Source: Archangium sp. (lineage in GTDB: Bacteria > Myxococcota > Myxococcia > Myxococcales > Myxococcaceae). From it: a stretch of DNA of 64,000 bases. Positions 1-64,000 of this stretch are shown piece after piece (position 1 is the stretch's first letter; each line of letters begins with the position of its first letter). A program made the translations under genes and the position numbers. The notes below the pieces were generated by a model. It searched no databases. It worked only from the letters and a program-made list of their open reading frames with translations, and had not been told where the DNA came from. The stretch lies in assembly GCF_031412795.1 (NCBI RefSeq), contig NZ_JANODR010000017.1, forward strand, positions 64,001 to 128,000, in the 5' to 3' direction.

Positions 1-739
1 GATAACGCAGGCCGAGGAGCTCTTCCGGCTGACGAGCGCCGCCCAGGCCCAGGTGGTCTCCCTCCAGGGGGATGGAAAGCTCCGGGTGGACTCTCCCCAG
101 GGCGCCGGGACGGTGTCGACCTTCCTGGCCGTCTCCCGACCGGGCCTGCTGCGGGTGGAGATGTTCGACTTCTTCAACCGCCCTCTCGCCGTGCTGGTGA
201 CGGACGGGAAACGCTTCGGCCTCTTCCAAGCCCAGGAGAACAAGTTCTACCAGGGGCCTGCCACGCCTCGGAACCTGTCGCGCTTCCTGCCCCTGGCCCT
301 TCCGAGCGAGGAGCTCGTCTCCGTGATGCTCGGCCAGGTGCCCTTCCTGCCCGCCGAGCGCATGACGCTCACGGTGGACGAGAAGGCGCGGCTCTACGTC
401 CTCACGCTCCACCGGGGGGAGGTGTCCCAGGTGCTCGGCATCGAGCCCAAGACGCTCCGGGTGGTGCGCAGCCAGGTTCGCGGGCTCGACACCTATGGGC
501 TCGAGTACGAGAACTTCAAGGACCACGCCGGGGCGCTCCTCCCCCACGAGGTGACGCTCCGGGCCTCCTCGGCGGACACCTCCCTGGGGCTGCGCTACAC
601 CGACATCACCGTCAACGAGGCCCCGGACCTCACGCTCTTCGACCTGTCCGCGCCCGAGGACGTCCCCGTGGTGGATGTGGACGAGGGTGGTCAGGCCCTG
701 CCCCCCGTCGAGCTACCCCCCGCCCGGCCGGATGCCTGA
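1..739 (+). CDS. Partial (5' truncated at window edge) hypothetical protein, LolA/LolB-like (DUF4292-like) fold suspected
   Basis: Frame 2 is open from the window edge through the GTG at 53 to the TGA at 737-739. Coding-like codon usage. Family assignment is from weak memory only. Confidence 0.35.
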   Translation, partial: ITQAEELFRLTSAAQAQVVSLQGDGKLRVDSPQGAGTVSTFLAVSRPGLLRVEMFDFFNRPLAVLVTDGKRFGLFQAQENKFYQGPATPRNLSRFLPLALPSEELVSVMLGQVPFLPAERMTLTVDEKARLYVLTLHRGEVSQVLGIEPKTLRVVRSQVRGLDTYGLEYENFKDHAGALLPHEVTLRASSADTSLGLRYTDITVNEAPDLTLFDLSAPEDVPVVDVDEGGQALPPVELPPARPDA

Positions 740-826
740 CCTGCTCCTCAAGAATTCAGCAATGGTTGGAATCTCAGGTAGAGTGCCCGGACCGGTTGGG
801 TCCGTTCGGACTCCCGCGACTGCGAC

Positions 827-1597
827 ATGGCACAGATCAAGCTTGGCGAACTGCTGATCAAGGCGAACGTGCTCCAGGAGAGCCAGCTCAAGGCGGCGCT
901 CGCGGAGCAGGCGAAGTGGGGCGGGAAGCTGGGAGAGATCCTGGTGCGGATGAACCTCGTGTCCGAGGACATCCTGGTGAGGGCGTTGTCCAAGCAGCTC
1001 GCCATCCCCGCGGTGAACCTGGACGCCGTGAAGGAGATCCCTCCCCACGTGCTCAACCGGGTGCCCGTGCAGACGGCGCGGGACTTCTCGGTGCTGCCGT
1101 TGCAGCTGCGTGACGATGGCAAGACGCTGGTGGTGGCCATCGCGGATCCGCTCAATGTGCGGCAGCTCGATGAGCTGCGCGGCGTCACCAAGTGCCGCAT
1201 CGTGCCGAACGTGGCGGGGCGCACGGCGATCGCCCGGGCCATGGCGCGCTTCTACGAGGAGACGGCGGAGCTGGGCGATGCGGACACCAACTTCAAGGTG
1301 GTGGACTCGCAGGGCCGTACGGTCGTCAAGCACATGAGTGACGTGCCGGGCGCGGCGGCGGTCGCCGCGGCTCCGGCTCCCCCTCCCGCGCCGGCTACGA
1401 CCTCGGCTCCCCGGGGCGCCCTGTCGCGCGAGATTCCGACGGCCCGCGGCGGCGTCAACGCCAGCCCGGTGGAGCTGCTGCGCAGCGTGGAAGAGGTGCA
1501 GCGCAAGGAAGTCGCGGCCCTCAAGGCCATGGTGGAGCTGCTCATCGAGAAGGGCGTCTTCTCGCGCGAAGAGTACCTGGCGAAGGTCAAGCGTTAA
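827..1597 (+). CDS. Stand-alone T2SSE_N / MshEN-domain protein (putative c-di-GMP receptor)
   Basis: ATG at 827. N-terminus KLGELLIKANVLQESQLKAALAEQ and a second copy KLGEILVRMNLVSEDILVRALSKQ match the tandem 24-residue MshEN motif [RK]LGxxLxxxGxxxxxxLxxALxxQ. GspE_N-like region DPLNVRQLDELR. Confidence 0.6.
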   Translation: MAQIKLGELLIKANVLQESQLKAALAEQAKWGGKLGEILVRMNLVSEDILVRALSKQLAIPAVNLDAVKEIPPHVLNRVPVQTARDFSVLPLQLRDDGKTLVVAIADPLNVRQLDELRGVTKCRIVPNVAGRTAIARAMARFYEETAELGDADTNFKVVDSQGRTVVKHMSDVPGAAAVAAAPAPPPAPATTSAPRGALSREIPTARGGVNASPVELLRSVEEVQRKEVAALKAMVELLIEKGVFSREEYLAKVKR

Positions 1598-1618
1598 GCC
1601 GTTCAGCCCCGACCCCGT

Positions 1619-2752
1619 ATGCGCAAGAAGATCGGCGAGCTGCTCATCGAGTCCGGTGCCGTCAATCCGGAGCAGGTCAAAAAGGCGCTCGGCCAGCAGC
1701 GGGCCTTTGGCAGTGGTCAACGGCTGGGCTCGGTCATCATCACCCTGGGCTTTGCCTCGCCCTCGGCGGTGGCGCGGGCCCTGGCGCGCCAGGCGGATCT
1801 GCCCTTCGTGGAGCTGCCAGAGATTCCCGACGGGCTTCGTTCCATCGTCTCCCAGGACTTCCAGGCCGAGCAGCGCATCGTCCCCTTCCGGCTCGAGAAG
1901 GAAGGGCGCAGCGAGCGGCTGCACGTGGCGGTGGATGATCCCTCCGACCTGGCGGCCGTGGACGAGCTGAGCTTCCAGCTCAACAAGCCCATCCGGGTCC
2001 ACGTGGCCGCCGAGGATGACCTCGATCGCGCGCTGGGCCTCGTGCGAGGCCAGGTGGTGGAGGGCATCGCGCTGGAGGACGACACCGGCGAGCCCCTGGA
2101 GCTGGAGGGCTCCTCCGGCATGGTATCGGGCGGCTGGCACGGCCAGGACGCGCGGTCCGACTCGCCCGCCCCCTCGGACAACGCCCTGTTCGACTGGGAC
2201 CTGCCCTCCACCCCGTCGTCGACGTTGGATGACGACGACGACGAAAGTGACATCACCCTCATCACCCCGAGGTCCGCCTTGAAGCCCAAGCCGCCGGCGC
2301 CCCCGGCTCCGCCGCCTATCGACGATGACGATGAGGAGATCACCCTCATCACCCCTCGTGCGTCGGCGAAGCCCAAGGGTGCCCCCGTTCCGCCGCCGCC
2401 TCCTCCCTCGGAGAACGAGGACGTGCTGGACGAACTGCTCGGCGAGGCCGAAGCGGAGCCCGAGACTTCGCCCGCGGCGCCGGGGGGCTCCAACAACTCC
2501 GTGCCGGTGGTCATGTTCGGCGGGGCCGCCAAGGGCGTGCCGACGCCGCCACCGCCCCCCTCGCTCTCCAACATCTCCGAGGAGGACCTGAAGGTGCTCG
2601 AGGACATCGAGCGCATCGCGGATGGTGCCGAGGCGACGCTGCACACGGAGAAGGTGAAGCCCGCACGCATGGTGGCCAGCCTCATCCGCCTCCTCATCAA
2701 GAAGCGCATCATCCGCGAGGAGGAGTTCCTGGAGGAGCTGTCGAGGAAGTGA
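1619..2752 (+). CDS. Stand-alone T2SSE_N / MshEN-domain protein with acidic/Pro-rich internal repeats (paralog of 827..1597)
   Basis: ATG at 1619. N-terminus [24 protein letters not shown] matches the MshEN motif. C-terminal tail LIxKxxxxREEfL is shared with the upstream paralog. Internal direct repeat [28 protein letters not shown]. Confidence 0.6.
2231..2409 (+). repeat. Two tandem copies of an ~90-nt coding repeat ([23 protein letters not shown]) inside the second MshEN protein
   Basis: The string atcaccctcatcaccc occurs twice (about 2252 and 2341), each time flanked by gacgacga and a poly-proline-encoding stretch. Confidence 0.5.
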
Positions 2753-2790
2753 CGCCTCGGGCCGGGTGTTCTGGCCCGGCCGTGAGCCCC

Positions 2791-3783
2791 ATGTCCGAGC
2801 CCCTCCTCGATGTCCGTGGACTGAAGACCCAGCTCTCCCTGGAGGAGGGCCCGGTGCTGGCCGTGGACGACGTGTCCTTCTCCATCCCGCCTGGCGGCAC
2901 GCTGGGCGTGGTGGGGGAGAGCGGCTGCGGCAAGAGCCTCACCGCGCTCTCGGTGATGGGGCTGGTACCGGCGCCGCCTGGCCGAGTGGTGGGCGGGCAC
3001 ATCCGCTTCCGGGGCGAGGACCTGCTCGCGCTGCCCGAGGAGAAGCTGCGCCGGGTGCGCGGGCGCCACCTGTCCATGGTGTTCCAGGAGCCGATGACCT
3101 CGCTCAACCCCGTCTACACGGTGGGCGAGCAGATCGCCGAGGGGGTGCGGCTCCACCAGGGACTGTCCCGGGCCGCCGCGCGCGAGCACTCGGTGGAGAT
3201 GCTGCGGCGGGTGGGCATCCCCGCCCCCGAGCAGCGCGTGGACAGCTACCCCCACCAGCTCTCCGGAGGCATGCGTCAGCGGGTGATGATCGCCATGGCG
3301 CTCGCGTGCGGACCGGAGCTGCTCATCGCGGACGAGCCCACCACGGCGCTGGACGTCACCATCCAGGCGCAGATCCTCGAGCTGCTCAAGCGGCTCCAGG
3401 CCGAGCAACACATGGCGGTGATGCTCATCACCCACGACCTGGGCGTGGTGGCGGAGAGCTGTGACGCGGTGGTGGTGATGTACGCGGGGCGGGTGGTGGA
3501 GCGGGCGCCGGTGAAGGCGCTGTTCCGTCAGCCGGCGCACCCGTACACGGCGGGGCTGCTGCGCTCGATTCCGGCCCTGCACGAGGTGGGTGGGGCAGGG
3601 GAGCGCCCCCGACTGAGGACGATTCCCGGCATGGTGCCGAGCCTGCGCAAGCTGCCCGGGGGCTGCCGCTTCCGAGACAGGTGCGAGCGCGCTCAGGACC
3701 TCTGCGCGCGGGTGGAGCCGGTTCTGGAACTCAAGCGCGATGGCCAGGAGGCCGCGTGCCACAACCCGGTGCCCGCGCCATGA
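2791..3783 (+). CDS. oppD: Oligopeptide/dipeptide ABC transporter ATP-binding protein (OppD/DppD family)
   Basis: Walker A GESGCGKS, signature LSGGMRQR, Walker [13 protein letters not shown]-terminal oligopeptide-type extension PYTAGLL. ATG 2791 is preferred over the GTG at 2749. Confidence 0.85.
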
Positions 3784-4787
3784 CCGAGCCCCTGCTTCAG
3801 GTACGGGAGCTGAAGACGCACTTCCCGATCCGCGGAGGGCTGCTGGGGCGCGTGCGGGGCACGGTGAAGGCGGTGGACGGGGTGGGCTTCGACGTGCGGC
3901 GCGGCGAGACGCTCGGCCTGGTGGGCGAGAGCGGCTGCGGCAAGAGCACGCTGGGGCGCACGCTGCTGCGGCTCGTGGAGCCCACCTCCGGCTCCATCCG
4001 CTTCGAGGGCCGTGAGCTGACGGGCCTGTCCCAGCGCGAGCTTCGTCCGCTGCGCCGGCGGATGCAGCTCGTCTTCCAGGATCCATACGCCTCGCTCAAT
4101 CCGCGCATGTCGGTGCGGGACATCCTCGGCGAGCCCTTCGCCATCCACGGGCTGGCGCGCGGGCGCGAGCGCGAGACGAAGGTGGCCGAGCTGTTGGACC
4201 TGATGGGCCTGCCGCGCGACGCGCTGGAGCGCTATCCGCACGAGTTCTCTGGAGGGCAGCGCCAGCGCATCGGCATCGCCCGGGCGATTGCCCTGAGGCC
4301 GGACCTGGTCGTCGCCGACGAGCCAATCAGCGCGCTGGACGTCTCCATCCAGGCGCAGATCGTCAACCTGCTGGTGGACCTGCAGCGCGAGCTGGGGCTC
4401 ACCTACGTCTTCATCGCGCACGACCTCAAAATCGTGGAGTACGTGTCCACGCGCGTGGCGGTGATGTACCTGGGCCGCATCGTGGAACTGGCGGACGCGG
4501 CGGACCTCTACCGCCGGCCGCGCCACCCGTACACCCAGGCCCTGCTGTCGGCGGTGCCGGTGCCGGACCCCGAGCACAAGCGCTCGCGCATCATCCTCCA
4601 GGGGGACGTGCCCTCTCCGCTCGCGCCGCCGCCCGGGTGCACCTTCCATCCCCGGTGCCCGTACGCCATGGAGCGGTGCCGGCGCGAGACGCCGCCTCTC
4701 TACACGCTGGACAACGGGCACACCGCCGCGTGCTTCCTCGTGGAGGAGGACGCGCGGAAGGCCCCATCCCCCATTTCCGGAGGGTAG
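3780..4787 (+). CDS. oppF: Oligopeptide/dipeptide ABC transporter ATP-binding protein (OppF/DppF family)
   Basis: [29 protein letters not shown]-terminal PYTQALL..CxxxxRC motif. ATG 3780 overlaps the oppD TGA (ATGA coupling). Confidence 0.85.
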
Positions 4788-4788
4788 G

Positions 4789-5196
4789 GTGTTCTGGCTC
4801 AGTCACCACCATGAGGACGAGTACAACCGCACGTACCTGCTCGGCGGGGTGCGCGTGTGCGCGCGCTGCCTGGGGACATACCCGGTGCTGGTGGCGGTGA
4901 TGATGGGCCTCTTCGCCCTCCGCGCGCCGCTGGCGTGGCCCTGGGACGTGCCGGTGGTGCTCGGCCTCACGCTGCCGGCGCTCGTGGACTGGGCGGTGGG
5001 GCGCTTTCGTCCGGCCAGCGGCACCAACACCGTGCGCACCCTCACGGGCGTGCTGCTGGGTGCGGCGCTGGGCCGCTCGTTGTTCGTCCACCTCCAGAAG
5101 CCCCTGCCGCCGATGCTGGTGTGGCAGGGCGCCCTGGTGCTGGTGGTCGCGCTCCCCGTCCTGTTCTTGAGCTCCAGGGGCTCGCGGAACGGGTAG
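4789..5196 (+). CDS. Small polytopic membrane protein (DUF2085-like)
   Basis: GTG at 4789 lies 1 nt after the oppF stop. CxxC motif VCARCLG followed by hydrophobic helices. Confidence 0.4.
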   Translation: MFWLSHHHEDEYNRTYLLGGVRVCARCLGTYPVLVAVMMGLFALRAPLAWPWDVPVVLGLTLPALVDWAVGRFRPASGTNTVRTLTGVLLGAALGRSLFVHLQKPLPPMLVWQGALVLVVALPVLFLSSRGSRNG

Positions 5197-5205
5197 GCGG
5201 GCGCC

Positions 5206-5769
5206 TCAGTCCTCGGTGAGGTACTTCAGGATCTCGTCCGCGTCCTGGGAGACCAGCCGTTTGACGCCATCCCGTCGGGCATGACGCTGGACCTGCATCT
5301 GGCCCACGGTGCTCCGCACGAGCACGCCGATCTTCCGGAAGCCGCCGATCCAAATGGGGCGGAGGCGGGCGAGGGCTTCTTCGAACTGGGGATCGTTCCT
5401 GCCAGGGGTGGCCCGGATATCGGAGAAGAGCCCATAGCGTGGGCGGTCCAACGTATCCAGGACGCTCCCGAGCCGCGCGAAGAGGCCGTCGAGTTCCTCG
5501 ATCGCGCCAAATGGTTTGTCGCTACGAATGGTGTGGACGATGCGCTTCCGCTCGTCCACGAGCACGGTGAAGTACTCGTCCTGGAAGATCTGCCGGGTAG
5601 TCGAAGAGAGGCCCACTATCGTCCCTGTACCGCGTCGCGATGCGCCATGAACAGTGACATGGTGGGCGGCAGGGACGGAAGACGCGTCGCCCGGTTGCTC
5701 GCCCTCCCTCCGGGGGCGGGGCCTGCTGCACGGGTGACAAGCGGTGGCGCTCCCTGTCATTCTCGCCAC
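5206..5769 (-). CDS. Hypothetical protein, start uncertain
   Basis: Open minus-strand frame. The C-terminal ~135 aa (from IVGLSSTTRQIFQDEYFTVLVDERKRIV) look protein-like. There is no in-frame ATG near that core, so the start may be a GTG, or the N-terminal 50 codons may be non-coding. Confidence 0.3.
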   Translation of the reverse strand: MARMTGSATACHPCSRPRPRREGEQPGDASSVPAAHHVTVHGASRRGTGTIVGLSSTTRQIFQDEYFTVLVDERKRIVHTIRSDKPFGAIEELDGLFARLGSVLDTLDRPRYGLFSDIRATPGRNDPQFEEALARLRPIWIGGFRKIGVLVRSTVGQMQVQRHARRDGVKRLVSQDADEILKYLTED

Positions 5770-5902
5770 TTACCGAGGGCCAAAAATCGGGTAGACCCTG
5801 GCGCCCCACCGTCCGTTGTAAGGAAGCGATGGAGGGGTGAGGACAGGTACGAGGCCCTGAAACGGGGGACTGTTGGGACCGGGAACCTCAGACGAACGGC
5901 TG

Positions 5903-6502
5903 ATGCTCGCCTTCCGGGCGGGGGATGCTCGTGCGTTCGAGGTGCTGGTGCGAAGGCACCGGACGCCGGTGTTCAACTTCATCCTGCGTTTCACCGGCCA
6001 CCGTGCACGGGCGGAAGACGTGCTTCAGGAGACGTGGCTCAAGGTGGTTCGCAGCGCGTCGGAGTACGAGGCGAAGGCGAAGTTCACCACTTGGGTCTAC
6101 ACGATTGCGAGGAACCTCTGCGTGGACAGCGCGCGCAAAGAGAGCTACCGGCAGACGGCCTCGCTGGAGGCGTCCGTGACGGGTGCCGAGGGCGACGAGA
6201 GTCGTCCGCTGGGTGAGTCGCTCCCGGACGAGGGCGTGAGCCCCGAGCGTGGCGCCTACAACGCCCGGCTGCGGCCCCTGCTGGAGCGCGCGCTCGCCGG
6301 CCTGCCGGAGGAGCAGCGCGAGGTCTTCGTGCTGCGCGAGTACAGCGGCATCCCCTTCAAGGAGATCGCCGAGGTGACGGGTGTGTCCGAGAACACGGTG
6401 AAGAGTCGCATGCGCTATGCCCTCGAGGGCCTGCGTCGGCGCCTGGCCGAGCTCGGGGTGGATGGGGACCTGGCAGAGGACGGAAGGACGGTGGCGGGAT
6501 GA
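5903..6502 (+). CDS. ECF-type RNA polymerase sigma factor (sigma-70 family, group 4)
   Basis: Region 2 FNFILRFTGHRARAEDVLQETWLKV.. and region 4 EQREVFVLREYSGIPFKEIAEVTGVSENTVKSRMRYAL. ATG 5903 is preferred; TTG 5873 is possible. Confidence 0.85.
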   Translation: MLAFRAGDARAFEVLVRRHRTPVFNFILRFTGHRARAEDVLQETWLKVVRSASEYEAKAKFTTWVYTIARNLCVDSARKESYRQTASLEASVTGAEGDESRPLGESLPDEGVSPERGAYNARLRPLLERALAGLPEEQREVFVLREYSGIPFKEIAEVTGVSENTVKSRMRYALEGLRRRLAELGVDGDLAEDGRTVAG

Positions 6503-7851
6503 AGCCGCAGGGTTCCCATGCGAACGAGGATCGGCTGCTGGACTTCGCCTATGGCGAGCTGCCGCCGTCCGAGGCCCGGGTGATGGAGCAGCACGTGCTG
6601 GGGTGCTCGCGCTGCTCCGAGGCGCTCGACGGCATTCGAGGCGTGCGCACCACCATGTCGCGGCTGCCGCTGCACTCGGCGCCGGAGGCGGGACTGGAGT
6701 CGTTGCTGGCCTACGCGCAGCAGGCCGCGCGCCGGTCCGCGGCGGGCCCCGAGCCCGCGCCCCGCTGGTGGCGTCGCCTGCTGGCGCCCGCGCTGAGCAT
6801 GGCGGCGCTGGGCGTCTTCGGCATCGTGGTCGTCCAGGTGAACCGCTCGGTGGACCTCAGCCCCACGCTCACCACCAAGAAGGAAGCCCCGGCGGAGATG
6901 GCGATGCGCCCGGAGCCCGCGAAGAACGCGCCGCTGCCGATGACCCAGGCCGTGCCCGCCGCCGCGGCCCCCTCGGCCCCCTCGCCCGAAACCCAGGTGC
7001 TCCACCAGCAGATGGACAAGCGCATGCAGGCTGAAATGCGCACCCCTCCTTCGAAGAAGGCGCCCAAGGTGATGCGCCGCGGGGAGTACTCGGACTGGTC
7101 CAACGCGGGCGCGGGCAGCGCGGGTGGCTTCCCGGACAAGAAGGAGGAGGCCGCGAAGTCCAAGGACGGGCTGGCCTCCAGCGGAAGGACCCGGAACACC
7201 CTGGCCACGGCGCAACCCGAAGCCGCCCCCGCGGGCAACGTGGCTCCAGCGGATGCGGAGGAGTCCCGGGTCGCCGAGGCCGCGTCCGCGCCCATGCCCA
7301 GCGCGCCCCAGCAGGTGGCGCAGTACACGCCGCCGTCCAGCCCGGCGCCGCGGGCGAAGAGCTCCGCTTCACGTACGTCGTCGAAGGGGAGCATGGCGGA
7401 CGCTGACGACGTGGCGCTGGCCCCCGGACGCGACCAGCTGCCGATGCCCGCCGAGCCGCCACCTCCTCCCGCCGCGCAGGCACAGGGGGTGGAGCGGGAA
7501 GCCAAGGCGGACGTCGTCGCGCGCAAGTCCGAGGCGAAGCCCGCCACCGCGAGCAGTGCCCCGTCTCCGACGGAGCTGCTGCGCCAGGCGGACATCGCCA
7601 ATCGCTCGGGGGACAGGGCACAGGAGTCCGCGCTGCTGCGTGGGGCGCTGTCCGCGGGCGTGAGGGGGAGTCAGCGGGTGGAGACGCTCTCTCGGCTGTG
7701 TGAGGCGGAGCTGGCGCTGGGCCGCCGGCAGAACGCCCTGGAGTTTTGCAAGCGGGTGATGTCGGAGGCGCCCGGCTCGAGCGAGGCGCGCGTCGCGCAG
7801 CGGCTGCTGGAGCGCGAGCTGGCGTCCGAGGCGGACGCGGCCAGGCAGTAG
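6499..7851 (+). CDS. Anti-sigma factor, ZAS-like zinc-finger N-terminus, single TM, Pro/Ala-rich periplasmic region and TPR-like C-terminus
   Basis: ATGA overlap with the sigma factor stop. HVLGCSRCSEAL (H-x3-C-x2-C) anti-sigma motif. TM segment LLAPALSMAALGVFGIVVV. Confidence 0.7.
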   Translation: MKPQGSHANEDRLLDFAYGELPPSEARVMEQHVLGCSRCSEALDGIRGVRTTMSRLPLHSAPEAGLESLLAYAQQAARRSAAGPEPAPRWWRRLLAPALSMAALGVFGIVVVQVNRSVDLSPTLTTKKEAPAEMAMRPEPAKNAPLPMTQAVPAAAAPSAPSPETQVLHQQMDKRMQAEMRTPPSKKAPKVMRRGEYSDWSNAGAGSAGGFPDKKEEAAKSKDGLASSGRTRNTLATAQPEAAPAGNVAPADAEESRVAEAASAPMPSAPQQVAQYTPPSSPAPRAKSSASRTSSKGSMADADDVALAPGRDQLPMPAEPPPPPAAQAQGVEREAKADVVARKSEAKPATASSAPSPTELLRQADIANRSGDRAQESALLRGALSAGVRGSQRVETLSRLCEAELALGRRQNALEFCKRVMSEAPGSSEARVAQRLLERELASEADAARQ

Positions 7852-7854
7852 GCG

Positions 7855-8616
7855 TCAGTGCGAGCCGTGCCCCTCCGCCTCGGTAGGAGGAGGCGGCGGC
7901 AGGTCGGGGTTGTAGGCGCCGCTGAGGATGAGGAACTCTCCGCCAGGCTGCTTCAAGCGCGAGGCCTCGCCCTCGGGCGAGATGCCGACCGCGTGGATCT
8001 CATAGGCCGCGCCGCCCTCCAGCACATAGACGAGCAGGGTGCCGGGAGGAGCGTCCGCGGGGAGCGCGTCGGGCGAGGCCACCTTCTGGAGGCGGAAGGG
8101 CAGGGCGCCGAAGGAGCGTGTGTGGATGGTGGTGGGCTGGCCCTGGGTGAGCTGCGTGAGGGCCTGCCGCCAGGAGTCCTCGTCCTCGGGGATGGAGCCA
8201 TGCTTCTGCAGCTCGCTCACGGTGCGGCCGTGAAGCTCGCGAGCCACCCGGAGGACCTTCAGGTTGGCGGCATCGGAGTTGCGCCCCACGGCGGGGCCCT
8301 CCCGGTTTGCCCAGGTGGCGAGCGGGACGGCGGCGAGGATGAGCCCGGACCAGAGGAGGTGGGCGCTTCGCGCGCGCACGGCCTGCACGAGGACGACGCT
8401 CAGGCCCACCAGCGCCATGAGCGCGGCGATCACGAGCAGGAGCCGGGGCGGCGTTCCCGGACTGTAGGGCTGGAGCTGTGAGCGGGCGAGGTGCCGCAGC
8501 TCAGGCCAGGCTCCCACCAGGGTGATGGCGGCGAACCCGGCGAAGACGAGTGCGTGCAGCACACGGAGCGGCAGCGGGGAGGGCTGCCGCGAGGCGGTGG
8601 AGGACGACTTCTTCAC
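7855..8616 (-). CDS. Inner-membrane protein of unknown function, last gene of the pilin operon
   Basis: Three hydrophobic helices. Its ATG overlaps the pilin stop (ATGA on the minus strand). Its stop lies 3 nt from the convergent anti-sigma stop. Confidence 0.5.
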   Translation of the reverse strand: MKKSSSTASRQPSPLPLRVLHALVFAGFAAITLVGAWPELRHLARSQLQPYSPGTPPRLLLVIAALMALVGLSVVLVQAVRARSAHLLWSGLILAAVPLATWANREGPAVGRNSDAANLKVLRVARELHGRTVSELQKHGSIPEDEDSWRQALTQLTQGQPTTIHTRSFGALPFRLQKVASPDALPADAPPGTLLVYVLEGGAAYEIHAVGISPEGEASRLKQPGGEFLILSGAYNPDLPPPPPTEAEGHGSH

Positions 8617-8828
8617 GGGAACGGCAGGTTCAGCACCATGTAGAACGAGTCGTAATAGACCTGGTACGCCCGGAGGAACAGGTTGATGACGTTCCCCCTG
8701 CCGAACACGTCCGAGCTCAGCATCAGCACGAGCGCGAGGACGAGGATCCAGTTGATGAAGGAGTACTCCACCATGGCCTGGCCACGGGGGTGACGGCGGA
8801 GCTGCTTGAGGGTCGCGGGGCTCTTCAT
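8613..8828 (-). CDS. Flp/Fap-type (type IVb/c) prepilin, 71 aa
   Basis: MKSPATLKQLRRHPRGQAMVEYSFINWILVLALVLMLSS contains the Flp motif G/xxxxEY followed by a hydrophobic helix. GGAGGA Shine-Dalgarno (minus-strand coordinates 8840-8835) lies 6 nt before the ATG. The ATG overlaps the upstream gene stop. In the six-frame track this gene appears only as the tail of an artefactual 339-aa ORF. Confidence 0.65.
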   Translation of the reverse strand: MKSPATLKQLRRHPRGQAMVEYSFINWILVLALVLMLSSDVFGRGNVINLFLRAYQVYYDSFYMVLNLPFP

Positions 8829-9646
8829 GGGCGGTCCTCCTGCGAATCGGCTTCGGGCTCCGGCGCGGCGTCCGGATCCGGTTGCATCCAGGCCGGCAGG
8901 TTGCTGGCCGGCTCCAAGGTCATCTTCTTGTCGCCCGGGGCGGGCAACACCATGCGCGGCCTGGCGTCCACACCGTAGTCGCGCACCTCCATCGTATACC
9001 GGACGGAGGGGAATTCGATCTTCGCCAGGCGGAGCAGGGGAATCTCCCGGCTCATCCAGTAGCGCTTGAGGACGAGGTTGCCGCGGTAGATGACCTCCAT
9101 GGGCTCGGCCGTCACGGTGCCGGCGAGCGTCATGAGGCGCGCGGGCTTGCCGCGCTTGACGACGGTGTCCTTGCCGGCGGCGGTCTGCGCCGCGGACGGG
9201 GCGGCGCCGGGGCGGGTCGTCTCCGAGGGCTTCTCCTTGCCGGACTCGCTGAGGAAGTATGGCATGGCGTCCTTGTCCACCTCCTGGAGCTTCTCGAAGC
9301 CCTGGGTGACGAACAGCCGGGAGATGCCCTCGGGGCGAATGCCCGTCTCGCGGGCCACCAGCATGAGGAACTGCCCCATGGGGGCCTTCATCGCCGGGTG
9401 CAGGCCGAACTCCACCTCCAGCCACACCGCGTCGCGGTTCTGCGCGTCCTTCTGCTCGCTGACGACGGCCATGCGCATGAAGCCCTGACGGACTCCATCC
9501 ATCTGGTACGTCACCCACTCGCCCACGCGCGCGTCCAGCTGCGGGGGGGCGGCCTCGAAGAGCATCCGCCCCTCGGTCGACATCTGCGGCTGCGCCGGAG
9601 CGGCTCCCAGCAGCGTCAGGGTCAGGGCACACACCAGCGCGCTCAT
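8825..9646 (-). CDS. Secreted protein of unknown function (signal peptide) encoded between minor pilins and pilin
   Basis: Start MSALVCALTLTLLGAAPAQP is signal-peptide-like. The 5' end overlaps the preceding gene by 4 nt and the 3' end overlaps the pilin start by 4 nt. Confidence 0.55.
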   Translation of the reverse strand: MSALVCALTLTLLGAAPAQPQMSTEGRMLFEAAPPQLDARVGEWVTYQMDGVRQGFMRMAVVSEQKDAQNRDAVWLEVEFGLHPAMKAPMGQFLMLVARETGIRPEGISRLFVTQGFEKLQEVDKDAMPYFLSESGKEKPSETTRPGAAPSAAQTAAGKDTVVKRGKPARLMTLAGTVTAEPMEVIYRGNLVLKRYWMSREIPLLRLAKIEFPSVRYTMEVRDYGVDARPRMVLPAPGDKKMTLEPASNLPAWMQPDPDAAPEPEADSQEDRP

Positions 9647-10419
9647 GGCTTCTTCTCCTTCACGAGGCCCTGGCGCATGGCGGCCTCGCGCGCCTGGCGC
9701 ACCGCGTCCGCGTTGGGCATGCCATCCGGCCGATCCGTCCCCACCCACGACTGGGAGACGGCCACCCGAGCGCTCTCCAGCTCCACCAGCGTGGTCATGG
9801 ACTGCTCGGGCCCGCGCGCGTACTCGAGCACCAGGGTGCGCTGCCCATCCAGCTTGCCTCCGGACTCACGCACCGGCTTGTAGCCCGCGCTGGTGTACTT
9901 GTTGGCCAGCTCCTGGCGCACCTCATCCATCGTGCGCTCCACGATCTGCGTGCTGTGCCGCGAGCCGCCCGCCTCGTCTCGCGAGCCCACGTCCGCGCTG
10001 AAGAGCGGGCCCTCCACGCGGATCATCTTGTCCTGCCCGGCGGAGGGCGGCTTCTCGTACAGCCAGAGATCCTTGAGCACGGTGAAGCCCACCGTCTTGC
10101 CCATGTGCTTGCGCAGCACCACCGCCCGCTGCAGCCCCTCGCGGGTGAAGAAGGCGGCGACGACTCCCTCCTCCTCCAGGTCCCCGTCGACGACGACGGG
10201 GTAGCCCTGCTTGTTCCAGTACTCGGCGAAGTACTTCGCCACCTTCTCCATGGAGTCCTTCGTGGTGAAGTACGCCATGCGGTGGTACTGGCCGTTGATC
10301 AGCAGATCATTGCCGATCCGCGTGTGGGCGGTGCCCGGGTACACCGCGAGCTCCTGCTCCGCCCATGACGGAGAGGCCCACAGCGACACCAGGAGGAGCG
10401 TGAGGATCGTTACTCGCAC
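9643..10419 (-). CDS. Secreted protein of unknown function (signal peptide)
   Basis: MRVTILTLLLVSLWASPSWAEQ signal peptide. Overlaps the upstream TadE-like gene by 10 nt. Confidence 0.55.
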   Translation of the reverse strand: MRVTILTLLLVSLWASPSWAEQELAVYPGTAHTRIGNDLLINGQYHRMAYFTTKDSMEKVAKYFAEYWNKQGYPVVVDGDLEEEGVVAAFFTREGLQRAVVLRKHMGKTVGFTVLKDLWLYEKPPSAGQDKMIRVEGPLFSADVGSRDEAGGSRHSTQIVERTMDEVRQELANKYTSAGYKPVRESGGKLDGQRTLVLEYARGPEQSMTTLVELESARVAVSQSWVGTDRPDGMPNADAVRQAREAAMRQGLVKEKKP

Positions 10420-11552
10420 GTGATCTTGTTCTTGTTCTTGTCTTTGTTGGTGCTGGGATCCATGGCGGGCGTGTTGGGCATGTCCGCCATCTGGTTCTTG
10501 CAGCCCATGAAGTGCTCGCCGCGCGACTCGAACATCTTGATGTAGAGCGACGAGGCGTACGCGGCGGTGTCACGGAAGGGCGCGGTGTCGAAGCAGCGCT
10601 GCGGATCCTCGTCGAGGCCCGGGTACTTGTTCACGTTCTGCAGACCCGGGTGCGAGGGGTGCGAGGGCGTGTTGCAGTCCTGGCCGCCCGTGCCCGGCGT
10701 GTAGTTGTGCGCTACCACGAAGGTTCCCATGAAGTCCGGCAGGAAGAAGTTCGTCACCGAGCTGATGCGGTCCAGACCGATCTGGCTCAGGTAACCACTT
10801 ATACCAAGGAACTTCATCCGGCCCACCTGACGGAACATGCCGTGCTCCGAGCCACCGTCGTGCACGCCTGCTCGCTTGGGCTTCACGAGCGCGTCACCGC
10901 CGTCGGGCAGGTGCCAGCCGTTGGCGATGAGCGTGTAGCGGTTGCCGATCGGCAGGTTGCTCAGGTCTCGGCCACCCCAGTTGTCCACGGAGTAGAAGCC
11001 GCGCGACTCGCGCTGCAGGTAGCGACGGGGCAGCAGCAGCGACGCCAGGCTGCTGTTGACCTGCACCTGCACCTGGCCCTTGGTGTTGAACTTGAAGTGG
11101 TTGAGGAAGAAGTTGTAGCCCTTGCCGATCGCGCTGGACACCTCGGCGCCCGCACCGCCCGAGGGCATGACCCAGCTCAGGTCGATGCCCTGCACCGCCT
11201 GATTGGTGATGCTCACCTCCACCGGCGAGGGGCGCAGCATGATGGCGTAGCTGCCCCCGTTGGGCTCCAGGGAGTTGTAGTCCTTGTAGCGCTCGTTGGC
11301 CTCTTCCACCGTGGCCTGCATGGCGGTGGTGAAGGCCTTGTCGTGGTCGGCCTCGCCGTAGTCGCTCAGCGCGTAGCTGGTCATCTCCCAGGCCACGTAA
11401 CGCGAGGCCTCCTGGAGCTTGATCTTCGCGAGGACGATCTCCGTGAGGAAGATGCTGAACATCAGGATGGAGGTCAGCAGCGGCACCACGAGCGCGAACT
11501 CGACGGTGGCGGCACCGCGCCGGGAGCTCTTCTGTAGGCGATTGCGGAGCAT
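10410..11552 (-). CDS. TadE-like minor pilin/pseudopilin with large C-terminal domain (~380 aa)
   Basis: N-terminus MLRNRLQKSSRRGAATVEFALVVPLLTSILMFSIF is the TadE-like signature (GxAxVEFAL..P). ATG at 11552 is chosen rather than the ORF-track start at 11657. Confidence 0.7.
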   Translation of the reverse strand: MLRNRLQKSSRRGAATVEFALVVPLLTSILMFSIFLTEIVLAKIKLQEASRYVAWEMTSYALSDYGEADHDKAFTTAMQATVEEANERYKDYNSLEPNGGSYAIMLRPSPVEVSITNQAVQGIDLSWVMPSGGAGAEVSSAIGKGYNFFLNHFKFNTKGQVQVQVNSSLASLLLPRRYLQRESRGFYSVDNWGGRDLSNLPIGNRYTLIANGWHLPDGGDALVKPKRAGVHDGGSEHGMFRQVGRMKFLGISGYLSQIGLDRISSVTNFFLPDFMGTFVVAHNYTPGTGGQDCNTPSHPSHPGLQNVNKYPGLDEDPQRCFDTAPFRDTAAYASSLYIKMFESRGEHFMGCKNQMADMPNTPAMDPSTNKDKNKNKITCE

Positions 11553-11560
11553 GGCGGGCC

Positions 11561-13645
11561 TCAATGGGTGATGATCTTCGCCGGCGCGTCCTTGACGGCC
11601 GCGGGCAGCGCGTTGGCCAGCTGGTTGACGAGCGGCAACGACTCCTTGCCCTGCCACACGGCCGCCAGACGGGGCCGCCAGTAGGGGTTGAAGAAGTTGG
11701 GGTGCTCGGTCCAGTTGCCGGGCCGGTGGTAGTACGTCTGGCCGCGCGAGATGACGCTCATGCCCGAGGCCACGGAGAAGCCGGCGACCTCCAGCTTCTT
11801 GCGGTCGTTGTCCAGCTCCAGCGTCGCCGAGCCGCCGAAGTTGAAGGTGAGGCTCGAGCTGCCGTTGAGCCGGGACACGTCGTTGTGCGTGGCGCCCGTC
11901 GGATCGGCCCCCGTGTTGTGCAGCTCCTCCGAGTCCTTGTTGAGCATCACCCAGGCGGAGGGCTGGTTGAAGTCATGCTCGCGCTTGGCGGCCTGGTTGA
12001 TGCTGGCCTCGCCCTTCTTGGCCTGACCATTGTTGCAACTGCTGCACGAGCCGCCGCTGCCGCCGCCCGAGCTGTTGCCCCCCGGGTTGAGGCCCGCGCA
12101 GTCCCGCGCGTAGTCGCCCGGCTCGAAGTGGGGGAAGGGCGCCAGGCCCTCCCACGGGTGGTTGTTGTCCCGATCGTCGATGCGGACGTTGGCCGAGTAC
12201 ACATCCACCGAGAAGGGGCAGAGCCAGTCCGGCACGAAGGGGACCACGCACACCTCGTCCTTGTAGAGGCCCACGTTGGTGTCCGCCCTGCTGGCACCGC
12301 CGCTGTTCCTGAAGATGACCCGCCAGTGGATGCCGTTGCGGCGCAGATCCCTGTCGCTCATGGACCAGATGCTGGGCTTGAGCATGTCGTTGGGCTCCTC
12401 GCGCGGATCGCCCCAGCAGTGCCTGTAGTCGCGCTTGTCGTTGAGGATGCCTCCGGGCTCCTTGGGGCAGCTGAAGGGGTTGATCAGACCGATGTTGGAG
12501 GGGCCGATCTTGATGTAGTAGGTGTCGTCCGCGCCGATCACGTCACCCTGGGCCATCATGCCCATGGGGCTGCCGGGCGGATCGCGGTGCTCGCGGATCT
12601 TGTTGCGGCCCGTCCTGGGGCTCGCGGTGCCGTAGCCGAGCCGGTAGGTGAGCATGCGCGTCTGGCCCCACTTGGGGAAGCTGTTGAGCATGCTCTCCAG
12701 CGGCTGGAGCCAGCTGGGGATGGGCAGCAGGTCGCCCAGCTTGCGCGAGGTGACGAACGTCTCCGGGCAGATGCCCGAGCTGGCGTTGCAAGGGAAGCGC
12801 GTGGCGTTGCTGATGCCGCCCATCACGCGCTTGGCGCGCGAGACCTTGTCCCGCTCGTCGCGCTTGGTGGGATCCAGCGCGTCGAAGGGCTTGTACTTGC
12901 CCGTGAGCACCTGGCCGGGCGCGACGGTGGTCTCGTCGTAGTGCGTGCGGTTGAAGAGACACTGGTTGATGAGGCCCGCCAACGTCTGGGGGATGAACGA
13001 GTCCACGTGTGGATCGTTGGCCGCGATGATGGTGTTGGAGGTGCCCATCACGTAGGACGAGGAGGCCATCATCACCGCCACGGCCGCGCCTGACATGACG
13101 GCATTGAGCAGGCGATGGCCTGGGACCACCACCTTTCCGATGGCCCGGTCGATGAAGTCCATGCCCTGCTTCAGGAGGAGCAGCATCTTCTGGAGCACGG
13201 TGAAGATCGTGTTGATGACCCTCATCAGGGCTCCGATCCACGGCAAGACGTCCAGCACGGCGCAGATGATCTTCCATCTGCCCTTCCGGCTGTCCTTGGG
13301 GAAGCACGGGCCGATGGTGCGCATGAACCCGTAGATGTCCGTGAGGAAGGCCTGGACGAAGAAGATGAACGAGTTCAGCGACTGCCAGAGCATCGCCGAC
13401 ACGTAGTGCGACACCTGGGTGCGGTTGGTGAACGCGTAGAAGTTGAAGGCGCGCGCCTCCATGGCGGCCGTGGAGTAGGCCGCGGCGTCCGCCGTGTTCT
13501 GCAGGCGGATGCGCTCGTGCACGTTGTGCCCGATGTTGACGGTGGTGAGGAGCGCGATGCTCAGGATGAGCATCAGCAGACAGGCCATCACGAGCGCCTG
13601 TCCTTCCTGGCGCTGGAGGCTGCGACGAAGAGCGCGGGTCATCAT
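11561..13645 (-). CDS. TadG-like protein (Tad_N N-terminal domain), 694 aa, Cys-rich C-terminal region
   Basis: QEGQALVMACLLMLILSIALLTTVNIGHNVHERIRLQNTADAAAYSTA matches the Tad_N (TadG-like N-terminal) pattern. Gly/Ser/Cys-rich loop NSSGGGSGGSCSSCNNG. No VWA motif was recognised. Confidence 0.7.
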   Translation of the reverse strand: MMTRALRRSLQRQEGQALVMACLLMLILSIALLTTVNIGHNVHERIRLQNTADAAAYSTAAMEARAFNFYAFTNRTQVSHYVSAMLWQSLNSFIFFVQAFLTDIYGFMRTIGPCFPKDSRKGRWKIICAVLDVLPWIGALMRVINTIFTVLQKMLLLLKQGMDFIDRAIGKVVVPGHRLLNAVMSGAAVAVMMASSSYVMGTSNTIIAANDPHVDSFIPQTLAGLINQCLFNRTHYDETTVAPGQVLTGKYKPFDALDPTKRDERDKVSRAKRVMGGISNATRFPCNASSGICPETFVTSRKLGDLLPIPSWLQPLESMLNSFPKWGQTRMLTYRLGYGTASPRTGRNKIREHRDPPGSPMGMMAQGDVIGADDTYYIKIGPSNIGLINPFSCPKEPGGILNDKRDYRHCWGDPREEPNDMLKPSIWSMSDRDLRRNGIHWRVIFRNSGGASRADTNVGLYKDEVCVVPFVPDWLCPFSVDVYSANVRIDDRDNNHPWEGLAPFPHFEPGDYARDCAGLNPGGNSSGGGSGGSCSSCNNGQAKKGEASINQAAKREHDFNQPSAWVMLNKDSEELHNTGADPTGATHNDVSRLNGSSSLTFNFGGSATLELDNDRKKLEVAGFSVASGMSVISRGQTYYHRPGNWTEHPNFFNPYWRPRLAAVWQGKESLPLVNQLANALPAAVKDAPAKIITH

Positions 13646-13649
13646 GGGT

Positions 13650-14627
13650 TTACAGGCCCCAGCTGGGCTTCAGGTGCATCAGCCACTTGTAGTAGAAGTT
13701 CGACTGCATCCGCATGCTGTAGGTGGCCGTCAGCGGGATGAAGTAGCGCTTGCCGCCGATGAGGCCCGACAGGATGGGGATGTCCCCGCTGGCCACCGCC
13801 CACAGCACGGCCATCTCCACCTGGTAGAGCGTGTTGTAGCCGCGCTCGTGCCGGATGCCGCGGATGGGCACGAACTTCACCTGGCTCATGCCACCGCTGC
13901 GGTGGGTCATGCTCGTGTTGCGCTGGAGCGTGGGCCGGTCGATGGCGCCGTACAGCGACACCCCGGCGTTGGCCGCCCACCACGCGGTGAAGATGACCCA
14001 GTTGGCGAAGGGCACCTTCAGCTCGTACCAGTAGCGCAGGCGGATGCTCAGCACCGTGGCCTTGCGGTACGTCTCCTCGCCGTCGTCCGGAATCGACAGG
14101 TTGAAGAACTTGGCGATCTTCTGCTCCAGCTCCGGCACCTGCGGGTAGGCGTCCGGTCCGTCGAAGTCCAGCTCCTTCCAGTTGTAGCCCGTGCGCAGCT
14201 TCCACACGCTCCCGATGGAGTCGTACCAGGACGGGTTCACCGTATCGATGCGCACCTGGCCGAACAGGTTGGAGCCGTTGACGGTGGCCGGGATGATCCC
14301 GTTCTTGTTGGGCCACGCCAGCAGCTGCAGCGCCTCGTCATAGGCCTGGGCGATGGCCCACGTCTTTCCCAGCTCGAAGAGGGAGTCGGTGCGGCCCATG
14401 GTGGGCAGCAGCGCGATGATGGCGGCGTCCTTCATGCGCTCGTTGCTGCCGTTCCACACGATGCCCGTGCGCGCCGCGCTGTACGCCGCGTACTCGGTCA
14501 TGATCTTCGCGTGCTGCATCATCGTCAGCTGGATGATGCCCAGGCACATGAAGGTCATGAGCGGCAGCACCAAGGCGGATTCGACGGCGGCCTGACCTGA
14601 TTCCCTGGATTTGACGGGAGTAAGCAT
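13650..14627 (-). CDS. TadE-like minor pilin/pseudopilin (325 aa), first gene of the minus-strand operon
   Basis: ESGQAAVESALVLPLMTFMCLGIIQL is a TadE-like N-terminus. A 283-bp divergent intergenic region lies upstream. Confidence 0.7.
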   Translation of the reverse strand: MLTPVKSRESGQAAVESALVLPLMTFMCLGIIQLTMMQHAKIMTEYAAYSAARTGIVWNGSNERMKDAAIIALLPTMGRTDSLFELGKTWAIAQAYDEALQLLAWPNKNGIIPATVNGSNLFGQVRIDTVNPSWYDSIGSVWKLRTGYNWKELDFDGPDAYPQVPELEQKIAKFFNLSIPDDGEETYRKATVLSIRLRYWYELKVPFANWVIFTAWWAANAGVSLYGAIDRPTLQRNTSMTHRSGGMSQVKFVPIRGIRHERGYNTLYQVEMAVLWAVASGDIPILSGLIGGKRYFIPLTATYSMRMQSNFYYKWLMHLKPSWGL

Positions 14628-14774
14628 GGATGACGCTTTGTACCGACATTGTCACCTTCCAGGCATCGGTCAGGTGGACGCCACTGGAAGACGGCCGCTG
14701 AGCGGGGGACCAGGCCCGAAAAGGGGGTCCAACTCCAGGAAAACCAGAAAAGGCGTCAGGTTCGGGAAGCGCCT

Positions 14775-14802
14775 TTGACACCTGACATGACAGGTGGATA
14801 AC
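14775..14802 (+). promoter_or_regulatory. Candidate sigma-70-like promoter TTGACA-N16-GATAAC with embedded palindrome CACCTG-N6-CAGGTG, upstream of cpaB
   Basis: TTGACA at 14775-14780 and GATAAC at 14797-14802. The inverted repeat cacctgacatgacaggtg sits between them. Lies in the divergent intergenic region 14628-14910. Confidence 0.25.
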
Positions 14803-14910
14803 ATCGCACCCCGCTGGCGCCCAGGGCTCGCGCCACTCGTAACTCCGACACACCCAACGAGTTTCGCCGCCACCGCCTGGACGCCCCCCGCTTTTGGAGG
14901 TCCTCGAGAC

Positions 14911-15726
14911 ATGCTGAAGGGTAAGACTCCGCTCGTGATCGCTTTGGCGCTCGGCCTGTTGGCCGGCATCATCGCGTGGTCCGCCATCAAGAAGAAGGAG
15001 GCGGACGTGCGTCGTGGCTGGAACCTGGTGCCCGTGGTCGTGGCCTCCCAGGACATCCCCGAAGGCACCATCATCACCTTCGACATGATCAACCAGCGCT
15101 CGGTGCCCGAGCAGTTCGTCACCTCGTCGGTGGTGAAGCCGGAGTCGGCCACCTACGTGGTGGGGCAGAAGGTGCTGGTGGCGCTGCAGTCGGGAGATCC
15201 GCTGCTGTGGAGCCAGTTCGAGACCACGAAGGCCGCCGAGCGCCTGTCCACGCGCGTGCAGAAGAAGGTGCGCGCCGTCACGATCGAGGCCAAGTCCACC
15301 ACGTCGGTGGGCGGCTGGGTGCGTCCCAATGATCACGTGGACGTGGTCGGCACCTTCCGCGACCCGCAGACGGAGGAGCAGGTGGCGGTGACGCTGCTGC
15401 AGAACGTGATCGTCCTGGCCACGGGCAAGATCACCGGCACCACCAACGTCAACCTCATCCCGGAGAGCCAGCGCGAGTACAACAACATCACGCTGATGGT
15501 CATCCCGGAAGAGGCCGAAATCCTCATGCTGGCCACGGAGCTGGGCAACCTCACGCTCTCGCTGCGCAACGAGGAGGACGTGGACATGATCGAGGAGCGC
15601 GGCCGCGCCACCATCAGCACGCTGCTGTCCGGCGAGCGCACCCGCGTGCTCGAGCAGAAGCGTCGCGAGATCATCCAGATCATCAAGGGCAACGGCGAGA
15701 AGAGCGCCGGCGCGGGTCCCCAGTAG
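14911..15726 (+). CDS. cpaB: CpaB/RcpC-family Flp pilus assembly protein
   Basis: GGAGG lies 11 nt before the ATG. N-terminal TM LVIALALGLLAGIIAW, followed by a SAF-like segment and an RcpC beta-domain (GDPLLWSQF, VRPNDHVDVV). Confidence 0.8.
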   Translation: MLKGKTPLVIALALGLLAGIIAWSAIKKKEADVRRGWNLVPVVVASQDIPEGTIITFDMINQRSVPEQFVTSSVVKPESATYVVGQKVLVALQSGDPLLWSQFETTKAAERLSTRVQKKVRAVTIEAKSTTSVGGWVRPNDHVDVVGTFRDPQTEEQVAVTLLQNVIVLATGKITGTTNVNLIPESQREYNNITLMVIPEEAEILMLATELGNLTLSLRNEEDVDMIEERGRATISTLLSGERTRVLEQKRREIIQIIKGNGEKSAGAGPQ

Positions 15727-15770
15727 TAGTGGCCGTCTTCCTCCCCCGTCGCTGAAGGAAGTCCACGCGC

Positions 15771-16616
15771 ATGCTGGCCGGAATCGTTCTACTTCTCGTC
15801 ACCGGGTCGGTCTTCTTCTTCAGCCTGGTGATCTTCACCGTCCTGGCGAAGGCCTACGAGCAGTACCAGGAGCGGTACGTCGTCAAGTCGATGAACGACT
15901 TGAGCGACATGTTCCTGTTCGTGGATGCCCGGCAGTTGCTGGTGCTCAACATCGCCAGCATGTGCTTGATGGGCATCCTGTCGTACATCATCTTCAACCC
16001 CATCCTGTGCGTCATCGCCACGGTGTTCGGCTTCTTCCTGCCGATCATGCTGGTGAAGCACTACCGGGCGCGGCGCATCAAGCGCTTCAACGTGCAGCTG
16101 GTGGACGCGCTGCAGGCCATGGCCAACGCGTTCAAGGCGGGTCTGACCTTCCCGCAGGCCATCGAGCACGTGGCGCGCGAGGCGCAGCCGCCCCTGTCGC
16201 AGGAGTTCGGGCTCTTCGTGAAGGAAGTGAAGCTGGGCGTGCCGCTGGAGGAGGCCCTCATCAACATGGGCCGCCGGGTGGGCAGTGACGACCTGGAGCT
16301 GGTCGTGGTCGCCACCAACATCGCGCGCCAGCTGGGCGGCAACATGGCGGAGATGTTCGAGACCATCTCCAACGTCATCCGCGAGCGCTTCCGCCTCGAG
16401 GGGAAGATCGACGCGCTCACCTCCCAGGGCAAGCTGCAGGGGTGGGTGGTGGCGGCCATGCCGGCCATCCTCGGCATGGTGCTCAACTACATGCGGCCCG
16501 ACCTGATGGAGCCGATGATGGACCACTGGTTCGGCTACATCCTGGTGACGATCATCGCCATCATGGAAGTGCTGGGCGTGCTCATCATCCGGCGCATCGT
16601 CAACATCGATATCTGA
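15771..16616 (+). CDS. tadB: TadB-like inner-membrane platform protein (T2SS F family)
   Basis: T2SSF-type core LVDALQAMANAFKAGLTFPQAIEHVAREAQPPLSQEF flanked by N- and C-terminal TM helices. Confidence 0.8.
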   Translation: MLAGIVLLLVTGSVFFFSLVIFTVLAKAYEQYQERYVVKSMNDLSDMFLFVDARQLLVLNIASMCLMGILSYIIFNPILCVIATVFGFFLPIMLVKHYRARRIKRFNVQLVDALQAMANAFKAGLTFPQAIEHVAREAQPPLSQEFGLFVKEVKLGVPLEEALINMGRRVGSDDLELVVVATNIARQLGGNMAEMFETISNVIRERFRLEGKIDALTSQGKLQGWVVAAMPAILGMVLNYMRPDLMEPMMDHWFGYILVTIIAIMEVLGVLIIRRIVNIDI

Positions 16617-16625
16617 GGAGCTGTC

Positions 16626-17516
16626 GTGAGCGACGTCCTGACCTACATGTTGATGGGGGGCTCGGCGCTGATGTTCGCGGCGGCCGCGGGCTTCCTCGGC
16701 TTTGGCGTCTACCAGAACTACCTCGAGCGCTTCCTGTCGGAGGTGCGCGACGAGTCCGCTGGTGGCGTCAAGGGCCTGGGCTCGGTCACCATCCGCAAGC
16801 TGGGGGTGATCAACCGCAAGCTGATGTGGCCCGGCTACGAGTCCAAGGTGCGCCGCAACCTCATCAAGGCCGGCGAACCCGATGGCTTCAAGCCCGAAGA
16901 CATCATGGCGATGCAGGAGATCAGCGCCGTGGTGGGCCTGCTGGCGGGCCTCATCCTGGTCAACGGGATTGGCGAGAACCTCGGCTGGTCGCTGCTCTTC
17001 GCCCTGTTCGGCATGTACTACCCGCTCATCTGGGTGAGCGATCAGGTGAAGAAGCGCCACCTGCAGATCTCCCGGGCGCTGCCCTACAGCCTGGACCTGC
17101 TGACGCTGTCGGTGGAGGCCGGTCTGGACTTCACCGCGGCGCTGGCCAAGGTGGTGGAGAAGGGCAAGGCGGGCCCGCTGCGCGAGGAGCTTCAGATCGT
17201 CCTCAAGCAGCTCAAGATGGGCAAGACGCGCGAGGAGTGCCTCAAGGCGATGATCGCCCGGGTGGACCTGGCGCCGCTCACCACCTTCGTCACCGCGCTC
17301 ATCCAGGCGGACAAGATGGGCACCAGCCTTGGCAAGGTGCTGCGCATCCAGTCCACGCAGCTGCGCATCGACCGCACCCAGCGCGCGGAGAAGCTCGCGG
17401 GCGAAGCGCCGGTGAAGATGCTCTTCCCGCTCATCGCCTGCATCTTCCCCACGGTGTTCATGGTGCTCTTCGGCCCCATCGTGTTCCAGTTCATGTTCGG
17501 AAACGTCGGCGGGTAG
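16626..17516 (+). CDS. tadC: TadC-like inner-membrane platform protein (T2SS F family)
   Basis: GTG start with GAGGAG upstream. LPYSLDLLTLSVEAGLDFTAAL T2SSF core. C-terminal TM helices. Confidence 0.8.
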   Translation: MSDVLTYMLMGGSALMFAAAAGFLGFGVYQNYLERFLSEVRDESAGGVKGLGSVTIRKLGVINRKLMWPGYESKVRRNLIKAGEPDGFKPEDIMAMQEISAVVGLLAGLILVNGIGENLGWSLLFALFGMYYPLIWVSDQVKKRHLQISRALPYSLDLLTLSVEAGLDFTAALAKVVEKGKAGPLREELQIVLKQLKMGKTREECLKAMIARVDLAPLTTFVTALIQADKMGTSLGKVLRIQSTQLRIDRTQRAEKLAGEAPVKMLFPLIACIFPTVFMVLFGPIVFQFMFGNVGG

Positions 17517-17522
17517 TGCTCC

Positions 17523-19154
17523 GTGGGCTGCCTGCTCACCATCTCCAAGGGGCTGCAGCAGGGGAGGGAGTACACCTTCGAGCAGCCCGAGCTGCACATC
17601 GGGCGCACCCCGGAGAACGACCTGGTGCTCCAGGATACCGGGGTGTCGCGCCAGCACGTGCGCATCTCGGAGCGCATGGGGCGCTACTACGCCCAGGACA
17701 TGGGCAGCTCCAATGGCACCCGGCTCAACGACGCGCCCCTCATCGGGGAGCGCGCGCTGAATGACGGGGACCGGCTCGCGTTGGGCGCCGCGGAGCTCGT
17801 CTTCAAGGAAGTGGTGAGCGACGAGGACGCCACCCGGCCCATGATGACGGTGAGCCCGGTGGTCGAAGACGACGCCACCCGCCCCATCAAGACGATGCGC
17901 CCGGTGGTACCGGTGGAAGAAGACGACGCCACCCGCCCCATCCGACGCAACCCCACTGGCGTCTCCTCGCTCGCGGCGGTGGAGCCCTCGGGCCCCCCGG
18001 TCCTGCACCCCGTGGACAAGGCTCCGGCTTCCGGCGGAGCGGGGGGCGCCCGCAGGGCGACGATGGGGCAGATGCCGCTCCCGCCGCCAGTGCCCCCTCC
18101 CGCGGCCCTGGCCCGGCCCGAGCCTCGCGCTCCCGCCCTCGTCGATGACGAGGCCCCCACGACGGCTCCCGTTGGCAAGTCCGAGTCCGCTCCCGCGTCC
18201 CCGGGCCTGTCCGCCGCGGACAAGGCCCGGCGTCGGCGCGAGCGGGGCGCCACGCTCGCGGGCCAGTTCTCGCTCTGGTGGTCCGAGCTGTCCGGAGCGG
18301 GGAAGGGCGTGCTGCTCGCCCTGGCGTGCTGCTTCGTGCTGGGCACGGCGGTGGCGCTCGAGGTCGTCTTCCGCCCCTCGGCGGGCGAGCAGGCGACCAC
18401 GGGTCCAGAGCCCACGGTGCTGGGCCTCCAGGTGGTGCCGGACTCGTTCGGCCTGGGCAACGACGTGAAGTGGTCCCAGCCGGACCTGAAGACCTTCGAC
18501 TTCGAGTTCGTCTCGCCCACCCGCGCCGTGGTGGTGGTGCGCTACCAGGCCAGCGGCATCTCCAAGGACGAGGTCTCCGTCTCCATCAACGCGGTGCCCG
18601 TGGGCTTCATCCCCGCCGACACCATCAATGCCTCGGAGCGGGAGGTGCAGCAGATCCTCTCTCCGGCTGTGCTCAAACGAAATGAGCGCAACCAGCTCGT
18701 CTTCGACAACGTGCACAACCCCCCCGGCCGTAACGGCTGGCGGGTGTGGAACCTGAAGCTGGAGATCATCCCCGTGCCGGAGCTGCCTCCGGAGAAGCTG
18801 CTGGAGACCGCGCGCGACTACGCGGCCCAGGCCCGCGCGTACTACGATCAGCGCGAGGTGGGTGCCGAGAACCTCTTCCGCTCCTGGGAGAGCTTCCGCT
18901 CGGCGTGGATCACCCTGGAGGCCCTGGACGAGAAGCCGGACCTCTACCAGGATGTGCGCTACATGCTGGGCCAGGTGGCGGTGGACCTGGACCACAAGTG
19001 CGGGCAGTTGATGCTGGATTTCAAACGGAACATCCAGTTCAAGGACAGGAAGCGGGCAGCCGCGGCACTGGCCAACGTCAAGACGCACTTCCCTACAGCG
19101 GCGCATCGCTGCCACAATCTGGCGGTCGAAAAAGCCAACGAGTACGGGCTGTAA
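17523..19154 (+). CDS. FHA-domain bitopic membrane protein with DDATRP repeats and ~280-aa C-terminal domain of unknown function
   Basis: N-terminal FHA domain (LHIGRTPENDLVLQDTGVSRQHVRI...SSNGTRLN). TM VLLALACCFVLGTAVALEVVF. The GTG start lies 7 nt after the tadC stop. Confidence 0.75.
   Translation: MGCLLTISKGLQQGREYTFEQPELHIGRTPENDLVLQDTGVSRQHVRISERMGRYYAQDMGSSNGTRLNDAPLIGERALNDGDRLALGAAELVFKEVVSDEDATRPMMTVSPVVEDDATRPIKTMRPVVPVEEDDATRPIRRNPTGVSSLAAVEPSGPPVLHPVDKAPASGGAGGARRATMGQMPLPPPVPPPAALARPEPRAPALVDDEAPTTAPVGKSESAPASPGLSAADKARRRRERGATLAGQFSLWWSELSGAGKGVLLALACCFVLGTAVALEVVFRPSAGEQATTGPEPTVLGLQVVPDSFGLGNDVKWSQPDLKTFDFEFVSPTRAVVVVRYQASGISKDEVSVSINAVPVGFIPADTINASEREVQQILSPAVLKRNERNQLVFDNVHNPPGRNGWRVWNLKLEIIPVPELPPEKLLETARDYAAQARAYYDQREVGAENLFRSWESFRSAWITLEALDEKPDLYQDVRYMLGQVAVDLDHKCGQLMLDFKRNIQFKDRKRAAAALANVKTHFPTAAHRCHNLAVEKANEYGL
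17820..17948 (+). repeat. Three tandem coding repeats D(E/D)DATRP(M/I)xT(V/M)xPVV inside the FHA protein gene
   Basis: gacga(g/c)gacgccacccg(g/c)ccc recurs three times at about 45-nt spacing. Confidence 0.6.
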
Positions 19155-19192
19155 GGTCCGGGCTCGAGCACGAAATGAAGTGGTGATCTGCC

Positions 19193-21007
19193 ATGTCGAA
19201 CGGTTCTCCCCCCACCCGTCGTCGCCCGACCTCGACCAACAGCTCGGCCGCGGGTTCCACCGACCCGCGCCCCGCGGTGCGCAAGACGGCCGCCGCGCCG
19301 GCCGTTCGGGAGCCTGTCCCGGTGCTGGGCACCAAGCTGGTGGTGTCCGCCGGCCCTCAAGCCGGTGCGGAGTTCGGGCTGGAGGATGGCGAGTACGTCA
19401 TCGGTCGCGCCAACGACAACCCCATCTGCATCCCGGACACCTCGGTGTCGCGCAAGCACGTGCTGGTGCGCCGCGTGGGCGGGGGCTGGGCGGCCAGCGA
19501 CCTGGGCTCCGGCAACGGCACCCTCATCAACGGCGAGCCCATCACCGATGAGGTGCCGCTGTCCCACGGCGACGTGCTCACGCTGGGCGACACGGAGGTG
19601 ACGTTCAACGACACCTCCAACGCCACGATGATGATGCCGATGCCCTCGGCGCCTCCGTCGCGTCCGGCCCGGGGTGGCTCGCGTCCCTCCGCTCCCGCCG
19701 CCGCTGCCGCTGCTCCCGCCGAGGCCGAGGAGGGGGGCGAGGCCGGTGGTGCTCCGCGTCGTCCGCCGCCCCGTCCCGAGTCCCGCGTGCGCCCGGGTCG
19801 TGGGGGTCGCGGTGCCGCCGCGCCGGATCCGGCGGCGCAGCAGCGCAAGAAGCGCCTGCTCATCCTCACCGCGGCCGTCTTCGTGATGCTCGTGGGCCTG
19901 CTGGCCATCATCAAGTCCAAGCAGCAGGAGGAGGCCGCGGCCCAGCTCGCCGCGGCGAAGGTCGCCCAGGAAGCGCGTGCTCAGCTCGCCGCCCTCTTCC
20001 AGGACGCCAAGAACCTCATCCGCGAGAACAAGTGGAAGGACGCCAAGGCGAAGCTGCTGGAGCTCCAGGAGGCCGATCCCGAGTACGTGCAGCTCGAGGA
20101 CTACCTGGCGCGCGTGGACAAGGAGATTCCCAACCAGGATGCGCTCGACGAGGCCAAGGCGGCGCTGGACAAGAACCAGCTCGGCCCGGCGGCGTCCGCG
20201 GTCAACAAGGTGGCCAAGGACACCCAGCTCTTCGAGCAGGTGCGCCTCGTGAAGCTGGGCCTCAAGGAGAAGGCCGACAAGCGCGTGCGGGAGGCCCAGG
20301 CGCTGATGGATCAGAAGCAGCTGGATCAGGCCAAGCTCGTCGTGGATGACGTGCTCGTCGCCGACCCCGAGCACCGCGATGGCAAGGTCATCTCCGAGCA
20401 GGTCAATGCCGCCATCGAGCTGCGTGATCGGCCCGCGCCCGTGGACCGCGGGCCCGCGCCCGTCCATCCGTGGGATCAGGCCGTGGACCGCTTCCGGGAT
20501 GGAGATCTCCAGGGCGCGGTGGCCATCGTCAACGCCTGCGCGGGCAAGAAGCCGCAGTGCAAGACGCTCATGGGCCAGATGACGGACTTCGGCAACCTCT
20601 ACAAGAAGCTGGAGGACCTGGACGCCAAGGGCCTGGGGCGGCTGCTGGACCTGGACAAGAAGATCACCAACGGTCGCGGTAGCAGCAAGATGGCGCGCAA
20701 CGCCGGAACGCGTGCCTCCAACATCTTCTTCCGCAGCGCCTCGGCGGCCAAGGCGTCCGGCCAGTACGGGCGCGCCATGGAGAACGCCCAGCGCGCCCTC
20801 CAGGCGGACCCCAGCCACGTCGGCGCCAACAACATCGCCAACGAGCTGCGGCAGAAGGCCAAGGACATCTACCTCCAGGCCTACACCATCCGCGAGAGCG
20901 ATCCCCAGGACGCCCTGCCCAAGTTCCGCGAGGCCATGAGCATGACCACGCCGGAGGACGAGACGTACCAGAAGGCCAAGTCGTGGATCGAGAAGCTCGA
21001 GCGATGA
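19193..21007 (+). CDS. FHA-domain bitopic membrane protein with Pro/Ala-rich linker and long helical/TPR-like C-terminal domain
   Basis: FHA domain (YVIGRANDNPICIPDTSVSRKHVLV...GSGNGTLINGEPI). TM LLILTAAVFVMLVGLLAII. The C-terminus is rich in helical repeats. Confidence 0.75.
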   Translation: MSNGSPPTRRRPTSTNSSAAGSTDPRPAVRKTAAAPAVREPVPVLGTKLVVSAGPQAGAEFGLEDGEYVIGRANDNPICIPDTSVSRKHVLVRRVGGGWAASDLGSGNGTLINGEPITDEVPLSHGDVLTLGDTEVTFNDTSNATMMMPMPSAPPSRPARGGSRPSAPAAAAAAPAEAEEGGEAGGAPRRPPPRPESRVRPGRGGRGAAAPDPAAQQRKKRLLILTAAVFVMLVGLLAIIKSKQQEEAAAQLAAAKVAQEARAQLAALFQDAKNLIRENKWKDAKAKLLELQEADPEYVQLEDYLARVDKEIPNQDALDEAKAALDKNQLGPAASAVNKVAKDTQLFEQVRLVKLGLKEKADKRVREAQALMDQKQLDQAKLVVDDVLVADPEHRDGKVISEQVNAAIELRDRPAPVDRGPAPVHPWDQAVDRFRDGDLQGAVAIVNACAGKKPQCKTLMGQMTDFGNLYKKLEDLDAKGLGRLLDLDKKITNGRGSSKMARNAGTRASNIFFRSASAAKASGQYGRAMENAQRALQADPSHVGANNIANELRQKAKDIYLQAYTIRESDPQDALPKFREAMSMTTPEDETYQKAKSWIEKLER

Positions 21008-22722
21008 AGAAGCGGCGAGGCACGGGAGAGGCCCCGCCGGCACCTCCCGCCGGACAGGGAGACCTCTTCGGCGGTGTGCTCAAGGTCGTGGCGGCCTCGA
21101 AGCCGCCGCCCGAGCCTCCTCCCGCGCCGGCGCCACCCCCGGCCCCCTCGGAGCTGAAGGACGTCTCCGGGGCCCTGCCGTCGCTGCCCGGCGCCCCCCC
21201 GCGCACGGCGCCCACGCGCACGGTGCTCACCGTGGGCGAGCTCACGCAGCAGCTCAAGCAGACGATTGAGTCCCGCTTCCCGCGCGTGCTGGTGCGCGGC
21301 GAGGTGTCCGGCTTCCGCGGCGCCAACGCGCGCGGCCACCTGTACTTCACGCTCAAGGACGCGGAGGCCTCGCTCGACGTGAAGATGTGGGCCTCGCAGG
21401 CGGCGCGGCTGCGCTTCCAGCTGCGCGATGGCCTGGCCCTGGTGGCCGAGGGCAGCGTGGACGTGTACTCGCCCGCCGGCCGCTACAGCCTCATCGCCCA
21501 CCGGCTGGAGCCGGAAGGGGAGGGGGCGCTGGCCCTCGCCTTCGAGCAGCTCAAGGAGCGGCTCGCCGCCGAGGGCCTCATTGGCGACAACCGCGTCCGC
21601 CCGCCACGCCCGCTGCCCTCACTGCCCCGGCGCATCGGCGTGGTGACGAGCCGCACCGGCGCGGCCCTCCAGGACTTCCTGCGCGTGTTGCACTCGCGCC
21701 ACCCGCGCCTGTCCGTGCTGCTGTGCGACGCGCGCGTGCAGGGCGAGGGCTCCGCCGAGGAAGTGGCTCGCGGGATCGAACGCCTGTCGCGCACGGACGT
21801 GGATGTCATCGTCGTCACCCGTGGCGGTGGCTCGAAGGAAGACCTCTGGACGTTCAACGAGGAGCGGGTGGCGCGCGCCATCTTCGCCTGCCCGGTGCCG
21901 GTGGTGTCCGCCATCGGTCATGAGATCGACTTCACCATCTCGGACTTCGTGGCGGACTGGCGCGCCGCCACCCCGAGCGCCGCGGCGGAGCGGCTGGCCC
22001 CCGTGCTCCAAGATTTGGAGTACGACCTGGCCACCCAGAAGGTGCGCCTGCGCAAGGCCATCGAGCACCAGGTGCTGGAGCTGCGCGAGGAGCTGAACTC
22101 CCTCGGTGGAGAGCTGGAGGATCCGCGGCGGCGGCTGTCCACGGAGCGGCTGCGGCTGTCGGATGCCGAGGACGCGATGACGCGCGTGCTGCGTCAGGTG
22201 CTGCGCGAGCGGCGCGAGCAGCTCAAGGCGCACGCCGAGCACCTCCAGCGCCAGCGTCCCCAGGTCCGGCTGGCCGAGCAGCGGGCGCGGCTGGTGCAGC
22301 TCTCCAGCCGGCTCAAGGACGCGATGCGCGCGGACGTAGCGGCCCGGCGAGCCAAGGCGGCCCAGGCCCAGCTGGGGCTGGAGCGTGTCTCCCCGGCGGC
22401 CCGGGTGGCGGAGCTGCGCGCCCGACTGGCCGACCGGAAGGCCCGGCTGGTCGCCCGGCAGAAGGACATCCTGGCGTCCGCCCAGCGACACTTCCAGGGG
22501 CTAGAAGGGCGGCTGGACGCCTTGAGTCCCCTCAAGGTGATGTCCCGTGGCTACGCCGTCACCTTCCGCAAGCAGGACGGGGGCGTGGTGCGCTCCATCT
22601 CCGACGTGAAGCCCGGCGAGGTGCTCGGCATCAAGTTCGCCAGCAACGGGGCGAAGTCCCTCCAGGGATGCGAGGAGATCGAGGCCACTGTTACCGCCGT
22701 GAAGGGACCGGTGGATTGCTGA
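21004..22722 (+). CDS. xseA: Exodeoxyribonuclease VII large subunit
   Basis: OB-fold N-terminus and catalytic core (VVTSRTGAALQDFLRVL, VIVVTRGGGSKEDLWTFNEE, SAIGHEIDFTISDFVAD). ATG 21004 overlaps the TGA of the FHA gene (ATGA). Confidence 0.85.
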   Translation: MKKRRGTGEAPPAPPAGQGDLFGGVLKVVAASKPPPEPPPAPAPPPAPSELKDVSGALPSLPGAPPRTAPTRTVLTVGELTQQLKQTIESRFPRVLVRGEVSGFRGANARGHLYFTLKDAEASLDVKMWASQAARLRFQLRDGLALVAEGSVDVYSPAGRYSLIAHRLEPEGEGALALAFEQLKERLAAEGLIGDNRVRPPRPLPSLPRRIGVVTSRTGAALQDFLRVLHSRHPRLSVLLCDARVQGEGSAEEVARGIERLSRTDVDVIVVTRGGGSKEDLWTFNEERVARAIFACPVPVVSAIGHEIDFTISDFVADWRAATPSAAAERLAPVLQDLEYDLATQKVRLRKAIEHQVLELREELNSLGGELEDPRRRLSTERLRLSDAEDAMTRVLRQVLRERREQLKAHAEHLQRQRPQVRLAEQRARLVQLSSRLKDAMRADVAARRAKAAQAQLGLERVSPAARVAELRARLADRKARLVARQKDILASAQRHFQGLEGRLDALSPLKVMSRGYAVTFRKQDGGVVRSISDVKPGEVLGIKFASNGAKSLQGCEEIEATVTAVKGPVDC

Positions 22723-22805
22723 CGTCCGGGTGCACGTCCCCCTGGCACCCAGGCCCGCCACTCCTCTAGAGTCCCCCGGCTTTTTCTCGTCGAGGTGGAC
22801 CGGAA

Positions 22806-23159
22806 GTGGCGAAGGACAGCAAGGGCAAGGCGGCGGAGGAGGTCCCCGAGCAGTACGGGGACGTGGTGCAGCGTCTGGAGGACGTGGTGGCGCGGCTGGA
22901 GGGCGGCACCCTGACACTCGAGGAGTCACTCAAGTCATTCGAGGAGGGCATCAAGCTGGTGCGCCGGGGCGAGCAGCTCCTCAACACGGCGGAAAAGCGC
23001 ATCGAGGAACTGTTGAACGAAGACGGTCGGGACGTGGTGGTGCCACTGCAGACGGGCGTGAAAGCCCCGACGGTGCCCTCCGTTCCGGCTCCGACCGCTC
23101 GGGGGAGCTCGGGTTCGTCTCGCACCACACCTCCCCCCGAGGATGACGTGCCGTTCTAG
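22806..23159 (+). CDS. xseB: Exodeoxyribonuclease VII small subunit with Pro/Ser-rich C-terminal extension
   Basis: YGDVVQRLEDVVARLEGGTLTLEESLKSFEEGIKLVRRGEQLL is the XseB helical hairpin. GTG start. Confidence 0.7.
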   Translation: MAKDSKGKAAEEVPEQYGDVVQRLEDVVARLEGGTLTLEESLKSFEEGIKLVRRGEQLLNTAEKRIEELLNEDGRDVVVPLQTGVKAPTVPSVPAPTARGSSGSSRTTPPPEDDVPF

Positions 23160-23188
23160 CTCCTCGTGAGTAGACCTGCCGGTGCACC

Positions 23189-23578
23189 ATGCCGAAGCCC
23201 AAGGTCACCATCGTCGACGACGACCGCGATACCCGCGAGATGCTCTCTTTCGCCCTGGAGTCGGACGGGTTCGAGGTCAACGCCGCGGCCAACGGGCTGC
23301 GGTTGATCTCCTCCCTGCAGCTCCAGCGGCCGGACGTCATCCTCATGGACGTGAACATGTCCTGGATCGACGGTTTCGAACTGTGCAAGGCGGTGAAGAA
23401 GAACGAGCAGTTCCGAGACATCCCCGTCATCTTCATCAGTGGACGCGGAGATGCCGAGGACAGGCGGCGCGGGCTGGAGGCCGGCGCCGCGGACTATCTA
23501 GTGAAGCCGTTGGATCTCACCGCGCTCATCGAGCGTCTGCGAGAGCTGATTCCATCGGCCGCATCCGAGGTACCCTGA
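23189..23578 (+). CDS. Single-domain response regulator (CheY-like receiver)
   Basis: VTIVDDDRDTREM..., phospho-acceptor context ILMDVNMSWIDG, GADDYLVKP-like (AADYLVKP). Confidence 0.85.
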   Translation: MPKPKVTIVDDDRDTREMLSFALESDGFEVNAAANGLRLISSLQLQRPDVILMDVNMSWIDGFELCKAVKKNEQFRDIPVIFISGRGDAEDRRRGLEAGAADYLVKPLDLTALIERLRELIPSAASEVP

Positions 23579-23579
23579 C

Positions 23580-24470
23580 ATGGCGTCTTTCGATCTCGAG
23601 TCGTACCTGCGGACCCAGGTGGAGCGCGTGGAGGGCCTGCTGCGCTCGCGCTCCGATGAGCTGGGCACGGGCGTGCCGCCGCGCCTCTTCGAGTCCATGC
23701 GCTACTCGCTGCTGGCCGGTGGCAAGCGGCTGAGGCCAGTGCTGTGCCTGGCCTTCGGCGAGGCCGTGCTGCGCCAGAGCAGTGTCCCCCGCGTGGTGGA
23801 GGACTGCGCGTGCGCGCTCGAGTTCATCCACACCTACTCGCTCATCCATGACGACCTGCCGGCCATGGACGACGACGACATGCGCCGTGGACGGCCCACC
23901 AACCACAAGGTGTACGGCGAGGCCATGGCCATTCTGGCCGGTGACTCGCTGCTCACGGACGCCTTCGCCCTGGTGGCCGGAGGCCCGGAGCCGGTGCGCG
24001 GCATGCTCTGCCGGGAGCTGGCCGTGGCCTCGGGCTCGGCGGGCATGGTGGGGGGCCAGGTGTTGGACATCGCCGAGGACCGTCCGGCCCAGATTGACTA
24101 CCTCACGCGCATGCACCGCCTGAAGACGGGCGCCCTCATCCGCGCCGCGTGCCGCATGGGCGTCATCGCCGCCGGTGGGGACGCGGACGCGCTGGCCCGC
24201 GCGGACACCTACGGGGACGCGGTGGGGCTGGCCTTCCAGATTGCCGACGACGTGCTGGACGTGACGGGGGATGCCTCCGCCATGGGCAAGGCCGTGGGCG
24301 CGGACGCCGCCGCCGGACGCTTCACCTTCCCTGCGGTGCTGGGACTGGAGGAGTCCAAGCAGCTCGCGGCGCGCAAGGTGGCCGAGGCCATCGACGCCGT
24401 GAAGACGTTGGAGCCGAAGGACGGCCCGCTGGCGGCGCTCGCGCGCTACTCGGTGGAGCGCCGCTCGTGA
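23580..24470 (+). CDS. ispA: Polyprenyl (farnesyl/geranyl) diphosphate synthase
   Basis: First and second Asp-rich motifs LIHDDLPAMDDDDMRRG and FQIADDVLD. Confidence 0.85.
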   Translation: MASFDLESYLRTQVERVEGLLRSRSDELGTGVPPRLFESMRYSLLAGGKRLRPVLCLAFGEAVLRQSSVPRVVEDCACALEFIHTYSLIHDDLPAMDDDDMRRGRPTNHKVYGEAMAILAGDSLLTDAFALVAGGPEPVRGMLCRELAVASGSAGMVGGQVLDIAEDRPAQIDYLTRMHRLKTGALIRAACRMGVIAAGGDADALARADTYGDAVGLAFQIADDVLDVTGDASAMGKAVGADAAAGRFTFPAVLGLEESKQLAARKVAEAIDAVKTLEPKDGPLAALARYSVERRS

Positions 24471-26224
24471 TGGAGCGGCTCCTGCCGCGCATCCAATCTC
24501 CCGGCGACGTCCGGGCGCTTCCGGAGTCAGAGCTGCCTCGCCTGTGCGAGGAGCTGCGTGAGGACATCGTCTCCCTGTGTGGCCGCGTGGGCGGCCACCT
24601 GGGGGCCTCGCTGGGCGTGGTGGAGCTCGTCGTCGCCCTGCACCGCGTCTTCCACTCGCCCCAGGACGCACTCGTCTTCGACGTGGGGCACCAGGCCTAC
24701 GCGCACAAGCTGCTGACGGGCCGGCGCGAGCGCATGGGCACGCTGCGTCAGGCGGGCGGTGTGGCGCCCTTCCTGGATCCCCGCGAGAGCCCTCACGACG
24801 CGCTGGCCGCGGGCCATGCGAGCACCGCCGTCTCCGCGGCGCTGGGCATGCTCCAGGGCAAGCGGCTGCTCGGGCAGCCCGGGCACGTGGTGGCGGTGGT
24901 AGGGGATGGGGCGCTCACGGGTGGGCTCACCTTCGAGGGCCTCAACAACACCGGGGGCATGCACCTGCCGCTGGTGGTGGTGCTCAACGACAACCAGATG
25001 TCCATCTCCGCCAACGTGGGCGCCATCCCCGCGTTGCTGCGCACGCACGAGGCCCGTGCCTTCTTCGAGGCGCTGGGCTTCACCTACCTGGGGCCGGTGG
25101 AGGGGCATGACCTCGGGGCAATAACCCGGGCGTTGCGCGAGGCCCGCGCCTCCTCGCGCCCGGTGGTGGTGCACGCGCTGACGCAGAAGGGCAGGGGCTT
25201 TCCCCCGGCCGAGGCGGACATTCAGACGCGCGGCCACGCCATGGGGCCCTACGAGTGGCGGGACGGCAAGCTGGTGCGCTCGCGCGGAGGCCAGCGCACC
25301 TTCAGCGAGGCCTTCGCGGCCGTGCTGGATGACGCCATGGCCCGGGACTCGCGCGTGGTGGCGGTGACGCCGGCCATGCTGGAGGGCTCGGCGCTGGTGG
25401 GCCTCGAGCTGCGCTACCCCGAGCGCGTCTTCGACGTGGGCATCGCCGAGTCTCACGCCGTCACCTTCTGCGCGGGACTGGCCGCCGCGGGGCTGCGGCC
25501 CGTGTGCTCCATCTACTCCACCTTCCTCCAGCGCGCGTATGACCAGGTCATCCACGACGTGTGCCTGCCGGGCCTGCCGGTGATGTTCGCCGTGGACCGG
25601 GCCGGACTGGTGGGCGCGGACGGCGCCACGCACCAGGGCACCTATGACGTGGCCTCGCTGCGCCCCGTGCCGGGCCTCACGATGATGGCCCCGGTGGTGG
25701 GGGAGGACCTCCCGGCGATGTTCGCCACCGCCCTGGCGCTGCCGGGGCCCTCGCTCCTTCGCTTCCCTCGCGGCACCCTGCCGACGATGCCCGCCGAGCT
25801 GCACCCGGGCCAGGGTCCGGTGAAGGGGGCCCGCTGGTTGAAGCGCGCGGAGCAGGCGCGGATGTGCTTCATCACCCTCGGGCCGCTGGCGCTCAATGCC
25901 CTGGAGGCCGCTGCCTCGGAGCCGGACTGGAGCGTGCTGGACGCGCGCTTCGTGTCCCCGCTCGACGAGGTCGCGGTGTTGGAGGCCGCCGCGTGCGGGC
26001 GCGTGGTGGTGGTGGAGGAGGGGACGACGCATGGCGGGCTGGGCAGCGCGGTGCTGGAGCTGCTCGCCGCGCGGGGGGTGAGTGCCCGCGTGAGGCTGCT
26101 GGGCATGCCGGACACCTTCGTGCCCCACGGGGACGCGCGCGTGCAGCGGGCCGAGCTGGGCCTGGATGCCGCGGGCCTGCGGCGGACCGCCCGGGCCCTG
26201 CTCTCCGAGGGAGGGGCACCGTGA
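24470..26224 (+). CDS. dxs: 1-deoxy-D-xylulose-5-phosphate synthase
   Basis: DVGHQAYAHKLLTGRR, thiamine-diphosphate-binding GDGALTGG..NDN, transketolase-like C-terminus. The ATG overlaps the ispA stop by 1 nt. The upstream part of the 691-aa ORF in the track is rejected. Confidence 0.9.
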   Translation: MERLLPRIQSPGDVRALPESELPRLCEELREDIVSLCGRVGGHLGASLGVVELVVALHRVFHSPQDALVFDVGHQAYAHKLLTGRRERMGTLRQAGGVAPFLDPRESPHDALAAGHASTAVSAALGMLQGKRLLGQPGHVVAVVGDGALTGGLTFEGLNNTGGMHLPLVVVLNDNQMSISANVGAIPALLRTHEARAFFEALGFTYLGPVEGHDLGAITRALREARASSRPVVVHALTQKGRGFPPAEADIQTRGHAMGPYEWRDGKLVRSRGGQRTFSEAFAAVLDDAMARDSRVVAVTPAMLEGSALVGLELRYPERVFDVGIAESHAVTFCAGLAAAGLRPVCSIYSTFLQRAYDQVIHDVCLPGLPVMFAVDRAGLVGADGATHQGTYDVASLRPVPGLTMMAPVVGEDLPAMFATALALPGPSLLRFPRGTLPTMPAELHPGQGPVKGARWLKRAEQARMCFITLGPLALNALEAAASEPDWSVLDARFVSPLDEVAVLEAAACGRVVVVEEGTTHGGLGSAVLELLAARGVSARVRLLGMPDTFVPHGDARVQRAELGLDAAGLRRTARALLSEGGAP

Positions 26225-26964
26225 AGCCCCGCAAGGAGCGCCTCGACGTGCTGGTGGTGGAGCGGGGGCTCGCCGAGTCCCGGACCAAGGCCCAGGCGCT
26301 CATCCTCGCCGGACAGGTGGTGGTGGGGGACCAGCGGGTGGACAAGCCCGGCGCCCTGGTGCCCGTGGAGTCGGAGCTGCGCCTCAAGGGCGAGGTGCTG
26401 CCCTACGTGTCTCGCGGTGGGCTGAAGCTGAAGGCCGCCATGGACAAATTCGGCCTGGACGTGCGCGGCAAGGTGGCCGCGGACATCGGCGCCAGCACCG
26501 GCGGCTTCACTGACTGCCTCCTGCAAGAGGGCGCCACACACGTCCACGCCATCGACGTGGGCTACGGCCAGCTCCACGAGAAGCTGCGCACGGATCCGCG
26601 CGTCCGCTCCCGCGAGCGGGTGAATGCCCGCTACCTCACCGCCGAGGACCTCCCCGAGTCCGTGGAGGTGGTGGTCATCGACGTGAGCTTCATCTCGCTC
26701 ACGCAGGTGCTGCCGGCGGTGCTGCCCTACCTGAAGCCCGGGGGCCTGCTGATCGCGCTGGTGAAACCCCAGTTCGAGGTAGGCCCGGACAGGGTGGGCA
26801 AGGGCGGCGTGGTGCGGGACGTGGCCGCGCGCCAGGAGGCCATCGACTCCGTCTCCGCCTTCGTGCGGGAGCAGGGCCTCTCGGTGCGTGGGGTGATGGA
26901 CTCGACCGTGCCCGGCCCCGCCGGCAACGTCGAGGCGCTGCTCGTCGCGGACAAACCCGTGTAA
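26221..26964 (+). CDS. tlyA: TlyA-family rRNA 2'-O-methyltransferase (S4 domain + FtsJ-like methyltransferase)
   Basis: RLDVLVVERGLAESRTKAQALILAGQV (S4), DIGASTGGFTDCLLQEGA (SAM binding). GTGA overlap with dxs. Confidence 0.85.
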   Translation: MKPRKERLDVLVVERGLAESRTKAQALILAGQVVVGDQRVDKPGALVPVESELRLKGEVLPYVSRGGLKLKAAMDKFGLDVRGKVAADIGASTGGFTDCLLQEGATHVHAIDVGYGQLHEKLRTDPRVRSRERVNARYLTAEDLPESVEVVVIDVSFISLTQVLPAVLPYLKPGGLLIALVKPQFEVGPDRVGKGGVVRDVAARQEAIDSVSAFVREQGLSVRGVMDSTVPGPAGNVEALLVADKPV

Positions 26965-26967
26965 GCC

Positions 26968-27019
26968 CCCTCTCCCTCTGGGAGAGGGCTGGGGTGAGGG
27001 TCTGGTCGCCCCTCACCCC
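26968..27019. terminator. Two adjacent GC-rich hairpins between convergent tlyA and lipoprotein genes (bidirectional terminator candidate)
   Basis: CCCTCTCC-ctctg-GGAGAGGG (26968-26988) and GGGGTGAGGG-tctggtcgc-CCCTCACCCC (26991-27019). No T-tract. Confidence 0.4.
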
Positions 27020-27026
27020 GCGCGAC

Positions 27027-28604
27027 TCAAGGCCTGACCTGCCGGTACTGCTCCGCCGTCAGCGGCCTCACCAGCTTGCGGCCCACGCGCAGCCACAGCG
27101 TGCCCGCGTCATCCGTCGAGCCGGACAGGGAGCTTCCCGGAATCACGTAGCGGAACAGCTCGCCCCGCTCGGCCAGGTCCGTGGCGACGATCTCCACCGG
27201 GGCGGGCACCGGAACCTGGGCCTGGGGGAGCGCGCTGTTGAAGAGATAGAAGACGCTCGCCGCGCCCACGAGCACCTGGCGCGGCACCAGCGCTCCGGTC
27301 GGGGAGATCGACAGCCCCCCCTTGTTCACCACCTGCCCGGTCGCTGCGTCCAGGAACCACGTGTGGTACGCGGCGACGGCGGCCACTCGCGAGCCATTGG
27401 CATAGGGCACCAGGGCCACCATCGACCCTTGCAGCGGGGTGGCGGTGCGCCACTTCAGGTTGGCGCCATCGCACCCTGGCGTGCCTCCGCTGATGGCACA
27501 GGCCTTCAGGTTGGCGCCGGTCCCCGTCTGCACGGTGATGAAGAGCTGCGTGCCGGAGGCGTTGAACGCCACGGGCGGTACCGCCCCGGGGTTGATGTTC
27601 GAGAGCGTGTCGACGACCGAGGGCTCACCGAGCCACTGGCCGGTGGCGTAGTCCAGCGTGCGCACCTGGATCTGCCCGCTGGTGGAGCTCTCCCCGAAGC
27701 CGATGCCCAGCGGCACGACGGCGGTGGTCCCGTTCCCCGAGAACACCATCTCTCCGAGGATGGGGCCGGTTTTGTCGTTGATCCACAGCGCCGTGTTCGT
27801 GGTGGCGGTGCGCGAGATGCGCCACATGCGCCTCAGCGTGTCGTCGTAGGCGAGGGCATCCCCCTCCGGAGTCACCGTCACCCGATCCACCGCCAGGCGG
27901 AACACGGGGCCCGCCCTGAACTGGGAGTCGATGACGAAGAGCCCCTCGTTGGGCGTCCACACCCAGCGCCAGCCCGTCCCCGCGGGCTTGCGGTCCGTGA
28001 TGACCGTCTGCGCGGTGCACGGAATCTCCATGGTCACGCGCGACTCTTTGTCCGCGGGGTTCTTCGTCACCTTGTAGAGCCCCGAGCCGTTGCTCTCGCG
28101 GACGCACCCGATGAACGTCACGTTGGCGCCGCTGCCATCGGCGATGAAGTAGTCGGGCACGACCTGATCATTGGTGCCCAGCGGGGAGATGGCCTCCGCC
28201 ACGGGGAAGAACGTGGCGACTTGCGACTGGGAGACGTTGGTGCGCCCGTCGGCGCAGGTGACGCGCGCGCTGAGCGCCAGGGGCGTGGCGATGCCCCGCG
28301 TGTAGCGGAACTCGTTCATCGCCAGCTCCACCGGGGTGGGGGTGGTGGTGTACGTCACCTGCTTGAGCAACGTGTTGTCGTCCAGCAGCTCCAGGCTCCG
28401 CACCTGATCACAGCCGGAGACGGTGATGCCGAGCTTGAAGCTCGTGCTCACCGTGCTCGGCTCATCCAGGATGATGCCCACCTGGGGCAGCTCCGGAGTG
28501 GTGGGCGGCGGGGTGGGGTCGCAGGCGACGGCGAGGAGCGGTAGCAGCAGTGCCGGGCGCAGCAGCGCCCGGGTCTTAGAGGGGGTAGGCATGGTGGCGC
28601 GCAT
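27027..28604 (-). CDS. Lipoprotein of unknown function (525 aa)
   Basis: Signal peptide plus lipobox LLAVAC. Beta-rich sequence rich in Thr, Gly and Asn. Confidence 0.6.
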   Translation of the reverse strand: MRATMPTPSKTRALLRPALLLPLLAVACDPTPPPTTPELPQVGIILDEPSTVSTSFKLGITVSGCDQVRSLELLDDNTLLKQVTYTTTPTPVELAMNEFRYTRGIATPLALSARVTCADGRTNVSQSQVATFFPVAEAISPLGTNDQVVPDYFIADGSGANVTFIGCVRESNGSGLYKVTKNPADKESRVTMEIPCTAQTVITDRKPAGTGWRWVWTPNEGLFVIDSQFRAGPVFRLAVDRVTVTPEGDALAYDDTLRRMWRISRTATTNTALWINDKTGPILGEMVFSGNGTTAVVPLGIGFGESSTSGQIQVRTLDYATGQWLGEPSVVDTLSNINPGAVPPVAFNASGTQLFITVQTGTGANLKACAISGGTPGCDGANLKWRTATPLQGSMVALVPYANGSRVAAVAAYHTWFLDAATGQVVNKGGLSISPTGALVPRQVLVGAASVFYLFNSALPQAQVPVPAPVEIVATDLAERGELFRYVIPGSSLSGSTDDAGTLWLRVGRKLVRPLTAEQYRQVRP

Positions 28605-28631
28605 TCTAGCGTGGGCGCCACGCGCCGAGCA

Positions 28632-30728
28632 TCACGGCTCGGGGAGGACGAACTCCACGCGCCGGTTCAGCTCGCGACCGCGCGGGGTGAGGTTGGGGGC
28701 CACCGGGCGGGTGTCGCCGAAGCCCTCGGACTCGAGGCGCGCCGGCTCCAGGCCCGCCTTCACGAGCGCCTCCGCCACCGCGCGCGCCCGCTCCTTGGAC
28801 AGCGCCAGGTTGGCCGCCTTGTCGCCCTGGTTGTCGGTGTGGCCCTCGATGCGCAGGCGCTTGATGCCGGTGCGCACCACGAGATCCACCACCTGCGCCA
28901 GCACCGGCTGGCTGTCGGGGAGCAGCACGGCCTTGCCGTCCACGAAGCGCAGCGGCTGGGTGAGCTCCAGCTTGCCGTTGTCGCGCTTCACCAGCCACTG
29001 CTTCGGCTCGGGCTCCAGGTCGAACGCGAGGTCCAGCGTGGCGCCGTCGGTGACCTGCACGCCGCGCGTCTGGGCCAGGAATCCGGGCGCGGTGACCTCC
29101 ACCACGTAGCGGCCCGCCGGCAGTTGCAGCTTCTGGGACGCCGCGTCGCCCTGGGAGAGCGACACCTGCCGGCGCCCGGGGCCCTCGAAGGCCAGCGTGG
29201 CCGCCACCGGCTTGCGCTTGGAGGTGACGGCGAGCGCGAGCAGCGCCGGCTTCACCTCCGGCACGAGCGCCAGCTCCACGGTGGACGGCTCGCCTGCCTT
29301 CAACAGCACCTCCTGGACCAGGGGGAGGTAGCCCTCCTTCTGCACGGAGAGCTTCACCGGGCCGCTCGGCAGCGAGTACGTGAGGAAGCGGCCGTCGCGC
29401 GGCGCCGAGGCCACCGGAGGCAGCGTCGAGTCCACCACCGCCACGAGGACACCGGAGAGGGGCTGGCGCGTCTTCGCGTCCACCACCACGCCGGACACCT
29501 GGGACGTCTGGGCCACGGCGGCGGGCTGGGTGGGGGAGGGGGTGCTGGCCACCCGCATGGGCTCGCGCGCCACCGGCACCGCCGCGGGAGGCCCACCGGC
29601 CTGGACCAGCGGATCCACGTTGAGCGAGGCGGCCAGCAGCAGGTTGAAGGGGGGCACGGGCGTCACGCCCCGGCCCACCTGGCGCGTGAGGCCGAGCTCG
29701 GCCGCGGCGGTGAAGGTGAAGTTCGGCAGGGCCGTCACCTTGACGCCCAGCCCGAGCACCTGGGGCGCCACGCTGCCCGCGGGCACGAGCGTCCCGTCCG
29801 GCGCGACGAGCTGCCCGCCCTCCACGCCGAGCGGAGAGGCCAGCCCGTACTCGATGAAGGGCGTGGCCAGCGGCAGCGGCGCCTCGACGCCGAACCCCAC
29901 CGAGAGGCGCGGGTAGCGGTTGATGCCCAGGGCGTACTCCTCGGCGGCGTTGAGCCGGCTGGCATCCACCAGCGAGCCCGTGCCATCCACGAGGAGCCCC
30001 AGGTTGGCATGGGCGCGCAGCGGCAGGGGCAACACCCCGCTCGCGTCATAGGTGGCCACCGCGCGAGGCGAGAAGCCGAAGGCGACCTGGCTCTGGCTGC
30101 CCACGCCGGAGAACGTCATGACGCGCAGGTCCGCGCCCGCCCAGAGGCCCGGAAGCCACTGCTTCGTGGCCCGCGCCCCCACCGTCACGTCTCCAAAGGC
30201 TTGGATGAGGTTGGGCGAGGAGCGCGTGTTGGTGTTGGCCGAGGCGGTGTAGGCCAGCGACACCTCGAGGAAGTCCAGCGGGACGAAGGACAGGGCGAAG
30301 GTGCCGGCGGTGCGCGAGTTGTCCGCGCCCTGCACGGGGAAGTCGTCATTGGAGGCGAGATCGCCCGCGAGCGACAGGCGCAGCAGGCCCCGGCGCCCGA
30401 CGTCCGAGCCCGCCACGCGCAGCAGTCCCACCCCTCCGGTGGGGGTGGCGGTGTGGCGCAGGTTCCCCGGGGAGCGCCAGGGGTTGCCCACCGTCGAGGG
30501 GGTATGGGGCGCGGCGCCAGCGGGGGCCGTCTCGGTCACCACCACCGTCGTCCGCTCCACGGCGATGGGGGTCAATTGGGCAGGCGGGGGAGCTTCCGCC
30601 CGCTCGCCCGAGGGCTGGGCTGAGGACGCCTGGGATCCTTCCGCCCGAGCGCCACCAGCGCTCAGCAGGGCGGTCAGGACCAGGGGGCTCAGAGGGAAAA
30701 AGGGCTGCGGAACTCGCGGAAGTCGCAC
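28632..30728 (-). CDS. OmpA-family outer-membrane protein with N-terminal beta-barrel-like region and carboxypeptidase-regulatory-like domain
   Basis: C-terminal OmpA domain RIEGHTDNQGDKAANLALSKERARAVAEALV...RRVEFVL. Signal peptide. Confidence 0.75.
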   Translation of the reverse strand: MRLPRVPQPFFPLSPLVLTALLSAGGARAEGSQASSAQPSGERAEAPPPAQLTPIAVERTTVVVTETAPAGAAPHTPSTVGNPWRSPGNLRHTATPTGGVGLLRVAGSDVGRRGLLRLSLAGDLASNDDFPVQGADNSRTAGTFALSFVPLDFLEVSLAYTASANTNTRSSPNLIQAFGDVTVGARATKQWLPGLWAGADLRVMTFSGVGSQSQVAFGFSPRAVATYDASGVLPLPLRAHANLGLLVDGTGSLVDASRLNAAEEYALGINRYPRLSVGFGVEAPLPLATPFIEYGLASPLGVEGGQLVAPDGTLVPAGSVAPQVLGLGVKVTALPNFTFTAAAELGLTRQVGRGVTPVPPFNLLLAASLNVDPLVQAGGPPAAVPVAREPMRVASTPSPTQPAAVAQTSQVSGVVVDAKTRQPLSGVLVAVVDSTLPPVASAPRDGRFLTYSLPSGPVKLSVQKEGYLPLVQEVLLKAGEPSTVELALVPEVKPALLALAVTSKRKPVAATLAFEGPGRRQVSLSQGDAASQKLQLPAGRYVVEVTAPGFLAQTRGVQVTDGATLDLAFDLEPEPKQWLVKRDNGKLELTQPLRFVDGKAVLLPDSQPVLAQVVDLVVRTGIKRLRIEGHTDNQGDKAANLALSKERARAVAEALVKAGLEPARLESEGFGDTRPVAPNLTPRGRELNRRVEFVLPEP

Positions 30729-30912
30729 GGCGGCCGAGTATACGCTGGGGGATCTTCCTCACAATTCTTGCCCAGACCCGTCGAGTCCGACACGCTGGCC
30801 CCCAGCCGGCTTAGGCTGGCATGATTACTTCGCGCATGAAGGTTGACGCTTTCTTGAAAACTTTCCGGTCTCCCCATACCCCCGTCCAAGGCTCGGCAGC
30901 ACGAGGTCTCCA

Positions 30913-33414
30913 TTGAGAGCGGAGCTTGCGGGAACACGTGGTCGCATCCTGGTCATTGGTGCGCGGGCGGCGAATGAAGCCGTGCTCGAGCACCTGTCCG
31001 GCAGCGGCTACGAGTGGGCCATCACCGAGGACATGACGGAGCTGCCCACGCTGGCCGAGTCGTTGCAGCCAGACGCCGTCCTGGTGGCGGCCACCGGAAA
31101 GCGGGCCACCGAGGCACTCGCCGCCGTCCGCCAGGACGTGCGGCTGCGGGAGCTCCGGGTGCTGGCGGATCTCACCCGCTCGCGCTCGGAGGTGCTGCGC
31201 AAGCTGCCCGTGGACGAGTGGGTGCGCTCCCTGGAGGAGCTCGCCCCCCGGCTGGACTCGGTGCTGCGCGAGCGCCGGCTCCGGGATCGCACCCGCAACC
31301 GGATGGAGCGGCTGCTGGAGATCACCCAGGCGGCCACCAGCTCGCTGGAGCTGGAGCAGATCCTCCGCCTCGCGGTGGAGAAGGTGGGCGCCGTCATCAA
31401 CGCGGACCGCTGCTCCGTGGTGCTGGTGGAGGACATCAACTCCCGCACCGCCAGTGTGGTGGCCACGCTGGAGGACCCGGGCCTGTCGCTGGACGTGGAC
31501 CTGGCGCGCTACCCCGAGCTGCGCCGCGCCCTGGAGACCCGCAAGGCCGTGCTGGTGGAGGAGGCCCAGCGGGATCCGCTGATGGCCGAGGTGCGCCCCA
31601 CCATCACCTCCATCGGCGTGCGCTCCATCCTCGTGCAGCCCCTGGTGTGCCAGGACGAGCTGCTCGGAGCGCTCTTCCTGCGCATCTCGCATGGCACGGA
31701 CGGCTTCAGCCGGGACGAGCAGGAGTTCTCCCAGGCGGTGGCGGCGGCGCTCGCCAACTGCATCCGCAACGCCCGCCTGCACACCGCGCTCAAGAGGAAG
31801 CGCGACGAGCTGGAGCTGGCCTATGTGGAGCGCTACCGCGAGCTGACCGAGGCCAACCGCCGCCTCAAGGATCTCAACCGGCTCAAGGATGAGATCATCG
31901 CCGTGTGCAGCCATGACCTGCGCGCCCCGCTCCAGGTGCTGCTGGGCCATGGCCGGCTGCTGCTGGAGAGCGTGCTGGATCCGCAGCAGAAGCAGTCCAC
32001 CGAGGCGATGATCCGCCAGGGCCGGAAGATCCTCGGTCTGGTGGAGTCGCTGCTGGAGCGCGGCAAGGGCGACGTGGCGCGGCTGTCCATCGAGCCCCGC
32101 GTGCTGGACATCGCGGCGCTCTGCAAGGACAGCACCGGCGAGTTGGAGATCCTCGCCGCCGATCGTGGGGTGGTCCTGACGGCCGAGGCCCCCGAGAGCA
32201 TGATGCTCATCGGCGACGAGCTGAAGCTGCACGAGGTGCTACAGAACCTCATCACCAACGCCATCCACCACGCCAAGGACGCGGGCAAGGTGGTGGTGAA
32301 GGCCTCGCGGCTGGTGCGTCCGGACGGTGACGTGGCGCGCCTCGTGGTGCAGGACGACGGCAAGGGCATTCCCCCCGAGGAGCTGCCGCTCGTCTTCGAT
32401 CGCTACCGCAGTGGCGCGAAGGGCAGCGGCGGCACGGGCCTGGGACTCGCCATCTGCAAGGAGTTCGTGGAGCTGCACGGCGGTGAAATCTGGGCCGAGG
32501 CACCGCCCGAGGGTGGTGCCGCCTTCATCTTCACGCTGCCGCTGGCGCAGGAGATCCACCGCGCCGTGAAGAACCTCCCGGCCAAGGACACGTCCGAGCA
32601 GCCGCGCGTGCTGGTGGTGGAGGACGAGCCGGAGATCGCCGCGGTGCTGGTGGAGGTGCTGCGCTCGCGCTACCGCGTGGACGTGGCGCGCGACGGTGCC
32701 GAGGGACTGGCGCGGGCGCGCTCGTCCAGGCCGGACCTGGTGGTGATGGACGTCTTCCTGCCCAAGCTGGACGGTCTGGACGCCGCGGTGGCGCTCAAGT
32801 CCTCCTCGGACACGGCCGGCATCCCCGTCATCCTCCTGTCCGCCCACCAGGGCGTGGCCGACAAGGTCCGCGCGCTCAACCTGGGCGCGGTGGACTACAT
32901 GAGCAAGCCCTTCAACGCGATGGAGCTGCTCGCCCGCACCGAGCGGGCCCTCAAGCTGCGCAAGGCCGAGAACGAGATGGAGCGCACCTCCTCGCTCCTG
33001 CGCCGCAGCGGGAACGATCCCATCACCGGCCTCTATGACCGGCGTGGCCTCATGCTGCGGTTGGACCACGAGGTGAACCGTGGGCGGCGCTACAGCCGGC
33101 CGGTGAGCCTCGCGGTGCTCCGCCCGGATCGCCCCGTGTTGGACGAGTCGCTGCGCGGGGTGCCGGACGTGATGCGCGCCCGGCTGCGCACCCCCGACAT
33201 CATCGGCCACCTGGGCGAGGGCGTGCTCGCCGTCGTCCTGCCCGAGTGCAATGTTGAAGCGGGACGCAACGTCATCGGCCGACTGATTCCGGATGTCGAG
33301 AAGCACACAGGGACGGACTACCGCTCGGCGGTGGCGGACGTGAGCCACGACAGCGAGCCGGTGGAGCGCATCCTGGAGCGCCTGGGCGCACCGGTCCACG
33401 TGCCGAAGCTGTAG
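30913..33414 (+). CDS. Hybrid sensor histidine kinase: pseudo-receiver, GAF, HisKA, HATPase, receiver, degenerate GGDEF-like C-terminus
   Basis: H-box IAVCSHDLRAPLQ. ATP-lid DDGKGIPPEE...GLGLAI. Receiver VLVVEDEPE...VVMDVFLPKLDG. The C-terminal ITGLYDRRGL...HLGEGVLAVVLPE resembles GGDEF but has LGEGV in place of GGDEF. TTG start at 30913 is uncertain. Confidence 0.8.
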   Translation: MRAELAGTRGRILVIGARAANEAVLEHLSGSGYEWAITEDMTELPTLAESLQPDAVLVAATGKRATEALAAVRQDVRLRELRVLADLTRSRSEVLRKLPVDEWVRSLEELAPRLDSVLRERRLRDRTRNRMERLLEITQAATSSLELEQILRLAVEKVGAVINADRCSVVLVEDINSRTASVVATLEDPGLSLDVDLARYPELRRALETRKAVLVEEAQRDPLMAEVRPTITSIGVRSILVQPLVCQDELLGALFLRISHGTDGFSRDEQEFSQAVAAALANCIRNARLHTALKRKRDELELAYVERYRELTEANRRLKDLNRLKDEIIAVCSHDLRAPLQVLLGHGRLLLESVLDPQQKQSTEAMIRQGRKILGLVESLLERGKGDVARLSIEPRVLDIAALCKDSTGELEILAADRGVVLTAEAPESMMLIGDELKLHEVLQNLITNAIHHAKDAGKVVVKASRLVRPDGDVARLVVQDDGKGIPPEELPLVFDRYRSGAKGSGGTGLGLAICKEFVELHGGEIWAEAPPEGGAAFIFTLPLAQEIHRAVKNLPAKDTSEQPRVLVVEDEPEIAAVLVEVLRSRYRVDVARDGAEGLARARSSRPDLVVMDVFLPKLDGLDAAVALKSSSDTAGIPVILLSAHQGVADKVRALNLGAVDYMSKPFNAMELLARTERALKLRKAENEMERTSSLLRRSGNDPITGLYDRRGLMLRLDHEVNRGRRYSRPVSLAVLRPDRPVLDESLRGVPDVMRARLRTPDIIGHLGEGVLAVVLPECNVEAGRNVIGRLIPDVEKHTGTDYRSAVADVSHDSEPVERILERLGAPVHVPKL

Positions 33415-33436
33415 CCGCCGAGTTAGACTCGGCGGC

Positions 33437-35311
33437 GTGCGCCTCCTTCGAACCCTTACCCGAGCCGTGCCCCTCCTGGCCCTCGTCGGGCTGGGTGCGG
33501 TCGCGGCCCCCAGCTCGCGTCGGCCCCAGGTGGATCGCTCGGCCATGCGCGAGGCCATCTCCGCGGCGGCCACGGAAGAGCGCCTCGCCTCGTCCTCCAG
33601 CTACTCCTACTACCTGCGGGCGAAGCTGCTGAGCCTCGAGGGGGACCACCGGGGTGCGGTGGACGCGCTCCGGCTCGCGCTGGCCACGGACGACAACAGT
33701 CCGCACCTCCTCACGCAGCTAGGCGAGGAGTACGCGCGCCTGGGCGACCTCAAGAGCGCCGAGCGCGAGCTGCGCCGCGTGGTGCAGCGCCACCCCACGC
33801 ACTACGCCGGGCGGATGCTGCTGGGGCGGGTGCTGATGGAGGCCGGCAAGCCCGCGCGTGCCCGGGTGCACCTGCGACGCGCCATCCAGCTCAAGCCCCG
33901 GGAGACGGAGGCCTACCTCGTCCTCGCGCAGCTCCACCTGGAGGCCCGCACGCCGGATCAGGCCGTGAAGGTGGTGGAGGAGCTGGCGACGGCGTTGCCC
34001 GGGGAGGCCTCGGGTTACCGGCGCCTGGGACTGGCCCTGGCCGATCGCGGTGATGCCGCCCGGGCCGAGCCGCTGCTGGTGCGCGCCATCGAGAGGGACC
34101 CGGGGGACGTGGAGTCGCTGGTGGCGCTGGCCCAGCTCCAGGAGAAGGCCGGTCGCTTCTCCGCGGCGGAGGAGTCGCTGGCCCGGGCGCTGGAGAGGGA
34201 TCCGGACAACCAGACGGTGCTGGTGAGCGCGGGCCGGGTGGCCCTGCGGCTCGGCTCGTCGGTGCGGGCGCGCGCGTACTTCGATCGCCTCCTGTCGCTC
34301 TCGGACGACCCGGAACTCATCGTGCGGGTGGCCTTCAGCCTGCTGTCCGCGCGGGACAGTGCCTCGGCCGCCGAGGTGCTGGACGAGGCCCGGAAGGGCA
34401 GGGGGGCCTCGCCTCGCGTCTCCTTCTATGCGGGCCTGGTGCACGAGCGGCTGCGCCACTTCGACGTGGCGGCCACCGCGTATGCCGAGGTGCCCCTCTC
34501 CTCCGAGCTGTTCCCCGACGCGCGCGCCCGTCGCGCCGTCTGCCTCTCCCAGGCGGGAAAGCACGCGGCCGCGCTCGCCCTGCTGCGCGAGGCCATCTCC
34601 GAGCGCCCCGACGACACGGAGTCGCGGATTCAGCTCGCCCGGGCCCTGGAGCGCCGGGGGACGCCCGAGGAGGCCGTGGCCACCTTGAAGGAGGCGGTGA
34701 CCCGGCTGCCGTCCCCGGACGTGTACGAGGCGCTCGCCTCCACCCTTCAGCGCCAGGGGCGCGCGGCCGAGGCCGTCTCCCTGCTGAAGGACGCGGTCGC
34801 GCGCCAGCCTCGTGAGACGGCCCTGCGCTACGCCCTCGGCTCCATGTTGCTGTCCGCGGGGGACGAGGCCGGGGCCATCTCCGCGATGCGCGACGTGCTC
34901 GAGGTGGAGCCGAACCATGCCGCGGCCATGAACTTCATTGGTTACCTGCTGGCGCAGCGGGGCCGCGACTACGCCGAGGCCGAGCGGCTGGTGAAGCGGG
35001 CCCTGGAGCTGCGTCCGGACACCGGCTCCTTCCTGGACTCGCTGGGGTGGATTCAATTCCAGCGCGGGGACTATCCGCGGGCCGTGGAGACGCTGGAGCG
35101 AGCGGCGGAGCTGGAGCCCGAGGAGCCCGTCATCCTGGAGCACCTGGGAGACGCGTATCACCGTGTAGCGCGCGGAGGGGATGCGGCGGGGGCCTGGAAG
35201 CGCGCGCTGGAAGTCCTGGCCGCGCACCCGGAGGCCGCCGACCCGGCCGACCAGAAGGCGCTCATCGAGCGCAAGCTGAAGTTGCTATCAACCGGCGCGG
35301 TGGGTCGCTAA
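33437..35311 (+). CDS. Secreted TPR-repeat protein (624 aa)
   Basis: GTG start. Signal peptide. Many 34-residue TPR-like repeats. Confidence 0.7.
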   Translation: MRLLRTLTRAVPLLALVGLGAVAAPSSRRPQVDRSAMREAISAAATEERLASSSSYSYYLRAKLLSLEGDHRGAVDALRLALATDDNSPHLLTQLGEEYARLGDLKSAERELRRVVQRHPTHYAGRMLLGRVLMEAGKPARARVHLRRAIQLKPRETEAYLVLAQLHLEARTPDQAVKVVEELATALPGEASGYRRLGLALADRGDAARAEPLLVRAIERDPGDVESLVALAQLQEKAGRFSAAEESLARALERDPDNQTVLVSAGRVALRLGSSVRARAYFDRLLSLSDDPELIVRVAFSLLSARDSASAAEVLDEARKGRGASPRVSFYAGLVHERLRHFDVAATAYAEVPLSSELFPDARARRAVCLSQAGKHAAALALLREAISERPDDTESRIQLARALERRGTPEEAVATLKEAVTRLPSPDVYEALASTLQRQGRAAEAVSLLKDAVARQPRETALRYALGSMLLSAGDEAGAISAMRDVLEVEPNHAAAMNFIGYLLAQRGRDYAEAERLVKRALELRPDTGSFLDSLGWIQFQRGDYPRAVETLERAAELEPEEPVILEHLGDAYHRVARGGDAAGAWKRALEVLAAHPEAADPADQKALIERKLKLLSTGAVGR

Positions 35312-36165
35312 TGTCCTCGTCAAACACCATGGCGCGCTTCGACGAGGGTTTCTTCACTGGCAAGGACGGGCTCCGGCTCTACTGGATGTCCGAGCGACCG
35401 GAGCAGCCGCGCGCCCACGTGGCGGTGGTGCATGGCTACGGCGACCACATCGGTCGCTACCGCACCACCTTCGATGCCCTCACGGCCCAGGGGTTCGCCG
35501 TCCATGGCTTCGACTACCGCGGCCACGGTCGCGCCGACGGGCGCCGGGGCTTCTGCGCCACCTGGCCGGACTACCTCGACGACCTGGCCGGCTTCTGGGA
35601 GCGCGTGCGCCGCGACGCCGGCGATCGCAAGGTCTTCCTGCTCGCCCACAGCCATGGCGGGCTCATGGCGACGCACCTGTTGGGTCGCGGCGGCCTGGAG
35701 GGCGTGAGCGGCGTTGTGCTGACCGCGCCTTATTTCAAGCTGGCCATCACGCCACCGGCGCTGAAGGTCGTGGCCGCTCGGGCGGTGGGCAGGGTCCTCC
35801 CGTGGATGCCCATCAAGAGCGAGCTCACGCCGGAGCACCTCAGCCGGGACGTGGCGGTGCAGGAGGCGGTACGTCAGGACCCCCTCTACAATGCCCTGGT
35901 GACTCCGCGCTGGTTCATCGAGTCCACCGCGGCCCAGGGCCGGGTGATGACGCTCGCCAACGATTTCAAGGTGCCCCTCTTCCTGCTCTCCGGAGCGGAG
36001 GACGGCGTCGCGAGCGTGGATGCCGGCCGCCTCTTTTTCGAGGCCGTGGGCTCCAAGGACAAGGTGTACAAGGTCTATCCCGGGATGCGTCACGAGCCCC
36101 TCAACGAGCTCGGCAAGGAAGAGGTCCACAGGGACATCTCCAACTGGATCTCCGCGCATCTCTGA
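35311..36165 (+). CDS. Alpha/beta hydrolase (lysophospholipase / monoacylglycerol lipase-like)
   Basis: HGYGDH oxyanion region and nucleophile elbow LLAHSHGG. The ATG overlaps the stop of the TPR gene by 1 nt. Confidence 0.8.
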   Translation: MSSSNTMARFDEGFFTGKDGLRLYWMSERPEQPRAHVAVVHGYGDHIGRYRTTFDALTAQGFAVHGFDYRGHGRADGRRGFCATWPDYLDDLAGFWERVRRDAGDRKVFLLAHSHGGLMATHLLGRGGLEGVSGVVLTAPYFKLAITPPALKVVAARAVGRVLPWMPIKSELTPEHLSRDVAVQEAVRQDPLYNALVTPRWFIESTAAQGRVMTLANDFKVPLFLLSGAEDGVASVDAGRLFFEAVGSKDKVYKVYPGMRHEPLNELGKEEVHRDISNWISAHL

Positions 36166-36228
36166 CGTAGGTTCGATTTCCTTACAGAGCAAACTTCGAT
36201 TCTCGAGGGCGCTTCCGAGGGTCACCGC

Positions 36229-36573
36229 ATGGCACAGAGCGATCAAACGGGCATCATCGGCAAGGGCATCATCATTCGGGGCAACCTCACCGGCGGTGGG
36301 GACCTGGTCATCGAGGGACGGGTGGAGGGGCAGATCGCCCTGAAGAACCACCTCACCATCGAGGGCACCGGCAAGGTGCAGGCGGACATCCGGGCCGAGG
36401 AGCTGACCATCAACGGCGAGGCGAGCGGCAACATCGACGCCTCGGGCCGCGTGGCCATCAACGCCTCGGCCAAGGTCGCCGGCGACATCAAGGCGCCTCG
36501 CGTGGTCATCGAGGACGGGGCGGTCTTCAACGGGTCCATCGAGATGGACGTGAAGCTGCCGGACGACATCTGA
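36229..36573 (+). CDS. bacN: Bactofilin
   Basis: Beta-helical bactofilin repeat pattern (IEGRVEGQI..IEGTGKVQADI..INGEASGNI..). Symbol assigned from order in the bacN-bacO-bacP-padC arrangement known from M. xanthus. Confidence 0.7.
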   Translation: MAQSDQTGIIGKGIIIRGNLTGGGDLVIEGRVEGQIALKNHLTIEGTGKVQADIRAEELTINGEASGNIDASGRVAINASAKVAGDIKAPRVVIEDGAVFNGSIEMDVKLPDDI

Positions 36574-36622
36574 ACGGGCCCCGCGGCCCGCTTAAACCCT
36601 TCGGGAGGGGTGGACAACACTC

Positions 36623-36949
36623 ATGGCGAATACGGTCATTGGTTCGAGCATTGTCATCGACGGTGAGATCTCCGGCGACGAAGACCTGGTCATCCAGGGC
36701 ACGGTGAAGGGGAAGATCTCCCTCAAGGAGAGCCTCTACGTCGAGGGCAGTGGCGTCGTCGAGGCGGACATCGAGACGCAGAACGTGGAGATCGCCGGTC
36801 GCGTCACGGGCAACATCGCCGCCAGCGACAAGGTGGAGCTCAAGACGGACTGCCGCGTGGTGGGCGACATCAAGGCCCCGCGCATCCTCATCGCCGATGG
36901 TGCCTCCTTCAAGGGCAACGTCGACATGGACATCCCGAAGGAGCGCTGA
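36623..36949 (+). CDS. bacO: Bactofilin
   Basis: Bactofilin repeat pattern. GGGAGGGG lies upstream of the ATG. Confidence 0.7.
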   Translation: MANTVIGSSIVIDGEISGDEDLVIQGTVKGKISLKESLYVEGSGVVEADIETQNVEIAGRVTGNIAASDKVELKTDCRVVGDIKAPRILIADGASFKGNVDMDIPKER

Positions 36950-36952
36950 TCC

Positions 36953-37636
36953 TTGGCCACCGCGAAGGAAATCGGCCCTGGAGCCAACGTGAACAACACC
37001 GTGGTGGGTCAGTCCATCCTCATCAGCGGCAAGCTGACGGGTGACGAAGACCTGACCGTGCGTGGCCGCGTGGAGGGCGAGCTCACGCTGAGCCGCACCC
37101 TCATCGTGGAGCCCACGGGCGTGGTGAAGGCGAACGTGGCGGTGAAGAACGCCATCGTCAGTGGCGTGGTGGTGGGCAACATCAACGCCACCGAGAGCGT
37201 GGAGCTCACCCGCGAGGGCCGCATGGTGGGCGACATCCATGCCCCGCGCGTCATCATCGTTGACGGCGCGAGCTTCCGCGGTCGCGTGGACATGGGTGAG
37301 GTGGAGCCGGGCCGCGTGCCCGCGGATCGTCCGGCGCTGCCGCGTCCGACGGCCGTGCGTCCCGCGATGCGTCCGGGCACCAACGTCCCGGCCCGTCCGG
37401 CGCTGCCCGCCGCGCGTCCCACGCCTCCGGCCGCTCCCGCCCGTCCGGGCACCGGCGCTCCCGCCACCGCGCGTCCGGCGCCCCCGCCCGCTCCCGCTGC
37501 TGGCCGTCCGGCTCCACCGGCTCCGCCCGCGGCGACTCGCCCCGAGCCTCCGAAGCCGCCGGCCGCTGCGCCGGTGCCTCCGACAGTGGCCGAGGGAGCG
37601 CGCAAGAAGGTCGTCGTGAAGAAGAAGGGTCAATAG
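36953..37636 (+). CDS. bacP: Bactofilin with long Pro/Ala-rich C-terminal tail
   Basis: TTG start. Bactofilin core followed by a ~110-aa RP/AP-rich tail, as in M. xanthus BacP. Confidence 0.7.
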   Translation: MATAKEIGPGANVNNTVVGQSILISGKLTGDEDLTVRGRVEGELTLSRTLIVEPTGVVKANVAVKNAIVSGVVVGNINATESVELTREGRMVGDIHAPRVIIVDGASFRGRVDMGEVEPGRVPADRPALPRPTAVRPAMRPGTNVPARPALPAARPTPPAAPARPGTGAPATARPAPPPAPAAGRPAPPAPPAATRPEPPKPPAAAPVPPTVAEGARKKVVVKKKGQ

Positions 37637-37692
37637 TGCGTTGAGGTGGCGCGCTATCTGTCGCGCGCCACCGCACCGCCGTCCGTGACCTG

Positions 37693-38574
37693 ATGAGGGT
37701 CCATTCAGGGGTGCAGATGAACGCCATGAACGCCGAGAACCGAATCGACGAGGTGGACGCACAGCCCAGCACCCCGGGCGAGGAGCCGACCGGGGAGAGC
37801 GCCCCCGGTGCGTCCGACGCGGCTTCCGCCCAGCAGCCCGCTCAGGCAGCTCCCGAGGCGCCCCCGGAGTCCGCACCGGCCGCCGAGGCTTCTTCGGAAG
37901 GTGAGCAGCCCGCCGAGCAGCAGGCGGCCGCTCCCGCCGAGGTTCCGGAGGTCGTCGCGCCGCGCCGCCGTGGGAACGTGGCCCCCGCCCACATCCCGCT
38001 GGAGCGGATCGACGAGGACACCACCTTCCAGATCCGCCCCCTGGGAGAGCTGTCCGCGCTGGCCACGGATCTGGCCCGGCTGGGGCAGCTCTTCCCGGTG
38101 GATGTGCGCTTCAAGCCGCCGGACAGGTTCCAGATCATCTCCGGCTTCCGTCGGGTGGCGGCGCTGCGGTTCCTCAAGAGGGACCGGGTGCTGGCCCGCC
38201 TTCACACGGATCTCTCGGACGAGGACGCGCTGCTGATGGCGCTGGCCTCGGCCATCCATGACGCTCCGGTGAAGCGGGAGCACCTGGAGGCCAAGCGGGC
38301 GCAGCTCGAGACCGCGGGTCGGCTGACGCCCATCGCCCGGGACATGCTGGACAAGGCCCTGGCCGAGGACGACTCGCTCGCACCGGAGACGGTGGACGAG
38401 GAGGTCGACGCGGACGAGCTGGCCGCGGAGGCCACCCAGCGGCTGGTGGACATCAATCAGGACCTGGCGCTGCTGGCGGACGTGTTCGCCGACCTCGATG
38501 AGACGCGGAAGCAGGAGCTGCTCACCCAGCTGCGCTACTCCTCGGACCTCGTGGCCTGGCTGGAGAGCTTGTGA
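37693..38574 (+). CDS. padC: ParB/Srx-like domain protein (PadC-like bactofilin-associated ParA-binding adaptor)
   Basis: Acidic N-terminus, then a ParB-like nuclease-fold segment [16 protein letters not shown]...[25 protein letters not shown]. Lies immediately downstream of three bactofilins. Confidence 0.6.
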
Positions 38575-39141
38575 ATGGTGGACGCGCTCGCGCGTGACAG
38601 GGCTCGCCTGCTGGAGGTGCTCACCGAGCGCTCCTTCGAGCGGCGCAAGGTGGTCCTCTCGTCCGGCAAGGAGTCGGACTTCTACATCGACTGCAAGCGC
38701 ACGGCGCTGCTGGCCGAGGGGCACTTCCTCATCGGCCGGCTGCTGCTCCAGGCCGTCCTGCGCGAGGCCCCCCAGGCCATCGCGGTGGGTGGCCTGACGC
38801 TGGGCGCGGACCCCCTTGCCTCGGCCGTCAGCCTGACGAGCTACCTGTCGGGCACGCCGCTGCATGCCTTCATCGTCCGCAAGGAGCCCAAGGGCCATGG
38901 TACAGGTCAGTGGATCGAAGGCATGAAGGCCCTCGCTCCGGGCTCGTCGGTGGCCATCCTCGAGGACGTGGTCACCACGGGCGCCTCCACGCTCAAGGCC
39001 ATCGAGCGGGCGCAACTCGAGGGCCTGAAGGTGCTCGGGGCGTTCGCGCTGGTGGACCGGCTGGAGGGCGGGCGCGAGGCAGTCGAGGCCTCCGGTCACC
39101 GGCTCTTCACCCTGTACACCCGCAAGGACTTCATTCCATGA
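38575..39141 (+). CDS. pyrE: Orotate phosphoribosyltransferase
   Basis: PRPP-binding motif VAILEDVVTTGAS. The ATG abuts the padC stop. Confidence 0.85.
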   Translation: MVDALARDRARLLEVLTERSFERRKVVLSSGKESDFYIDCKRTALLAEGHFLIGRLLLQAVLREAPQAIAVGGLTLGADPLASAVSLTSYLSGTPLHAFIVRKEPKGHGTGQWIEGMKALAPGSSVAILEDVVTTGASTLKAIERAQLEGLKVLGAFALVDRLEGGREAVEASGHRLFTLYTRKDFIP

Positions 39142-39767
39142 AGAAGCAGTTGCGGCTCGCGGCGCTGGTGTTGGCGCTCGCGGGCTGTGTCTCCACGCCC
39201 CCCACCCTGGGGGAGCCGCCCCCTGCGCTCAAGGACGAGCGGCAGGAACTCGCCTACCAGGAGGTGTTGGAGCGTTATACGGCACGCGACGAGCTCTACG
39301 CCGGTTTCGACACGGTGCTCTTCGCGGCGGCCACGCTGCAGACGCCGGCCTTCCGCGAGGCCCGGGTTCAGCGCGAGGCCACCTTCAAGGCGCTCGGGAA
39401 GGATCGGGTGACGGAGATCCTCACGCGCGAGCTGGCGGAGGCGGTGAAGACGCACGAGTTCTTCCTCGGCGTCCACGTCTTCAACTACCGCTACGATGAC
39501 TTCGATCGCTCCTCGTCCATCTGGAACATGGTGCTGGTGACGCCCACGGGTGAGGTCCGGCCCGTGAGTGTGGAGCGGGTGGGCCGGGCGGACATGGAGC
39601 TGCGCGCCTTCTACCCGTACCTGGGCACCTTCTGGGTGGGCTACCGCGTGCGCTTCCCCACCACGTTCGCGGACGGCAAGGCCGTCATCCCCCCCAACAC
39701 CGAGCGCGTGGTGCTGCGCATGGCCTCCTCGCTCGGCAGGGTGGAGATGCGCGTCCACGCGCGCTAG
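39138..39767 (+). CDS. Lipoprotein of unknown function
   Basis: MKKQLRLAALVLALAGC lipobox. ATGA overlap with pyrE. Confidence 0.6.
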   Translation: MKKQLRLAALVLALAGCVSTPPTLGEPPPALKDERQELAYQEVLERYTARDELYAGFDTVLFAAATLQTPAFREARVQREATFKALGKDRVTEILTRELAEAVKTHEFFLGVHVFNYRYDDFDRSSSIWNMVLVTPTGEVRPVSVERVGRADMELRAFYPYLGTFWVGYRVRFPTTFADGKAVIPPNTERVVLRMASSLGRVEMRVHAR

Positions 39768-39773
39768 CGCGGC

Positions 39774-40367
39774 TCAGGTCTGCTCGGGGCTCAGCCTGGG
39801 CGTGGCCGGCGAGAGCGGCTGCCCGGCCTTCTGGAGGGTCTCCAGCAGCGAGGCCGGCGACGGATCGCACGCGAAGGGCTGGGCGCTGGCCTCGGCGATG
39901 AAGCCCTCGTCCACCGCGCGCTTCATCATCGCCAGCAGCGGGGCGAAGTAGTTCGCCACGTTGAGCAGGCCGATGGGCTTGTGGTGGATGCCGAGCTGGG
40001 CCCAGGTGGTCACCTCGAAGAGCTCCTCGAAGGTGCCGATGCCGCCGGGCATGGCGATGAAGGCATCCGCGCGCTCGGCCATCATCGCCTTGCGCGTGTG
40101 CATGGAGTCCACCAGGTGCAGCTCGGTGAGGCCCAGGTGGGCGATCTCCCGATCGCTCAGCACCCGGGGAAGGATGCCCACCACCTTGCCGCCTCCGAGG
40201 AGGACCTCGTCCGCCATGGCGCCCATCAGGCCCATGGTGGTGCCGCCGTAGACGAGGGTGATTCCCCGGCGCGCGAGCTCCGCGCCCAGGGCCCTGGCCC
40301 CCTTGAGGTATTCCGGACGGGCGCCCATCCGCGAGCCACAGAAGACACAGACCGACTTGAGTTCCAT
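39774..40367 (-). CDS. LOG-family nucleotide 5'-monophosphate nucleosidase (TIGR00730)
   Basis: VCVFCGS...GGxxGLMG...PGGxGTxEE motifs. Confidence 0.8.
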   Translation of the reverse strand: MELKSVCVFCGSRMGARPEYLKGARALGAELARRGITLVYGGTTMGLMGAMADEVLLGGGKVVGILPRVLSDREIAHLGLTELHLVDSMHTRKAMMAERADAFIAMPGGIGTFEELFEVTTWAQLGIHHKPIGLLNVANYFAPLLAMMKRAVDEGFIAEASAQPFACDPSPASLLETLQKAGQPLSPATPRLSPEQT

Positions 40368-41114
40368 CTACGGGACTCCCCTGAAGCGTTCCGGGTTGGC
40401 GGCGATGTAGACCACGGCCGCGGCGATGACGAGCAGCATCGGCGCCGCCCGAGCGAAGACGCGAGGCCCTCCGCGCAGGGCGATGCCCATGGGCACGCCA
40501 AAGAGGAAGCCTCCGAGGTGCCCGGCCCAGCTCACTCCCGGCAGGAGGCTGAGCACGGCCACCTGGGCCAGCCAGAAGAGGAGGCTGCGGCGGAACTCCT
40601 TCGTGGCGACGACGAACATGGCCCCGCCCCAGCCGAGGATCATCCCCGAGGCCCCCACCATGGGGATGTCGAAGTCGAAGAGGAGCGCGAAGGCCGAGGC
40701 ACCCAGGGTGGAGACGAGCGAGAGCAGCACCATGCGCCCACTGCCGATGGAGCGCTCCAGGGGCATGCCCAGCGAGTACGCCACGGACATGTTGAAGAGC
40801 AGGTGGATGGGGCCGCCGTGCGCGAGCGCGCAGGAGAGCACGCGCCAGTACTGGCCCGCCTGGACGAGGGGCCCGTAGAGGGCGATCTGCTGGAAGACGG
40901 GCCCCAGGCTCCCGCTGAGCAGCGAGCCCTGGCCTCCCCGCAGGAAAGCATCCAGCACGAAGAGGGCCACCGAGCCACCGATGACGGCCGCGCACACGGG
41001 CGGCCAGGGCTGGCGCACGGGTGGGGCAGGGGGCCCTTCGGGGCGCTCGGGCTCCCGAGGGCGCTCGGGCCCGGGTGGCTCCAGGGTGTTGCGCGGGTCG
41101 GTGGGGTAGGTCAT
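40368..41114 (-). CDS. Rhomboid-family intramembrane serine protease
   Basis: GASGMILG (GxSG) and AHLGG catalytic His. Six TM helices. Stop directly abuts the LOG start. Confidence 0.8.
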   Translation of the reverse strand: MTYPTDPRNTLEPPGPERPREPERPEGPPAPPVRQPWPPVCAAVIGGSVALFVLDAFLRGGQGSLLSGSLGPVFQQIALYGPLVQAGQYWRVLSCALAHGGPIHLLFNMSVAYSLGMPLERSIGSGRMVLLSLVSTLGASAFALLFDFDIPMVGASGMILGWGGAMFVVATKEFRRSLLFWLAQVAVLSLLPGVSWAGHLGGFLFGVPMGIALRGGPRVFARAAPMLLVIAAAVVYIAANPERFRGVP

Positions 41115-41121
41115 CCGGCGC

Positions 41122-42711
<1,590 letters not shown>

Positions 42712-42798
42712 GTGTCAGAGCCTTAATGGCTGTAAGTGCCGGAAACAAGGCGATTTCTTGAGGACTTTCGGCTGGGCGTCTAAGGTTGGGGGGCCGAT

Positions 42799-43488
42799 AT
42801 GAGACCCGCTCCCTTCCTCCTGCTCTCCGCCCTGTTGCTTGCCCCCCTGGGCGCCTCCGCGTCCGAAGGCATCTACAGGTACGAGGAGAAGGACGGGACG
42901 ATCGTCTACACCAACGTTCCGCCGCCGGGCGCGAAGAAAGCCAACAAGCTCAAGGGCACCTTCTCCGAGGCGCCCGCGCCTACCGCGCCCGTGAAGGGCC
43001 GCTCGCGCACGCCGCAGGAGCTCGAGCCGTACATCGTGAAGGCCGCCGAGCGCTACCGCATCCCCACCGCGCTGGTGCGGGCCATCATGCACACGGAGAG
43101 CAACTTCAACTCCACGGCGCTGTCTCCCAAGGGCGCCAGCGGGTTGATGCAGCTCATGCCGGGGACGGCCTCGGAGATGTACGTGAAGGACATCTTCGAC
43201 ACCCGGGAGAACATCGAGGGTGGGGTGCGCTACCTGCGGGTGCTGGCCAACCTCTTCGACGGCGACATGACGAAGATGGTGGCCGCGTACAACGCGGGCC
43301 CGGACGCCGTGCGCAAGTACAAGGGGCAGGTGCCGCCGTACCCGGAGACTCAGGCGTACGTCCGCAAGGTGCTCCAGCTCTACTTCCATTATAAAGAGCG
43401 CGAACAGCTCTCGAAGGACGAGCCTCGCGGGACGGATTCCGATGGCGACGACGCGCGTGACGGGGCGGGGGCAGAAAAGCCCCGTTGA
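42799..43488 (+). CDS. Lytic transglycosylase (SLT domain) with DUF4124-like N-terminus
   Basis: IMHTESNFNSTALSPKGASGLMQLMPGTA catalytic motif. Signal peptide. Confidence 0.8.
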   Translation: MRPAPFLLLSALLLAPLGASASEGIYRYEEKDGTIVYTNVPPPGAKKANKLKGTFSEAPAPTAPVKGRSRTPQELEPYIVKAAERYRIPTALVRAIMHTESNFNSTALSPKGASGLMQLMPGTASEMYVKDIFDTRENIEGGVRYLRVLANLFDGDMTKMVAAYNAGPDAVRKYKGQVPPYPETQAYVRKVLQLYFHYKEREQLSKDEPRGTDSDGDDARDGAGAEKPR

Positions 43489-44896
43489 CGAGGAGTTCCT
43501 CAAACACCTCTACCGGGGAGGCGAGCTGCTGGCGCAGGGCAATGCGGGCGAGGCTCGGAGCTTCCTGGAGCGCGCCCACCAGCTTCAGCCGCGCAACGAG
43601 AAGGGCCGCAACCTGCTGGGGCTGGCTTATTTCAAGCTGGGCCTGTTCGATCGGGCGGCGGAGCTCTACGAGGCGCTGGTGCGCGACAACCCGGTGGACG
43701 CCACGCTGCGCGTCAACCTGGGACTGGTGTACCTGAAGACGAACGCCCTCCAGCGCGCGATGCGCGAGTTCGAGACGGCGACGGACCTCCAGCCGGACCA
43801 CAAGAAGGCGCACAACTACCTGGGGCTCGCGCTGGCGCAGGCCGGGGAGTACGGCCGGGCCCGCCAGCACTTCCTCCAGGCCGGCAGCGAGGTCATGGCC
43901 GACAAGATGGCCCGGGCCATCGCGGGAGAGCGGTTCGCCAAACCCGCTCCCGTCCGGCCCTCGCTGACGCAGCTGCCCGCGGTCCCCGCGCGCCCGGCCA
44001 CGGGAGGCGAGAGCCAGTGGGGCACCCAGTTCGGCCTGGACGAGCGCCCCTCCGATGCCCCTCCGCCCCCTGCCGCCGAGGAGGACCAGGAGATGCGGTT
44101 CGCCGAGGACGAGGGGCCGGGGACCTACTCGGGGGAGGCCACGGACAACGCCCAGGCGTACACCGAGGCGTCGAGCGAGCCTCGGCCCGAGGTGTCGCTG
44201 GAGGAGGCCCTTCCCGAGCTGCCGGCGAGGATCGCGGCCATCCGGCCGGGCTCGGAGGTGCCGATGCTGGCCGAGCTGACCCCGGCGGTGGCGCTGGCGG
44301 GGGCGAGCCGGACCAACCCCTTCCGGGCGGGCCATGGCCACTTCTCCGCCTTCGTGGAGGGCGAGCTGCTCACCCGGCTGGAGGGGTTGGTGGCGTACTC
44401 CGGGTCCCTCCAGTTCCAGCCGGAGCCCAAGCGCGTCCGGGGCCGGGCCTCGGAGCAGCCCTTCGGGCAGGGCGCGGGGCAACTGGTGCGCGCGAGCGGC
44501 CAGGGGGTGCTCTTCCTCGAGGCGTCGCCGGCGCGTTCCTTCCTGGCGGTGGACCTGGGCGACGAGGGGGCCTACGTGCGCGAGGAGTTCCTCTTCGCCT
44601 TCGAGGAGGCGGTGGCCTTCGAGAATGGCAAGGTGCCCTCGGACGTGGCGCCGGACCTGGACCTGGTGCACCTGCGCGGGCAGGGGAGGGTGGTGCTGAG
44701 CCTCTCCGGGACGCTGCGCTCGGTGGCCGTGGCCCAGGAGGCGCCGGTGACGGTGCCGCTGTCCCACCTGGTGGGCTGGCAGGGCAAGGTCACCCCTCGG
44801 GTGGTGTCACTCCCCACGGCGGAGGGCGAGTCGCCCCGTGTCGCCGTGGAACTGAGCGGTGAAGGATTTGCCCTCATCGCGTTGCCAGTCCGGTAG
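43442..44896 (+). CDS. TPR-repeat protein fused to C-terminal AIM24-like (DUF124) domain
   Basis: N-terminal TPRs (LGLAYFKLGLFDRAAELYEALVRDNP...). C-terminal ~200 aa with an AIM24-like pattern (LRGQGRVVLSLSGTL...LVGWQGKV). Start uncertain; the chosen start overlaps the SLT gene by 47 nt. Confidence 0.55.
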   Translation: MATTRVTGRGQKSPVDEEFLKHLYRGGELLAQGNAGEARSFLERAHQLQPRNEKGRNLLGLAYFKLGLFDRAAELYEALVRDNPVDATLRVNLGLVYLKTNALQRAMREFETATDLQPDHKKAHNYLGLALAQAGEYGRARQHFLQAGSEVMADKMARAIAGERFAKPAPVRPSLTQLPAVPARPATGGESQWGTQFGLDERPSDAPPPPAAEEDQEMRFAEDEGPGTYSGEATDNAQAYTEASSEPRPEVSLEEALPELPARIAAIRPGSEVPMLAELTPAVALAGASRTNPFRAGHGHFSAFVEGELLTRLEGLVAYSGSLQFQPEPKRVRGRASEQPFGQGAGQLVRASGQGVLFLEASPARSFLAVDLGDEGAYVREEFLFAFEEAVAFENGKVPSDVAPDLDLVHLRGQGRVVLSLSGTLRSVAVAQEAPVTVPLSHLVGWQGKVTPRVVSLPTAEGESPRVAVELSGEGFALIALPVR

Positions 44897-44907
44897 AAGG
44901 CGCCTTC

Positions 44908-45597
44908 ATGGATCGAGCTGAGCGGGCTTTGCGGAAGCAGCGGAAGAAGGAGGAGCGGGCGCGGAAGCGGGCGGAGCGCCAGCCGAGCGTGCTCGTCCAG
45001 GAGTTCTGGAACCTCCCCAACATGCTGACGCTGGGGCGGATCTTCCTCATCCCCGTCTTCGTGTGGCTCACCTACGACGCGGATCCGCTCTCCTCGCTGC
45101 TGGCGGCGGCGGTGTTCGCCGTGGCCTCCATCACGGACGTGGTGGACGGCTACCTGGCGCGCCGGTGGAACCTCATCACCGTGGTGGGCAAGTTCATGGA
45201 CCCGCTGGCCGACAAGCTCATCGCCATGGCGGCCCTGGTGATGATGGTGCGGCTGGGGCGCATCGCCGCCTGGGTGGTCATCGTGCTGCTGGCGCGCGAG
45301 TTCATCGTCAGCGGCCTGCGCACCATCGCGGCGAGCGAGGGCATGGTCATCGCCGCCGGGCAGGAGGGCAAGTGGAAGACCTCGCTGCAGCTGGTGGGCA
45401 TCATCTCCCTGTGCGTGCACTACGAGCACGTCATCGACTGGGGCCTCTACGCGGCGCCCGTGGACTTCAACAAGGTGGGCCAGCTGTTGGTGTACTTGTC
45501 GGGGGCGTTCTCGGTGTGGAGTGCCGTCGTGTACTTCCGCGCCTTCCTCTCCATGCTGGCCAGACGGGGGAGCGGAGCGGACGCACAGAAGGCTTGA
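44908..45597 (+). CDS. pgsA: CDP-alcohol phosphatidyltransferase (phosphatidylglycerophosphate synthase-like)
   Basis: NMLTLGRIFLIPVF...DVVDGYLARRWN...GKFMDPLADKL CDP-OH transferase motif. Confidence 0.8.
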   Translation: MDRAERALRKQRKKEERARKRAERQPSVLVQEFWNLPNMLTLGRIFLIPVFVWLTYDADPLSSLLAAAVFAVASITDVVDGYLARRWNLITVVGKFMDPLADKLIAMAALVMMVRLGRIAAWVVIVLLAREFIVSGLRTIAASEGMVIAAGQEGKWKTSLQLVGIISLCVHYEHVIDWGLYAAPVDFNKVGQLLVYLSGAFSVWSAVVYFRAFLSMLARRGSGADAQKA

Positions 45598-45680
45598 CGC
45601 GTCTGGGACCGGACGGTATATCCCCCCTCGCTTTCGACGTCGCCGCGAGGCGGCGCCGACGGCAATCAAGAGTCGAGAGA

Positions 45681-45755
45681 CGCGGGAATAGCTCAGTGGT
45701 AGAGCATCGCCTTGCCAAGGCGAGGGTCGAGGGTTCAAATCCCTTTTCCCGCTCC
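45681..45755 (+). tRNA. tRNA-Gly (anticodon GCC), CCA encoded
   Basis: GCGGGAATAGCTCAGTGGTAGAGCATCGCCTTGCCAAGGCGAGGGTCGAGGGTTCAAATCCCTTTTCCCGCTCCA folds as a cloverleaf. Anticodon loop TTGCCAA. Confidence 0.9.
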
Positions 45756-45769
45756 AAACTCCGACCTGA

Positions 45770-45844
45770 TGCGGGAATAGCTCAGTGGTAGAGCATCGCC
45801 TTGCCAAGGCGAGGGTCGAGGGTTCAAATCCCTTTTCCCGCTCC
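45770..45844 (+). tRNA. tRNA-Gly (anticodon GCC), identical second copy
   Basis: Exact duplicate lying 14 nt downstream of the first copy. Confidence 0.9.
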
Positions 45845-45850
45845 AATCCG

Positions 45851-45886
45851 AAGGCCCTCTGGGAAACCAGGGGGCCTTTGTTTTTT
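45851..45886 (+). terminator. Rho-independent terminator after the tRNA-Gly pair
   Basis: AGGCCCTCTGG-gaaa-CCAGGGGGCCT stem (one G-U pair) followed by TTTGTTTTTT. Confidence 0.6.
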
Positions 45887-45998
45887 CCGGCTCCCCCCTC
45901 CTGACGCCTCCCTGGAGGGCGGACGGGCGAGCCCGACGGGGCGCGGCCGGTGGCTGTCCTCGCCTCGGGGCGCGGCTTTGCTGTATGGATAGCCCCGC

Positions 45999-46778
45999 AT
46001 GATTCGCCATTTCCGGGAGCTCTACCAGTACCGGGGGCTCCTGCTCAGCCTGGTCCAGCGCGAGTTGAAGGCACGCTACCGTGGCTCGGTGCTGGGGTTC
46101 TTCTGGACGTTCCTCAACCCCACGCTGCACATGCTGGTGTACTGGCTGCTGTTCGGCGTGATCTCCAAGAACCGGGTGGAGAACTACCCCTTCTTCATGT
46201 TCGTGGGGTTGCTGCCGTGGATGTGGTTCTCCACGTCCGTGAACGGCGGGGCCAGTGCCATCAGTGACCGGCGCGACCTGATGACCAAGGTGCGCTTCCC
46301 GGCCCAGGTGCTGCCGGCCACGGTGGTGACCACCAACCTGTGCAACTTCGTCTTCTCGCTGCCCCTGCTGCTGGTGATGGGCATCATCTTCGGCGTCTGG
46401 CCCACCTGGCACATCGTGGCCTTCCCGCTGGTGGTGCTCACGCAGCTCTGTTTCACCCTGGCGGTGGTGTACGTCGTCTCCGCGCTCAACGTCACCTTCA
46501 GGGACCTGCAGCACATCATCACCAACCTGATGATGATGTGGTTCTTCATCACGCCGGTGCTCTACCAGTCGTCCTCCATTCCCGAGAAGTACCGGCTGGT
46601 GATGTCGCTGGCCAACCCCATGGCCATCCTCATGACCTCGTACCAGGCCATGTTCTACGAGCACCGCCTGCCGGACGCGGTGCCGCTGCTGGGCCTGCTG
46701 GTGGCGTCCGGGGTGTTGCTCTGGGGAGCCTCGCAGCTCTTCGAGAGCCGTCGTGAGGAGTTCGCGGAGTCCATCTAG
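45999..46778 (+). CDS. wzm: ABC-2 type polysaccharide/O-antigen export permease
   Basis: Six-TM ABC-2 permease with the N-terminal ELKARYRGSVLGFFWTFLNP motif. Confidence 0.8.
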   Translation: MIRHFRELYQYRGLLLSLVQRELKARYRGSVLGFFWTFLNPTLHMLVYWLLFGVISKNRVENYPFFMFVGLLPWMWFSTSVNGGASAISDRRDLMTKVRFPAQVLPATVVTTNLCNFVFSLPLLLVMGIIFGVWPTWHIVAFPLVVLTQLCFTLAVVYVVSALNVTFRDLQHIITNLMMMWFFITPVLYQSSSIPEKYRLVMSLANPMAILMTSYQAMFYEHRLPDAVPLLGLLVASGVLLWGASQLFESRREEFAESI

Positions 46779-48125
46779 ATGTCCATCATCCACGACAGTC
46801 AGGACGCCATCGTCATCCAGGACGTGGTGAAGAGCTTCCGGAAGAAGACCATCCGGGGCGAGTACACGACGTTCAAATCGGAGCTGGTGCGCTGGCTGCG
46901 GGGTCAGCGTCAGCCCAAGCAGAAGCAGTTCATCGAGGCCCTGCGCGGCATCAACCTGCGCATCCCCAAGGGCAAGACGATGGCCATCCTCGGGCGCAAC
47001 GGCTCGGGGAAGAGCACCCTGCTCAAGCTCATCACCGGCATCTACTCGCCCACCACGGGGAAGATCGACGTCCACGGACGCATCTCCGCGCTGTTGGACC
47101 TGGGCGCCGGCTTCCACCCGGACTTCTCCGGCCGGGAGAACATCCTCATCAACGGCATCATCCTCGGCATGTCGCGCACCGAGGTGAAGGCGAAGATGGA
47201 CGACATCATCGCCTTCAGCGAGCTGGGGGAGTTCATCGACGAGCCGGTGCGCACCTACTCCAGCGGCATGTACATGCGGCTGGCCTTCTCGGTGGCCACG
47301 CACGTCGACCCGGACATCCTCATCATCGATGAGATCCTCGCCGTGGGCGACGAGCACTTCAGCAAGAAGAGCCTGGCGAAGATGCTGGAGTTCAAGCGCC
47401 AGGGGAAGACGATCGTCCTGGTGACGCACGACCTGGGCACCGTCGAGCGGTGGTGCGACATGGCGGCGTGGATCGACGGTGGGCGCATCCGCCGCGTGGG
47501 CACGCCCGCGGAGATCGCCCAGGAGTACCGCCAGGCCGTCGCCATCGCCGAGGCCAACTCCACCATCTTCACCCCGCCCGCGCTGGCCGAGGGAGACGCG
47601 GGACGTCTGCCCGAGGTGCCCGCGGCGGTGCAGGCCCCCGCGGTGCCCGCTCCGCCCGCCGCCCCCGAGCCGGTGGTGCTCTCCAGCGTCCAGCTCGTCG
47701 ACGGGACGGGCGCCGAGCCGCGCAGCCTCTCTCCGGAGCAGGCGGTGGAGGTCCGCATCGACTACACGGCGCGCGAGGGCACCGAGGGCGCGGAGCTGGA
47801 GCTGTCCATCGAGGCGGCCGACGGCAGGCCCCTCTACGTGACGAGCACCCGGACCGACGCGGTGGCCCTGCCAGCGCGGCTGCCCGAGCAGGGGCGGGTG
47901 CGCTTCCTCATCGAGCGGCTGGGACTGCTCGGCGGGGAGTACGTGCTGTCCGTCCAGGCCCGGGTCCCGGGTGCGTCGTTCACGGGCCCCAAGGCCCAGT
48001 GCCGTTTCGCGGTGGTCTCCGAGCGCGAGGACCACGGCCTCTTCCGTCCGGCGCACAAGTGGGTGGTAGAGGAAGCCCCCGCGGAGCAGCGCCTGCCGGA
48101 GCTCGCGCGCGTCTCGGCCTCCTGA
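46779..48125 (+). CDS. wzt: O-antigen/polysaccharide ABC exporter ATP-binding protein with C-terminal carbohydrate-binding (Wzt_C-like) extension
   Basis: GRNGSGKST, SSGMYMRLAF, ILIIDEILAVGD. ~200-aa C-terminal beta-rich extension. The ATG abuts the wzm stop. Confidence 0.85.
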   Translation: MSIIHDSQDAIVIQDVVKSFRKKTIRGEYTTFKSELVRWLRGQRQPKQKQFIEALRGINLRIPKGKTMAILGRNGSGKSTLLKLITGIYSPTTGKIDVHGRISALLDLGAGFHPDFSGRENILINGIILGMSRTEVKAKMDDIIAFSELGEFIDEPVRTYSSGMYMRLAFSVATHVDPDILIIDEILAVGDEHFSKKSLAKMLEFKRQGKTIVLVTHDLGTVERWCDMAAWIDGGRIRRVGTPAEIAQEYRQAVAIAEANSTIFTPPALAEGDAGRLPEVPAAVQAPAVPAPPAAPEPVVLSSVQLVDGTGAEPRSLSPEQAVEVRIDYTAREGTEGAELELSIEAADGRPLYVTSTRTDAVALPARLPEQGRVRFLIERLGLLGGEYVLSVQARVPGASFTGPKAQCRFAVVSEREDHGLFRPAHKWVVEEAPAEQRLPELARVSAS

Positions 48126-48184
48126 GCGGACGCGGCCTCCGGGCCGCTCCGGCCGGAGGCCCCCTGCCCAGAAGGTCGTTCCCC

Positions 48185-51100
48185 GTGAGCACCGTACTGC
48201 ACCAGCTTCTCGACGACTCCCGCGATCCCTCGGCCGCGCCGGACGCGGCGGCACTCGCGGAGATGATCGCCGCCCAGCGCACCCTGCTGGAGGAGCGCCG
48301 GCCCTGTCTGCCGGAGGACTGCGCGGAGCTCTCCGCGCTCGAGCGCACCCTGCGCCTGCTCACCGAGCAGCTCCAGCGCGCGCTGCCCCCGGGCAGCAGC
48401 CCCCTGTCCTCGCTCCAGATGGCGGCCCAGCTCGTCATCCCCTACGAGTTCTCCGTTCCGCCCTCGCACCGCTCCAAGGGCGGGCAGGTGGTGACGGCCA
48501 CCAAGCGCGCCTTCGTGGAGGGTCTCAAGCCCTTCCACATCGAGGCCCTGCGGCCCCAGGAGGGCTTCAACCGCAGCCTCGTGCGCGTGCTGGAGTTCCT
48601 CTCCGTCCACCGGAGCCTCGGGCTGCGCGAGGACCTGGAGACGTGGATCCGCGGGCAGTTGGAGAAGGGCGTATCGCCCACGCGCTGGCAGCAGGCGCGC
48701 TCGCACCGCACGGGCTCGCTCGCCTCCCTCGTGGGCCTGGCCAAGAAGTCCTACCTCACCGTGCTCGGGCCGGTGCTGGAGTCCGTGCTGAGCGGGCAGG
48801 CCGAGTGGAACGCCGCCATGCTCGACGTCCTCCTGGCGGCGGCCCGGCCCGGCGCCCTCACCGAGGCCGAGGCCACGCGCCGGGTGGCCCGGCTCGATGC
48901 GCTGAGCGATCCCCTGCGCCGCGACAGCCTCCCGTTGGCCGTGCGTGCCACCTCGCCCCTGTGGCGCGAGGTGCTGCGGCGTCAGGCCCGCTTCAACAGC
49001 GAGGCCGTCATCGCCCTGGCCAACACGCTCGGCGTCCGCACGCCGCCGCCCCAGCCGCCCTCGCTCGCCGACTTCGAGGTGTGGTGCGAGCGCCGGGAGC
49101 CGGCGCAGGTGGACGCGGCCCGGACGGCCGTGGCCGCGCTGGCGCACCCTCCGCTCGTCTCGTTGGTGGTGACGGTGCGCGACACCCCCGAGGCCTTCCT
49201 GCGTGAGTGCCTCGCGTCGGTGGAGGCCCAGGTGTACCCGCAGTGGGAGCTGGTGCTGGTGAATGACGCGAGCTCCGCGTCCCACGTCGCCCGGCTGCTG
49301 TCGGAGGCCGAGCACCGCACGCCGCGCATCCGCGTCCTCTCGCTGCGCACCCGTCAGGGCACCGCCCGGGCCACGAGCGCCGGCATCGAGGCCGCGCGCG
49401 GGGACTTCATCGGCTTCCTCTCGCCCGAGGACACGCTCGCCCCGCACGCGCTGGCCGAGGTGGTGCTGGCGCTCTCGACGGACAAGGAGCAGGGGCAGGA
49501 GCAGGGGCCCGACATCGTCTACGCCGACGAGGATCGGCTGGACGCCCAGGGGCACCGGAGCGCGCCCTTCTTCAAGCCGGACTGGTCGCCGGACCTGCTG
49601 CGCTCGGTGGACTACTTCGGGCCCTTCGTGGTGGTGCGCCGCGCCACGCTGCTGAAGGCCGGTGGGCCGCGCGAGGGCTACGAGGGCGCCGAGGGCTACG
49701 AGCTGCACCTGCGCCTGACGGAGGCGAGCGAGCGGATTGGCCACGTGCCCCGGCTGCTGTGCCACCGTCGGAGTGGGTCGGAGTCCGTCACGCCCGAGAC
49801 CACGATGCGCGCGGGGGGCCGTGCGCTCTCCGAGCACCTCAAGCGCCGGGGGGTGGAGGCCGAGGTGAGCAGCCCCACGCCGGGCAGCTACCGCGTGCGC
49901 TACGCCGTGCGAGGCCAGCCCAAGGTCTCCATCATCGTCCCGTTCAAGGACCGGCCGGACCTGCTCGACACGCTGGTGACGAGCATGCTCGCGCGCACCA
50001 CGTACCCGAACTACGAGGTGCTGCTCGTCTCCAACAACAGCACGAAGCCGGAGACGTTCGCGCTGCTGGAGCGGCTGACGGATCCCCGGCTGGTGAAGCT
50101 GACGTGGGACTTCCCCTTCAACTACCCGGCCATCAACAACTGGGCGGCGAAGCAGGCCACGGGCGAGCTGTTCCTCTTCCTCAACAACGACATGGAAGTG
50201 GTGGAGCCCGGCTGGCTCGACGAGCTGGTGGCGCAGGCGCAGCGGCCCGAGGTGGGCGCGGTGGGTGCCAAGCTGCTCTTCCCCGAGGGCACGGTGCAGC
50301 ACGCCGGCGTCGTGGTGGGCATCACCGGCTTCGCCGGGCACCCCTTCTGGCGTCTGCCCGAGGGCCCCATCTCCACGCCCTTCGGCCACGCCGAGTGGAC
50401 GCGCAACTGGCTGTCCGTCACCAGCGCGTGCGTGATGGTGCGCCGCCAGGTGTGGGAGTCCCTCAAGGGCTTCGACGAGCGCTTCCAGGTGTGCGGCAGC
50501 GACGTGGAGCTGGGCCTGCGGCTCAACGAGCAGGGCCTGCGCGTGGTGTGCACGCCCTTCGCGAAGCTCATCCACCACGAGTCGGCCAGCCGCCGCTCGG
50601 ACGCCATTCCCGAGGCGGATTACTGGCTCTCCTACGCGGCCTACCGCCCGTGGCTCAAGCGGGGAGACCCCTTCTACAACCCGAACCTCTCGCTGCTGTC
50701 CGTCGACTGCGACCTGCGCCGCCACGAGGAGGACGGTGAGGCGCTCGCGGTGCGCACGCTGGGCCGGGACGTGCCGAGCGCGCGCGACGTGCGGGTGGAG
50801 AAGCTCGCCCGCGAGCAGCGCCACCTCATGGAGCACCTGGGCGAGCTGGACTTCTCCGAGGCCCAGCGCCAGGAGAACCTGCGCCGGTTGCCCGAGGCCC
50901 TCACCGCGCTCCGGGCCCGGGGCCGCGTGGAGACGGCCACCTGGTTCATCCCCGCCTTCGGCCACATCTTCGGCGGCATCCAGACGATCCTCCGGTTCGC
51001 CGACCACATGCGCCGCCGCTACGGGGTGCGCAGCACCTTCATCATCTACGACAAGCCGGATACGCGAGCGGCGGACTTCGCGGCCCGGGCCCTGGTGGCC

Positions 51101-51991
51101 TTCCCCGAGGGCGTGGGGGAGTTCCGGGTGATGCGCGGCCGGGACGAGCTGGCGCAACTGCCCCCGTGTGACCTGGCCATCGCCACCTACTGGACGTCCT
51201 GCTTCCCGGTGCTGCACCACCCTCGGGCGGCGGTGCGCGCCTACTTCGTCCAGGACTACGAGCCCCAGTTCCTCGCGGCCGGCACGCAGTCCTCCCTGGC
51301 CGAGCAGACGTATGGCCTGGGCCTCTACGGCATCTTCAACACCGAGGGCCTGTACGACTACGTCGTGCGCCAGTACGGCATGCAGGGCGTCGCCTTCGAG
51401 CCGGCGGTGGACGGCAAGCTCTTCCACGACAAGCGGCCCGCTCGGAAGGGGCCCGTGCGCGTCTTCTTCTACGGGCGGCCGGGCAACGAGCGGAACGGCT
51501 TCGAGCTGGGACTGGCCGCGCTGGCGGCGCTCAAGCGCGAGCTGGGCTCCGCGGTGGAGATCCTCTCCGCCGGTGCCGAGTGGAACCCCGAGTCCTATGG
51601 GGTGCGCGGGCTGGTGACGAACCTCGGCGTGTTGCCGGCCGAGCGCACCGCGAGCCTCTACCGCGAGTGCGACGTGGGGCTGTGCTTCATGTTCACCAAG
51701 CACCCCTCGTACCTGCCGCTGGAGATGATGGCGAGCGGGGTGACGGTCATCACCAACGACAACTCCGTCAACCACTGGCTGCTCAAGCACGAGGAGAACT
51801 GCCTGCTGGCGGCCCCCACGCTCACGTGCGTGTTGGATCAGCTGCGCCGGGCCGTGCGCGAGCCGGAGCTGCGCGCGAGCATCTCCTCCCGGGCCTCGGC
51901 GCGCATGCGCCAGGGCTCCTGGGAGGCGGCCGTGGATGGTGTGATGGAGGCGCTGCTGGGCCGCGCCGCGGCGGGAAAGCTCGCCGGCTGA
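48185..51991 (+). CDS. Giant multi-module glycosyltransferase (N-terminal unknown domain + two GT2 modules + C-terminal GT4/WsaF-like module), WbgA-like
   Basis: GTG start. Two GT2 cores (LVSLVVTVRD...VLVNDASS and VSIIVPFKD...YEVLLVSNNSTK, each with DxD-like NDMEVV/EDTLAP). C-terminal domain begins TWFIPAFGHIFGGIQT. The track ORF from 47450 is an in-frame read-through over wzt and is rejected. Confidence 0.75.
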   Translation: MSTVLHQLLDDSRDPSAAPDAAALAEMIAAQRTLLEERRPCLPEDCAELSALERTLRLLTEQLQRALPPGSSPLSSLQMAAQLVIPYEFSVPPSHRSKGGQVVTATKRAFVEGLKPFHIEALRPQEGFNRSLVRVLEFLSVHRSLGLREDLETWIRGQLEKGVSPTRWQQARSHRTGSLASLVGLAKKSYLTVLGPVLESVLSGQAEWNAAMLDVLLAAARPGALTEAEATRRVARLDALSDPLRRDSLPLAVRATSPLWREVLRRQARFNSEAVIALANTLGVRTPPPQPPSLADFEVWCERREPAQVDAARTAVAALAHPPLVSLVVTVRDTPEAFLRECLASVEAQVYPQWELVLVNDASSASHVARLLSEAEHRTPRIRVLSLRTRQGTARATSAGIEAARGDFIGFLSPEDTLAPHALAEVVLALSTDKEQGQEQGPDIVYADEDRLDAQGHRSAPFFKPDWSPDLLRSVDYFGPFVVVRRATLLKAGGPREGYEGAEGYELHLRLTEASERIGHVPRLLCHRRSGSESVTPETTMRAGGRALSEHLKRRGVEAEVSSPTPGSYRVRYAVRGQPKVSIIVPFKDRPDLLDTLVTSMLARTTYPNYEVLLVSNNSTKPETFALLERLTDPRLVKLTWDFPFNYPAINNWAAKQATGELFLFLNNDMEVVEPGWLDELVAQAQRPEVGAVGAKLLFPEGTVQHAGVVVGITGFAGHPFWRLPEGPISTPFGHAEWTRNWLSVTSACVMVRRQVWESLKGFDERFQVCGSDVELGLRLNEQGLRVVCTPFAKLIHHESASRRSDAIPEADYWLSYAAYRPWLKRGDPFYNPNLSLLSVDCDLRRHEEDGEALAVRTLGRDVPSARDVRVEKLAREQRHLMEHLGELDFSEAQRQENLRRLPEALTALRARGRVETATWFIPAFGHIFGGIQTILRFADHMRRRYGVRSTFIIYDKPDTRAADFAARALVAFPEGVGEFRVMRGRDELAQLPPCDLAIATYWTSCFPVLHHPRAAVRAYFVQDYEPQFLAAGTQSSLAEQTYGLGLYGIFNTEGLYDYVVRQYGMQGVAFEPAVDGKLFHDKRPARKGPVRVFFYGRPGNERNGFELGLAALAALKRELGSAVEILSAGAEWNPESYGVRGLVTNLGVLPAERTASLYRECDVGLCFMFTKHPSYLPLEMMASGVTVITNDNSVNHWLLKHEENCLLAAPTLTCVLDQLRRAVREPELRASISSRASARMRQGSWEAAVDGVMEALLGRAAAGKLAG

Positions 51992-52002
51992 GCCGGCCGG
52001 GT

Positions 52003-52036
52003 GCGAGCGAAGCCCCCGTGCCTGGGCTCCGCTCGC
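52003..52036. terminator. GC-rich hairpin between convergent glycosyltransferase genes
   Basis: GCGAGCGAAGCCC-ccgtgcct-GGGCTCCGCTCGC (13-bp stem, one mismatch). Confidence 0.3.
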
Positions 52037-52046
52037 GATGCTCGGG

Positions 52047-54301
52047 TCAGGGCAGCCGGTTGAGGCGCTTCGACCCGCCCAGCTTCGTCAGGATGTTCTC
52101 GGTCAACGTGGCGCTCGCGCTGCGCGAGGCCCCGTTCTCCGGGCCCGAGGTGACGGCCGCCTCGGCGGTGCGGCGCAGGGCGGAGTGGATGAAGCCGAAG
52201 CGCTTCACCGTGTTGTTGGCGAAGTCGACCAGCTGGTAGCGCAGCGGCTTGTCGCCCAGGCCACCATGGGCCCCCGCCGAGGCATGCCTGATCATCTCCT
52301 GCATCCGCTCCGTCTCCGCCAGCTGGAGCCTCATCGCCCGGTTCGGATCCTGGGGCAGCTTGGGGTGCTTCTGGAGGAGGTAGGCGTGCAGCGGATGGCG
52401 CGACCGGGTCGCCACGGTGCGCGTCAGCGAGTCCGGACGCACGCGGTAGTGGAAGAGGAACTCGGGGATGACCGTCCCCTCGTAGCCACGCTCCGCCAGG
52501 CTGCAGAAGACGTCCCAGTCCTCGAAGGACGACAACCACTCGTCATAACCACCCACGTCCTCGACGAGCTTTCGCTCCATCAGGGCCGTGCAGGTGGAGG
52601 CGACGTTCTCGATCCACAGGGCATCCCGCTCCACACCCCAGGGAGCCCAGCCTCCGATCGGCGTCTCCGGGTCGTCGGTGAAGTAGGACACCAGGGACGT
52701 CGCGAAGGCGAGCTTCGAGTCACGGCTCATGACGTCCACCATCTTCTCGAGGAAGGTGGGCGCCAGCAGATCATCCGGATCCACGGGGAGGATCCACCGT
52801 CCGCGCGCCTTGCGCAGTCCGGCATTCCGGGCGGAGCTCAACCCCCCGTTGGGCTTGCGGATGATGTGGAGCTTGGGACCGTCGAGCACGTCCAGCAGCG
52901 CCTTGCTGGCGGAGTCCGTCGAGCCATCGTCGATGAGGATGATCTCGTAGTCCTCGAAGGTCTGCTGCTTCAGGGAGACGAGCGTCTCCGGCAGATAGCG
53001 CCCCATGTTGTAGTAGGGGACGAGGATGGAGACGGCCGGCGAGGCGCCCTGCGCCTTCTTGCTCCGAGGAGCGGCCTTCGCTTCACGCCGCGTCGCGGGA
53101 GCCAGGCGCTGCACCACCTTCTCCGTGCGCTCGACATACGTGGAGGGGCTGCAATAGGTGGCGATGCGCTGGGGAGCCGCCGCGCGCAGCGTCTGGCGCA
53201 GGGGCTCGTCCGTGAGCGCCCGCTCGAGCGCGGAGACGAGGCTGTCCACCTGCCCGGCGCGGAAGAGCAGTCCGTTCTTCCCGTCCTCGATGATCTCCCC
53301 CATGCCTCCCGCGTCGCTGCCGACGACCAGGGCACCGGCGGCCATGGCCTCCAGACACACGTTGGGGAAGTTCTCCCAGATGGAGGGGAAGCAGCACACC
53401 GCGGCCGAGTGGATGGCCTGGGCCAGCTCGACGCGAGGCCGGGACTTCTCGAAGACGAAGCGGGAGCGCCACTCACTGGGAATGCGCCGCTGGAGCCAGG
53501 TGAGCATCGACTGGCCGAAGGGGCCCGTGGGCGTGTCCCCGCCAATGAAGCGGAACCCCACGTTCTGCCCCCGCTTCAGCAGCTCCAGGCCCGCGTCGAT
53601 GAGCACATGGAGGCCCTTGCGGTACTCGAGCCGGCCGAAATAGAGCACCTGCGCCGGCTTCGTCTGCGCGGGCTCGGGCGCGACGGGGGCGCCGCCGAAC
53701 TCGCTCGCCTCGAAGGGGTGGGGGAGGACCTCGGCGGGTTGAGGCAGCTCCAGCCGCCGCTTCACCATGTCGAGCAGCGAGTGCGTCGGGGACAGGATCA
53801 GATCCGCCTCGCGCATCGCCGAGCTCTCCTGATGCTCCAGGGACGCGGCGTTGAGGTCGAGCGCCAGGATGCGGTTGAGCTGCTGGCACTCGTAGGTCGG
53901 CGTGTGCAGTCGCACGGCAAGCACGGCCGACTGGTAGTGGCCGAGGGTGCGCTTGGCCCGGATGGCGAAGCTTCCCTCGCCCCAGTAGTCGGGAAACTCG
54001 ATGAAGTCGAAGGGGTGCTTCGCGTGCAGCCGCAGGAGCGCCTCATGGACGCCCATGGCGTAGCGCATCATGTCGTTGCGGTAGGCCGCCGACAGGGCCG
54101 CCGTTCCGCGCTCCCGGTCGACGACATGGACCTGCACGTTGGCCTGCGGCAGGTGTCCATCCACCAGACCCGGATGGGGCGCCGTGAGGATGTGGACCTC
54201 GTGGCCCGCGGCGGCGAACGCCCGGCTGGCCAATAGGATGTAAGTACCGATTCCGCCCCCAAAAAAAGGGGCGAGTTCCCTGGACACTAGACAGATACGC
54301 A
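52047..54301 (-). CDS. Bifunctional glycosyltransferase: N-terminal GT4 (group 1) + C-terminal GT2 module, WbgB-like
   Basis: GT4 N-terminus LAPFFGGGIGTY and EAMAAGALVVGSDAGGMGEII. GT2 module SILVPYYNMGRYL...IILIDDGSTD...DPDD. Start is either the GTG at 54301 or the ATG at 54392. Confidence 0.7.
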
Positions 54302-54427
54302 CGTCGACCTCGGACTGGGCGCGCGCTGTCGGCCAATAGCGAGCGCGAGCGCGAGGGCACCCTACCAAGAAGATTCCCGCGCTTCCCAGCACTTCTCTCC
54401 CCGGCCGCCAGCCCGCCTGCTTGCTTC

Positions 54428-56722
54428 ATGCAAGCGAGCCCCATGCGCTATATACGCGAGGCTTTTTGGCCTCCCCCTGTCGCTGGAGCTCCGCACCAGA
54501 TGCTTCGATTGCCTCCCTCCATCCAAGCGCTGCTGTCGCGCGGCTCGGGGCGACACGTTGTCTCCGCTGCCCTGGCGGTCGCGCTGGCGCTCACGGTGGT
54601 CATGCGCTTCGGCCCGGAGTGGCTCCGGGAGGCCTCCGGCAGGTGGTGGGGGGTGGGTGCGCTGGCACTGCTGCTGTCCTGGCCCCTGAACCGGGGACTT
54701 GGAGTGCTGGTGGGCTGGCTCCAGTCCTACTCGCGGTGGGGCCGGGCTGGCTGGCTCCTGGGCTCGCTCGCGGGGGCCGCGCTGCTGATCATCGCCACGC
54801 CGCTCTCCCCGCCGCGCTTCCCCGAGACCTTCCGCCTGGAAGTGACGGCGACGGGCGAGAAGAGCGAGGCCAGCCAGAACACCGAGGTCTGGGTAGCGGG
54901 AATCCACGACGCGACGAGCGGACAGCGGCTCGACCTCGAGCCCAAGCGCGTGTCTGGCCAATGGCAGGAGAAGTACGGAAAGCTGCTCTCGGTGGGGCGC
55001 CCCGTGGCGACCCTTCGCTGGGAGGGCGTGCTGAAGCAGAAGTCGGTGCTGAAGCTCACCCGCCACGCCTGGTCGGGCCAGGCGCGCGTCACCCTCAACG
55101 GAGAGACCCAGACGGTGGAGCTCTTCTCGGCGAGCCAGGAGGACTGGGTCCTCCCGCTCGAGACGGCGTCCACGGCGAACGGGCTCCTGTCGGTGCTCTT
55201 CCGGCTCGCGGAGCTGGTGAGCATCGGGTTGCTGCTGTTGTCGGTGGGGACGGGGCTGGCCTCCTGGTCGGGGCCGGAGCGCGTGGCGGAGCCGAGCCGC
55301 TGGGGCTGGTTGGCTCCCGCGGGCGTGTGCGCGGCGAGCTGGAGCCTCTACCTGCTGTCGTTCTGGCCGGGCTTCATGACGGCCGACTCCATTGATCAAT
55401 GGACGCAGATGACGCGAGGGCCGCTGTCCAACCAGCACCCCGCCTACCACACCCTGACGAACTGGCTGCTGACGCGCGTGTGGGAGTCGCCCGCCGCCGT
55501 GGCGATCACCCAGATCCTGGCGCTGTCCCTGGCCTTCGCCTTCGCCCTGCGGGAGCTGGCGCGCTGGGGCGTGCCGGCATGGCTGCGCGGGGTGTTGACG
55601 GTCCTCGTCGCCCTGACGCCCGTCAACGGCGCCCTGGTGATCACCCTGTGGAAGGACATCGCCTACACCATCTCCATGCTGGTGCTCTTCACCCTGCTGT
55701 TGCAGGTGGCGCGCACCCGCGGAGAGGCGCTCCGCTCGACGCGCTTCCTGGTGGGGATGGGCGTGACGCTCACCTACACCGCGCTCATGCGCCACAACGG
55801 CGTGCTGGTGGTCTTCGCGCTGCTGGGCGGCTTCATCCTCATCAGCCCCAAGGCCCTGCGGCGCCGCGCGGCCGTGCTGGCGCTCGCGGTGGGCAGCACC
55901 TTCGTGCTCATGAGCGGCCCGCTCTACAAGCTGCTCGGGGTGCAGCCGATGAATGGGCTCTTCGCCCACATCTTCCAGATCCACCACGTGGGAGCGATCG
56001 TCCGGGCCTCGCCGGAGTCCCTGACGGCGGCGGATCGCCAGCTGCTCGAGGACATCCAGCCGTGGCAGGTCTGGCGTGACTCCTACTACTGCTATTCCAT
56101 CAACCCGTTGGTCTACAACGGGAAGATCGACGGCAAGTTCTTCGAGACGCCGCGCAAGAAGGAGTTCACCGCGCTGTGGCTGAGGCAGGCGCCCAAGCAC
56201 CTGGGGGTGCTCGCCGAGCACCAGGCGTGTGTGTCCTCGCTGGTGTGGCGGATCCTCCAGCCGACCGACGGCTACCTGTACCTCTTCAACTTCGACATGG
56301 AGCCCAACCGGCTGGGGCTGGTGCAGGAGCCGAAGCTGCCGGCGGTGAGGCAGGAGCTGGTGCGCGTGCTCAACAGCTCCTTCAAGCCGAAGCGGTTGTG
56401 GTGGGTCTGGCGGCCCGCGCCGTACCTGTACCTGACCCTCTTCCTCGCGCTGATCGCCGCGGCGCGGCTGCGCAGCGCCTGGGTGCTGCTCCCCGTCGTC
56501 CCGGTGGCGCTCAACTCGGCGGTGCTGCTTGGCATCAACCTGGCCCAGGACTTCCGCTACCAGTACCCCGTGTATGTGGTGGCGCTCTTGAGCCCGGCCT
56601 TCCTCTTCATGCGGCGAGGCGCCCTGCGGGCCCAGGAGACGGTGACACCGCCCGTGTCCCTCCAGGCGGCGAGCGAGCCTCCAGGCGAGCGGGAGGAGTC
56701 CAGGCACGCCGTTGCCTCCTGA
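54428..56722 (+). CDS. Large polytopic membrane protein, GT-C-like (ArnT/PMT/Gtr-type) candidate periplasmic glycosyltransferase or polymerase
   Basis: 764 aa. N-terminal TM, then a ~200-aa soluble beta-rich segment, then at least 10 predicted TM helices. Function inferred from architecture and neighbourhood only. Start uncertain (54428, 54443 or 54500). Confidence 0.5.
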   Translation: MQASPMRYIREAFWPPPVAGAPHQMLRLPPSIQALLSRGSGRHVVSAALAVALALTVVMRFGPEWLREASGRWWGVGALALLLSWPLNRGLGVLVGWLQSYSRWGRAGWLLGSLAGAALLIIATPLSPPRFPETFRLEVTATGEKSEASQNTEVWVAGIHDATSGQRLDLEPKRVSGQWQEKYGKLLSVGRPVATLRWEGVLKQKSVLKLTRHAWSGQARVTLNGETQTVELFSASQEDWVLPLETASTANGLLSVLFRLAELVSIGLLLLSVGTGLASWSGPERVAEPSRWGWLAPAGVCAASWSLYLLSFWPGFMTADSIDQWTQMTRGPLSNQHPAYHTLTNWLLTRVWESPAAVAITQILALSLAFAFALRELARWGVPAWLRGVLTVLVALTPVNGALVITLWKDIAYTISMLVLFTLLLQVARTRGEALRSTRFLVGMGVTLTYTALMRHNGVLVVFALLGGFILISPKALRRRAAVLALAVGSTFVLMSGPLYKLLGVQPMNGLFAHIFQIHHVGAIVRASPESLTAADRQLLEDIQPWQVWRDSYYCYSINPLVYNGKIDGKFFETPRKKEFTALWLRQAPKHLGVLAEHQACVSSLVWRILQPTDGYLYLFNFDMEPNRLGLVQEPKLPAVRQELVRVLNSSFKPKRLWWVWRPAPYLYLTLFLALIAAARLRSAWVLLPVVPVALNSAVLLGINLAQDFRYQYPVYVVALLSPAFLFMRRGALRAQETVTPPVSLQAASEPPGEREESRHAVAS

Positions 56723-56803
56723 CGAGGGCAGACGAGCAGGCGGGCTGGCTTGACGCACCCTACCGCCTGTGGTCTATGCCGCCTTTCCGACCGGATTGTG
56801 AAG

Positions 56804-64000: not shown

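Follow-up and report, generated by a model that had tools for sequence, protein, structure and literature searches.

The window studied here, a 64-kb stretch of DNA from Archangium sp., carries two tandem genes for MshEN-domain proteins, designated P1 and P2. They lie in a row of plus-strand genes that begins with a LolB-like lipoprotein gene and extends through two ABC transporter ATPases and a predicted membrane protein to an ECF sigma factor and an anti-sigma factor (Table 1). Tandem MshEN ORFs had been placed at 827–2752 by the initial annotation, and they were confirmed with the exact limits given in the table. The codon usage of both genes (GC3 of about 0.9, GC1 higher than GC2) is typical of real genes in a genome of about 70% GC. 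Two antisense ORFs on the minus strand, 713–2644 (643 aa) and 1717–4086 (789 aa), were considered high-GC shadow frames and rejected, because GC by codon position speaks for the genes on the plus strand. P1 and P2 are best explained as diverged tandem paralogues located in the cytoplasm.

The LolB-like gene is found upstream of P1 in nearly all loci compared. The −10-like hexamer between these two genes, TAGAGT, is mostly retained in the loci of Archangium, Cystobacter, Myxococcus and Pyxidicoccus, some of which have the variants TACACT or TAAAAT. Its position fits the Cappable-seq TSS located 5 nt upstream of MXAN_4667, the orthologue of P1 in M. xanthus, and the hexamer is probably a promoter element of P1. 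A scan of positions 600–6000 for sigma-70 consensus promoters found none. In M. xanthus, operon 24 of Kuzmich et al. begins with MXAN_4667 (TSS at −5 of this gene) and ends with MXAN_4661; it includes the ECF sigma and anti-sigma genes and has an internal TSS.

The OppD-type gene may start with a GTG codon in a 4-nt overlap with the P2 stop, and an alternative ATG is located at 2791. The Walker A, signature, Walker B and H-loop motifs of OppD are intact, and its C-terminus is Cys-rich; OppF likewise retains intact catalytic motifs. Genes for the permeases and the substrate-binding protein (SBP) are absent both from this locus and from the whole window, which contains the ATPase half of the transporter only.

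Table 1. Features of the P1–P2 locus; nucleotide positions are those of the window
Feature	Position (nt)	Strand	Protein residues	Remarks
LolB-like / DUF4292 lipoprotein gene	53–739	+		Pfam DUF4292, 35.4 bits
−10-like hexamer TAGAGT	779–784	+		Upstream of P1, conserved in alignment
P1	827–1597	+	256 aa	Orthologue of MXAN_4667 (M. xanthus)
P1 MshEN head	827–1267	+	1–147	
P1 motif I, spacer and motif II	839–997	+		Motif I 839–910, spacer AKWGG, motif II 926–997
P1 disordered linker	1268–1459	+	148–211	Ala/Pro-rich
P1 conserved helical tail	1460–1594	+	212–256	...ELLRSVEEVQRKEVAALKAMVELLIEKGVFSREEYLAKVKR; two predicted helices (214–241, 247–255)
P2	1619–2752	+	377 aa	Orthologue of MXAN_4666
P2 MshEN head	1619–2044	+	1–142	
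P2 motif I, spacer and motif II	1628–1792	+		Motif I 1628–1699, motif II 1721–1792
P2 disordered linker	2045–2578	+	143–320	Pro/Asp/Ser-rich
Two repeats of about 30 aa in the P2 linker	2228–2407	+	204–233, 234–263	Protein level
P2 helical tail	2579–2749	+	321–377	
OppD-type ABC ATPase	2749–3783	+		Pfam ABC_tran and oligo_HPY
OppF-type ABC ATPase	3780–4787	+		Pfam ABC_tran and oligo_HPY
DUF2085 predicted membrane protein	4789–5196	+		Pfam, 40 bits; synteny
ECF sigma factor	5873–6502	+		Pfam; orthologue of MXAN_4662
zf-HC2 anti-sigma factor	6499–7851	+		Pfam; orthologue of MXAN_4661

Head, linker and tail of P1 and P2

The Pfam MshEN model (PF05157, cut-off 23.1 bits), proposed at the outset as a check, matched P1 with 58.8 bits and P2 with 55.8 bits. 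The NCBIfam model NF053729 ("c-di-GMP_motif", cut-off 38) matched them with 64.8 and 52.5 bits, respectively. MshEN was the sole Pfam match and no ATPase family was detected by Pfam in either protein, in agreement with the initial annotation. The NCBIfam PilB/GspE equivalog models matched over their N-terminal 100–160 positions only (61 vs. a cut-off of 675), and partial matches of the NfrB models covered the same domain. Lacking the C-terminal T2SSE ATPase domain with its Walker A/B motifs, P1 and P2 are not members of the secretion ATPases.

AF2 models feature confident MshEN folds over the heads of both proteins (residues 1–147 of P1 and 1–142 of P2, pLDDT about 90). The models and the Foldseek comparison agree in a four-helix bundle N-subdomain followed by an alpha/beta C-subdomain, as in the MshEN fold. 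The P1 model aligns with c-di-GMP-bound MshE (5HTL) with a TM of 0.85 and an rmsd of 2.1 Å (Foldseek, E = 2e-9).

The proteins had been described as consisting essentially of the MshEN domain, which proved too narrow a description. Both share an architecture of an MshEN head, a variable disordered linker and a strongly conserved C-terminal helical tail of about 45 aa, and this architecture is new. Most positions of the P1 tail are at least 95% conserved in 65 orthologues, and its pLDDT is 83–89. The P1 tail was aligned by hhalign to motif positions 2–22 with a probability of 84.5% and an E of 6.9e-6. The tail family comprises 243 protein-cluster representatives among 1.84 billion, and an MshEN head is present in 69 of its 77 longer members. 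The tail had no match in Pfam, even at an E of 10. An assignment to a known PDB domain was rejected: the profile matches were sums of armadillo-repeat helix matches of about 3.5 bits each, i.e., noise, because of which HEAT-repeat proteins appeared in the library search with the tail.

The linkers vary, and P2-type proteins of relatives range in length from 292 to 1835 aa. The acidic/Pro-rich repeats noticed earlier in P2 do exist at the protein level as two copies, and no tandem signal is present in the DNA. The region is an alignment gap in most orthologues and is predicted to be disordered (pLDDT below about 56). The repeats were therefore rejected as a functional element and are treated as a lineage-specific expansion of the linker.

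Tandem motifs and predicted c-di-GMP binding

The c-di-GMP-binding subtype of MshEN is recognised by two tandem 24-residue motifs, (R/K/L)LGxxhhxxGhhxxxxLxxxLxxQ, separated by a short spacer. Six-frame screening of the 64-kb window for the motif pattern yielded four matches, all of them in P1 and P2. Both motif copies reported initially are indeed recognisable in each protein, with their contact positions conserved. In P1, motif I is K5-LGELLIKANVLQESQLKAALAEQ-28 and motif II, after a 5-residue spacer, is K34-LGEILVRMNLVSEDILVRALSKQ-57. P1 matches the pattern except for position 10, which is Asn and not Gly/Ala/Ser, and it fails the relaxed regex of Wang et al. at this position alone. In P2, motif I extends from K4 to residue 27 and motif II from R35 to residue 58; both the strict and the relaxed patterns are matched, and the 7-residue spacer is the same as in Geobacter PilB. 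Each motif has its full set of six ligand-contact positions in both proteins. The K/R at position 1 fits the extended consensus; Lys at this position is compatible with high affinity and is reported to predict it (PMC11731258).

The alignment check suggested with the first description was carried out with 56–70 orthologues, and the contact positions are far more conserved than the remaining domain. All 65 P1 orthologues aligned have K/R at position 1, L at 2, G at 3, L at 21 and Q at 24, and 63–65 of them have L at 17; at position 10 they have N/K/R or N/S/E, with Gly absent throughout. The mean entropy of the P1 contact positions is 0.12 bits, compared with a head mean of 0.65 (1 in 20,000 random column sets). 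The corresponding values for P2 are 0.51 bits at the contact positions vs. 1.73 at the "x" positions, which none of 20,000 random column sets equalled. The 50 P2 orthologues show no variation at K1, G3 and G10 of motif I or at G3, L21 and Q24 of motif II. Position 1 of motif II is R/K in all 50 and position 10 is Gly in 49; Q24 of motif I is retained in 30. The Asp aligned with Asp108 of MshE is also invariant in P2 orthologues. This selective conservation of the ligand-contact positions is new.

The initial suggestion that both are stand-alone MshEN proteins and candidate c-di-GMP receptors is supported by the contact positions and their conservation, and binding itself is very probable on sequence grounds. 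The receptor prediction is not new, having been made for the M. xanthus orthologues in Wang et al. 2016. MXAN_4666 and MXAN_4667 appear in Supplementary Table 3 of that work in a column with proven binders, a meaning of the column suggested by the proteins listed there together; FrgA (MXAN_1130), a different gene, stands in another column of the table. Both orthologues are also among the 17 MshEN genes of Kuzmich et al. 2022. Their locus tags occur in the main text of no paper in the literature searched, and the main text of the M. xanthus capture-compound paper contains no list of MshEN hits. MXAN_4667 and MXAN_4666 are direct orthologues of P1 and P2 with the same sizes, order and neighbours, and the N-terminus of MXAN_4667 matches P1; their published record consists of the domain call only.

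The heads may alternatively have ceased to be c-di-GMP sensors and serve as protein–protein adaptors only, like the N-domains of XpsE/GspE, with the motifs conserved for structural reasons. Several Leu positions of the motifs also build the core of the helix bundle, neither motif of P1 has the consensus Gly at position 10, some MshEN-like domains are known not to bind (XpsE, PilF GSPII-A) and N-domains of the same fold bind PilZ and GspL (7lko, 4pht). However, conservation extends beyond the core Leu residues to the ligand-specific surface positions K/R1, G3 and Q24, which are invariant or nearly so. None of the substitutions reported to abolish binding in XpsE (G11V, R38G, G40L, L54H, L58C, Q61V) is found in P1 or P2, and both pass NF053729. 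We consider the loss of sensing improbable.

Conserved neighbourhood of the pair

The P1–P2 gap has a median of about 9 nt across loci. The gene order LolB-like–OppA–OppB–OppC–P1–P2–OppD–OppF–DUF2085 is found in about 20 deep-branching relatives. The LolB-like gene is the first gene of this operon and overlaps the start of oppA (an overlap with the SBP gene is seen in loci L059 and L081), and OppC ends roughly 20–70 nt upstream of P1. This Opp-operon gene order of P1/P2 in relatives is new. In Archangium, Myxococcus and closer relatives, the locus is devoid of OppABC, and P1, P2, OppD and OppF are still found together. DUF2085 follows OppF in every lineage examined. Sampling by the tail alone gave a similar picture: five of six family members directly adjoin Opp permease and/or ATPase genes. 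Location between Opp permease and ATPase genes was thus observed across lineages, in the approximately 20 deep-branching loci and in five of the six sampled contigs, and this arrangement, with short or overlapping junctions, persists down to 53–60% P1 identity. Comparison with relatives shows the pair to be part of the operon of a peptide-type ABC transporter and not of the Kil machine close by.

The initial annotation pointed to a neighbouring Tad-like locus and to a hybrid kinase with a degenerate GGDEF domain. The adjacency to the former, Kil cluster II, is real and conserved, but the connection is weaker than was implied, the pair being tied more tightly to the Opp/Dpp operon. The kinase is the orthologue of SgmT; it is encoded at a distance of 28 kb and has no specific connection with the pair.

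Gene order alone does not distinguish the ABC-operon reading from a connection with the ECF sigma genes or the Kil genes nearby.

A role in the adjacent Tad-like Kil predation machine was considered, where the pair would supply in trans the c-di-GMP-sensing N-domain that a Tad-type ATPase lacks. Kil cluster II genes (TadE/TadG minor pilins, or CpaB–TadB–TadC–FHA) follow the anti-sigma gene in every locus of sufficient length, including those of deep lineages, and type IV filament ATPases are the usual targets of MshEN. According to the Kil paper, MXAN_4648–4661 are needed for contact-dependent killing, and MXAN_4661, the final gene of that region, also closes the M. xanthus operon that begins with MXAN_4667. 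However, MXAN_4666/4667 lie just outside cluster 2 (MXAN_4648–4661), are not in cluster 1 (MXAN_3102–3108) and encode no domain of a Tad family. Between the pair and the pilus genes there are invariably five to seven others (two ATPases, DUF2085, sigma and anti-sigma; more in Archangium). The minor-pilin genes face one way or the other depending on the genus, while the pair keeps its orientation. The Kil paper assigns the core Tad homologues to two separate clusters, and the cluster II part of the window yielded no ATPase gene. In development, MXAN_4666 and MXAN_4667 fall mildly (log2FC −0.4 to −0.8), while the kil clusters are reported to be starvation-induced, and c-di-GMP is mentioned in neither of the two Kil papers. 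The one tie suggested between the pair and Kil is conserved neighbourhood, which is the weaker link, and this role has a low probability.

The neighbourhood could also be inherited synteny with no functional coupling, the targets being elsewhere (e.g., PilB/T4P, EPS or development). Myxobacteria have 17–22 MshEN proteins, mostly with no assigned target, and synteny is not very discriminating because the whole 20-kb block is conserved. Yet the insertion of the pair between permease and ATPase genes has outlasted divergence to 53–60% P1 identity, and the pair survived the deletion of OppABC next to the ATPases, which leaves mere synteny with only a small chance. It is very improbable that the pair feeds a c-di-GMP signal to the ECF sigma/anti-sigma module, e.g., by binding the cytoplasmic zf-HC2, with the ABC genes as bystanders or signal input: the sigma and anti-sigma genes do follow DUF2085 in nearly all loci and share the M. 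xanthus operon call, but the sigma gene has its own internal TSS, variable insertions of roughly 1.9–5.6 kb separate it from DUF2085 in Archangium relatives, and no precedent was found.

Putative regulation of the Opp-type ATPases

The explanation we tentatively prefer, and regard as quite possible, is that P1 and P2 are c-di-GMP-sensing accessory components of an Opp/Dpp-family ABC operon and act on OppD/OppF. The MshEN head would be the ligand sensor, with c-di-GMP bound by its four-helix part, the disordered linker would be a freely evolving tether and the C-terminal helical hairpin would serve as an output or docking element. Binding of c-di-GMP would alter the engagement of the OppD/OppF heterodimer by the tethered tail and/or the head, and the ATPase and transport activity would thereby be coupled to the c-di-GMP level. 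We infer both the choice of OppD/OppF as partners and the direction of regulation. A strict model with one sensor per ATPase fails, because a MAG locus in which P2 is missing (L055) retains both ATPases.

Control of ABC importers through their ATPases has examples among other signals: EIIAGlc acts on MalK, and c-di-AMP acts on the CBS domains of OpuC-type ATPases. In both cases, as proposed for P1/P2, a cytoplasmic signal on the ATPase subunits gates import; the messenger and the sensor fold are different. To our knowledge, there is no such example for c-di-GMP, and none was found in the literature searched, nor was any link between MshEN and an ABC transporter.

P1 and P2 resemble V. cholerae MshE (5HTL) and the GSPII-B domain of T. 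thermophilus PilF in fold and in the tandem 24-residue motifs, and their Lys at position 1 is shared with the high-affinity PilF GSPII-B. The domains of MshE and PilF, however, are the N-termini of GspE/PilB-type secretion ATPases, whereas P1 and P2 have no ATPase domain and feature a disordered linker, a unique tail and an ABC-transporter operon, as well as Asn for Gly at position 10 in P1. E. coli NfrB, a glycosyltransferase with a C-terminal MshEN domain, shows that c-di-GMP can act allosterically through MshEN on outputs that are not secretion ATPases. The sensor and output of NfrB are fused in one chain, whereas P1 and P2 are separate from their presumed output, the ABC ATPases encoded next door. 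In the PilZ–FimX–PilB complex of Xanthomonas citri (7LKO), a trans-acting c-di-GMP receptor/adaptor docks on an ATPase, and the fold of the PilB N-domain is that of the P1 head. There, however, FimX (EAL domain) is the sensor, the MshEN-like domain is the docking site and the ATPase acted upon is that of a pilus and not of an ABC transporter.

A bolder form of the proposal, which we regard as doubtful, would make this the first c-di-GMP-gated ABC importer, with two tethered MshEN adaptors docking on OppD/OppF via the C-terminal hairpin. In the crown group (Myxococcus/Archangium), the module of sensors and ATPases would have been freed from the permease and might have taken on a new role, in which an ATPase signalling unit under c-di-GMP control acts on the adjacent DUF2085/ECF sigma/Kil block. 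If true, this would link prey killing to nutrient uptake.

If the preferred reading of P1/P2 as accessory components of the Opp-type ATPases fails, they are two more catalogued MshEN paralogues. The analysis nevertheless defines a head–linker–tail subfamily with an unannotated output element and places the pair in a conserved block beside the Kil predation machine. Almost none of the 17–22 MshEN proteins of M. xanthus has an assigned target, and two of them are now offered a concrete partner, the Opp-type ABC ATPases. If the reading is true, it would extend c-di-GMP control to ABC importers and would offer a way to tie second-messenger signalling to the uptake of nutrients by a bacterial predator.

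Architecture of the MshEN pair

The P1 and P2 ORFs lie in the same frame of the same strand, 21 nt apart, and both show the codon-position GC of real genes (the GC-content of the window is about 70%). Both proteins match Pfam MshEN (58.8 and 55.8 bits, respectively; cut-off 23.1) and the NCBIfam domain NF053729 'c-di-GMP_motif' (64.8 and 52.5 bits; cut-off 38), and the Pfam and NCBIfam profile search detected no ATPase domain in either. The nearest solved structures are the N-domains of T. thermophilus PilF, Geobacter and Myxococcus PilB and V. cholerae MshE. AF2 predicts MshEN folds with confidence, and the head of P1 superimposes on c-di-GMP-bound MshE (5HTL) with a TM of 0.85 and an rmsd of 2.1 Å. 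The initial annotation of a tandem pair of stand-alone MshEN proteins is thus correct. Its description of MshEN as essentially the whole protein does not hold, as it overlooked a conserved C-terminal tail.

Both proteins share a three-part architecture, which is a new point: the MshEN head is followed by a disordered linker of low complexity and then by a conserved tail of about 45 aa. Most positions of the P1 tail (...EEVQRKEVAALKAMVELLIEKGVFSREEYLAKVKR) are at least 95% conserved across genera, and the P2 tail is collinear with it. The tails are modelled by AF2 as helices, with pLDDT 83–89 for P1 and less confidently for P2. Linker length is free to vary: P2-type proteins of relatives range from 292 to 1835 aa, with head and tail constant. 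The acidic/Pro-rich repeats reported for P2 are present as two protein-level copies in the linker, but are missing from most orthologues. The acidic or Pro-rich, low-complexity linkers of P2-type proteins reach up to about 1600 aa, with extreme growth in loci L065, L071, L074, L075 and L081; the 1835 aa L075 gene (L075:10754 onward) carries three tandem copies of the tail motif.

A tail profile search retrieved 243 proteins among 1.84 billion representatives, nearly all matching at the extreme C-terminus. The MshEN head was found in 69 of the 77 longer matches, the remainder being mainly HEAT/ARM-repeat noise. The tail has no match in Pfam or PDB. Since hhalign aligns it with positions 2–22 of the 24-residue c-di-GMP motif (probability 84.5%, E 6.9e-6), without the K/R-L-G start, it looks like a degenerate third hairpin. 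We infer that the tail may be an output or docking element rather than a ligand site.

Conservation of the c-di-GMP motifs

The extended MshEN motif consensus is (R/K/L)LGxx(L/V/I)(L/V/I)xxG(L/V/I)(L/V/I)xxxxLxxxLxxQ; very high affinity is reported where position 1 is Lys or Leu, and c-di-GMP binding is weakened or lost when Gln24 is changed to Glu (PMC11731258). In MshE, replacing Gly3 abolishes binding (PMC5013675). Each protein carries two motif copies, as had been recognised, and the 64-kb window contains no instance beyond these four. In 65 P1 orthologues, positions 1 (K/R), 2 (L), 3 (G), 21 (L) and 24 (Q) of both motifs are invariant and position 17 is Leu in 63–65. The sole departure from the consensus is at position 10, where motif I has N/K/R and motif II has N/S/E, and Gly never occurs. 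The fast-evolving P2 retains Gly10 and every motif II contact position, but Gln24 of motif I drifts (Q in 30, K in 10, R in 6 and G in 3 of 50 orthologues). The mean entropy of the twelve P2 contact columns is 0.51 bits versus 1.73 at 'x' positions, matched by none of 20,000 random sets of head columns; for P1 it is 0.12 versus a head mean of 0.65, and one of 20,000 random sets was as low. The Asp aligned with MshE Asp108, the only C-subdomain ligand contact, is invariant in P2. None of the substitutions blamed for XpsE binding loss occurs in P1 or P2. The ligand-contact positions of the motifs are selectively conserved, and together with profiles and fold they make both proteins sound candidate c-di-GMP receptors. 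Judging from sequence, P2 quite probably binds c-di-GMP; binding by P1 is predicted with somewhat less assurance because of the Asn10 change.

This candidacy is an existing bioinformatic prediction, published before, since the M. xanthus orthologues of P1 and P2, MXAN_4667 (251 aa) and MXAN_4666 (338 aa), are already listed. The MXAN_4667 N-terminus printed in Wang et al. 2016 matches P1, and in their table both proteins share a column, read here as that of likely binders, with the proven binders MshE, PA3740, Bd2402 and NfrB. Kuzmich et al. 2022 include both among 17 MshEN genes. The main texts of the searched literature do not mention either locus tag.

Genomic context of the pair

The order LolB-like, P1, P2, OppD, OppF, DUF2085, ECF sigma, anti-sigma is near-universal in 80 related loci, where identity to the window proteins is 53–94% for P1 and 33–84% for P2. 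The median P1–P2 spacing is about 9 nt, and the P2 stop overlaps a possible OppD start. In M. xanthus, Kuzmich et al. 2022 report a single operon, MXAN_4667-4666-4665-4664-4663-4662-4661, with a strong TSS 5 nt 5′ of MXAN_4667 and a second, internal TSS ahead of the ECF sigma gene.

Features of the window and of one related locus
Feature	Position	Strand	Remarks
P1 ORF	827-1597	+	256 aa
P2 ORF	1619-2752	+	377 aa
OppD and OppF ATPases	2749-4787		catalytic motifs intact
ORF without family match	5206-5769	-	187 aa; only in closest relative L001, 68% identity
Three genes without Pfam family	7855-8616, 8825-9748, 9643-10419	-	between anti-sigma gene and minor pilins, Archangium
TadE/TadG/TadE minor pilins	10410-14627	-	part of Kil cluster II orthologue
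CpaB, TadB, TadC, two FHA genes	14794-21007		part of Kil cluster II orthologue
GAF-HisKA-HATPase-REC-GGDEF protein	30913-33414	+	SgmT orthologue (MXAN_4640)
Very large multi-domain glycosyltransferase gene	47450-51991	+	1513 aa; GT2 + WsaF-like + GT1
Very large multi-domain glycosyltransferase gene	52047-54392	-	781 aa; GT4 + GT2
REC-HD-GYP protein	L008:2287-3561	-	related locus L008; about 7 kb upstream of P1, outside window

About 20 deep-branching loci (P1 identity 53–67%) carry the full importer set OppA (SBP_bac_5), OppB and OppC directly upstream, with the OppC end about 20–70 nt before the P1 ATG; in some, the LolB-like gene overlaps the oppA start. OppABC is absent from the locus and 10 kb either side wherever P1 is at least 70% identical (Archangium including the window, Cystobacter, Hyalangium, Myxococcus, Corallococcus, Pyxidicoccus and related MAGs), and the 64-kb window holds no permease or SBP gene. 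In these crown loci, P1-P2-OppD-OppF is unbroken and the ATPase catalytic motifs are intact. Because the deep-branching relatives (L047–L078) have oppABC directly upstream of the pair, the crown group seems to have lost exactly oppABC and kept catalytically intact ATPases. Five of six family members chosen solely by tail profile have the Opp context, and the contig of the sixth is too short to judge. The Opp ATPase link is the pair's tightest and most persistent association; it is new relative to the initial annotation, and no MshEN–ABC transporter connection was found in the searched literature.

Compared with Myxococcus, where P1 mRNA is essentially leaderless (TSS at −5), Archangium and Cystobacter have an extra ~42 nt (window 785–826) between a conserved TAGAGT and the P1 ATG, containing the inverted repeat GGACCGG..GGGTCC. 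No Shine-Dalgarno sequence is evident ahead of P1 or P2. Between DUF2085 and the ECF sigma gene lies a site of variable insertions: in Myxococcus and Cystobacter the two gene starts are about 0.5 kb apart, in some Archangium loci up to about 6 kb. The REC-HD-GYP protein of L008 is probably the orthologue of MXAN_4675, an M. xanthus gene catalogued as HD-GYP, and divergent ExbB/ExbD genes adjoin the LolB-like gene; the wider region thus has several c-di-GMP-related genes.

Possible roles of the pair

The counterpart of M. xanthus Kil cluster II, a cluster required for contact-dependent prey killing, lies at window positions 10410–21007. The Kil genes come 3′ of the anti-sigma gene wherever a locus extends far enough, so this neighbourhood is conserved, and the pair might regulate Kil in trans. 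However, such regulation is unlikely: at least five genes always intervene, the minor pilins change strand from genus to genus (Archangium opposite to Myxococcus), c-di-GMP is unmentioned in both Kil papers and the reported expression trends differ, MXAN_4667/MXAN_4666 expression being steady with a slight fall in development (Kuzmich et al. 2022). The SgmT orthologue has a degenerate A-site, GEGVL, with RxxD (RTPD) five residues upstream, consistent with an I-site-type c-di-GMP receptor. It is 28 kb from the pair with nothing specific linking them. The initial interpretation is partly supported: receptor candidacy holds, but the Tad link is one of neighbourhood only.

We consider it similarly improbable that P1 and P2 are c-di-GMP-independent adaptors, and doubtful to the same degree that the neighbourhood is mere inherited synteny with targets elsewhere. 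That the pair feeds the adjacent ECF sigma/anti-sigma pair is less likely still.

The reading built on the ABC ATPases is the best supported, though it is put forward tentatively. The missing membrane half of the transporter in the Archangium lineage weighs against it, as does the L055 MAG (L055:4193-6050), where P1 leads directly into OppD and the P2 gene is absent; at least one lineage seems able to do without P2, barring an assembly artefact. P1 and P2 may be accessory regulators of Opp-type ATPases, in which the heads would sense c-di-GMP, the disordered linker would act as a tether and the tail would serve as a docking element.

What the first reader, a model, noticed from the sequence alone, without database searches (positions are those of the whole stretch)
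7855..21007. Split Tad/Flp-like apparatus locus with FHA-domain proteins and no ATPase, secretin or prepilin peptidase in cis (Kil-type?)
Two divergent operons together encode a Flp-motif pilin, three TadE/TadG-like minor pilins, CpaB, TadB and TadC, two FHA-domain bitopic membrane proteins and two unassigned secreted proteins. The window lacks the TadA/CpaF ATPase, the RcpA/CpaC secretin, TadZ/CpaE and TadV. Those parts must therefore be supplied from another locus. The gene content and the flanking synteny (bacN-bacO-bacP-padC and a wzm-wzt-wbgA O-antigen cluster a few genes away) match my recollection of cluster 2 of the Myxococcus xanthus Kil system, a Tad-like machine used for contact-dependent prey killing. 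If that identification is wrong, this would be an uncharacterised Tad-derived machine.
Basis: partly seen in the sequence, partly recalled or inferred. Interest (0 to 1): 0.8.

Follow-up and report, generated by a model that had tools for sequence, protein, structure and literature searches.

The report
Kil predation pilus genes, cluster II
This is the Archangium copy of "cluster II" of the Kil system, the Tad-like pilus that Myxococcus uses to kill prey on contact, so it is a known machine; the divergent two-operon layout comes from a clade-specific inversion of the pilus-tip gene cassette.

Summary
Window 7855-21007 holds 12 intact genes. One operon encodes CpaB (KilB), two T2SSF platform proteins (KilG, KilH) and two single-pass FHA proteins. 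The divergent operon encodes three TadE/TadG-type minor pilins (KilM4, KilN4, KilL4, together "Tip4"), one Flp-type pilin (KilK) and three unassigned proteins. None of the gene products scanned across the 64 kb matches an ATPase, secretin, prepilin peptidase or CpaE.

Gene-by-gene synteny with M. xanthus, anchored by the published kil deletion primers, shows this is kil cluster II (MXAN_4648-4661).

Corrections:
- The organism is an Archangium sp., not M. xanthus.
- KilK is an adapter pilin. The major pilin KilP is encoded elsewhere.
- In Myxococcus all the genes point the same way. The divergent layout here is an inversion of the 7-gene tip cassette, seen in all 12 Archangium/Cystobacter/Vitiosangium loci with covered flanks.
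- MXAN_4653 has no counterpart here.

New details: each block has conserved upstream elements. The two secreted unknowns occur in 34 of 34 loci that have Tip4 and in 0 of 31 that lack it. Their predicted folds are DcrB/Eag-chaperone-like and LolA/RseB-like. This is a known system with modest interest.

The parts
5873..6502 (+). ECF sigma factor; conserved upstream flank of the cluster
   Evidence: Pfam Sigma70_r2 and r4_2. Found upstream of the cluster in nearly all related loci whose flank is covered.
6499..7851 (+). zf-HC2 anti-sigma factor, counterpart of MXAN_4661 (counted in cluster II by Seef et al. 2021)
   Evidence: Pfam zf-HC2, 26.9 bits; one predicted membrane helix; position conserved; table.
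7855..8616 (-). u253: unassigned membrane protein, homologue of MXAN_4654 (39% identity); last gene of the tip operon
   Evidence: tblastn hit to L036 6504-7217, between kilK and MXAN_4653. Two predicted N-terminal membrane helices. No Pfam or NCBIfam hit. Present in 33 of 34 loci with Tip4.
8613..8828 (-). kilK orthologue: 71-aa Flp-type prepilin (adapter minor pilin)
   Evidence: Cleavage motif G/QAMVEY at residue 16 followed by a hydrophobic helix. Conserved in about 60 loci with a near-invariant C-terminus. The M. xanthus counterpart lies inside the published kilK deletion primer interval. Adapter function taken from PMC12075869.
8825..9646 (-). u273: secreted LolA/RseB-fold protein, homologue of MXAN_4656
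9643..10419 (-). u258: secreted protein with two tandem DcrB/Eag-chaperone-like domains, homologue of MXAN_4657
10410..11552 (-). kilL4 orthologue: TadE/TadF-like minor pilin of Tip4
   Evidence: Pfam TadE, 29.5 bits. Motif G/AATVE. 48% identical to the M. xanthus protein overall; first 50 aa 74%, remainder 20-58%.
11561..13645 (-). kilN4 orthologue: large TadG-like minor pilin whose C-terminal domain forms the tip extremity
   Evidence: Pfam PF13400, 36.4 bits. 694 aa, the same length as in M. xanthus. 13 Cys. First 100 aa 76% identical, remainder 28-56%. Role taken from PMC12075869.
13650..14627 (-). kilM4 orthologue: TadE-like minor pilin; first gene of the tip operon
   Evidence: Pfam TadE, 48.4 bits. 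Motif G/QAAVE. 61% identical to the M. xanthus protein.
14637..14679 (-). Conserved kilM upstream elements that moved with the inverted cassette: an 18-nt box (GTCCAyyTGACCGATGC) and a -10-like hexamer about 9 nt from the ATG
   Evidence: Alignment of 15 loci from both orientation classes. The box-to-hexamer spacing is 25 nt, which is not canonical for sigma-70. Promoter function is inferred.
14775..14804 (+). Sigma-70-like promoter of the kilB operon (TTGACA, 18 nt, TAACAT)
   Evidence: Consensus scan: 10 of 12 matches, 0.1 expected by chance. Conserved in 15 of 16 aligned loci from all three architectures, M. xanthus included. Similarity between inverted and non-inverted loci ends at the -35.
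14911..15726 (+). kilB orthologue (CpaB/RcpC)
   Evidence: RcpC 84.9 bits and SAF. TIGR03177 197 bits. 86-88% identical to M. xanthus KilB. The start codon matches the published kilB deletion primer.
15771..16616 (+). kilG orthologue (TadB-type T2SSF platform protein)
   Evidence: T2SSF, 65.6 bits. 90% identical to the M. xanthus gene bracketed by the kilG primers.
16626..17516 (+). kilH orthologue (TadC-type T2SSF platform protein)
   Evidence: T2SSF, 65.3 bits. 83% identical to the M. xanthus gene bracketed by the kilH primers.
17523..19154 (+). FHA protein 1, homologue of MXAN_4649: cytoplasmic FHA domain, one membrane helix, periplasmic C-terminal part
   Evidence: FHA 59.6 bits and Yop-YscD_cpl 63.4 bits. 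Membrane helix around residues 256-284. Three E(D)DATRP[MI] repeats, with the motif also present in orthologues from at least five genera.
19193..21007 (+). FHA protein 2, homologue of MXAN_4648: FHA domain, one membrane helix, helical/TPR-like C-terminal part
   Evidence: FHA 65.9 bits and Yop-YscD_cpl 68.6 bits; weak TPR_8 hit. Membrane helix at residues 222-240. 53% identical to the M. xanthus protein.

Best explanation
Window 6499-21007 is the Archangium sp. orthologue of kil gene cluster II (MXAN_4648-4661). This cluster is one half of the Kil system, the Tad-like (type IVc) pilus that Myxococcus assembles at prey contact sites to kill prey.

How it most likely works:
- The plus-strand operon starts from its own conserved sigma-70-like promoter. 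It makes the CpaB-type periplasmic protein KilB, the inner-membrane platform proteins KilG and KilH, and two single-pass FHA proteins. The FHA proteins probably link assembly to a phospho-threonine signalling network.
- The minus-strand operon makes the Tip4 minor-pilin complex (KilM4, KilN4, KilL4), the Flp adapter pilin KilK, and three accessory proteins.
- The ATPase KilF, secretin KilC, prepilin peptidase KilA, scaffold KilD and major pilin KilP are not in the window. They must come from unlinked loci, as in M. xanthus and Archangium violaceum.
- On prey contact the platform, powered by KilF, polymerises KilP through KilC. Tip4, attached through KilK, sits at the pilus end and mediates prey recognition and killing.

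What is shown here: gene content, orthology, the conserved upstream elements, the inversion, and the absence of the missing parts from the window. What is taken from experiments in M. xanthus: the function. What is inferred: the roles of the FHA proteins and of the three accessory proteins.

The divergent layout is a derived state. A clean inversion of the whole kilM-to-u253 cassette, including its conserved upstream box, occurred in the Archangium/Cystobacter/Vitiosangium lineage.
For: - Pfam and NCBIfam support TadE (twice), Tad/TadG, CpaB, T2SSF (twice) and FHA (twice).
- The Flp motif of KilK is conserved in about 60 loci.
- tblastn of 15 window proteins against 80 related loci shows the same gene set, bounded by the same ECF sigma/anti-sigma pair and by xseA.
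- The published kil deletion primers anchor kilK, kilB, kilG and kilH in M. xanthus AM003 on one strand, in the expected order.
- The annotation table of PMC8460266 matches gene for gene.
- Functions of KilB/G/H, KilK, KilL4/M4/N4 and KilP come from PMC8460266 and PMC12075869.
- No ATPase, secretin, A24 peptidase or CpaE among the window ORFs scanned, and no second Flp-motif ORF.
- Cluster I lies far from cluster II in Archangium violaceum and Cystobacter fuscus.
- Among loci with covered flanks, 12 are inverted and 22 co-directional. The kilB promoter is conserved in all three architectures, and the kilM upstream box travels with the cassette.
- In KilN4 and KilL4 the N-terminal helices are conserved and the rest is divergent, as the published tip model predicts.
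Against: - No experiment exists for this organism, and predation by this Archangium sp. was not tested.
- I could not check that cluster I and kilP exist in this particular genome.
- The layout differs from M. xanthus: the cassette is inverted and MXAN_4653 is absent.
- Pfam does not recognise KilK as Flp.
- The kilM upstream elements do not have canonical sigma-70 spacing.
Confidence: 0.93

Rival explanations
1. An ordinary adhesive Tad/Flp pilus locus, used for surface attachment or biofilm formation, that happens to be split. It would have no role in predation.
For: The recognisable domains (Flp motif, TadE, TadG, CpaB, T2SSF) are generic Tad components. Function was not tested in this organism.
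Against: The locus is orthologous, gene by gene and flank by flank, to the M. xanthus cluster whose deletion abolishes contact-dependent killing. It carries Kil-specific features not listed among canonical Tad components: two FHA membrane proteins, and Tip4-type KilN/KilL proteins that the published survey found restricted to Myxococcota.
Confidence: 0.04
2. An uncharacterised Tad-derived machine distinct from Kil.
For: The operon layout differs from M. xanthus, and three genes have no family assignment.
Against: Every gene, including the three unassigned ones, has a positional orthologue in M. xanthus cluster II. Core proteins are 83-90% identical. The layout difference is explained by a single inversion whose breakpoints fall outside the two promoter regions.
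Confidence: 0.02
3. A decaying remnant of a Tad locus that lost its ATPase, secretin and peptidase and no longer functions.
For: None of the three essential Tad components is in the window.
Against: All 12 ORFs are intact with GC3 of 0.80-0.96. The core proteins are highly conserved across genera. The promoter and ribosome-binding site are conserved. In relatives the missing parts sit in a separate cluster that has been shown to work together with this one.
Confidence: 0.01

Closest known systems
Myxococcus xanthus Kil system, gene cluster II (MXAN_4648-4661; Seef et al. 2021 eLife, PMC8460266; Herrou et al. 2025 Nat Commun, PMC12075869)
   Same: It has the same gene set: anti-sigma factor, KilM4, KilN4, KilL4, the 4657 and 4656 homologues, KilK, the 4654 homologue, KilB, KilG, KilH and two FHA proteins. 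It has the same flanks (ECF sigma factor upstream, xseA downstream). It also has the same kilB promoter and kilM upstream box. As in M. xanthus, the ATPase, secretin, peptidase and major pilin are missing from the locus.
   Different: The genus is different (Archangium sp.). The seven-gene kilM-to-4654 cassette is inverted, giving divergent operons instead of one co-directional array. There is no MXAN_4653 homologue; that gene is restricted to Myxococcus, Pyxidicoccus and Citreicoccus. The tip proteins are only 46-62% identical, against 83-90% for the platform proteins.
Canonical Tad/Flp pilus loci (Aggregatibacter flp-tad-rcp; Caulobacter cpa)
   Same: It has a Flp-type prepilin with a G/XXXXEY motif, TadE/TadF/TadG-type minor pilins, CpaB/RcpC, and two T2SSF platform proteins (TadB and TadC).
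   Different: There is no TadA/CpaF ATPase, no RcpA/CpaC secretin, no TadV/CpaA peptidase and no TadZ/CpaE in the locus. It has two extra FHA membrane proteins and three lineage-specific accessory proteins. In M. xanthus the function is killing rather than adhesion.
Tip4-less kil cluster II variants (many Corallococcus species and deeper Myxococcota genomes)
   Same: They have the same platform operon (KilB, KilG, KilH, two FHA proteins), promoter and flanks.
   Different: They lack KilM4, KilN4, KilL4, u258 and u273, and u253 was detected in only 1 of 31. Twenty retain only kilK between the anti-sigma gene and kilB, and eleven lack kilK too.
Type VI secretion Eag chaperones (SciW, PA0094/EagT6; identification from my own knowledge), DcrB, and LolA/LolB/RseB carriers, as structural analogues of u258 and u273
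   Different: There is no detectable sequence similarity. u258 is a secreted tandem repeat of the fold, whereas Eag chaperones are cytoplasmic. No ligand or partner is known.

Membership tests
Kil system, gene cluster II (M. xanthus MXAN_4648-4661) | Adjacent kilB (CpaB), kilG and kilH (two T2SSF genes) in that order, orthologous to the experimentally deleted M. xanthus genes | tested here: met
   86-90% (KilB, KilG) and 83% (KilH) identity to the M. xanthus genes bracketed by the published deletion primers.
Kil system, gene cluster II (M. xanthus MXAN_4648-4661) | Two FHA-domain proteins immediately downstream of kilH (MXAN_4649 and MXAN_4648) | tested here: met
   FHA hits of 60-66 bits, one membrane helix each, same positions as in M. 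xanthus.
Kil system, gene cluster II (M. xanthus MXAN_4648-4661) | Tip4 minor pilins KilM4, KilN4 and KilL4 with prepilin leader motifs and the large KilN | tested here: met
   TadE, PF13400 and TadE hits. G/XXXXE motifs in KilM4 and KilL4; G/QALVM in KilN4. KilN4 is 694 aa, as in M. xanthus.
Kil system, gene cluster II (M. xanthus MXAN_4648-4661) | Flp adapter pilin KilK | tested here: met
   71-aa ORF with G/QAMVEY. 58% identical to the M. xanthus ORF inside the kilK primer interval. Conserved in about 60 loci.
Kil system, gene cluster II (M. xanthus MXAN_4648-4661) | ATPase (KilF), secretin (KilC), peptidase (KilA) and major pilin (KilP) not in the cluster but encoded in unlinked loci | tested here: inconclusive
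   Absence from the window is met. Presence elsewhere in this genome could not be tested. It is documented for Archangium violaceum and Cystobacter fuscus by published gene indices.
Kil system, gene cluster II (M. xanthus MXAN_4648-4661) | Conserved genomic flanks (ECF sigma/zf-HC2 anti-sigma upstream, xseA downstream) | tested here: met
Kil system, gene cluster II (M. xanthus MXAN_4648-4661) | Co-directional gene order as in M. xanthus, and presence of MXAN_4653 (descriptive of the type locus rather than functionally defining) | tested here: not met
   The cassette is inverted and MXAN_4653 is absent. Both differences are lineage-specific and leave every characterised kil gene intact.
Kil system, gene cluster II (M. 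xanthus MXAN_4648-4661) | [quoted passage not shown] | not testable with these tools
   Shown only in M. xanthus (PMC8460266, PMC12075869).
Canonical single-locus Tad/Flp pilus | TadA/CpaF ATPase, RcpA/CpaC secretin, TadV/CpaA peptidase and TadZ/CpaE encoded with the pilin and platform genes | tested here: not met
   No T2SSE, Secretin, Peptidase_A24 or CpaE-type hit among the window ORFs scanned.
Type III secretion SctD (YscD/PrgH) inner-membrane ring protein, considered for the two FHA proteins | Full-length match to the SctD family model | tested here: not met
   Only the cytoplasmic FHA domain matches (Yop-YscD_cpl 63-69 bits against a cutoff of 33). TIGR02500 SctD scores 23.8 bits against a cutoff of 86.

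The most novel reading that the evidence does not exclude
The three uncharacterised genes that travel with Tip4 would form a Tip4-dedicated periplasmic handling module. They are u258 (MXAN_4657-like, tandem DcrB/Eag-chaperone fold), u273 (MXAN_4656-like, LolA/RseB fold) and the membrane protein u253 (MXAN_4654-like). They could chaperone the hydrophobic N-terminal helices of the tip pilins, or they could load a hydrophobic or lipidic toxin onto Tip4. Either role could account for the published but unexplained ability of Tip4 alone to kill prey without the T3SS*.
Probability: 0.2. Interest if true: 0.6.

Novelty: already known. Interest (0 to 1): 0.25.

Why it matters
The locus belongs to a characterised system, so the main value here is correct labelling. 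It is kil cluster II of an Archangium sp., not an orphan Tad fragment.

Three smaller points could help people who work on Kil:
1. The tip cassette and the platform operon each have conserved upstream elements. A natural inversion in one lineage shows that the two blocks can be separated.
2. Tip4 is gained or lost as a unit together with two secreted proteins of chaperone- or carrier-like fold. This nominates MXAN_4656 and MXAN_4657 as candidates for the unexplained T3SS*-independent killing activity of Tip4.
3. A [DE][DE]x[AVSF]TRPIRR motif, present next to the FHA domain of MXAN_4649 homologues in at least five genera, is a candidate phospho-threonine docking site for the FHA network that may trigger assembly on prey contact.

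Tried and rejected
- Pfam, NCBIfam and PDB sequence searches for KilK, u253, u258 and u273 gave nothing significant. A Pfam accession (PF27226) precomputed for some u258 homologues was not reproduced by the local Pfam copy.
- I looked for IS elements or long inverted repeats at the inversion boundaries. Only short 71-88% chance-level matches turned up, so no mechanism for the inversion can be named.
- The look-up of encoding contigs on the 100%-identical protein P0110 returned no record, so the source contig could not be fetched. The source was named only through the protein accession.
- I first read the kilM upstream box plus the AT-rich hexamer as a sigma-70 promoter. The spacing is 25 nt, so I dropped that reading and left the box as a conserved element of unknown factor.
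- My first motif count for the FHA protein used wrongly chosen reading frames and was redone with an anchored frame.

Full report
**What is in the window**

The window has about 70% GC, so I picked genes by third-codon-position GC content (GC3). Between 7855 and 21007 there are 12 intact genes in two divergent blocks.

On the plus strand, Pfam and NCBIfam identify:
- a CpaB/RcpC protein at 14911-15726 (RcpC 84.9 bits; TIGR03177 197 bits);
- two T2SSF platform proteins at 15771-16616 and 16626-17516 (about 65 bits each);
- two FHA proteins at 17523-19154 and 19193-21007. Each has one predicted membrane helix.

On the minus strand there are:
- two TadE proteins (13650-14627 and 10410-11552);
- one 694-aa protein with the TadG-like PF13400 N-terminus (11561-13645);
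- a 71-aa ORF (8613-8828);
- three ORFs with no family hit: 9643-10419, 8825-9646 and 7855-8616.

**The small Flp-like ORF is real**

Pfam does not recognise the 71-aa ORF. It carries the Flp cleavage motif G/QAMVEY followed by a hydrophobic helix. Orthologues in about 60 related loci keep a near-invariant RGQAM[VL]EYS motif and a near-invariant C-terminus, YYDSFYFVLNLPFP. It is therefore a conserved Flp-type prepilin gene. It is the only Flp-motif ORF in the 64 kb with pilin features; the one other regex match lies inside the polyprenyl synthase gene.

**What is missing**

I ran Pfam on the other GC3-supported ORFs of the window. They are housekeeping genes, bactofilins, O-antigen genes and others. 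None is a T2SSE/CpaF ATPase, a secretin, an A24 prepilin peptidase or a CpaE/TadZ protein. Three gaps between called ORFs (about 2750-3680, 35310-36230 and 39140-39770) were not scanned. The one addition is that there are three unassigned genes, not two.

**Identity of the locus**

The M. xanthus Kil literature describes two clusters, MXAN_3102-3108 and MXAN_4648-4661. Cluster II contains, in gene-number order:

| Gene | Product |
|---|---|
| 4648 | FHA + TPR protein |
| 4649 | FHA protein |
| 4650 | KilH |
| 4651 | KilG |
| 4652 | KilB |
| 4653, 4654 | unknown |
| 4655 | KilK |
| 4656, 4657 | unknown |
| 4658 | KilL |
| 4659 | TadG-like protein (KilN4) |
| 4660 | KilM |
| 4661 | zinc-finger protein |

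A scan of reference genomes with the window's KilB returned 80 loci. tblastn of 15 window proteins against them shows the same gene set between the same flanks: an ECF sigma/anti-sigma pair upstream and xseA downstream.

The published deletion primers map in M. xanthus AM003 (L036) exactly onto the genes that match the window's Flp ORF, CpaB and the two T2SSF genes. All four lie on one strand, in the order kilK, kilB, kilG, kilH. This ties the window genes to experimentally studied kil genes without relying on memory.

Identities to M. xanthus:

| Protein | Identity |
|---|---|
| KilB | 86-88% |
| KilG | 90% |
| KilH | 83% |
| KilM4 | 61% |
| KilN4 | 49% |
| KilL4 | 48% |
| KilK | 58% |
| u258 | 55% |
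| u273 | 48% |
| u253 | 39% |
| FHA proteins | 47-53% |

**The organism is not M. xanthus**

The best KilB matches (92-93%) are Archangium genomes. One window protein is 100% identical to WP_309888674.1 from an Archangium sp. contig of 145,935 bp.

**Layout: an inversion**

In M. xanthus and 21 other loci (Myxococcus, Pyxidicoccus, Hyalangium, Citreicoccus and several metagenome-assembled genomes) every gene from the anti-sigma factor to the second FHA protein points the same way.

In the window and in 12 loci with covered flanks, the seven-gene block from kilM to u253 is inverted. These loci come from Archangium species, Cystobacter fuscus, Vitiosangium and one unclassified metagenome-assembled genome. 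Four truncated loci show the same inversion.

The breakpoints can be placed from conserved upstream sequences:
- A sigma-70-like promoter (TTGACA, 18 nt, TAACAT; window 14775-14804) lies about 110 nt upstream of kilB. It is conserved in 15 of 16 aligned loci from all three architectures, M. xanthus included. Similarity between inverted and non-inverted loci stops at its -35 element.
- Upstream of kilM there is a conserved 18-nt box and a -10-like hexamer about 9 nt from the start codon. Both are conserved in both orientation classes, so they moved with the cassette.

So the inversion flipped a complete cassette, from the upstream box to the last stop codon. One breakpoint lies between the anti-sigma stop codon and the kilM box. 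The other lies between the u253 stop codon and the kilB promoter. No IS element or long inverted repeat remains at either boundary.

MXAN_4653, a 243-aa putative lipoprotein, occurs only in Myxococcus, Pyxidicoccus and Citreicoccus. It has no counterpart in the window.

**A third architecture and a co-inherited module**

Thirty-one loci, including many Corallococcus species, lack KilM4, KilN4 and KilL4. Twenty of them keep only kilK between the anti-sigma gene and kilB, and eleven lack kilK as well.

The two secreted unknowns follow Tip4 exactly. Both are present in 34 of 34 loci with Tip4 and in 0 of 31 without it. u253 is present in 33 of 34 and 1 of 31 respectively.

**Folds of the two secreted unknowns**

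I predicted both structures from alignments of 56 and 59 homologues:

Both folds belong to proteins that shield hydrophobic helices or lipids. The u258 family is small, with 202 representatives among 1.84 billion proteins. No paper in the library mentions these genes in its main text.

The 2025 paper reports that Tip4 alone kills prey without the T3SS*. It suggests an associated toxin or an intrinsic toxic activity. The co-inherited proteins are reasonable candidates for handling Tip4 or its cargo. This is inference only.

**Mechanism**

I take the function from the M. xanthus experiments:
- KilB, KilG and KilH are essential for contact-dependent killing and assemble at prey contact sites.
- KilP, encoded elsewhere, is the major pilin. 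KilK is an adapter. KilL4, KilM4 and KilN4 form Tip4 at the pilus end.

The window's KilN4 and KilL4 are 74-76% identical to the M. xanthus proteins over the N-terminal helix and only 20-58% identical beyond it. This fits a conserved docking bundle with a variable exposed domain.

The ATPase, secretin, peptidase and KilD come from cluster I. Published gene indices for Archangium violaceum place KilD/F/C/A at positions 9425-9428, KilB/G/H at 7029-7031 and KilP at 6485. Cystobacter fuscus is likewise split. I could not check this for the source genome itself.

**Verdict**

The system is already known, and the published survey already covers Archangium and Cystobacter genomes. The new details are the cassette inversion, the conserved upstream elements of the two blocks, the strict co-inheritance and predicted folds of the two secreted proteins, and a [DE][DE]x[AVSF]TRPIRR motif found next to the first FHA domain in at least five genera. 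These are useful leads, but they do not change what kind of thing this is.

Noticed in passing
window 827-1597 and 1619-2752 (+): Two adjacent genes encode proteins whose only recognisable domain is MshEN (PF05157, 56-59 bits). From my own knowledge, this is the c-di-GMP-binding N-terminal domain of MshE/GspE-type pilus ATPases. Neither protein has an ATPase domain. They lie about 5 kb upstream of the kil cluster, and I did not test for any link to it.
   Followed up: no
window 17523-19154 (+), residues about 100-145 of FHA protein 1: There are three acidic E(D)DATRP[MI] repeats directly after the FHA domain. A [DE][DE]x[AVSF]TRPIRR motif occurs one to three times at the same place in orthologues from Myxococcus, Corallococcus, Pyxidicoccus, Archangium and Citreicoccus. 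A Thr with Ile at +3 fits the usual FHA phospho-threonine preference (my own knowledge). This may be a docking site for the Kil FHA network.
   Followed up: partly
window 14637-14679 (minus-strand feature): A conserved 18-nt box (GTCCAyyTGACCGATGC) lies 25 nt upstream of a -10-like hexamer, which sits only about 9 nt from the kilM ATG. This suggests a leaderless or nearly leaderless mRNA. The box may be a site for a regulator or an ECF-type sigma factor rather than a sigma-70 -35 element.
   Followed up: partly
L033 (BNCN01000007.1, titled 'Comamonas sp. KCTC 72670'): This record carries a complete Myxococcus-type kil cluster II, with KilB 88% identical to the window and the co-directional layout. 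The record is probably mislabelled or contaminated.
   Followed up: no
L014, L015, L028, L030, L032, L034, L040, L044, L051, L059 (Corallococcus); L037 (Corallococcus terminator BB12-2): Most Corallococcus loci lack the whole Tip4 module and keep only kilK between the anti-sigma gene and kilB. One locus labelled Corallococcus terminator BB12-2 keeps the full co-directional module, while another C. terminator strain (L034) lacks it. Tip4 presence therefore varies within the genus, or within the species as labelled.
   Followed up: partly
L036 7373-8104; also L048, L050, L053: MXAN_4653, a 243-aa putative lipoprotein just upstream of the kilB promoter, is confined to Myxococcus, Pyxidicoccus and Citreicoccus. 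It is tandemly duplicated in some Pyxidicoccus/Myxococcus loci, with two hits per locus.
   Followed up: partly
   Followed up: no

Follow-up and report, generated by a model that had tools for sequence, protein, structure and literature searches.

The window, by which we mean the whole 64-kb stretch of Archangium sp. DNA, contains an orthologue of the Myxococcus xanthus kil cluster II, which encodes the Kil Tad-like predation apparatus. Two of its genes, here called D and E, concern us; they lie in a seven-gene pilin block (A to G) on the minus strand, and the features of the locus, by ascending coordinate, are as follows.

4789-5196, plus strand: DUF2085 membrane protein (Pfam; conserved flank).
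5873-6502, plus strand: ECF sigma factor (Pfam; conserved flank).
6499-7851, plus strand: zf-HC2 anti-sigma factor, similar to the MXAN_4661 "zinc finger" protein (Pfam; conserved flank).
7855-8616, minus strand: gene G, MXAN_4654 orthologue, a membrane protein of 253 aa with hydrophobic segments at ~15-40 and ~54-83.
8613-8828, minus strand: gene F, orthologue of the adapter minor pilin KilK (MXAN_4655), a 71-aa Flp-type prepilin with the motif G/QAMVEY.
8825-9646, minus strand: gene E, ATG start, 273 aa, a probably exported non-pilin, MXAN_4656 orthologue.
9643-10419, minus strand: gene D, GTG start, 258 aa, an exported non-pilin by its signal peptide, MXAN_4657 orthologue.
10410-11552, minus strand: gene C, KilL4-like TadE-like minor pilin (G/AATVEF; Pfam TadE, 7.9e-07; synteny).
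11561-13645, minus strand: gene B, KilN4-like large Tad/TadG-like minor pilin of 694 aa (Pfam Tad, 6.6e-09; synteny).
13650-14627, minus strand: gene A, KilM4-like TadE-like minor pilin, first in the block (G/QAAVES; Pfam TadE, 1e-12; synteny).
14663-14672, minus strand: TGACCGATGC motif, which lies 36-45 nt ahead of the start of the kilM-like gene and is conserved in an alignment of 53 upstream regions.
14794-15726, plus strand: KilB, CpaB/RcpC-like, a divergent machinery gene (Pfam).
15771-16616, plus strand: KilG, a T2SSF platform protein (Pfam).
16626-17516, plus strand: KilH, a T2SSF platform protein (Pfam).
17523-21007, plus strand: two FHA-domain proteins of kil cluster II (Pfam FHA, Yop-YscD_cpl).

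D and E are real genes. Their GC3 (0.93 and 0.89, respectively) and low GC2 are like those of the neighbouring genes, each has more than 100 conserved homologues, and GC3, conservation and synteny together speak against chance open reading frames. D and the TadE-like gene upstream of it overlap by 10 nt, D and E by 4 nt, and E and the Flp-like gene by 4 nt, exactly as the preliminary description had it; a further 4-nt overlap, which it did not list, joins the Flp-like gene to G. D and E had also been placed between the minor pilins and the major pilin. The minor-pilin side of this statement holds and the major-pilin side does not: the adjacent 71-aa pilin is the KilK orthologue, 58% identical to the 75-aa ORF that the published delta-kilK primers enclose in M. 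xanthus, and the major pilin KilP (mxan_5121) is encoded elsewhere (PMC12075869). KilK is now viewed as an adapter minor pilin that serves Tip1, Tip2, and Tip4, and KilN is the tip-forming subunit (PMC12075869).

The M. xanthus cluster II and the Archangium locus share the flanking kilB/kilG/kilH, FHA, and zf-HC2 genes. The DUF2085/ECF sigma/zf-HC2 flank is kept beside the cluster in 44-45 loci, and its zf-HC2-type gene appears in Supplementary file 1 of Seef and colleagues (PMC8460266). The two arrangements differ in that the seven-gene pilin block of Archangium is inverted relative to kilB and the ECF/anti-sigma pair, and in that the MXAN_4653-like gene is absent. The TGACCGATGC motif travels with the inverted block, and we regard it as a putative promoter or operator element; taken alone, the 10-mer is not enriched in the window.

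D is almost certainly the orthologue of MXAN_4657 and E that of MXAN_4656, both within a kilM4-kilN4-kilL4-D-E-kilK-G module. To locate the M. xanthus ORFs, we used the published delta-kilK primers (PMC8460266); both ORFs flank the deleted one. D and E share 55% and 48% identity with their products (tblastn, loci L001 and L036), and phmmer matches to Myxococcus proteins reach E-values of ~1e-80 for D and ~1e-53 for E. E is, moreover, 100% identical to an Archangium sp. protein. MXAN_4657 and MXAN_4656, from the cluster covered by Seef et al. (2021; PMC8460266) and by Herrou et al. (2025; PMC12075869), occupy the same kilL4-kilK slot, with the same 4-nt overlaps. They have been listed as "unknown function" or hypothetical, and neither these two papers nor a 2025 review or an August 2026 preprint assigns them a function; the main text of neither kil paper (PMC8460266, PMC12075869) mentions them, and literature searches on their locus tags found no paper. 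Since the M. xanthus genes are uncharacterised, orthology assigns no function to D and E.

Among 56 species-representative genomes and seven deeper metagenomic loci, we found D and E only in the kilM-kilN-kilL-D-E-kilK-G module. All 56 genomic loci come from Myxococcaceae or Archangiaceae, with a single locus per genome. Gene order was the same wherever the contig was long enough (the 56 genomic loci and L001/L002), in M. xanthus-type and distant loci alike; the sole deviation was the distant locus L068, in which E follows G. Relatives of E with profile E-values of ~1e-7 to 1e-15 keep the D/E/kilK/G context (L062, L064, L065, L067, L068, and L070). Homologues scattered outside Tad-like loci, a finding that the same description had set against its own reading, did not appear down to a profile E-value of ~1e-7, and the relatives outside Kil-type Tad clusters were very remote superfamily members only. 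A metagenome scan with a narrower alignment (A4) returned only a contig of 1.2 kb and, among hslU/pur/nadA genes, two very remote relatives; none of these is informative on the orthologue group. The remark that canonical tad loci have nothing at this position also stands: D and E are dedicated accessories of a Tad-like killing apparatus, without a canonical tad counterpart.

Translational coupling, suggested earlier from the overlaps, is conserved: a -4 nt junction is found at D>E in 55/57 cases, at E>kilK in 45/56, and at kilK>G in 52/55, and both D and E keep a terminal proline that gives CC(A/G)TGA at the junction. As for stoichiometric co-expression with the pilin, the coupling is present, the pilin concerned is the adapter KilK, and co-expression would follow from the coupling.

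The rates at which D and E evolve follow those of the tip pilins KilN and KilL and of G, not those of the machinery genes. Over 25 loci, with non-independent pairs and with the KilB/KilG/KilH/ECF background removed, the distances of D and E correlate at 0.80-0.87 with those of KilN, KilL, and G and with each other, values that may partly mirror shared fast evolution; in the same loci, the correlation is 0.09-0.48 with the equally fast-evolving FHA proteins and ~0 with KilB, KilH, and the ECF sigma factor. Mean distances are 0.62 and 0.76 for D and E against 0.12-0.24 for KilB, KilG, and KilH, which are 72-98% identical across loci. G, translationally coupled to kilK, is the fastest-evolving member of the block.

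D carries a canonical Sec signal peptide, with K/R in 40/46 homologues and an AxA site before a conserved EQELxVYPG in 45/46, and is on these features a Sec-exported protein. E is likely to be exported as well, less clear-cut than D: the N-terminal hydrophobic segment is present in 48/48 homologues, while a basic residue ahead of it is present in 18/48, missing from the other 30 and from the E of the window. Of the clear signal peptides first ascribed to both proteins, that of D is confirmed and that of E is only probable. Neither protein is a pilin. The prepilin G/xxxxE motif and the hydrophobic alpha1N helix occur in neither D nor E, neither matches the TadE, Tad, or Flp families of Pfam, and their AF2 models show, past the signal peptide, no long pilin-type helix at the N-terminus; the idea that they are pilus subunits therefore fails in the pilin sense. 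A class III prepilin motif scan of the whole 64-kb window returned only kilM, kilL, and kilK, and KilK's was the only Flp-type prepilin motif in it.

At the sequence level, D and E have indeed no recognisable domains: Pfam, NCBIfam, and PDB-sequence searches gave no significant match for either, or for their 46 (D) and 48 (E) aligned homologues. The DcrB/DUF1795, PsbP, and Mog1 Pfam profiles matched neither D nor any of the 46 homologues at E<=1, and a "faint" or "weak" precomputed match to PF27226 (AF_1845) is attached to some D homologues only. Likewise, the LolA, LolB, MucB_RseB, DUF3108, and DUF4412 profiles matched neither E nor its 48 aligned homologues. A remote relative of E (P0325) matches a DUF3108-like family at 4e-06, and the DUF4412, DUF3108, and lipoprotein-sorting labels that some E homologues bear in UniRef were not reproduced by profile search.

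Structure prediction, which had been proposed as a further check, was run with AF2 and assigned a fold to each protein (pLDDT ~84 for both). D is predicted to consist of two tandem Mog1/PsbP-like (DcrB/Eag-like) alpha+beta domains followed by a C-terminal helix. In the model, an antiparallel beta-sheet with a flanking helix is superposable on DcrB, EagT6, and PsbP; Foldseek E-values against the PDB are weak throughout, and the inter-domain arrangement is uncertain (pTM 0.56). The duplication is seen in the predicted structure and is marginal at the sequence level (BLASTP E 0.043; hhalign probability 5%). For E, the prediction is an open beta-barrel of the LolA/RseB type that bears a disordered insert (residues 133-153) and ends in an acidic tail: the model has the unclosed antiparallel beta-barrel that marks this fold, and the secondary structure shows one barrel domain and no RseB-type second domain. 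The residues of D that are invariant across deep homologues are of structural type only (Y27, G43, V60, G72, F112, and G179), and no recognisable catalytic constellation was found in E across its deep homologues. The predicted folds, together with the lack of conserved catalytic-type residues, point to binding proteins, chaperones, or adaptors more than to enzymatic toxins. Mog1/PsbP-like and LolA/RseB-like folds typically shield hydrophobic helices or acyl chains, and both are best known among intracellular or periplasmic carriers and chaperones. In the literature, the N-domain of PA1624 has been described as Mog1p/PsbP-like, and a role as toxin-apparatus adaptors has been suggested for PsbP/MOG1-like proteins of T6SS operons.

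We tentatively propose that D and E serve the Tip4/KilK priming module as chaperones or adaptors, in the periplasm and without enzymatic activity, a reading that we consider quite possible, if short of probable. After Sec export, the two would act in the periplasm as non-enzymatic binding proteins: They would hold or pass on the complex of Tip4 minor pilins, or a hydrophobic cargo that belongs to it, while KilK links the tip with the KilP filament as this grows. G, a membrane protein, could serve as their anchor. Since KilK serves Tip1, Tip2, and Tip4, D and E may be tied to KilK or to general priming instead of to Tip4 specifically.

Alternatively, D and/or E could be tip-borne passengers or cargo, non-covalently docked on the Tip4 spearhead, that leave the cell and act on the prey envelope; we think this somewhat unlikely. 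The parallel would be PilY1 on the minor pilins of T4aP, or TcpF/CofJ on the tip pilins of T4bP. That D and, probably, E are Sec-exported non-pilins within a minor-pilin operon, and that their fast evolution keeps pace with that of KilN and KilL, the exposed tip pilins, would suit such a role, as would the unexplained extra toxic activity of Tip4 and the precedents for minor pilins docking secreted factors cited by Herrou and colleagues (PMC12075869). E, for example, could be a LolA-like lipid or lipoprotein binder behind the "puncture and kill" activity that Tip4 exerts without T3SS*. The carrier- and chaperone-type folds and the absence of conserved catalytic-type residues, however, speak against cargo. 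In addition, mature D and mature E contain no cysteine, whereas the Tips have been described as rich in predicted disulfides (PMC12075869).

A further reading, in our estimate unlikely, is that D and E together with G form a dedicated periplasmic loader that arms Tip4 with a hydrophobic payload, be it lipid, lipoprotein, or membrane-active toxin, or that E itself is the payload. If true, this would account for the "kill without lysis" activity that Tip4 shows independently of T3SS*, and a Tad pilus would for the first time be seen to receive cargo in a T2SS-like manner, via Eag-like and LolA-like carriers.

It is distinctly unlikely that D and E are general structural or periplasmic assembly parts of the Kil machine, analogous to alignment or periplasmic-ring components and needed by every tip. 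Such parts could well occur once per genome, without detectable Tip1-3 paralogues, be coupled to a gene that serves several tips, as kilK does, and share an operon with kilB, kilG, and kilH, as is predicted for the M. xanthus genes. Yet D and E evolve 3-6 times faster than KilB, KilG, and KilH, whose rates they do not track; no orthologues are reported for the Kil-like systems of Bdellovibrio, Bradymonas, and Caulobacter (blank columns in Supplementary file 1 of Seef et al., PMC8460266); and in the Archangium clade the two genes invert with the pilin block, away from kilB.

We consider very unlikely an immunity-like self-protection, in which D and E would neutralise the toxic surface of Tip4, or an associated toxin, in the producer's periplasm before export. 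Their probable export to the periplasm, their co-evolution with KilN and KilL, the suspected intrinsic toxicity of Tip4, and the fusion of PsbP/MOG1 domains to immunity proteins in polymorphic-toxin loci are consistent with it, but the tight -4 coupling is to kilK and G and not to kilN, no toxin domain was identified in KilN, and the idea overlaps so largely with the chaperone model that the two are inseparable in silico. That E is an RseB/MucB-like periplasmic sensor, which binds the periplasmic part of the neighbouring zf-HC2 anti-sigma factor, or a lipid derived from prey, and controls the ECF sigma factor and operon expression, is highly improbable: the ECF sigma/anti-sigma pair is conserved beside the cluster in ~45 loci, but E never adjoins the anti-sigma gene, is a single barrel without a second domain like the C-terminal domain with which RseB binds RseA, and shows no rate covariation with the ECF sigma factor (-0.21), while in the distant locus L068, which keeps D and E, the genes immediately upstream of kilM include no ECF/anti-sigma pair, and an ECF-type GGAAC-N(14-19)-CGT promoter was not found upstream of kilM in 53 loci.

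Myxobacteria kill on contact mainly by means of the Kil pilus. Tip4 kills without T3SS*, and four cluster II genes, MXAN_4657 and MXAN_4656 among them, have been carried as "hypothetical" since 2021 (Seef et al., PMC8460266). D, E, and MXAN_4654 are as conserved in the Tip4/KilK module as the pilins themselves, to very deep divergence, and they may bear on how interchangeable Kil tips are assembled, selected, and made lethal. Deep conservation, export, predicted folds of carrier or chaperone type, and co-evolution with the tip pilins make D and E obvious targets for deletion, localisation, and interaction studies.

The Mog1/PsbP-like (DUF1795) set with which D is compared includes DcrB, the N-domain of PA1624, and the T6SS effector chaperones EagT6 and SciW. 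D lies outside their sequence families, and its predicted structure differs from theirs in that a shorter form of the fold (~90 aa) occurs twice in tandem. Because it has a Sec signal peptide, D would not be cytoplasmic, unlike the Eag proteins; these adjoin T6SS effectors with N-terminal transmembrane helices, whereas D sits in a Tad pilus locus. DcrB has a lipobox cysteine, and D has none. E, for its part, and its 47 aligned homologues matched no Pfam family in the clan of the LolA/LolB/RseB-MucB (also DUF3108/DUF4412-type) lipid and lipoprotein binders; its similarity to LolA and RseB comes from the predicted fold, from which its disordered insert, its acidic tail, and the missing second domain depart. 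LolA and RseB serve lipoprotein sorting or envelope stress, whereas E is dedicated to a pilus operon.

PilY1 (T4aP) and TcpF and CofJ (T4bP) are, like D and E, Sec-exported non-pilins encoded among minor-pilin genes, and they are functionally linked to the priming tip complex (precedents in Herrou et al., PMC12075869). We found no sequence or fold similarity between them and D or E, whose association with the tip is hypothetical. The hit locus of Bdellovibrio bacteriovorus also has an accessory pair, Bd0108/Bd0109, in a predator's type IVb/Tad-like pilus cluster; the two are periplasmic or secreted, interact with each other, and have been suggested to control the making of pili (Capeness et al. 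2013, PMC3818213). The intrinsic disorder of Bd0108, and the YD repeats and pilin-like N-terminus of Bd0109 (PMC3818213), set them apart from D and E, and Seef and colleagues give no Bdellovibrio counterpart for MXAN_4656/4657 (PMC8460266). The Kil system itself was already known; what is new here is the place of D and E as conserved, exported non-pilin members of its module, and this suggests that Tad pili can possess dedicated periplasmic tip-handling factors that are missing from canonical tad loci.

At a G+C content of about 70%, the window contains many spurious ORFs. Filtering by codon-position G+C left a clean string of seven minus-strand genes, in which D and E are the pair under study:

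13650-14627, minus strand: A, KilM4-like
11561-13645, minus strand: B, KilN4-like
10410-11552, minus strand: C, KilL4-like, start set at the Met ahead of the prepilin motif
9643-10419, minus strand: D
8825-9646, minus strand: E
8613-8828, minus strand: F
7855-8616, minus strand: G

Translation gives overlaps of 10 nt at C/D and 4 nt at D/E, E/F and F/G, and the GC3 values are 0.93 (D) and 0.89 (E). The coordinates and the 10-, 4- and 4-nt overlaps of the preliminary description are therefore right, with F/G as a further case, and both ORFs are real genes. Shine-Dalgarno-like sequences precede E (GGAG) and F (AGGAGG). An NCBI Archangium sp. protein matches E at 100% identity. According to Pfam, A and C are TadE-like and B is Tad/TadG-like; divergent plus-strand genes encode CpaB/RcpC, a pair of T2SSF platform proteins and a pair of FHA proteins, with xseA after them. 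The opposite side of the block is bordered by genes for an ECF sigma factor and a zf-HC2 anti-sigma factor. This gene set matches M. xanthus kil gene cluster II (MXAN_4648-4661), which encodes part of the Tad-like Kil apparatus that kills prey on contact (Seef et al. 2021, PMC8460266). There, KilM4 (mxan_4660), KilN4 (mxan_4659) and KilL4 (mxan_4658) form the heterotrimeric "Tip4", KilK (mxan_4655) is an adapter minor pilin that serves Tip1, Tip2 and Tip4, and the major pilin KilP (mxan_5121) is encoded elsewhere (Herrou et al. 2025, PMC12075869). The published delta-kilK primers flank, on two M. xanthus contigs, a 75-aa ORF ending ...YYDSFYFVLNLPFP, a C-terminus nearly identical to that of F, and the two ORFs upstream of it share 55% identity with D and 48% with E. 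Because the primers anchor kilK in this way, we take D, E, F and G to be orthologues, as judged by sequence, of MXAN_4657, MXAN_4656, KilK and MXAN_4654. F, previously described as the major pilin, is thus the adapter minor pilin, and a motif scan found no further Flp-type prepilin in the whole 64-kb window. MXAN_4656 and MXAN_4657 sit between kilK and kilL and are entered as "Unknown function", with neither a domain nor an orthologue in Bdellovibrio, Bradymonas or Caulobacter (Seef Supplementary file 1, PMC8460266). No function is given to them in Seef 2021, Herrou 2025, a 2025 review or an August 2026 preprint, which still counts "four hypothetical proteins" in this operon.

D and E are confined to the Tip4/KilK module. 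When 185,579 species, each represented by one genome, were scanned for D's conserved motifs, 56 loci emerged, one per genome, all in Myxococcaceae or Archangiaceae, and tblastn with all window proteins showed the order kilM-kilN-kilL-D-E-kilK-G to be invariant in each sufficiently long genomic locus. A D profile search returned 160 clusters, of which the best 120 are all orthologues at <=1e-90. When 1.84 billion representatives were searched exhaustively with an HMM of E, 163 proteins scored E<=1e-3, trailing off gradually; in this tail, P0264, P0267, P0319, P0334, P0331 and P0344 (profile E 1e-55 to 3e-7) all keep the same Kil context. At their loci (L062-L068, L070), HMMs detect kilM, kilN, kilL, D, E and kilK, plus kilB where the contig reaches; G is recognised in L070 only. 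P0349 and P0405 (E of at least 1e-6) lie among unrelated genes, as do L060 and L061, reached only as remote relatives of P0308. Homologues of known unrelated function scattered outside Tad-like loci had been named as what would speak against a link to the pilus; since relatives down to 3e-7 keep the Kil context and only weaker ones are scattered, the orthologue group occurs in Kil-type Tad clusters alone, with scatter limited to the remote superfamily. KilK serves three tips, so D and E may be specific either to Tip4 or to KilK. L068 (metagenome contig Ga0401391_002407, 4723-11699) is a deep-branching variant that keeps all seven genes with E moved behind G, in the order kilM-kilN-kilL-D-kilK(46 aa)-G-E-kilB, and has PilZ and MshEN-domain genes upstream. 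A record labelled Comamonas sp. KCTC 72670 (BNCN01000007.1) carries a complete Myxococcus-type kil cluster II in M. xanthus gene order, with KilB and KilG 86-90% identical to those of the window; it is probably mislabelled or contaminated.

Both genes are conserved, and their products are non-pilin proteins predicted to be exported through Sec. The clear signal peptides noted earlier hold for D, with a canonical Sec type (MRVTILTLLLVSLWASPSWA|EQ) and a conserved cleavage context leading into an invariant-looking EQELxVYPGxxHTRIG block. E is less clear: an N-terminal hydrophobic stretch is found in 48/48 homologues and a small-x-small site in 46/48, with a basic residue ahead of the stretch in 18/48 and none in the window copy, so that its export is likely, less certainly than that of D. 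Neither has a transmembrane-like segment beyond the N-terminal one. We rejected D and E as pilins, as the motif scan of the window found no prepilin motif in either. The mature proteins (D, 26.6 kDa, pI 6.5; E, 28.3 kDa, pI 5.5) lack Cys, and sequence-family and PDB-sequence searches found no match, in line with the earlier statement that they have no recognisable domains. The AlphaFold2 model of D (46 homologues, mean pLDDT 83.8) shows a tandem pair of beta-beta-alpha-beta4 domains (residues about 33-121 and 138-227) and a C-terminal helix missing from deep homologues. Foldseek ranked EagT6 (prob 1.0), PsbP and DcrB (0.9-0.98) consistently, with weak E-values. The PA1624 domain is classed as Mog1p/PsbP-like in the PA1624 paper, and PsbP/MOG1-like proteins of T6SS operons were proposed as toxin-apparatus adaptors (Zhang et al. 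2012). The E model (48 homologues, mean pLDDT 83.5, pTM 0.77) is an open, all-beta barrel that carries a disordered insert and an acidic tail. The predicted folds belong to classes in which the known proteins cover hydrophobic helices (Eag) or acyl chains (LolA, RseB).

Based on these findings, we tentatively propose that D and E function as periplasmic chaperones or adaptors, without enzymatic activity, for Tip4/KilK. In this role they would keep hold of the Tip4 complex, or of a hydrophobic cargo, and hand it over once KilK couples the tip to KilP. This scheme fits a gap left by Herrou et al. 2025 (PMC12075869), in which Tip4 has a T3SS*-independent killing activity of unexplained origin. 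That D and E are instead passengers or effectors borne on the tip seems unlikely: across very deep homologues, the invariant residues of D are of structural type only, E keeps a GxWVxY...WxE...R...E pattern, and no catalytic set is recognisable in either.

The 4-nt coupling noticed in the window is conserved across loci, at -4 nt for D>E in 55/57, E>kilK in 45/56 and kilK>G in 52/55, while kilL>D varies from -35 to +78. Start choice was biased towards -4; counter to this bias, A as the third base of the last codon is rare at GC3 about 0.9, and the terminal Pro (CC[A/G]TGA) is kept in D and E, deep homologues included. In 25 loci with all proteins, mean pairwise distances were 0.62 for D, 0.76 for E, 0.72 for KilN, 0.85 for KilL, 1.06 for G and 0.12-0.24 for KilB, KilG and KilH. 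After the KilB/KilG/KilH/ECF background was regressed out, residuals of D and E correlated at 0.80-0.87 with KilN, KilL, G and each other, at 0.51-0.63 with KilK, at just 0.09-0.48 with the equally fast FHA proteins, and at about 0 with KilB, KilH and the ECF sigma factor. Since the pairs are not independent, this is suggestive, short of proof, of one co-evolving unit of D, E, the Tip4 pilins and G. We consider it distinctly improbable that D and E are general periplasmic parts of the Kil machine; immunity-like self-protection by the pair is more doubtful still. G, a 253-aa protein with hydrophobic stretches near residues 15-40 and 54-83, evolves faster than any other member of the block, co-varies in rate with KilN, KilL, D and E, and may be a membrane anchor; like D and E, it is uncharacterised. 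The large minor pilin B lacks Glu at +5 of its prepilin motif (EG|QALVMACLL) and has a Gly/Ser/Cys-rich low-complexity stretch, GGNSSGGGSGGSCSSCNNG, at residues about 505-535 inside its distal domain.

The flank beside the block is kept next to kil cluster II in about 44 loci:

4789-5196, plus strand: DUF2085 membrane protein
5873-6502, plus strand: ECF sigma factor
6499-7851, plus strand: zf-HC2 anti-sigma factor with a long Ala/Pro-rich region

RseB-like control of this adjacent anti-sigma factor is the least probable reading of the pair. In L068, a DUF2085 gene (41% identity) adjoins the very distant cluster, with no ECF/anti-sigma pair between it and kilM. Compared with L001-L058, the kilM..G block (7855-14627, minus strand) has been flipped with respect to kilB and the flank in the Archangium/Cystobacter/Vitiosangium clade; the remaining Myxococcaceae loci are co-linear throughout. 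Owing to this inversion, G and the anti-sigma gene converge, with only 3 nt between their stop codons (7855 and 7851, respectively) and no space for a terminator. A TGACCGATGC motif at 14663-14672 (minus strand), 36-45 nt upstream of the kilM-like start, is conserved in an alignment of 53 upstream regions from inverted and co-linear clades alike, with GATAAT about 25 nt downstream in co-linear loci; its probable role is that of a promoter or operator for the tip operon. Upstream of kilM, the search for an ECF-type GGAAC..CGT motif was negative. In M. xanthus (L001, 7378-8109) and further Myxococcus/Pyxidicoccus loci, G is separated from kilB by an additional 243-aa MXAN_4653-like gene and about 1 kb of spacing; the window, other Archangium-clade loci and L002 have neither. 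Window 21000-64000 is housekeeping (xseA/xseB, a response regulator, ispA, dxs, an OmpA-family protein, a hybrid histidine kinase, TPR proteins, bactofilin, nadB, an ABC-2/Wzt-type polysaccharide exporter and several large glycosyltransferases), with no second tip cluster or Flp pilin.

The finding of the preliminary description is real, and the apparatus is already known: the locus is a new, inverted member, from Archangium, of the published Kil cluster II, and D and E are predicted orthologues of listed, uncharacterised M. xanthus genes. Our analysis turns the function of the pair into a well-defined, testable question. The predicted fold of D recalls DcrB/Eag proteins and that of E recalls LolA/RseB proteins. 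Neither gave a hit to the respective sequence families, and the defining contexts (T6SS cytoplasmic chaperone, lipobox, Lol pathway, RseA binding) were not seen. The nearest functional precedents, without detected homology to D or E, are the non-pilin proteins PilY1, TcpF and CofJ of minor-pilin operons (Herrou et al. 2025, PMC12075869) and, compared by description, Bd0108/Bd0109 of the Bdellovibrio pilus cluster (PMC3818213).

What the first reader, a model, noticed from the sequence alone, without database searches (positions are those of the whole stretch)
10410..14627. Three unusually large TadE/TadG-like pseudopilins (380, 694 and 325 aa)
Canonical TadE/TadF proteins are about 150-200 aa. 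Here each TadE/TadG-like N-terminal prepilin-like helix is fused to a large C-terminal domain. The 694-aa protein has a Cys- and Gly/Ser-rich region (SSGGGSGGSCSSCNNG). This suggests a bulky tip or minor-pilin complex, by analogy with T4aP minor pilins and PilY1, possibly mediating target-cell contact.
Basis: partly seen in the sequence, partly recalled or inferred. Interest (0 to 1): 0.6.

Follow-up and report, generated by a model that had tools for sequence, protein, structure and literature searches.

The report
Kil predation-pilus Tip4 minor pilins

Summary
Three adjacent minus-strand genes (325, 694 and 380 aa) each begin with a prepilin-type helix that passes Pfam TadE/Tad thresholds. 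The rest of each protein matches no Pfam family.

They are orthologues of M. xanthus MXAN_4660, MXAN_4659 and MXAN_4658 (KilM4, KilN4, KilL4) at 63%, 45% and 45% identity over essentially full length. They lie in a syntenic copy of kil gene cluster II, with the adapter pilin KilK, KilB/CpaB, two TadB/C-like proteins and two FHA proteins.

Herrou et al. 2025 (PMC12075869) modelled these proteins as a spearhead-shaped heterotrimer, "Tip4", at the end of the Kil Tad pilus. Genetics showed that this tip primes pilus assembly and mediates contact-dependent prey recognition and killing. They also reported tip genes across Myxococcales.

An AlphaFold2 model of the 694-aa protein (pLDDT 70) shows the long helices plus β-scaffold described for KilN4. 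It has no solved structural relative and no VWA or lectin domain.

The Gly/Ser/Cys-rich stretch is a lineage-specific insertion, probably disordered, found in 5 of 47 orthologues.

The local peculiarities are minor. The seven-gene tip block is inverted relative to Myxococcus, as in Archangium and Cystobacter. Tip proteins diverge much faster than the machinery. Verdict: correct call, already known.

The parts
13650..14627 (-). kilM4 orthologue (325 aa), a TadE-like minor pilin and first gene of the tip operon. Leader ...SRESG/QAAVES. No Cys outside the N-terminal helix.
   Evidence: Pfam TadE 48.4 bits. 63% identity over 318 aa to M. xanthus MXAN_4660 (L001:8990-9979). Found upstream of kilN4 in 70 of 83 related loci.
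11561..13645 (-). kilN4 orthologue (694 aa), a TadG-like large minor pilin. Leader RQEG/QALVMA. Long helices at residues 13-111 and 135-210, followed by a beta-scaffold. 8 invariant and 2 near-invariant Cys. A lineage-specific Gly/Ser/Cys insertion at about residues 520-540 (about window 12025-12085).
10410..11552 (-). kilL4 orthologue (380 aa), a TadE-like minor pilin with an extended C-terminal region. Leader SRRG/AATVEF. Four C-terminal Cys (293, 320, 351, 379) are all conserved in M. xanthus.
   Evidence: Pfam TadE 29.5 bits. 45% identity over the full length to MXAN_4658 (L001:12094-13287). Cys positions.
9643..10419 (-). 258-aa protein with an N-terminal secretion-signal-like sequence and no assigned function. 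It is the orthologue of the M. xanthus gene that follows kilL4 (by position, MXAN_4657) and overlaps the kilL4 stop by 10 nt.
   Evidence: 53% identity to L001:13253-14062. No Pfam family. Conserved in related loci.
8825..9646 (-). 273-aa protein of unknown function. It starts at an ATG that overlaps the upstream stop codon (ATGA). By position it is the orthologue of MXAN_4656.
   Evidence: 46% identity to L001:14059-14868. ATGA overlap read. No Pfam family.
8613..8828 (-). kilK orthologue (71 aa), a Flp-type 'adapter' minor pilin. Leader ...HPRG/QAMVEY followed by a hydrophobic helix.
   Evidence: 57% identity to the 75-aa M. xanthus gene at L001:14865-15092, which by gene order is mxan_4655 = KilK. 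Sequence. Present in most related loci. No Pfam hit at E<=0.01.
7855..8616 (-). 253-aa protein of unknown function, the last gene of the block. Its start overlaps the kilK stop by 4 nt.
   Evidence: 40% identity to L001:15089-15835. No Pfam family.
14911..15726 (+). kilB (CpaB/RcpC homologue), transcribed divergently from the tip operon. The likely start is the ATG at 14911; the longest ORF starts at 14794.
   Evidence: TIGR03177 pilus_cpaB 196.6 bits. Pfam RcpC and SAF. 87% identity to the M. xanthus protein.
15771..17516 (+). Two TadB/TadC-like inner-membrane platform genes, the KilG/KilH homologues (15771-16616 and 16626-17516).
   Evidence: Pfam T2SSF 65.6 and 65.3 bits. 90% and 83% identity to the M. 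xanthus proteins.
17523..21007 (+). Two FHA-domain proteins (17523-19154 and 19193-21007) that close kil cluster II.
   Evidence: Pfam FHA and Yop-YscD_cpl. The same architecture occurs in M. xanthus, Cystobacter and Archangium loci.

Best explanation
The three genes encode the Tip4 minor-pilin set (KilM4, KilN4, KilL4) of the Kil system, the Tad-like pilus that predatory myxobacteria use for contact-dependent prey killing.

Proposed mechanism:
1. Each preprotein inserts into the inner membrane through its N-terminal hydrophobic helix. A prepilin peptidase (KilA in M. xanthus) cuts after the conserved Gly.
2. The three alpha1N helices bundle into a heterotrimer. KilN4 forms the backbone, KilL4 wraps around it, and the distal domain of KilN4 is the exposed extremity.
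3. The Flp-type adapter KilK, encoded four genes downstream in the same operon, couples this complex to the first subunits of the major pilin. The tip therefore primes polymerisation and ends up at the far end of the pilus.
4. On contact with prey, the exposed and fast-evolving KilN4/KilL4 surface engages the prey envelope. This leads to motility pausing and prey death.

Shown here: gene reality, TadE/Tad N-termini, cleavage motifs, full-length orthology, synteny, the operon structure, and the fold class of KilN4 with no solved relative.

Inferred from M. xanthus experiments and models: trimer formation, tip location, the priming role and the predation role.
For: HMM thresholds are passed for all three N-termini.

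Orthology to M. xanthus: KilM4 63%, KilL4 45% and KilN4 45% identity, all essentially full length. MXAN_4659 is named in the database hit list.

Synteny with M. xanthus holds across about 21 kb: two MshEN proteins, two ABC ATPases, DUF2085, an ECF sigma and anti-sigma pair, the seven-gene tip block, then kilB, two T2SSF genes and FHA proteins.

A KilK orthologue with a G/QAMVEY leader is present in the operon. The seven genes are separated by gaps of at most 8 nt or overlap by 4-10 nt.

The M-N-L trio is found in 70 of 83 related loci, all from Myxococcota apart from a few assemblies with generic or evidently wrong labels.

The AF2 model has two long helices plus a beta-scaffold, as described for KilN4 (versus the paper text). 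It has no PDB structural or sequence relative, which matches the paper's statement.

Ten conserved Cys in KilN4 and four in KilL4 fit the 'numerous predicted intramolecular disulfide bonds' of the paper and an extracytoplasmic location.

Against the co-directional (Myxococcus-type) loci, tip proteins diverge much faster (median 45% for KilN4, 43% for KilL4) than the machinery encoded beside them (85% KilB, 86% KilG). This is expected for an exposed recognition surface.

Functional evidence for the orthologues comes from PMC12075869 and PMC8460266.
Against: No experiment exists for this organism.

The rest of the Kil machine is not in the window, so its presence in this genome is untested here. 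This includes the secretin, the ATPase, the prepilin peptidase KilA and the major pilin KilP, which lie in a separate cluster in M. xanthus.

Heterotrimer formation could not be modelled with the tools available.

The AF2 model is of moderate confidence (pLDDT 70.4; 89 residues below 50).

KilN4 lacks the Glu at +5 of the mature N-terminus. The M. xanthus protein lacks it too, so this does not argue against orthology.

In M. xanthus, single Tip deletions have weak phenotypes, so the individual contribution of Tip4 is partly redundant.
Confidence: 0.9

Rival explanations
1. They are ordinary Tad (tight-adherence) minor pilins that serve surface attachment or biofilm formation, not predation. 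The large C-terminal parts would then be adhesin modules.
For: Pfam classifies the N-termini as generic TadE/Tad, and the neighbours are generic Tad parts such as CpaB and TadB/C. The paper itself argues that TadE/F/G of non-predators form similar tips.
Against: Orthology and synteny are specifically with kil cluster II of M. xanthus, including the FHA proteins and KilK. Homologues are restricted to Myxococcota. No adhesin-type domain (VWA, lectin) was detected. The M. xanthus orthologues have a demonstrated predation phenotype.
Confidence: 0.05
2. The complex caps a short T2SS-like pseudopilus that works as a piston to expel predation effectors. Its main role would not be as a recognition tip on an extended pilus.
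For: Herrou et al. raise a T2SS-like delivery mode and a functional link to the needleless T3SS*. The three-subunit cap resembles the GspK-I-J tip of T2SS pseudopili (my own knowledge).
Against: KilP pili were seen extending at prey contact sites, and their formation depends on the Tips. Nothing in the sequence distinguishes the two modes. The two are also not mutually exclusive.
Confidence: 0.04
3. The ORFs, or their large C-terminal parts, are annotation artefacts or decaying pseudogenes.
For: High-GC genomes produce many long spurious ORFs.
Against: GC3 is 0.89-0.96 with normal GC1 and GC2. Full-length conservation holds across dozens of genomes with invariant Cys and motifs.
Confidence: 0.01

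Closest known systems
Tip4 complex of the Myxococcus xanthus Kil system (KilM4 MXAN_4660, KilN4 MXAN_4659, KilL4 MXAN_4658; Herrou et al., Nat Commun 2025, PMC12075869)
   Same: The gene order M-N-L is the same and the lengths are close (325/694/380 aa here versus 329/694/397 aa). Identity is 63%, 45% and 45% over the full length. The downstream genes are the same, including the adapter pilin KilK, and so are the flanking kil cluster II and housekeeping genes. KilN secondary-structure layout, Cys pattern and cleavage motifs also match.
   Different: The seven-gene block is inverted relative to kilB and the sigma/anti-sigma pair, as in Archangium, Cystobacter and Vitiosangium. The 243-aa gene that lies between the block and kilB in M. 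xanthus is absent. KilN4 here carries a Gly/Ser/Cys-rich insertion of about 20 residues that M. xanthus lacks. Nothing has been tested experimentally in this lineage.
Tip1, Tip2 and Tip3 paralogous KilLMN clusters of M. xanthus
   Same: According to the paper, they share the three-pilin spearhead architecture, with a variable KilN distal domain.
   Different: They are encoded at other loci, away from kil cluster II. This window's trio sits in cluster II and is therefore the Tip4 type. Sequence comparison with Tip1-3 was not done because their sequences were not fetched.
Canonical TadE/TadF/TadG (Aggregatibacter, Pseudomonas, Caulobacter CpaJ/K/L-type) Tad minor pilins
   Same: The N-terminal class-III prepilin helix is recognised by the same Pfam models (PF07811, PF13400). 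They are also encoded as a set within a tad locus.
   Different: The TadE-like members here are about twice the canonical size. The TadF model is not reached (17.6 bits versus a cut-off of 27.3). No VWA or other known C-terminal domain is found. No sequence homologues were found outside Myxococcota.
T4aP minor pilins with PilY1, and the T2SS GspK-GspI-GspJ pseudopilus cap
   Same: The functional analogy holds: a minor-pilin complex that primes polymerisation and sits at the fibre tip, with the largest subunit exposed.

Membership tests
Kil Tip4 minor-pilin complex (KilM4/KilN4/KilL4) | Full-length sequence orthology to MXAN_4660, MXAN_4659 and MXAN_4658 | tested here: met
   63%, 45% and 45% identity with E-values of 6e-155, 0 and 3e-114. 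MXAN_4659 is named among the hits of the 694-aa protein.
Kil Tip4 minor-pilin complex (KilM4/KilN4/KilL4) | Location in kil gene cluster II, next to kilB (CpaB), kilG/kilH (TadB/C) and FHA proteins | tested here: met
   Gene-by-gene synteny with M. xanthus. The tip block is inverted, as it is in Cystobacter and Archangium.
Kil Tip4 minor-pilin complex (KilM4/KilN4/KilL4) | Leader peptide with a prepilin-peptidase site followed by a hydrophobic alpha1N helix in all three proteins | tested here: met
   The motifs G/QAAVES, G/QALVMA and G/AATVEF are read from the sequence. TadE/Tad HMMs score above threshold. Actual cleavage was not tested.
Kil Tip4 minor-pilin complex (KilM4/KilN4/KilL4) | Adapter Flp pilin KilK encoded in the same cluster | tested here: met
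   A 71-aa ORF at 8613-8828 (-) is 57% identical to the M. xanthus 75-aa gene at the mxan_4655 position and has a G/QAMVEY leader.
Kil Tip4 minor-pilin complex (KilM4/KilN4/KilL4) | KilN has a distal domain of two long helices plus a beta-scaffold, with no structural homologue in the PDB | tested here: met
Kil Tip4 minor-pilin complex (KilM4/KilN4/KilL4) | The three proteins form an alpha1N-bundled heterotrimer that docks on the KilP pilus | not testable with these tools
   Only single-chain prediction is available. The claim rests on the AlphaFold models in PMC12075869.
Kil Tip4 minor-pilin complex (KilM4/KilN4/KilL4) | Required, redundantly with other Tips, for pilus polymerisation and contact-dependent prey killing | not testable with these tools
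   The genetic evidence exists only for M. xanthus.
Kil Tip4 minor-pilin complex (KilM4/KilN4/KilL4) | The genome also encodes Kil cluster I (secretin KilC, ATPase KilF, peptidase KilA) and the major pilin KilP | not tested
   None of these is in the 64-kb window. In M. xanthus they are at a separate locus. The source genome could not be identified: the exact-sequence look-up found nothing.
Canonical Tad minor pilins TadE/TadF/TadG | N-terminal TadE (PF07811) or Tad (PF13400) domain above the gathering score | tested here: met
   48.4, 36.4 and 29.5 bits against cut-offs of 22.9, 22.3 and 22.9.
Canonical Tad minor pilins TadE/TadF/TadG | TadE/TadF size of about 150-200 aa, and a match to the full-length TadF model | tested here: not met
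   The proteins are 325 and 380 aa. TadF PF16964 scores 17.6 bits against a cut-off of 27.3 and matches only profile positions 3-45 of 178.
Canonical Tad minor pilins TadE/TadF/TadG | A recognisable C-terminal module such as VWA in the TadG-class protein (common in TadG-like proteins; my own knowledge) | tested here: not met
T4aP PilY1 / minor-pilin tip | PilY1/PilC C-terminal beta-propeller domain or T4a minor-pilin families | tested here: not met

The most novel reading that the evidence does not exclude
Two readings go beyond what is published, and neither is excluded by the evidence.

(2) The Gly/Ser/Cys-rich insertion, found only in this sub-lineage, might be a rapidly evolving loop that alters prey range.
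Probability: 0.08. Interest if true: 0.6.

Novelty: already known. Interest (0 to 1): 0.2.

Why it matters
The biology is of real interest. A minor-pilin "spearhead" gives a Tad pilus its prey-recognition and killing function, and it suggests how TadE/F/G may customise Tad pili in pathogens. That case was made experimentally and by modelling in 2021 and 2025 for the M. xanthus orthologues, and the 2025 survey already reported tip4 genes throughout Myxococcales.

This window adds only comparative detail:
- a clade-specific inversion of the tip operon;
- a quantified contrast between fast-evolving tip proteins and slow-evolving machinery;
- a lineage-specific low-complexity insertion in KilN4.

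It does not open a new question.

Tried and rejected
- VWA, lectin or enzyme domains in the C-terminal parts: Pfam at E<=1 and NCBIfam give nothing.
- PDB sequence searches give only spurious hits at E>=0.046 (picornavirus VP2, antibody VH) or none.
- The afdb50 fold library was unavailable, so structural similarity to canonical TadG proteins was not tested.
- The Gly/Ser-rich stretch is not a DNA tandem repeat: TRF finds nothing there.
- Identifying the source genome: the exact-sequence look-up of the 325-aa protein found nothing. The best species-representative genome has only 73% KilN4 identity (Archangium sp. MAG). One metagenomic protein is 96% identical (P0001).
- A six-frame motif scan found no other TadE-like or Flp-like leaders of that type. 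It recovered only KilM4 and KilL4 (plus one chance match at about 62099) and missed KilN4 and KilK, so it is weak negative evidence. Pfam annotation found no further Tad components.
- Error to disclose: I gave 8825-9650 for the 273-aa gene, which is out of frame. The correct-frame scan is (8825-9748, no family), and the true start at 9646 was read.
Full report
**1. What is in the sequence**

The window has about 70% GC. Three consecutive ORFs lie on the minus strand between 10410 and 14627:
- 13650-14627, 325 aa;
- 11561-13645, 694 aa;
- 10410-11552, 380 aa from the ATG. A longer 415-aa reading from an upstream GTG would overlap the previous gene by 97 nt, and the orthologue alignment does not support it.

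Third-position GC is 0.89-0.96 with ordinary first and second positions, as expected for real genes in this genome.

Each protein begins with a short basic leader, a Gly, and a hydrophobic helix: SRESG/QAAVESALVLPLM, RQEG/QALVMACLLMLIL and SRRG/AATVEFALVVPLL.

Pfam places TadE on the 325-aa protein (48.4 bits, cut-off 22.9). It places Tad/PF13400 on the 694-aa protein (36.4 bits, cut-off 22.3) and TadE on the 380-aa protein (29.5 bits, cut-off 22.9). All three hits fall within the first 55-60 residues. Nothing else matches at E<=1, and NCBIfam adds nothing above its cut-offs.

**2. Context**

Divergently transcribed on the plus strand are:
- a CpaB/RcpC homologue (TIGR03177, 196.6 bits);
- two T2SSF-domain TadB/C-like proteins;
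- two FHA-domain proteins;
- then housekeeping genes: xseA, xseB, a response regulator, ispA, dxs and tlyA.

Four more tightly packed genes follow the 380-aa gene on the minus strand:
- 258 aa, with a signal-peptide-like N-terminus;
- 273 aa, starting at an ATGA overlap at 9646;
- 71 aa;
- 253 aa.

Junctions across the seven genes are gaps of 4-8 nt or overlaps of 4-10 nt, so they probably form one operon. The 71-aa product (MKSPATLKQLRRHPRG/QAMVEYSF...) is a Flp-type pilin.

Beyond that lie an anti-sigma (zf-HC2) and ECF sigma pair, DUF2085, two oligopeptide-type ABC ATPases and two MshEN-domain proteins.

The rest of the window encodes bactofilins, nadB, an SLT transglycosylase, Wzm/Wzt and glycosyltransferases. 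It contains no secretin, no Tad ATPase, no prepilin peptidase and no further pilins.

**3. Identification**

A database search with the 694-aa protein returned 195 hits at E<=0.001. The 120 listed are annotated Tad/TadG-like, and those carrying an organism name are myxobacterial. The best is 96% identical (an Archangium sp. metagenome bin). The list includes MXAN_4659 of M. xanthus DK 1622 at 45% identity and 100% coverage.

I fetched the M. xanthus locus and compared it gene by gene. Identities to the M. xanthus proteins are:

| Window gene | M. xanthus counterpart | Identity |
|---|---|---|
| 325 aa | 329-aa TadE protein upstream of MXAN_4659 | 63% |
| 694 aa | MXAN_4659 | 45% |
| 380 aa | 397-aa TadE protein downstream | 45% |
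| 258 aa | next gene downstream | 53% |
| 273 aa | next gene | 46% |
| 71 aa | 75-aa gene | 57% |
| 253 aa | next gene | 40% |
| CpaB | KilB | 87% |
| TadB/C-like (two) | KilG/KilH | 90% and 83% |
| ECF sigma | ECF sigma | 88% |

The literature names these genes. Seef et al. 2021 (PMC8460266) defined the Kil Tad-like apparatus for contact-dependent prey killing, with cluster II spanning MXAN_4648-4661. Herrou et al. 2025 (PMC12075869) assign mxan_4660 = KilM4, mxan_4659 = KilN4, mxan_4658 = KilL4 and mxan_4655 = KilK. By gene order, the window's trio is therefore KilM4-KilN4-KilL4, and the 71-aa gene is KilK.

**4. What is known about how it works** (from the papers, not shown here)

AlphaFold models place the three mature pilins in an interwoven heterotrimer called Tip4. 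Its base is a bundle of the three alpha1N helices. KilN4 is the backbone, KilL4 wraps around the others, and the distal domain of KilN4 forms the extremity. That domain has two long helices, a beta-scaffold and no PDB homologue. The authors predict numerous intramolecular disulfides.

Deleting all four Tip clusters abolishes KilP pilus polymerisation and prey killing, while any single Tip suffices. KilK is the adapter required for Tip1, Tip2 and Tip4. KilA matures Tip2, Tip3 and Tip4. Tip4 alone can kill prey without lysing it, independently of the needleless T3SS*. Tip genes were reported to be restricted to Myxococcota, with similar organisation across Myxococcales.

**5. Independent checks made here**

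(b) Cysteines. Eight Cys of KilN4 are invariant in 47 orthologues and two more are at 85-87%. The four C-terminal Cys of KilL4 are conserved with M. xanthus. KilM4 has none outside the N-terminal helix. This fits oxidised, extracytoplasmic proteins.

(c) The Gly/Ser/Cys-rich stretch. It is an insertion present only in the five closest relatives, with variable length and composition. Its two Cys occur in 2 of 47 sequences. Model confidence there is 35-37. It is not a DNA tandem repeat. It is best read as a recent low-complexity loop, not a defining feature.

(d) Conservation profile. The alpha1 region (residues 41-100) is the most conserved part, together with a C-terminal motif RGQTYYHRPGNWxExPNFFNPYWRPRLA (about residues 634-661). 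The most variable gap-free stretches are 141-160, near the helical hairpin, and 461-480.

(e) Distribution. A scan of one genome per species returned 80 loci. Those with an informative taxon label are Myxococcota, apart from one assembly labelled Comamonas that is evidently myxobacterial. The M-N-L trio is detectable in 70 of 83 loci. Most exceptions are contig ends.

(f) Evolutionary rate. Against the co-directional (Myxococcus-type) loci, median identity is 45% for KilN4 and 43% for KilL4. It is 63% for KilM4 and 59% for KilK. It reaches 85-86% for KilB and KilG. The exposed tip subunits evolve much faster than the machinery.

**6. Local peculiarities**

In M. xanthus and Hyalangium the tip block is co-directional with kilB. 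In the window the seven-gene block is inverted between the anti-sigma gene and kilB. The same inversion occurs in Cystobacter ferrugineus and C. fuscus, in Archangium gephyra, A. minus, A. lansingense and A. violaceum, and in Vitiosangium (13 of 41 complete loci). It is therefore a clade character, not a feature of this genome alone. The 243-aa gene that precedes kilB in M. xanthus has no counterpart here.

**7. Verdict**

Its interpretation, a bulky minor-pilin tip complex for target-cell contact, agrees with published genetics and modelling for the direct orthologues. The finding is a correct rediscovery of the Kil Tip4 complex in an Archangium-like genome. It is already known, and the additional details found here are comparative footnotes.

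Noticed in passing
window 7855-14627 (compare L001, L003-L017, L043, L069, L070): The whole seven-gene tip block (kilM4 through the 253-aa gene) is inverted relative to kilB and the sigma/anti-sigma pair when compared with Myxococcus, Pyxidicoccus, Corallococcus and Hyalangium. The same inversion is present in Archangium, Cystobacter and Vitiosangium genomes (13 of 41 complete loci).
   Followed up: yes
window 5873-7851 (+): An ECF sigma factor (209 aa) and a zf-HC2 anti-sigma protein (450 aa) flank the tip block in nearly every related locus, whichever way the block is oriented. The sigma is 87-96% conserved and the anti-sigma only 44-76%. They are an obvious candidate regulator of the tip operon, which I did not see discussed in the sections of the papers I read.
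   Followed up: partly
L040:2872-5037 (M. xanthus AM003); also L032, L039, L044: Several Myxococcus-group genomes carry a second, orphan KilN4-like gene. P0083 is 70% identical to MXAN_4659. The orphan has no kilM, kilL, kilK or kilB nearby. In L040 it sits near a glyoxalase, a TetR regulator and a terpene synthase. It could be a swap-in tip subunit.
   Followed up: partly
window 11561-13645 (-), residues 634-661 of the 694-aa protein: A near-invariant C-terminal motif, RGQTYYHRPGNWxExPNFFNPYWRPRLA, is the most conserved part of KilN4 outside the N-terminal helix. In the AF2 model, part of it (residues 640-654) has pLDDT below 50. It may only become ordered in the heterotrimer.
   Followed up: partly
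window 827-2752 (+): Two adjacent proteins carry an MshEN domain (a c-di-GMP-binding N-terminal domain of MshE-type ATPases) without an ATPase domain. They are conserved at the same position upstream of kil cluster II in M. xanthus and Hyalangium.
   Followed up: no
window 5206-5769 (-): A 187-aa ORF between DUF2085 and the ECF sigma gene has lower GC3 (0.79), no Pfam family and no counterpart in the M. xanthus locus. The Archangium MAG locus L005 has a 139-aa gene at the equivalent place. It may be a small lineage-specific gene or a spurious ORF.
   Followed up: no
L028 and L039 (BNCN01000007.1, BNCN01000022.1): An assembly labelled 'Comamonas sp. KCTC 72670' carries a complete Myxococcus-type kil cluster II, with 84-88% identical KilB and KilG. 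The record is evidently a mislabelled or contaminated myxobacterial assembly.
   Followed up: no
window 36229-37636 (+): Three tandem bactofilin genes (114, 108 and 227 aa) are followed by a 293-aa protein with no Pfam family. From memory, this resembles the M. xanthus bacNOP-padC arrangement.
   Followed up: no
window 45999-63467: A large polysaccharide cluster is present: a Wzm/Wzt ABC-2 transporter, a 1513-aa multi-glycosyltransferase with WsaF domains, and several GT2 and GT4 genes. It is probably the O-antigen locus.
   Followed up: no
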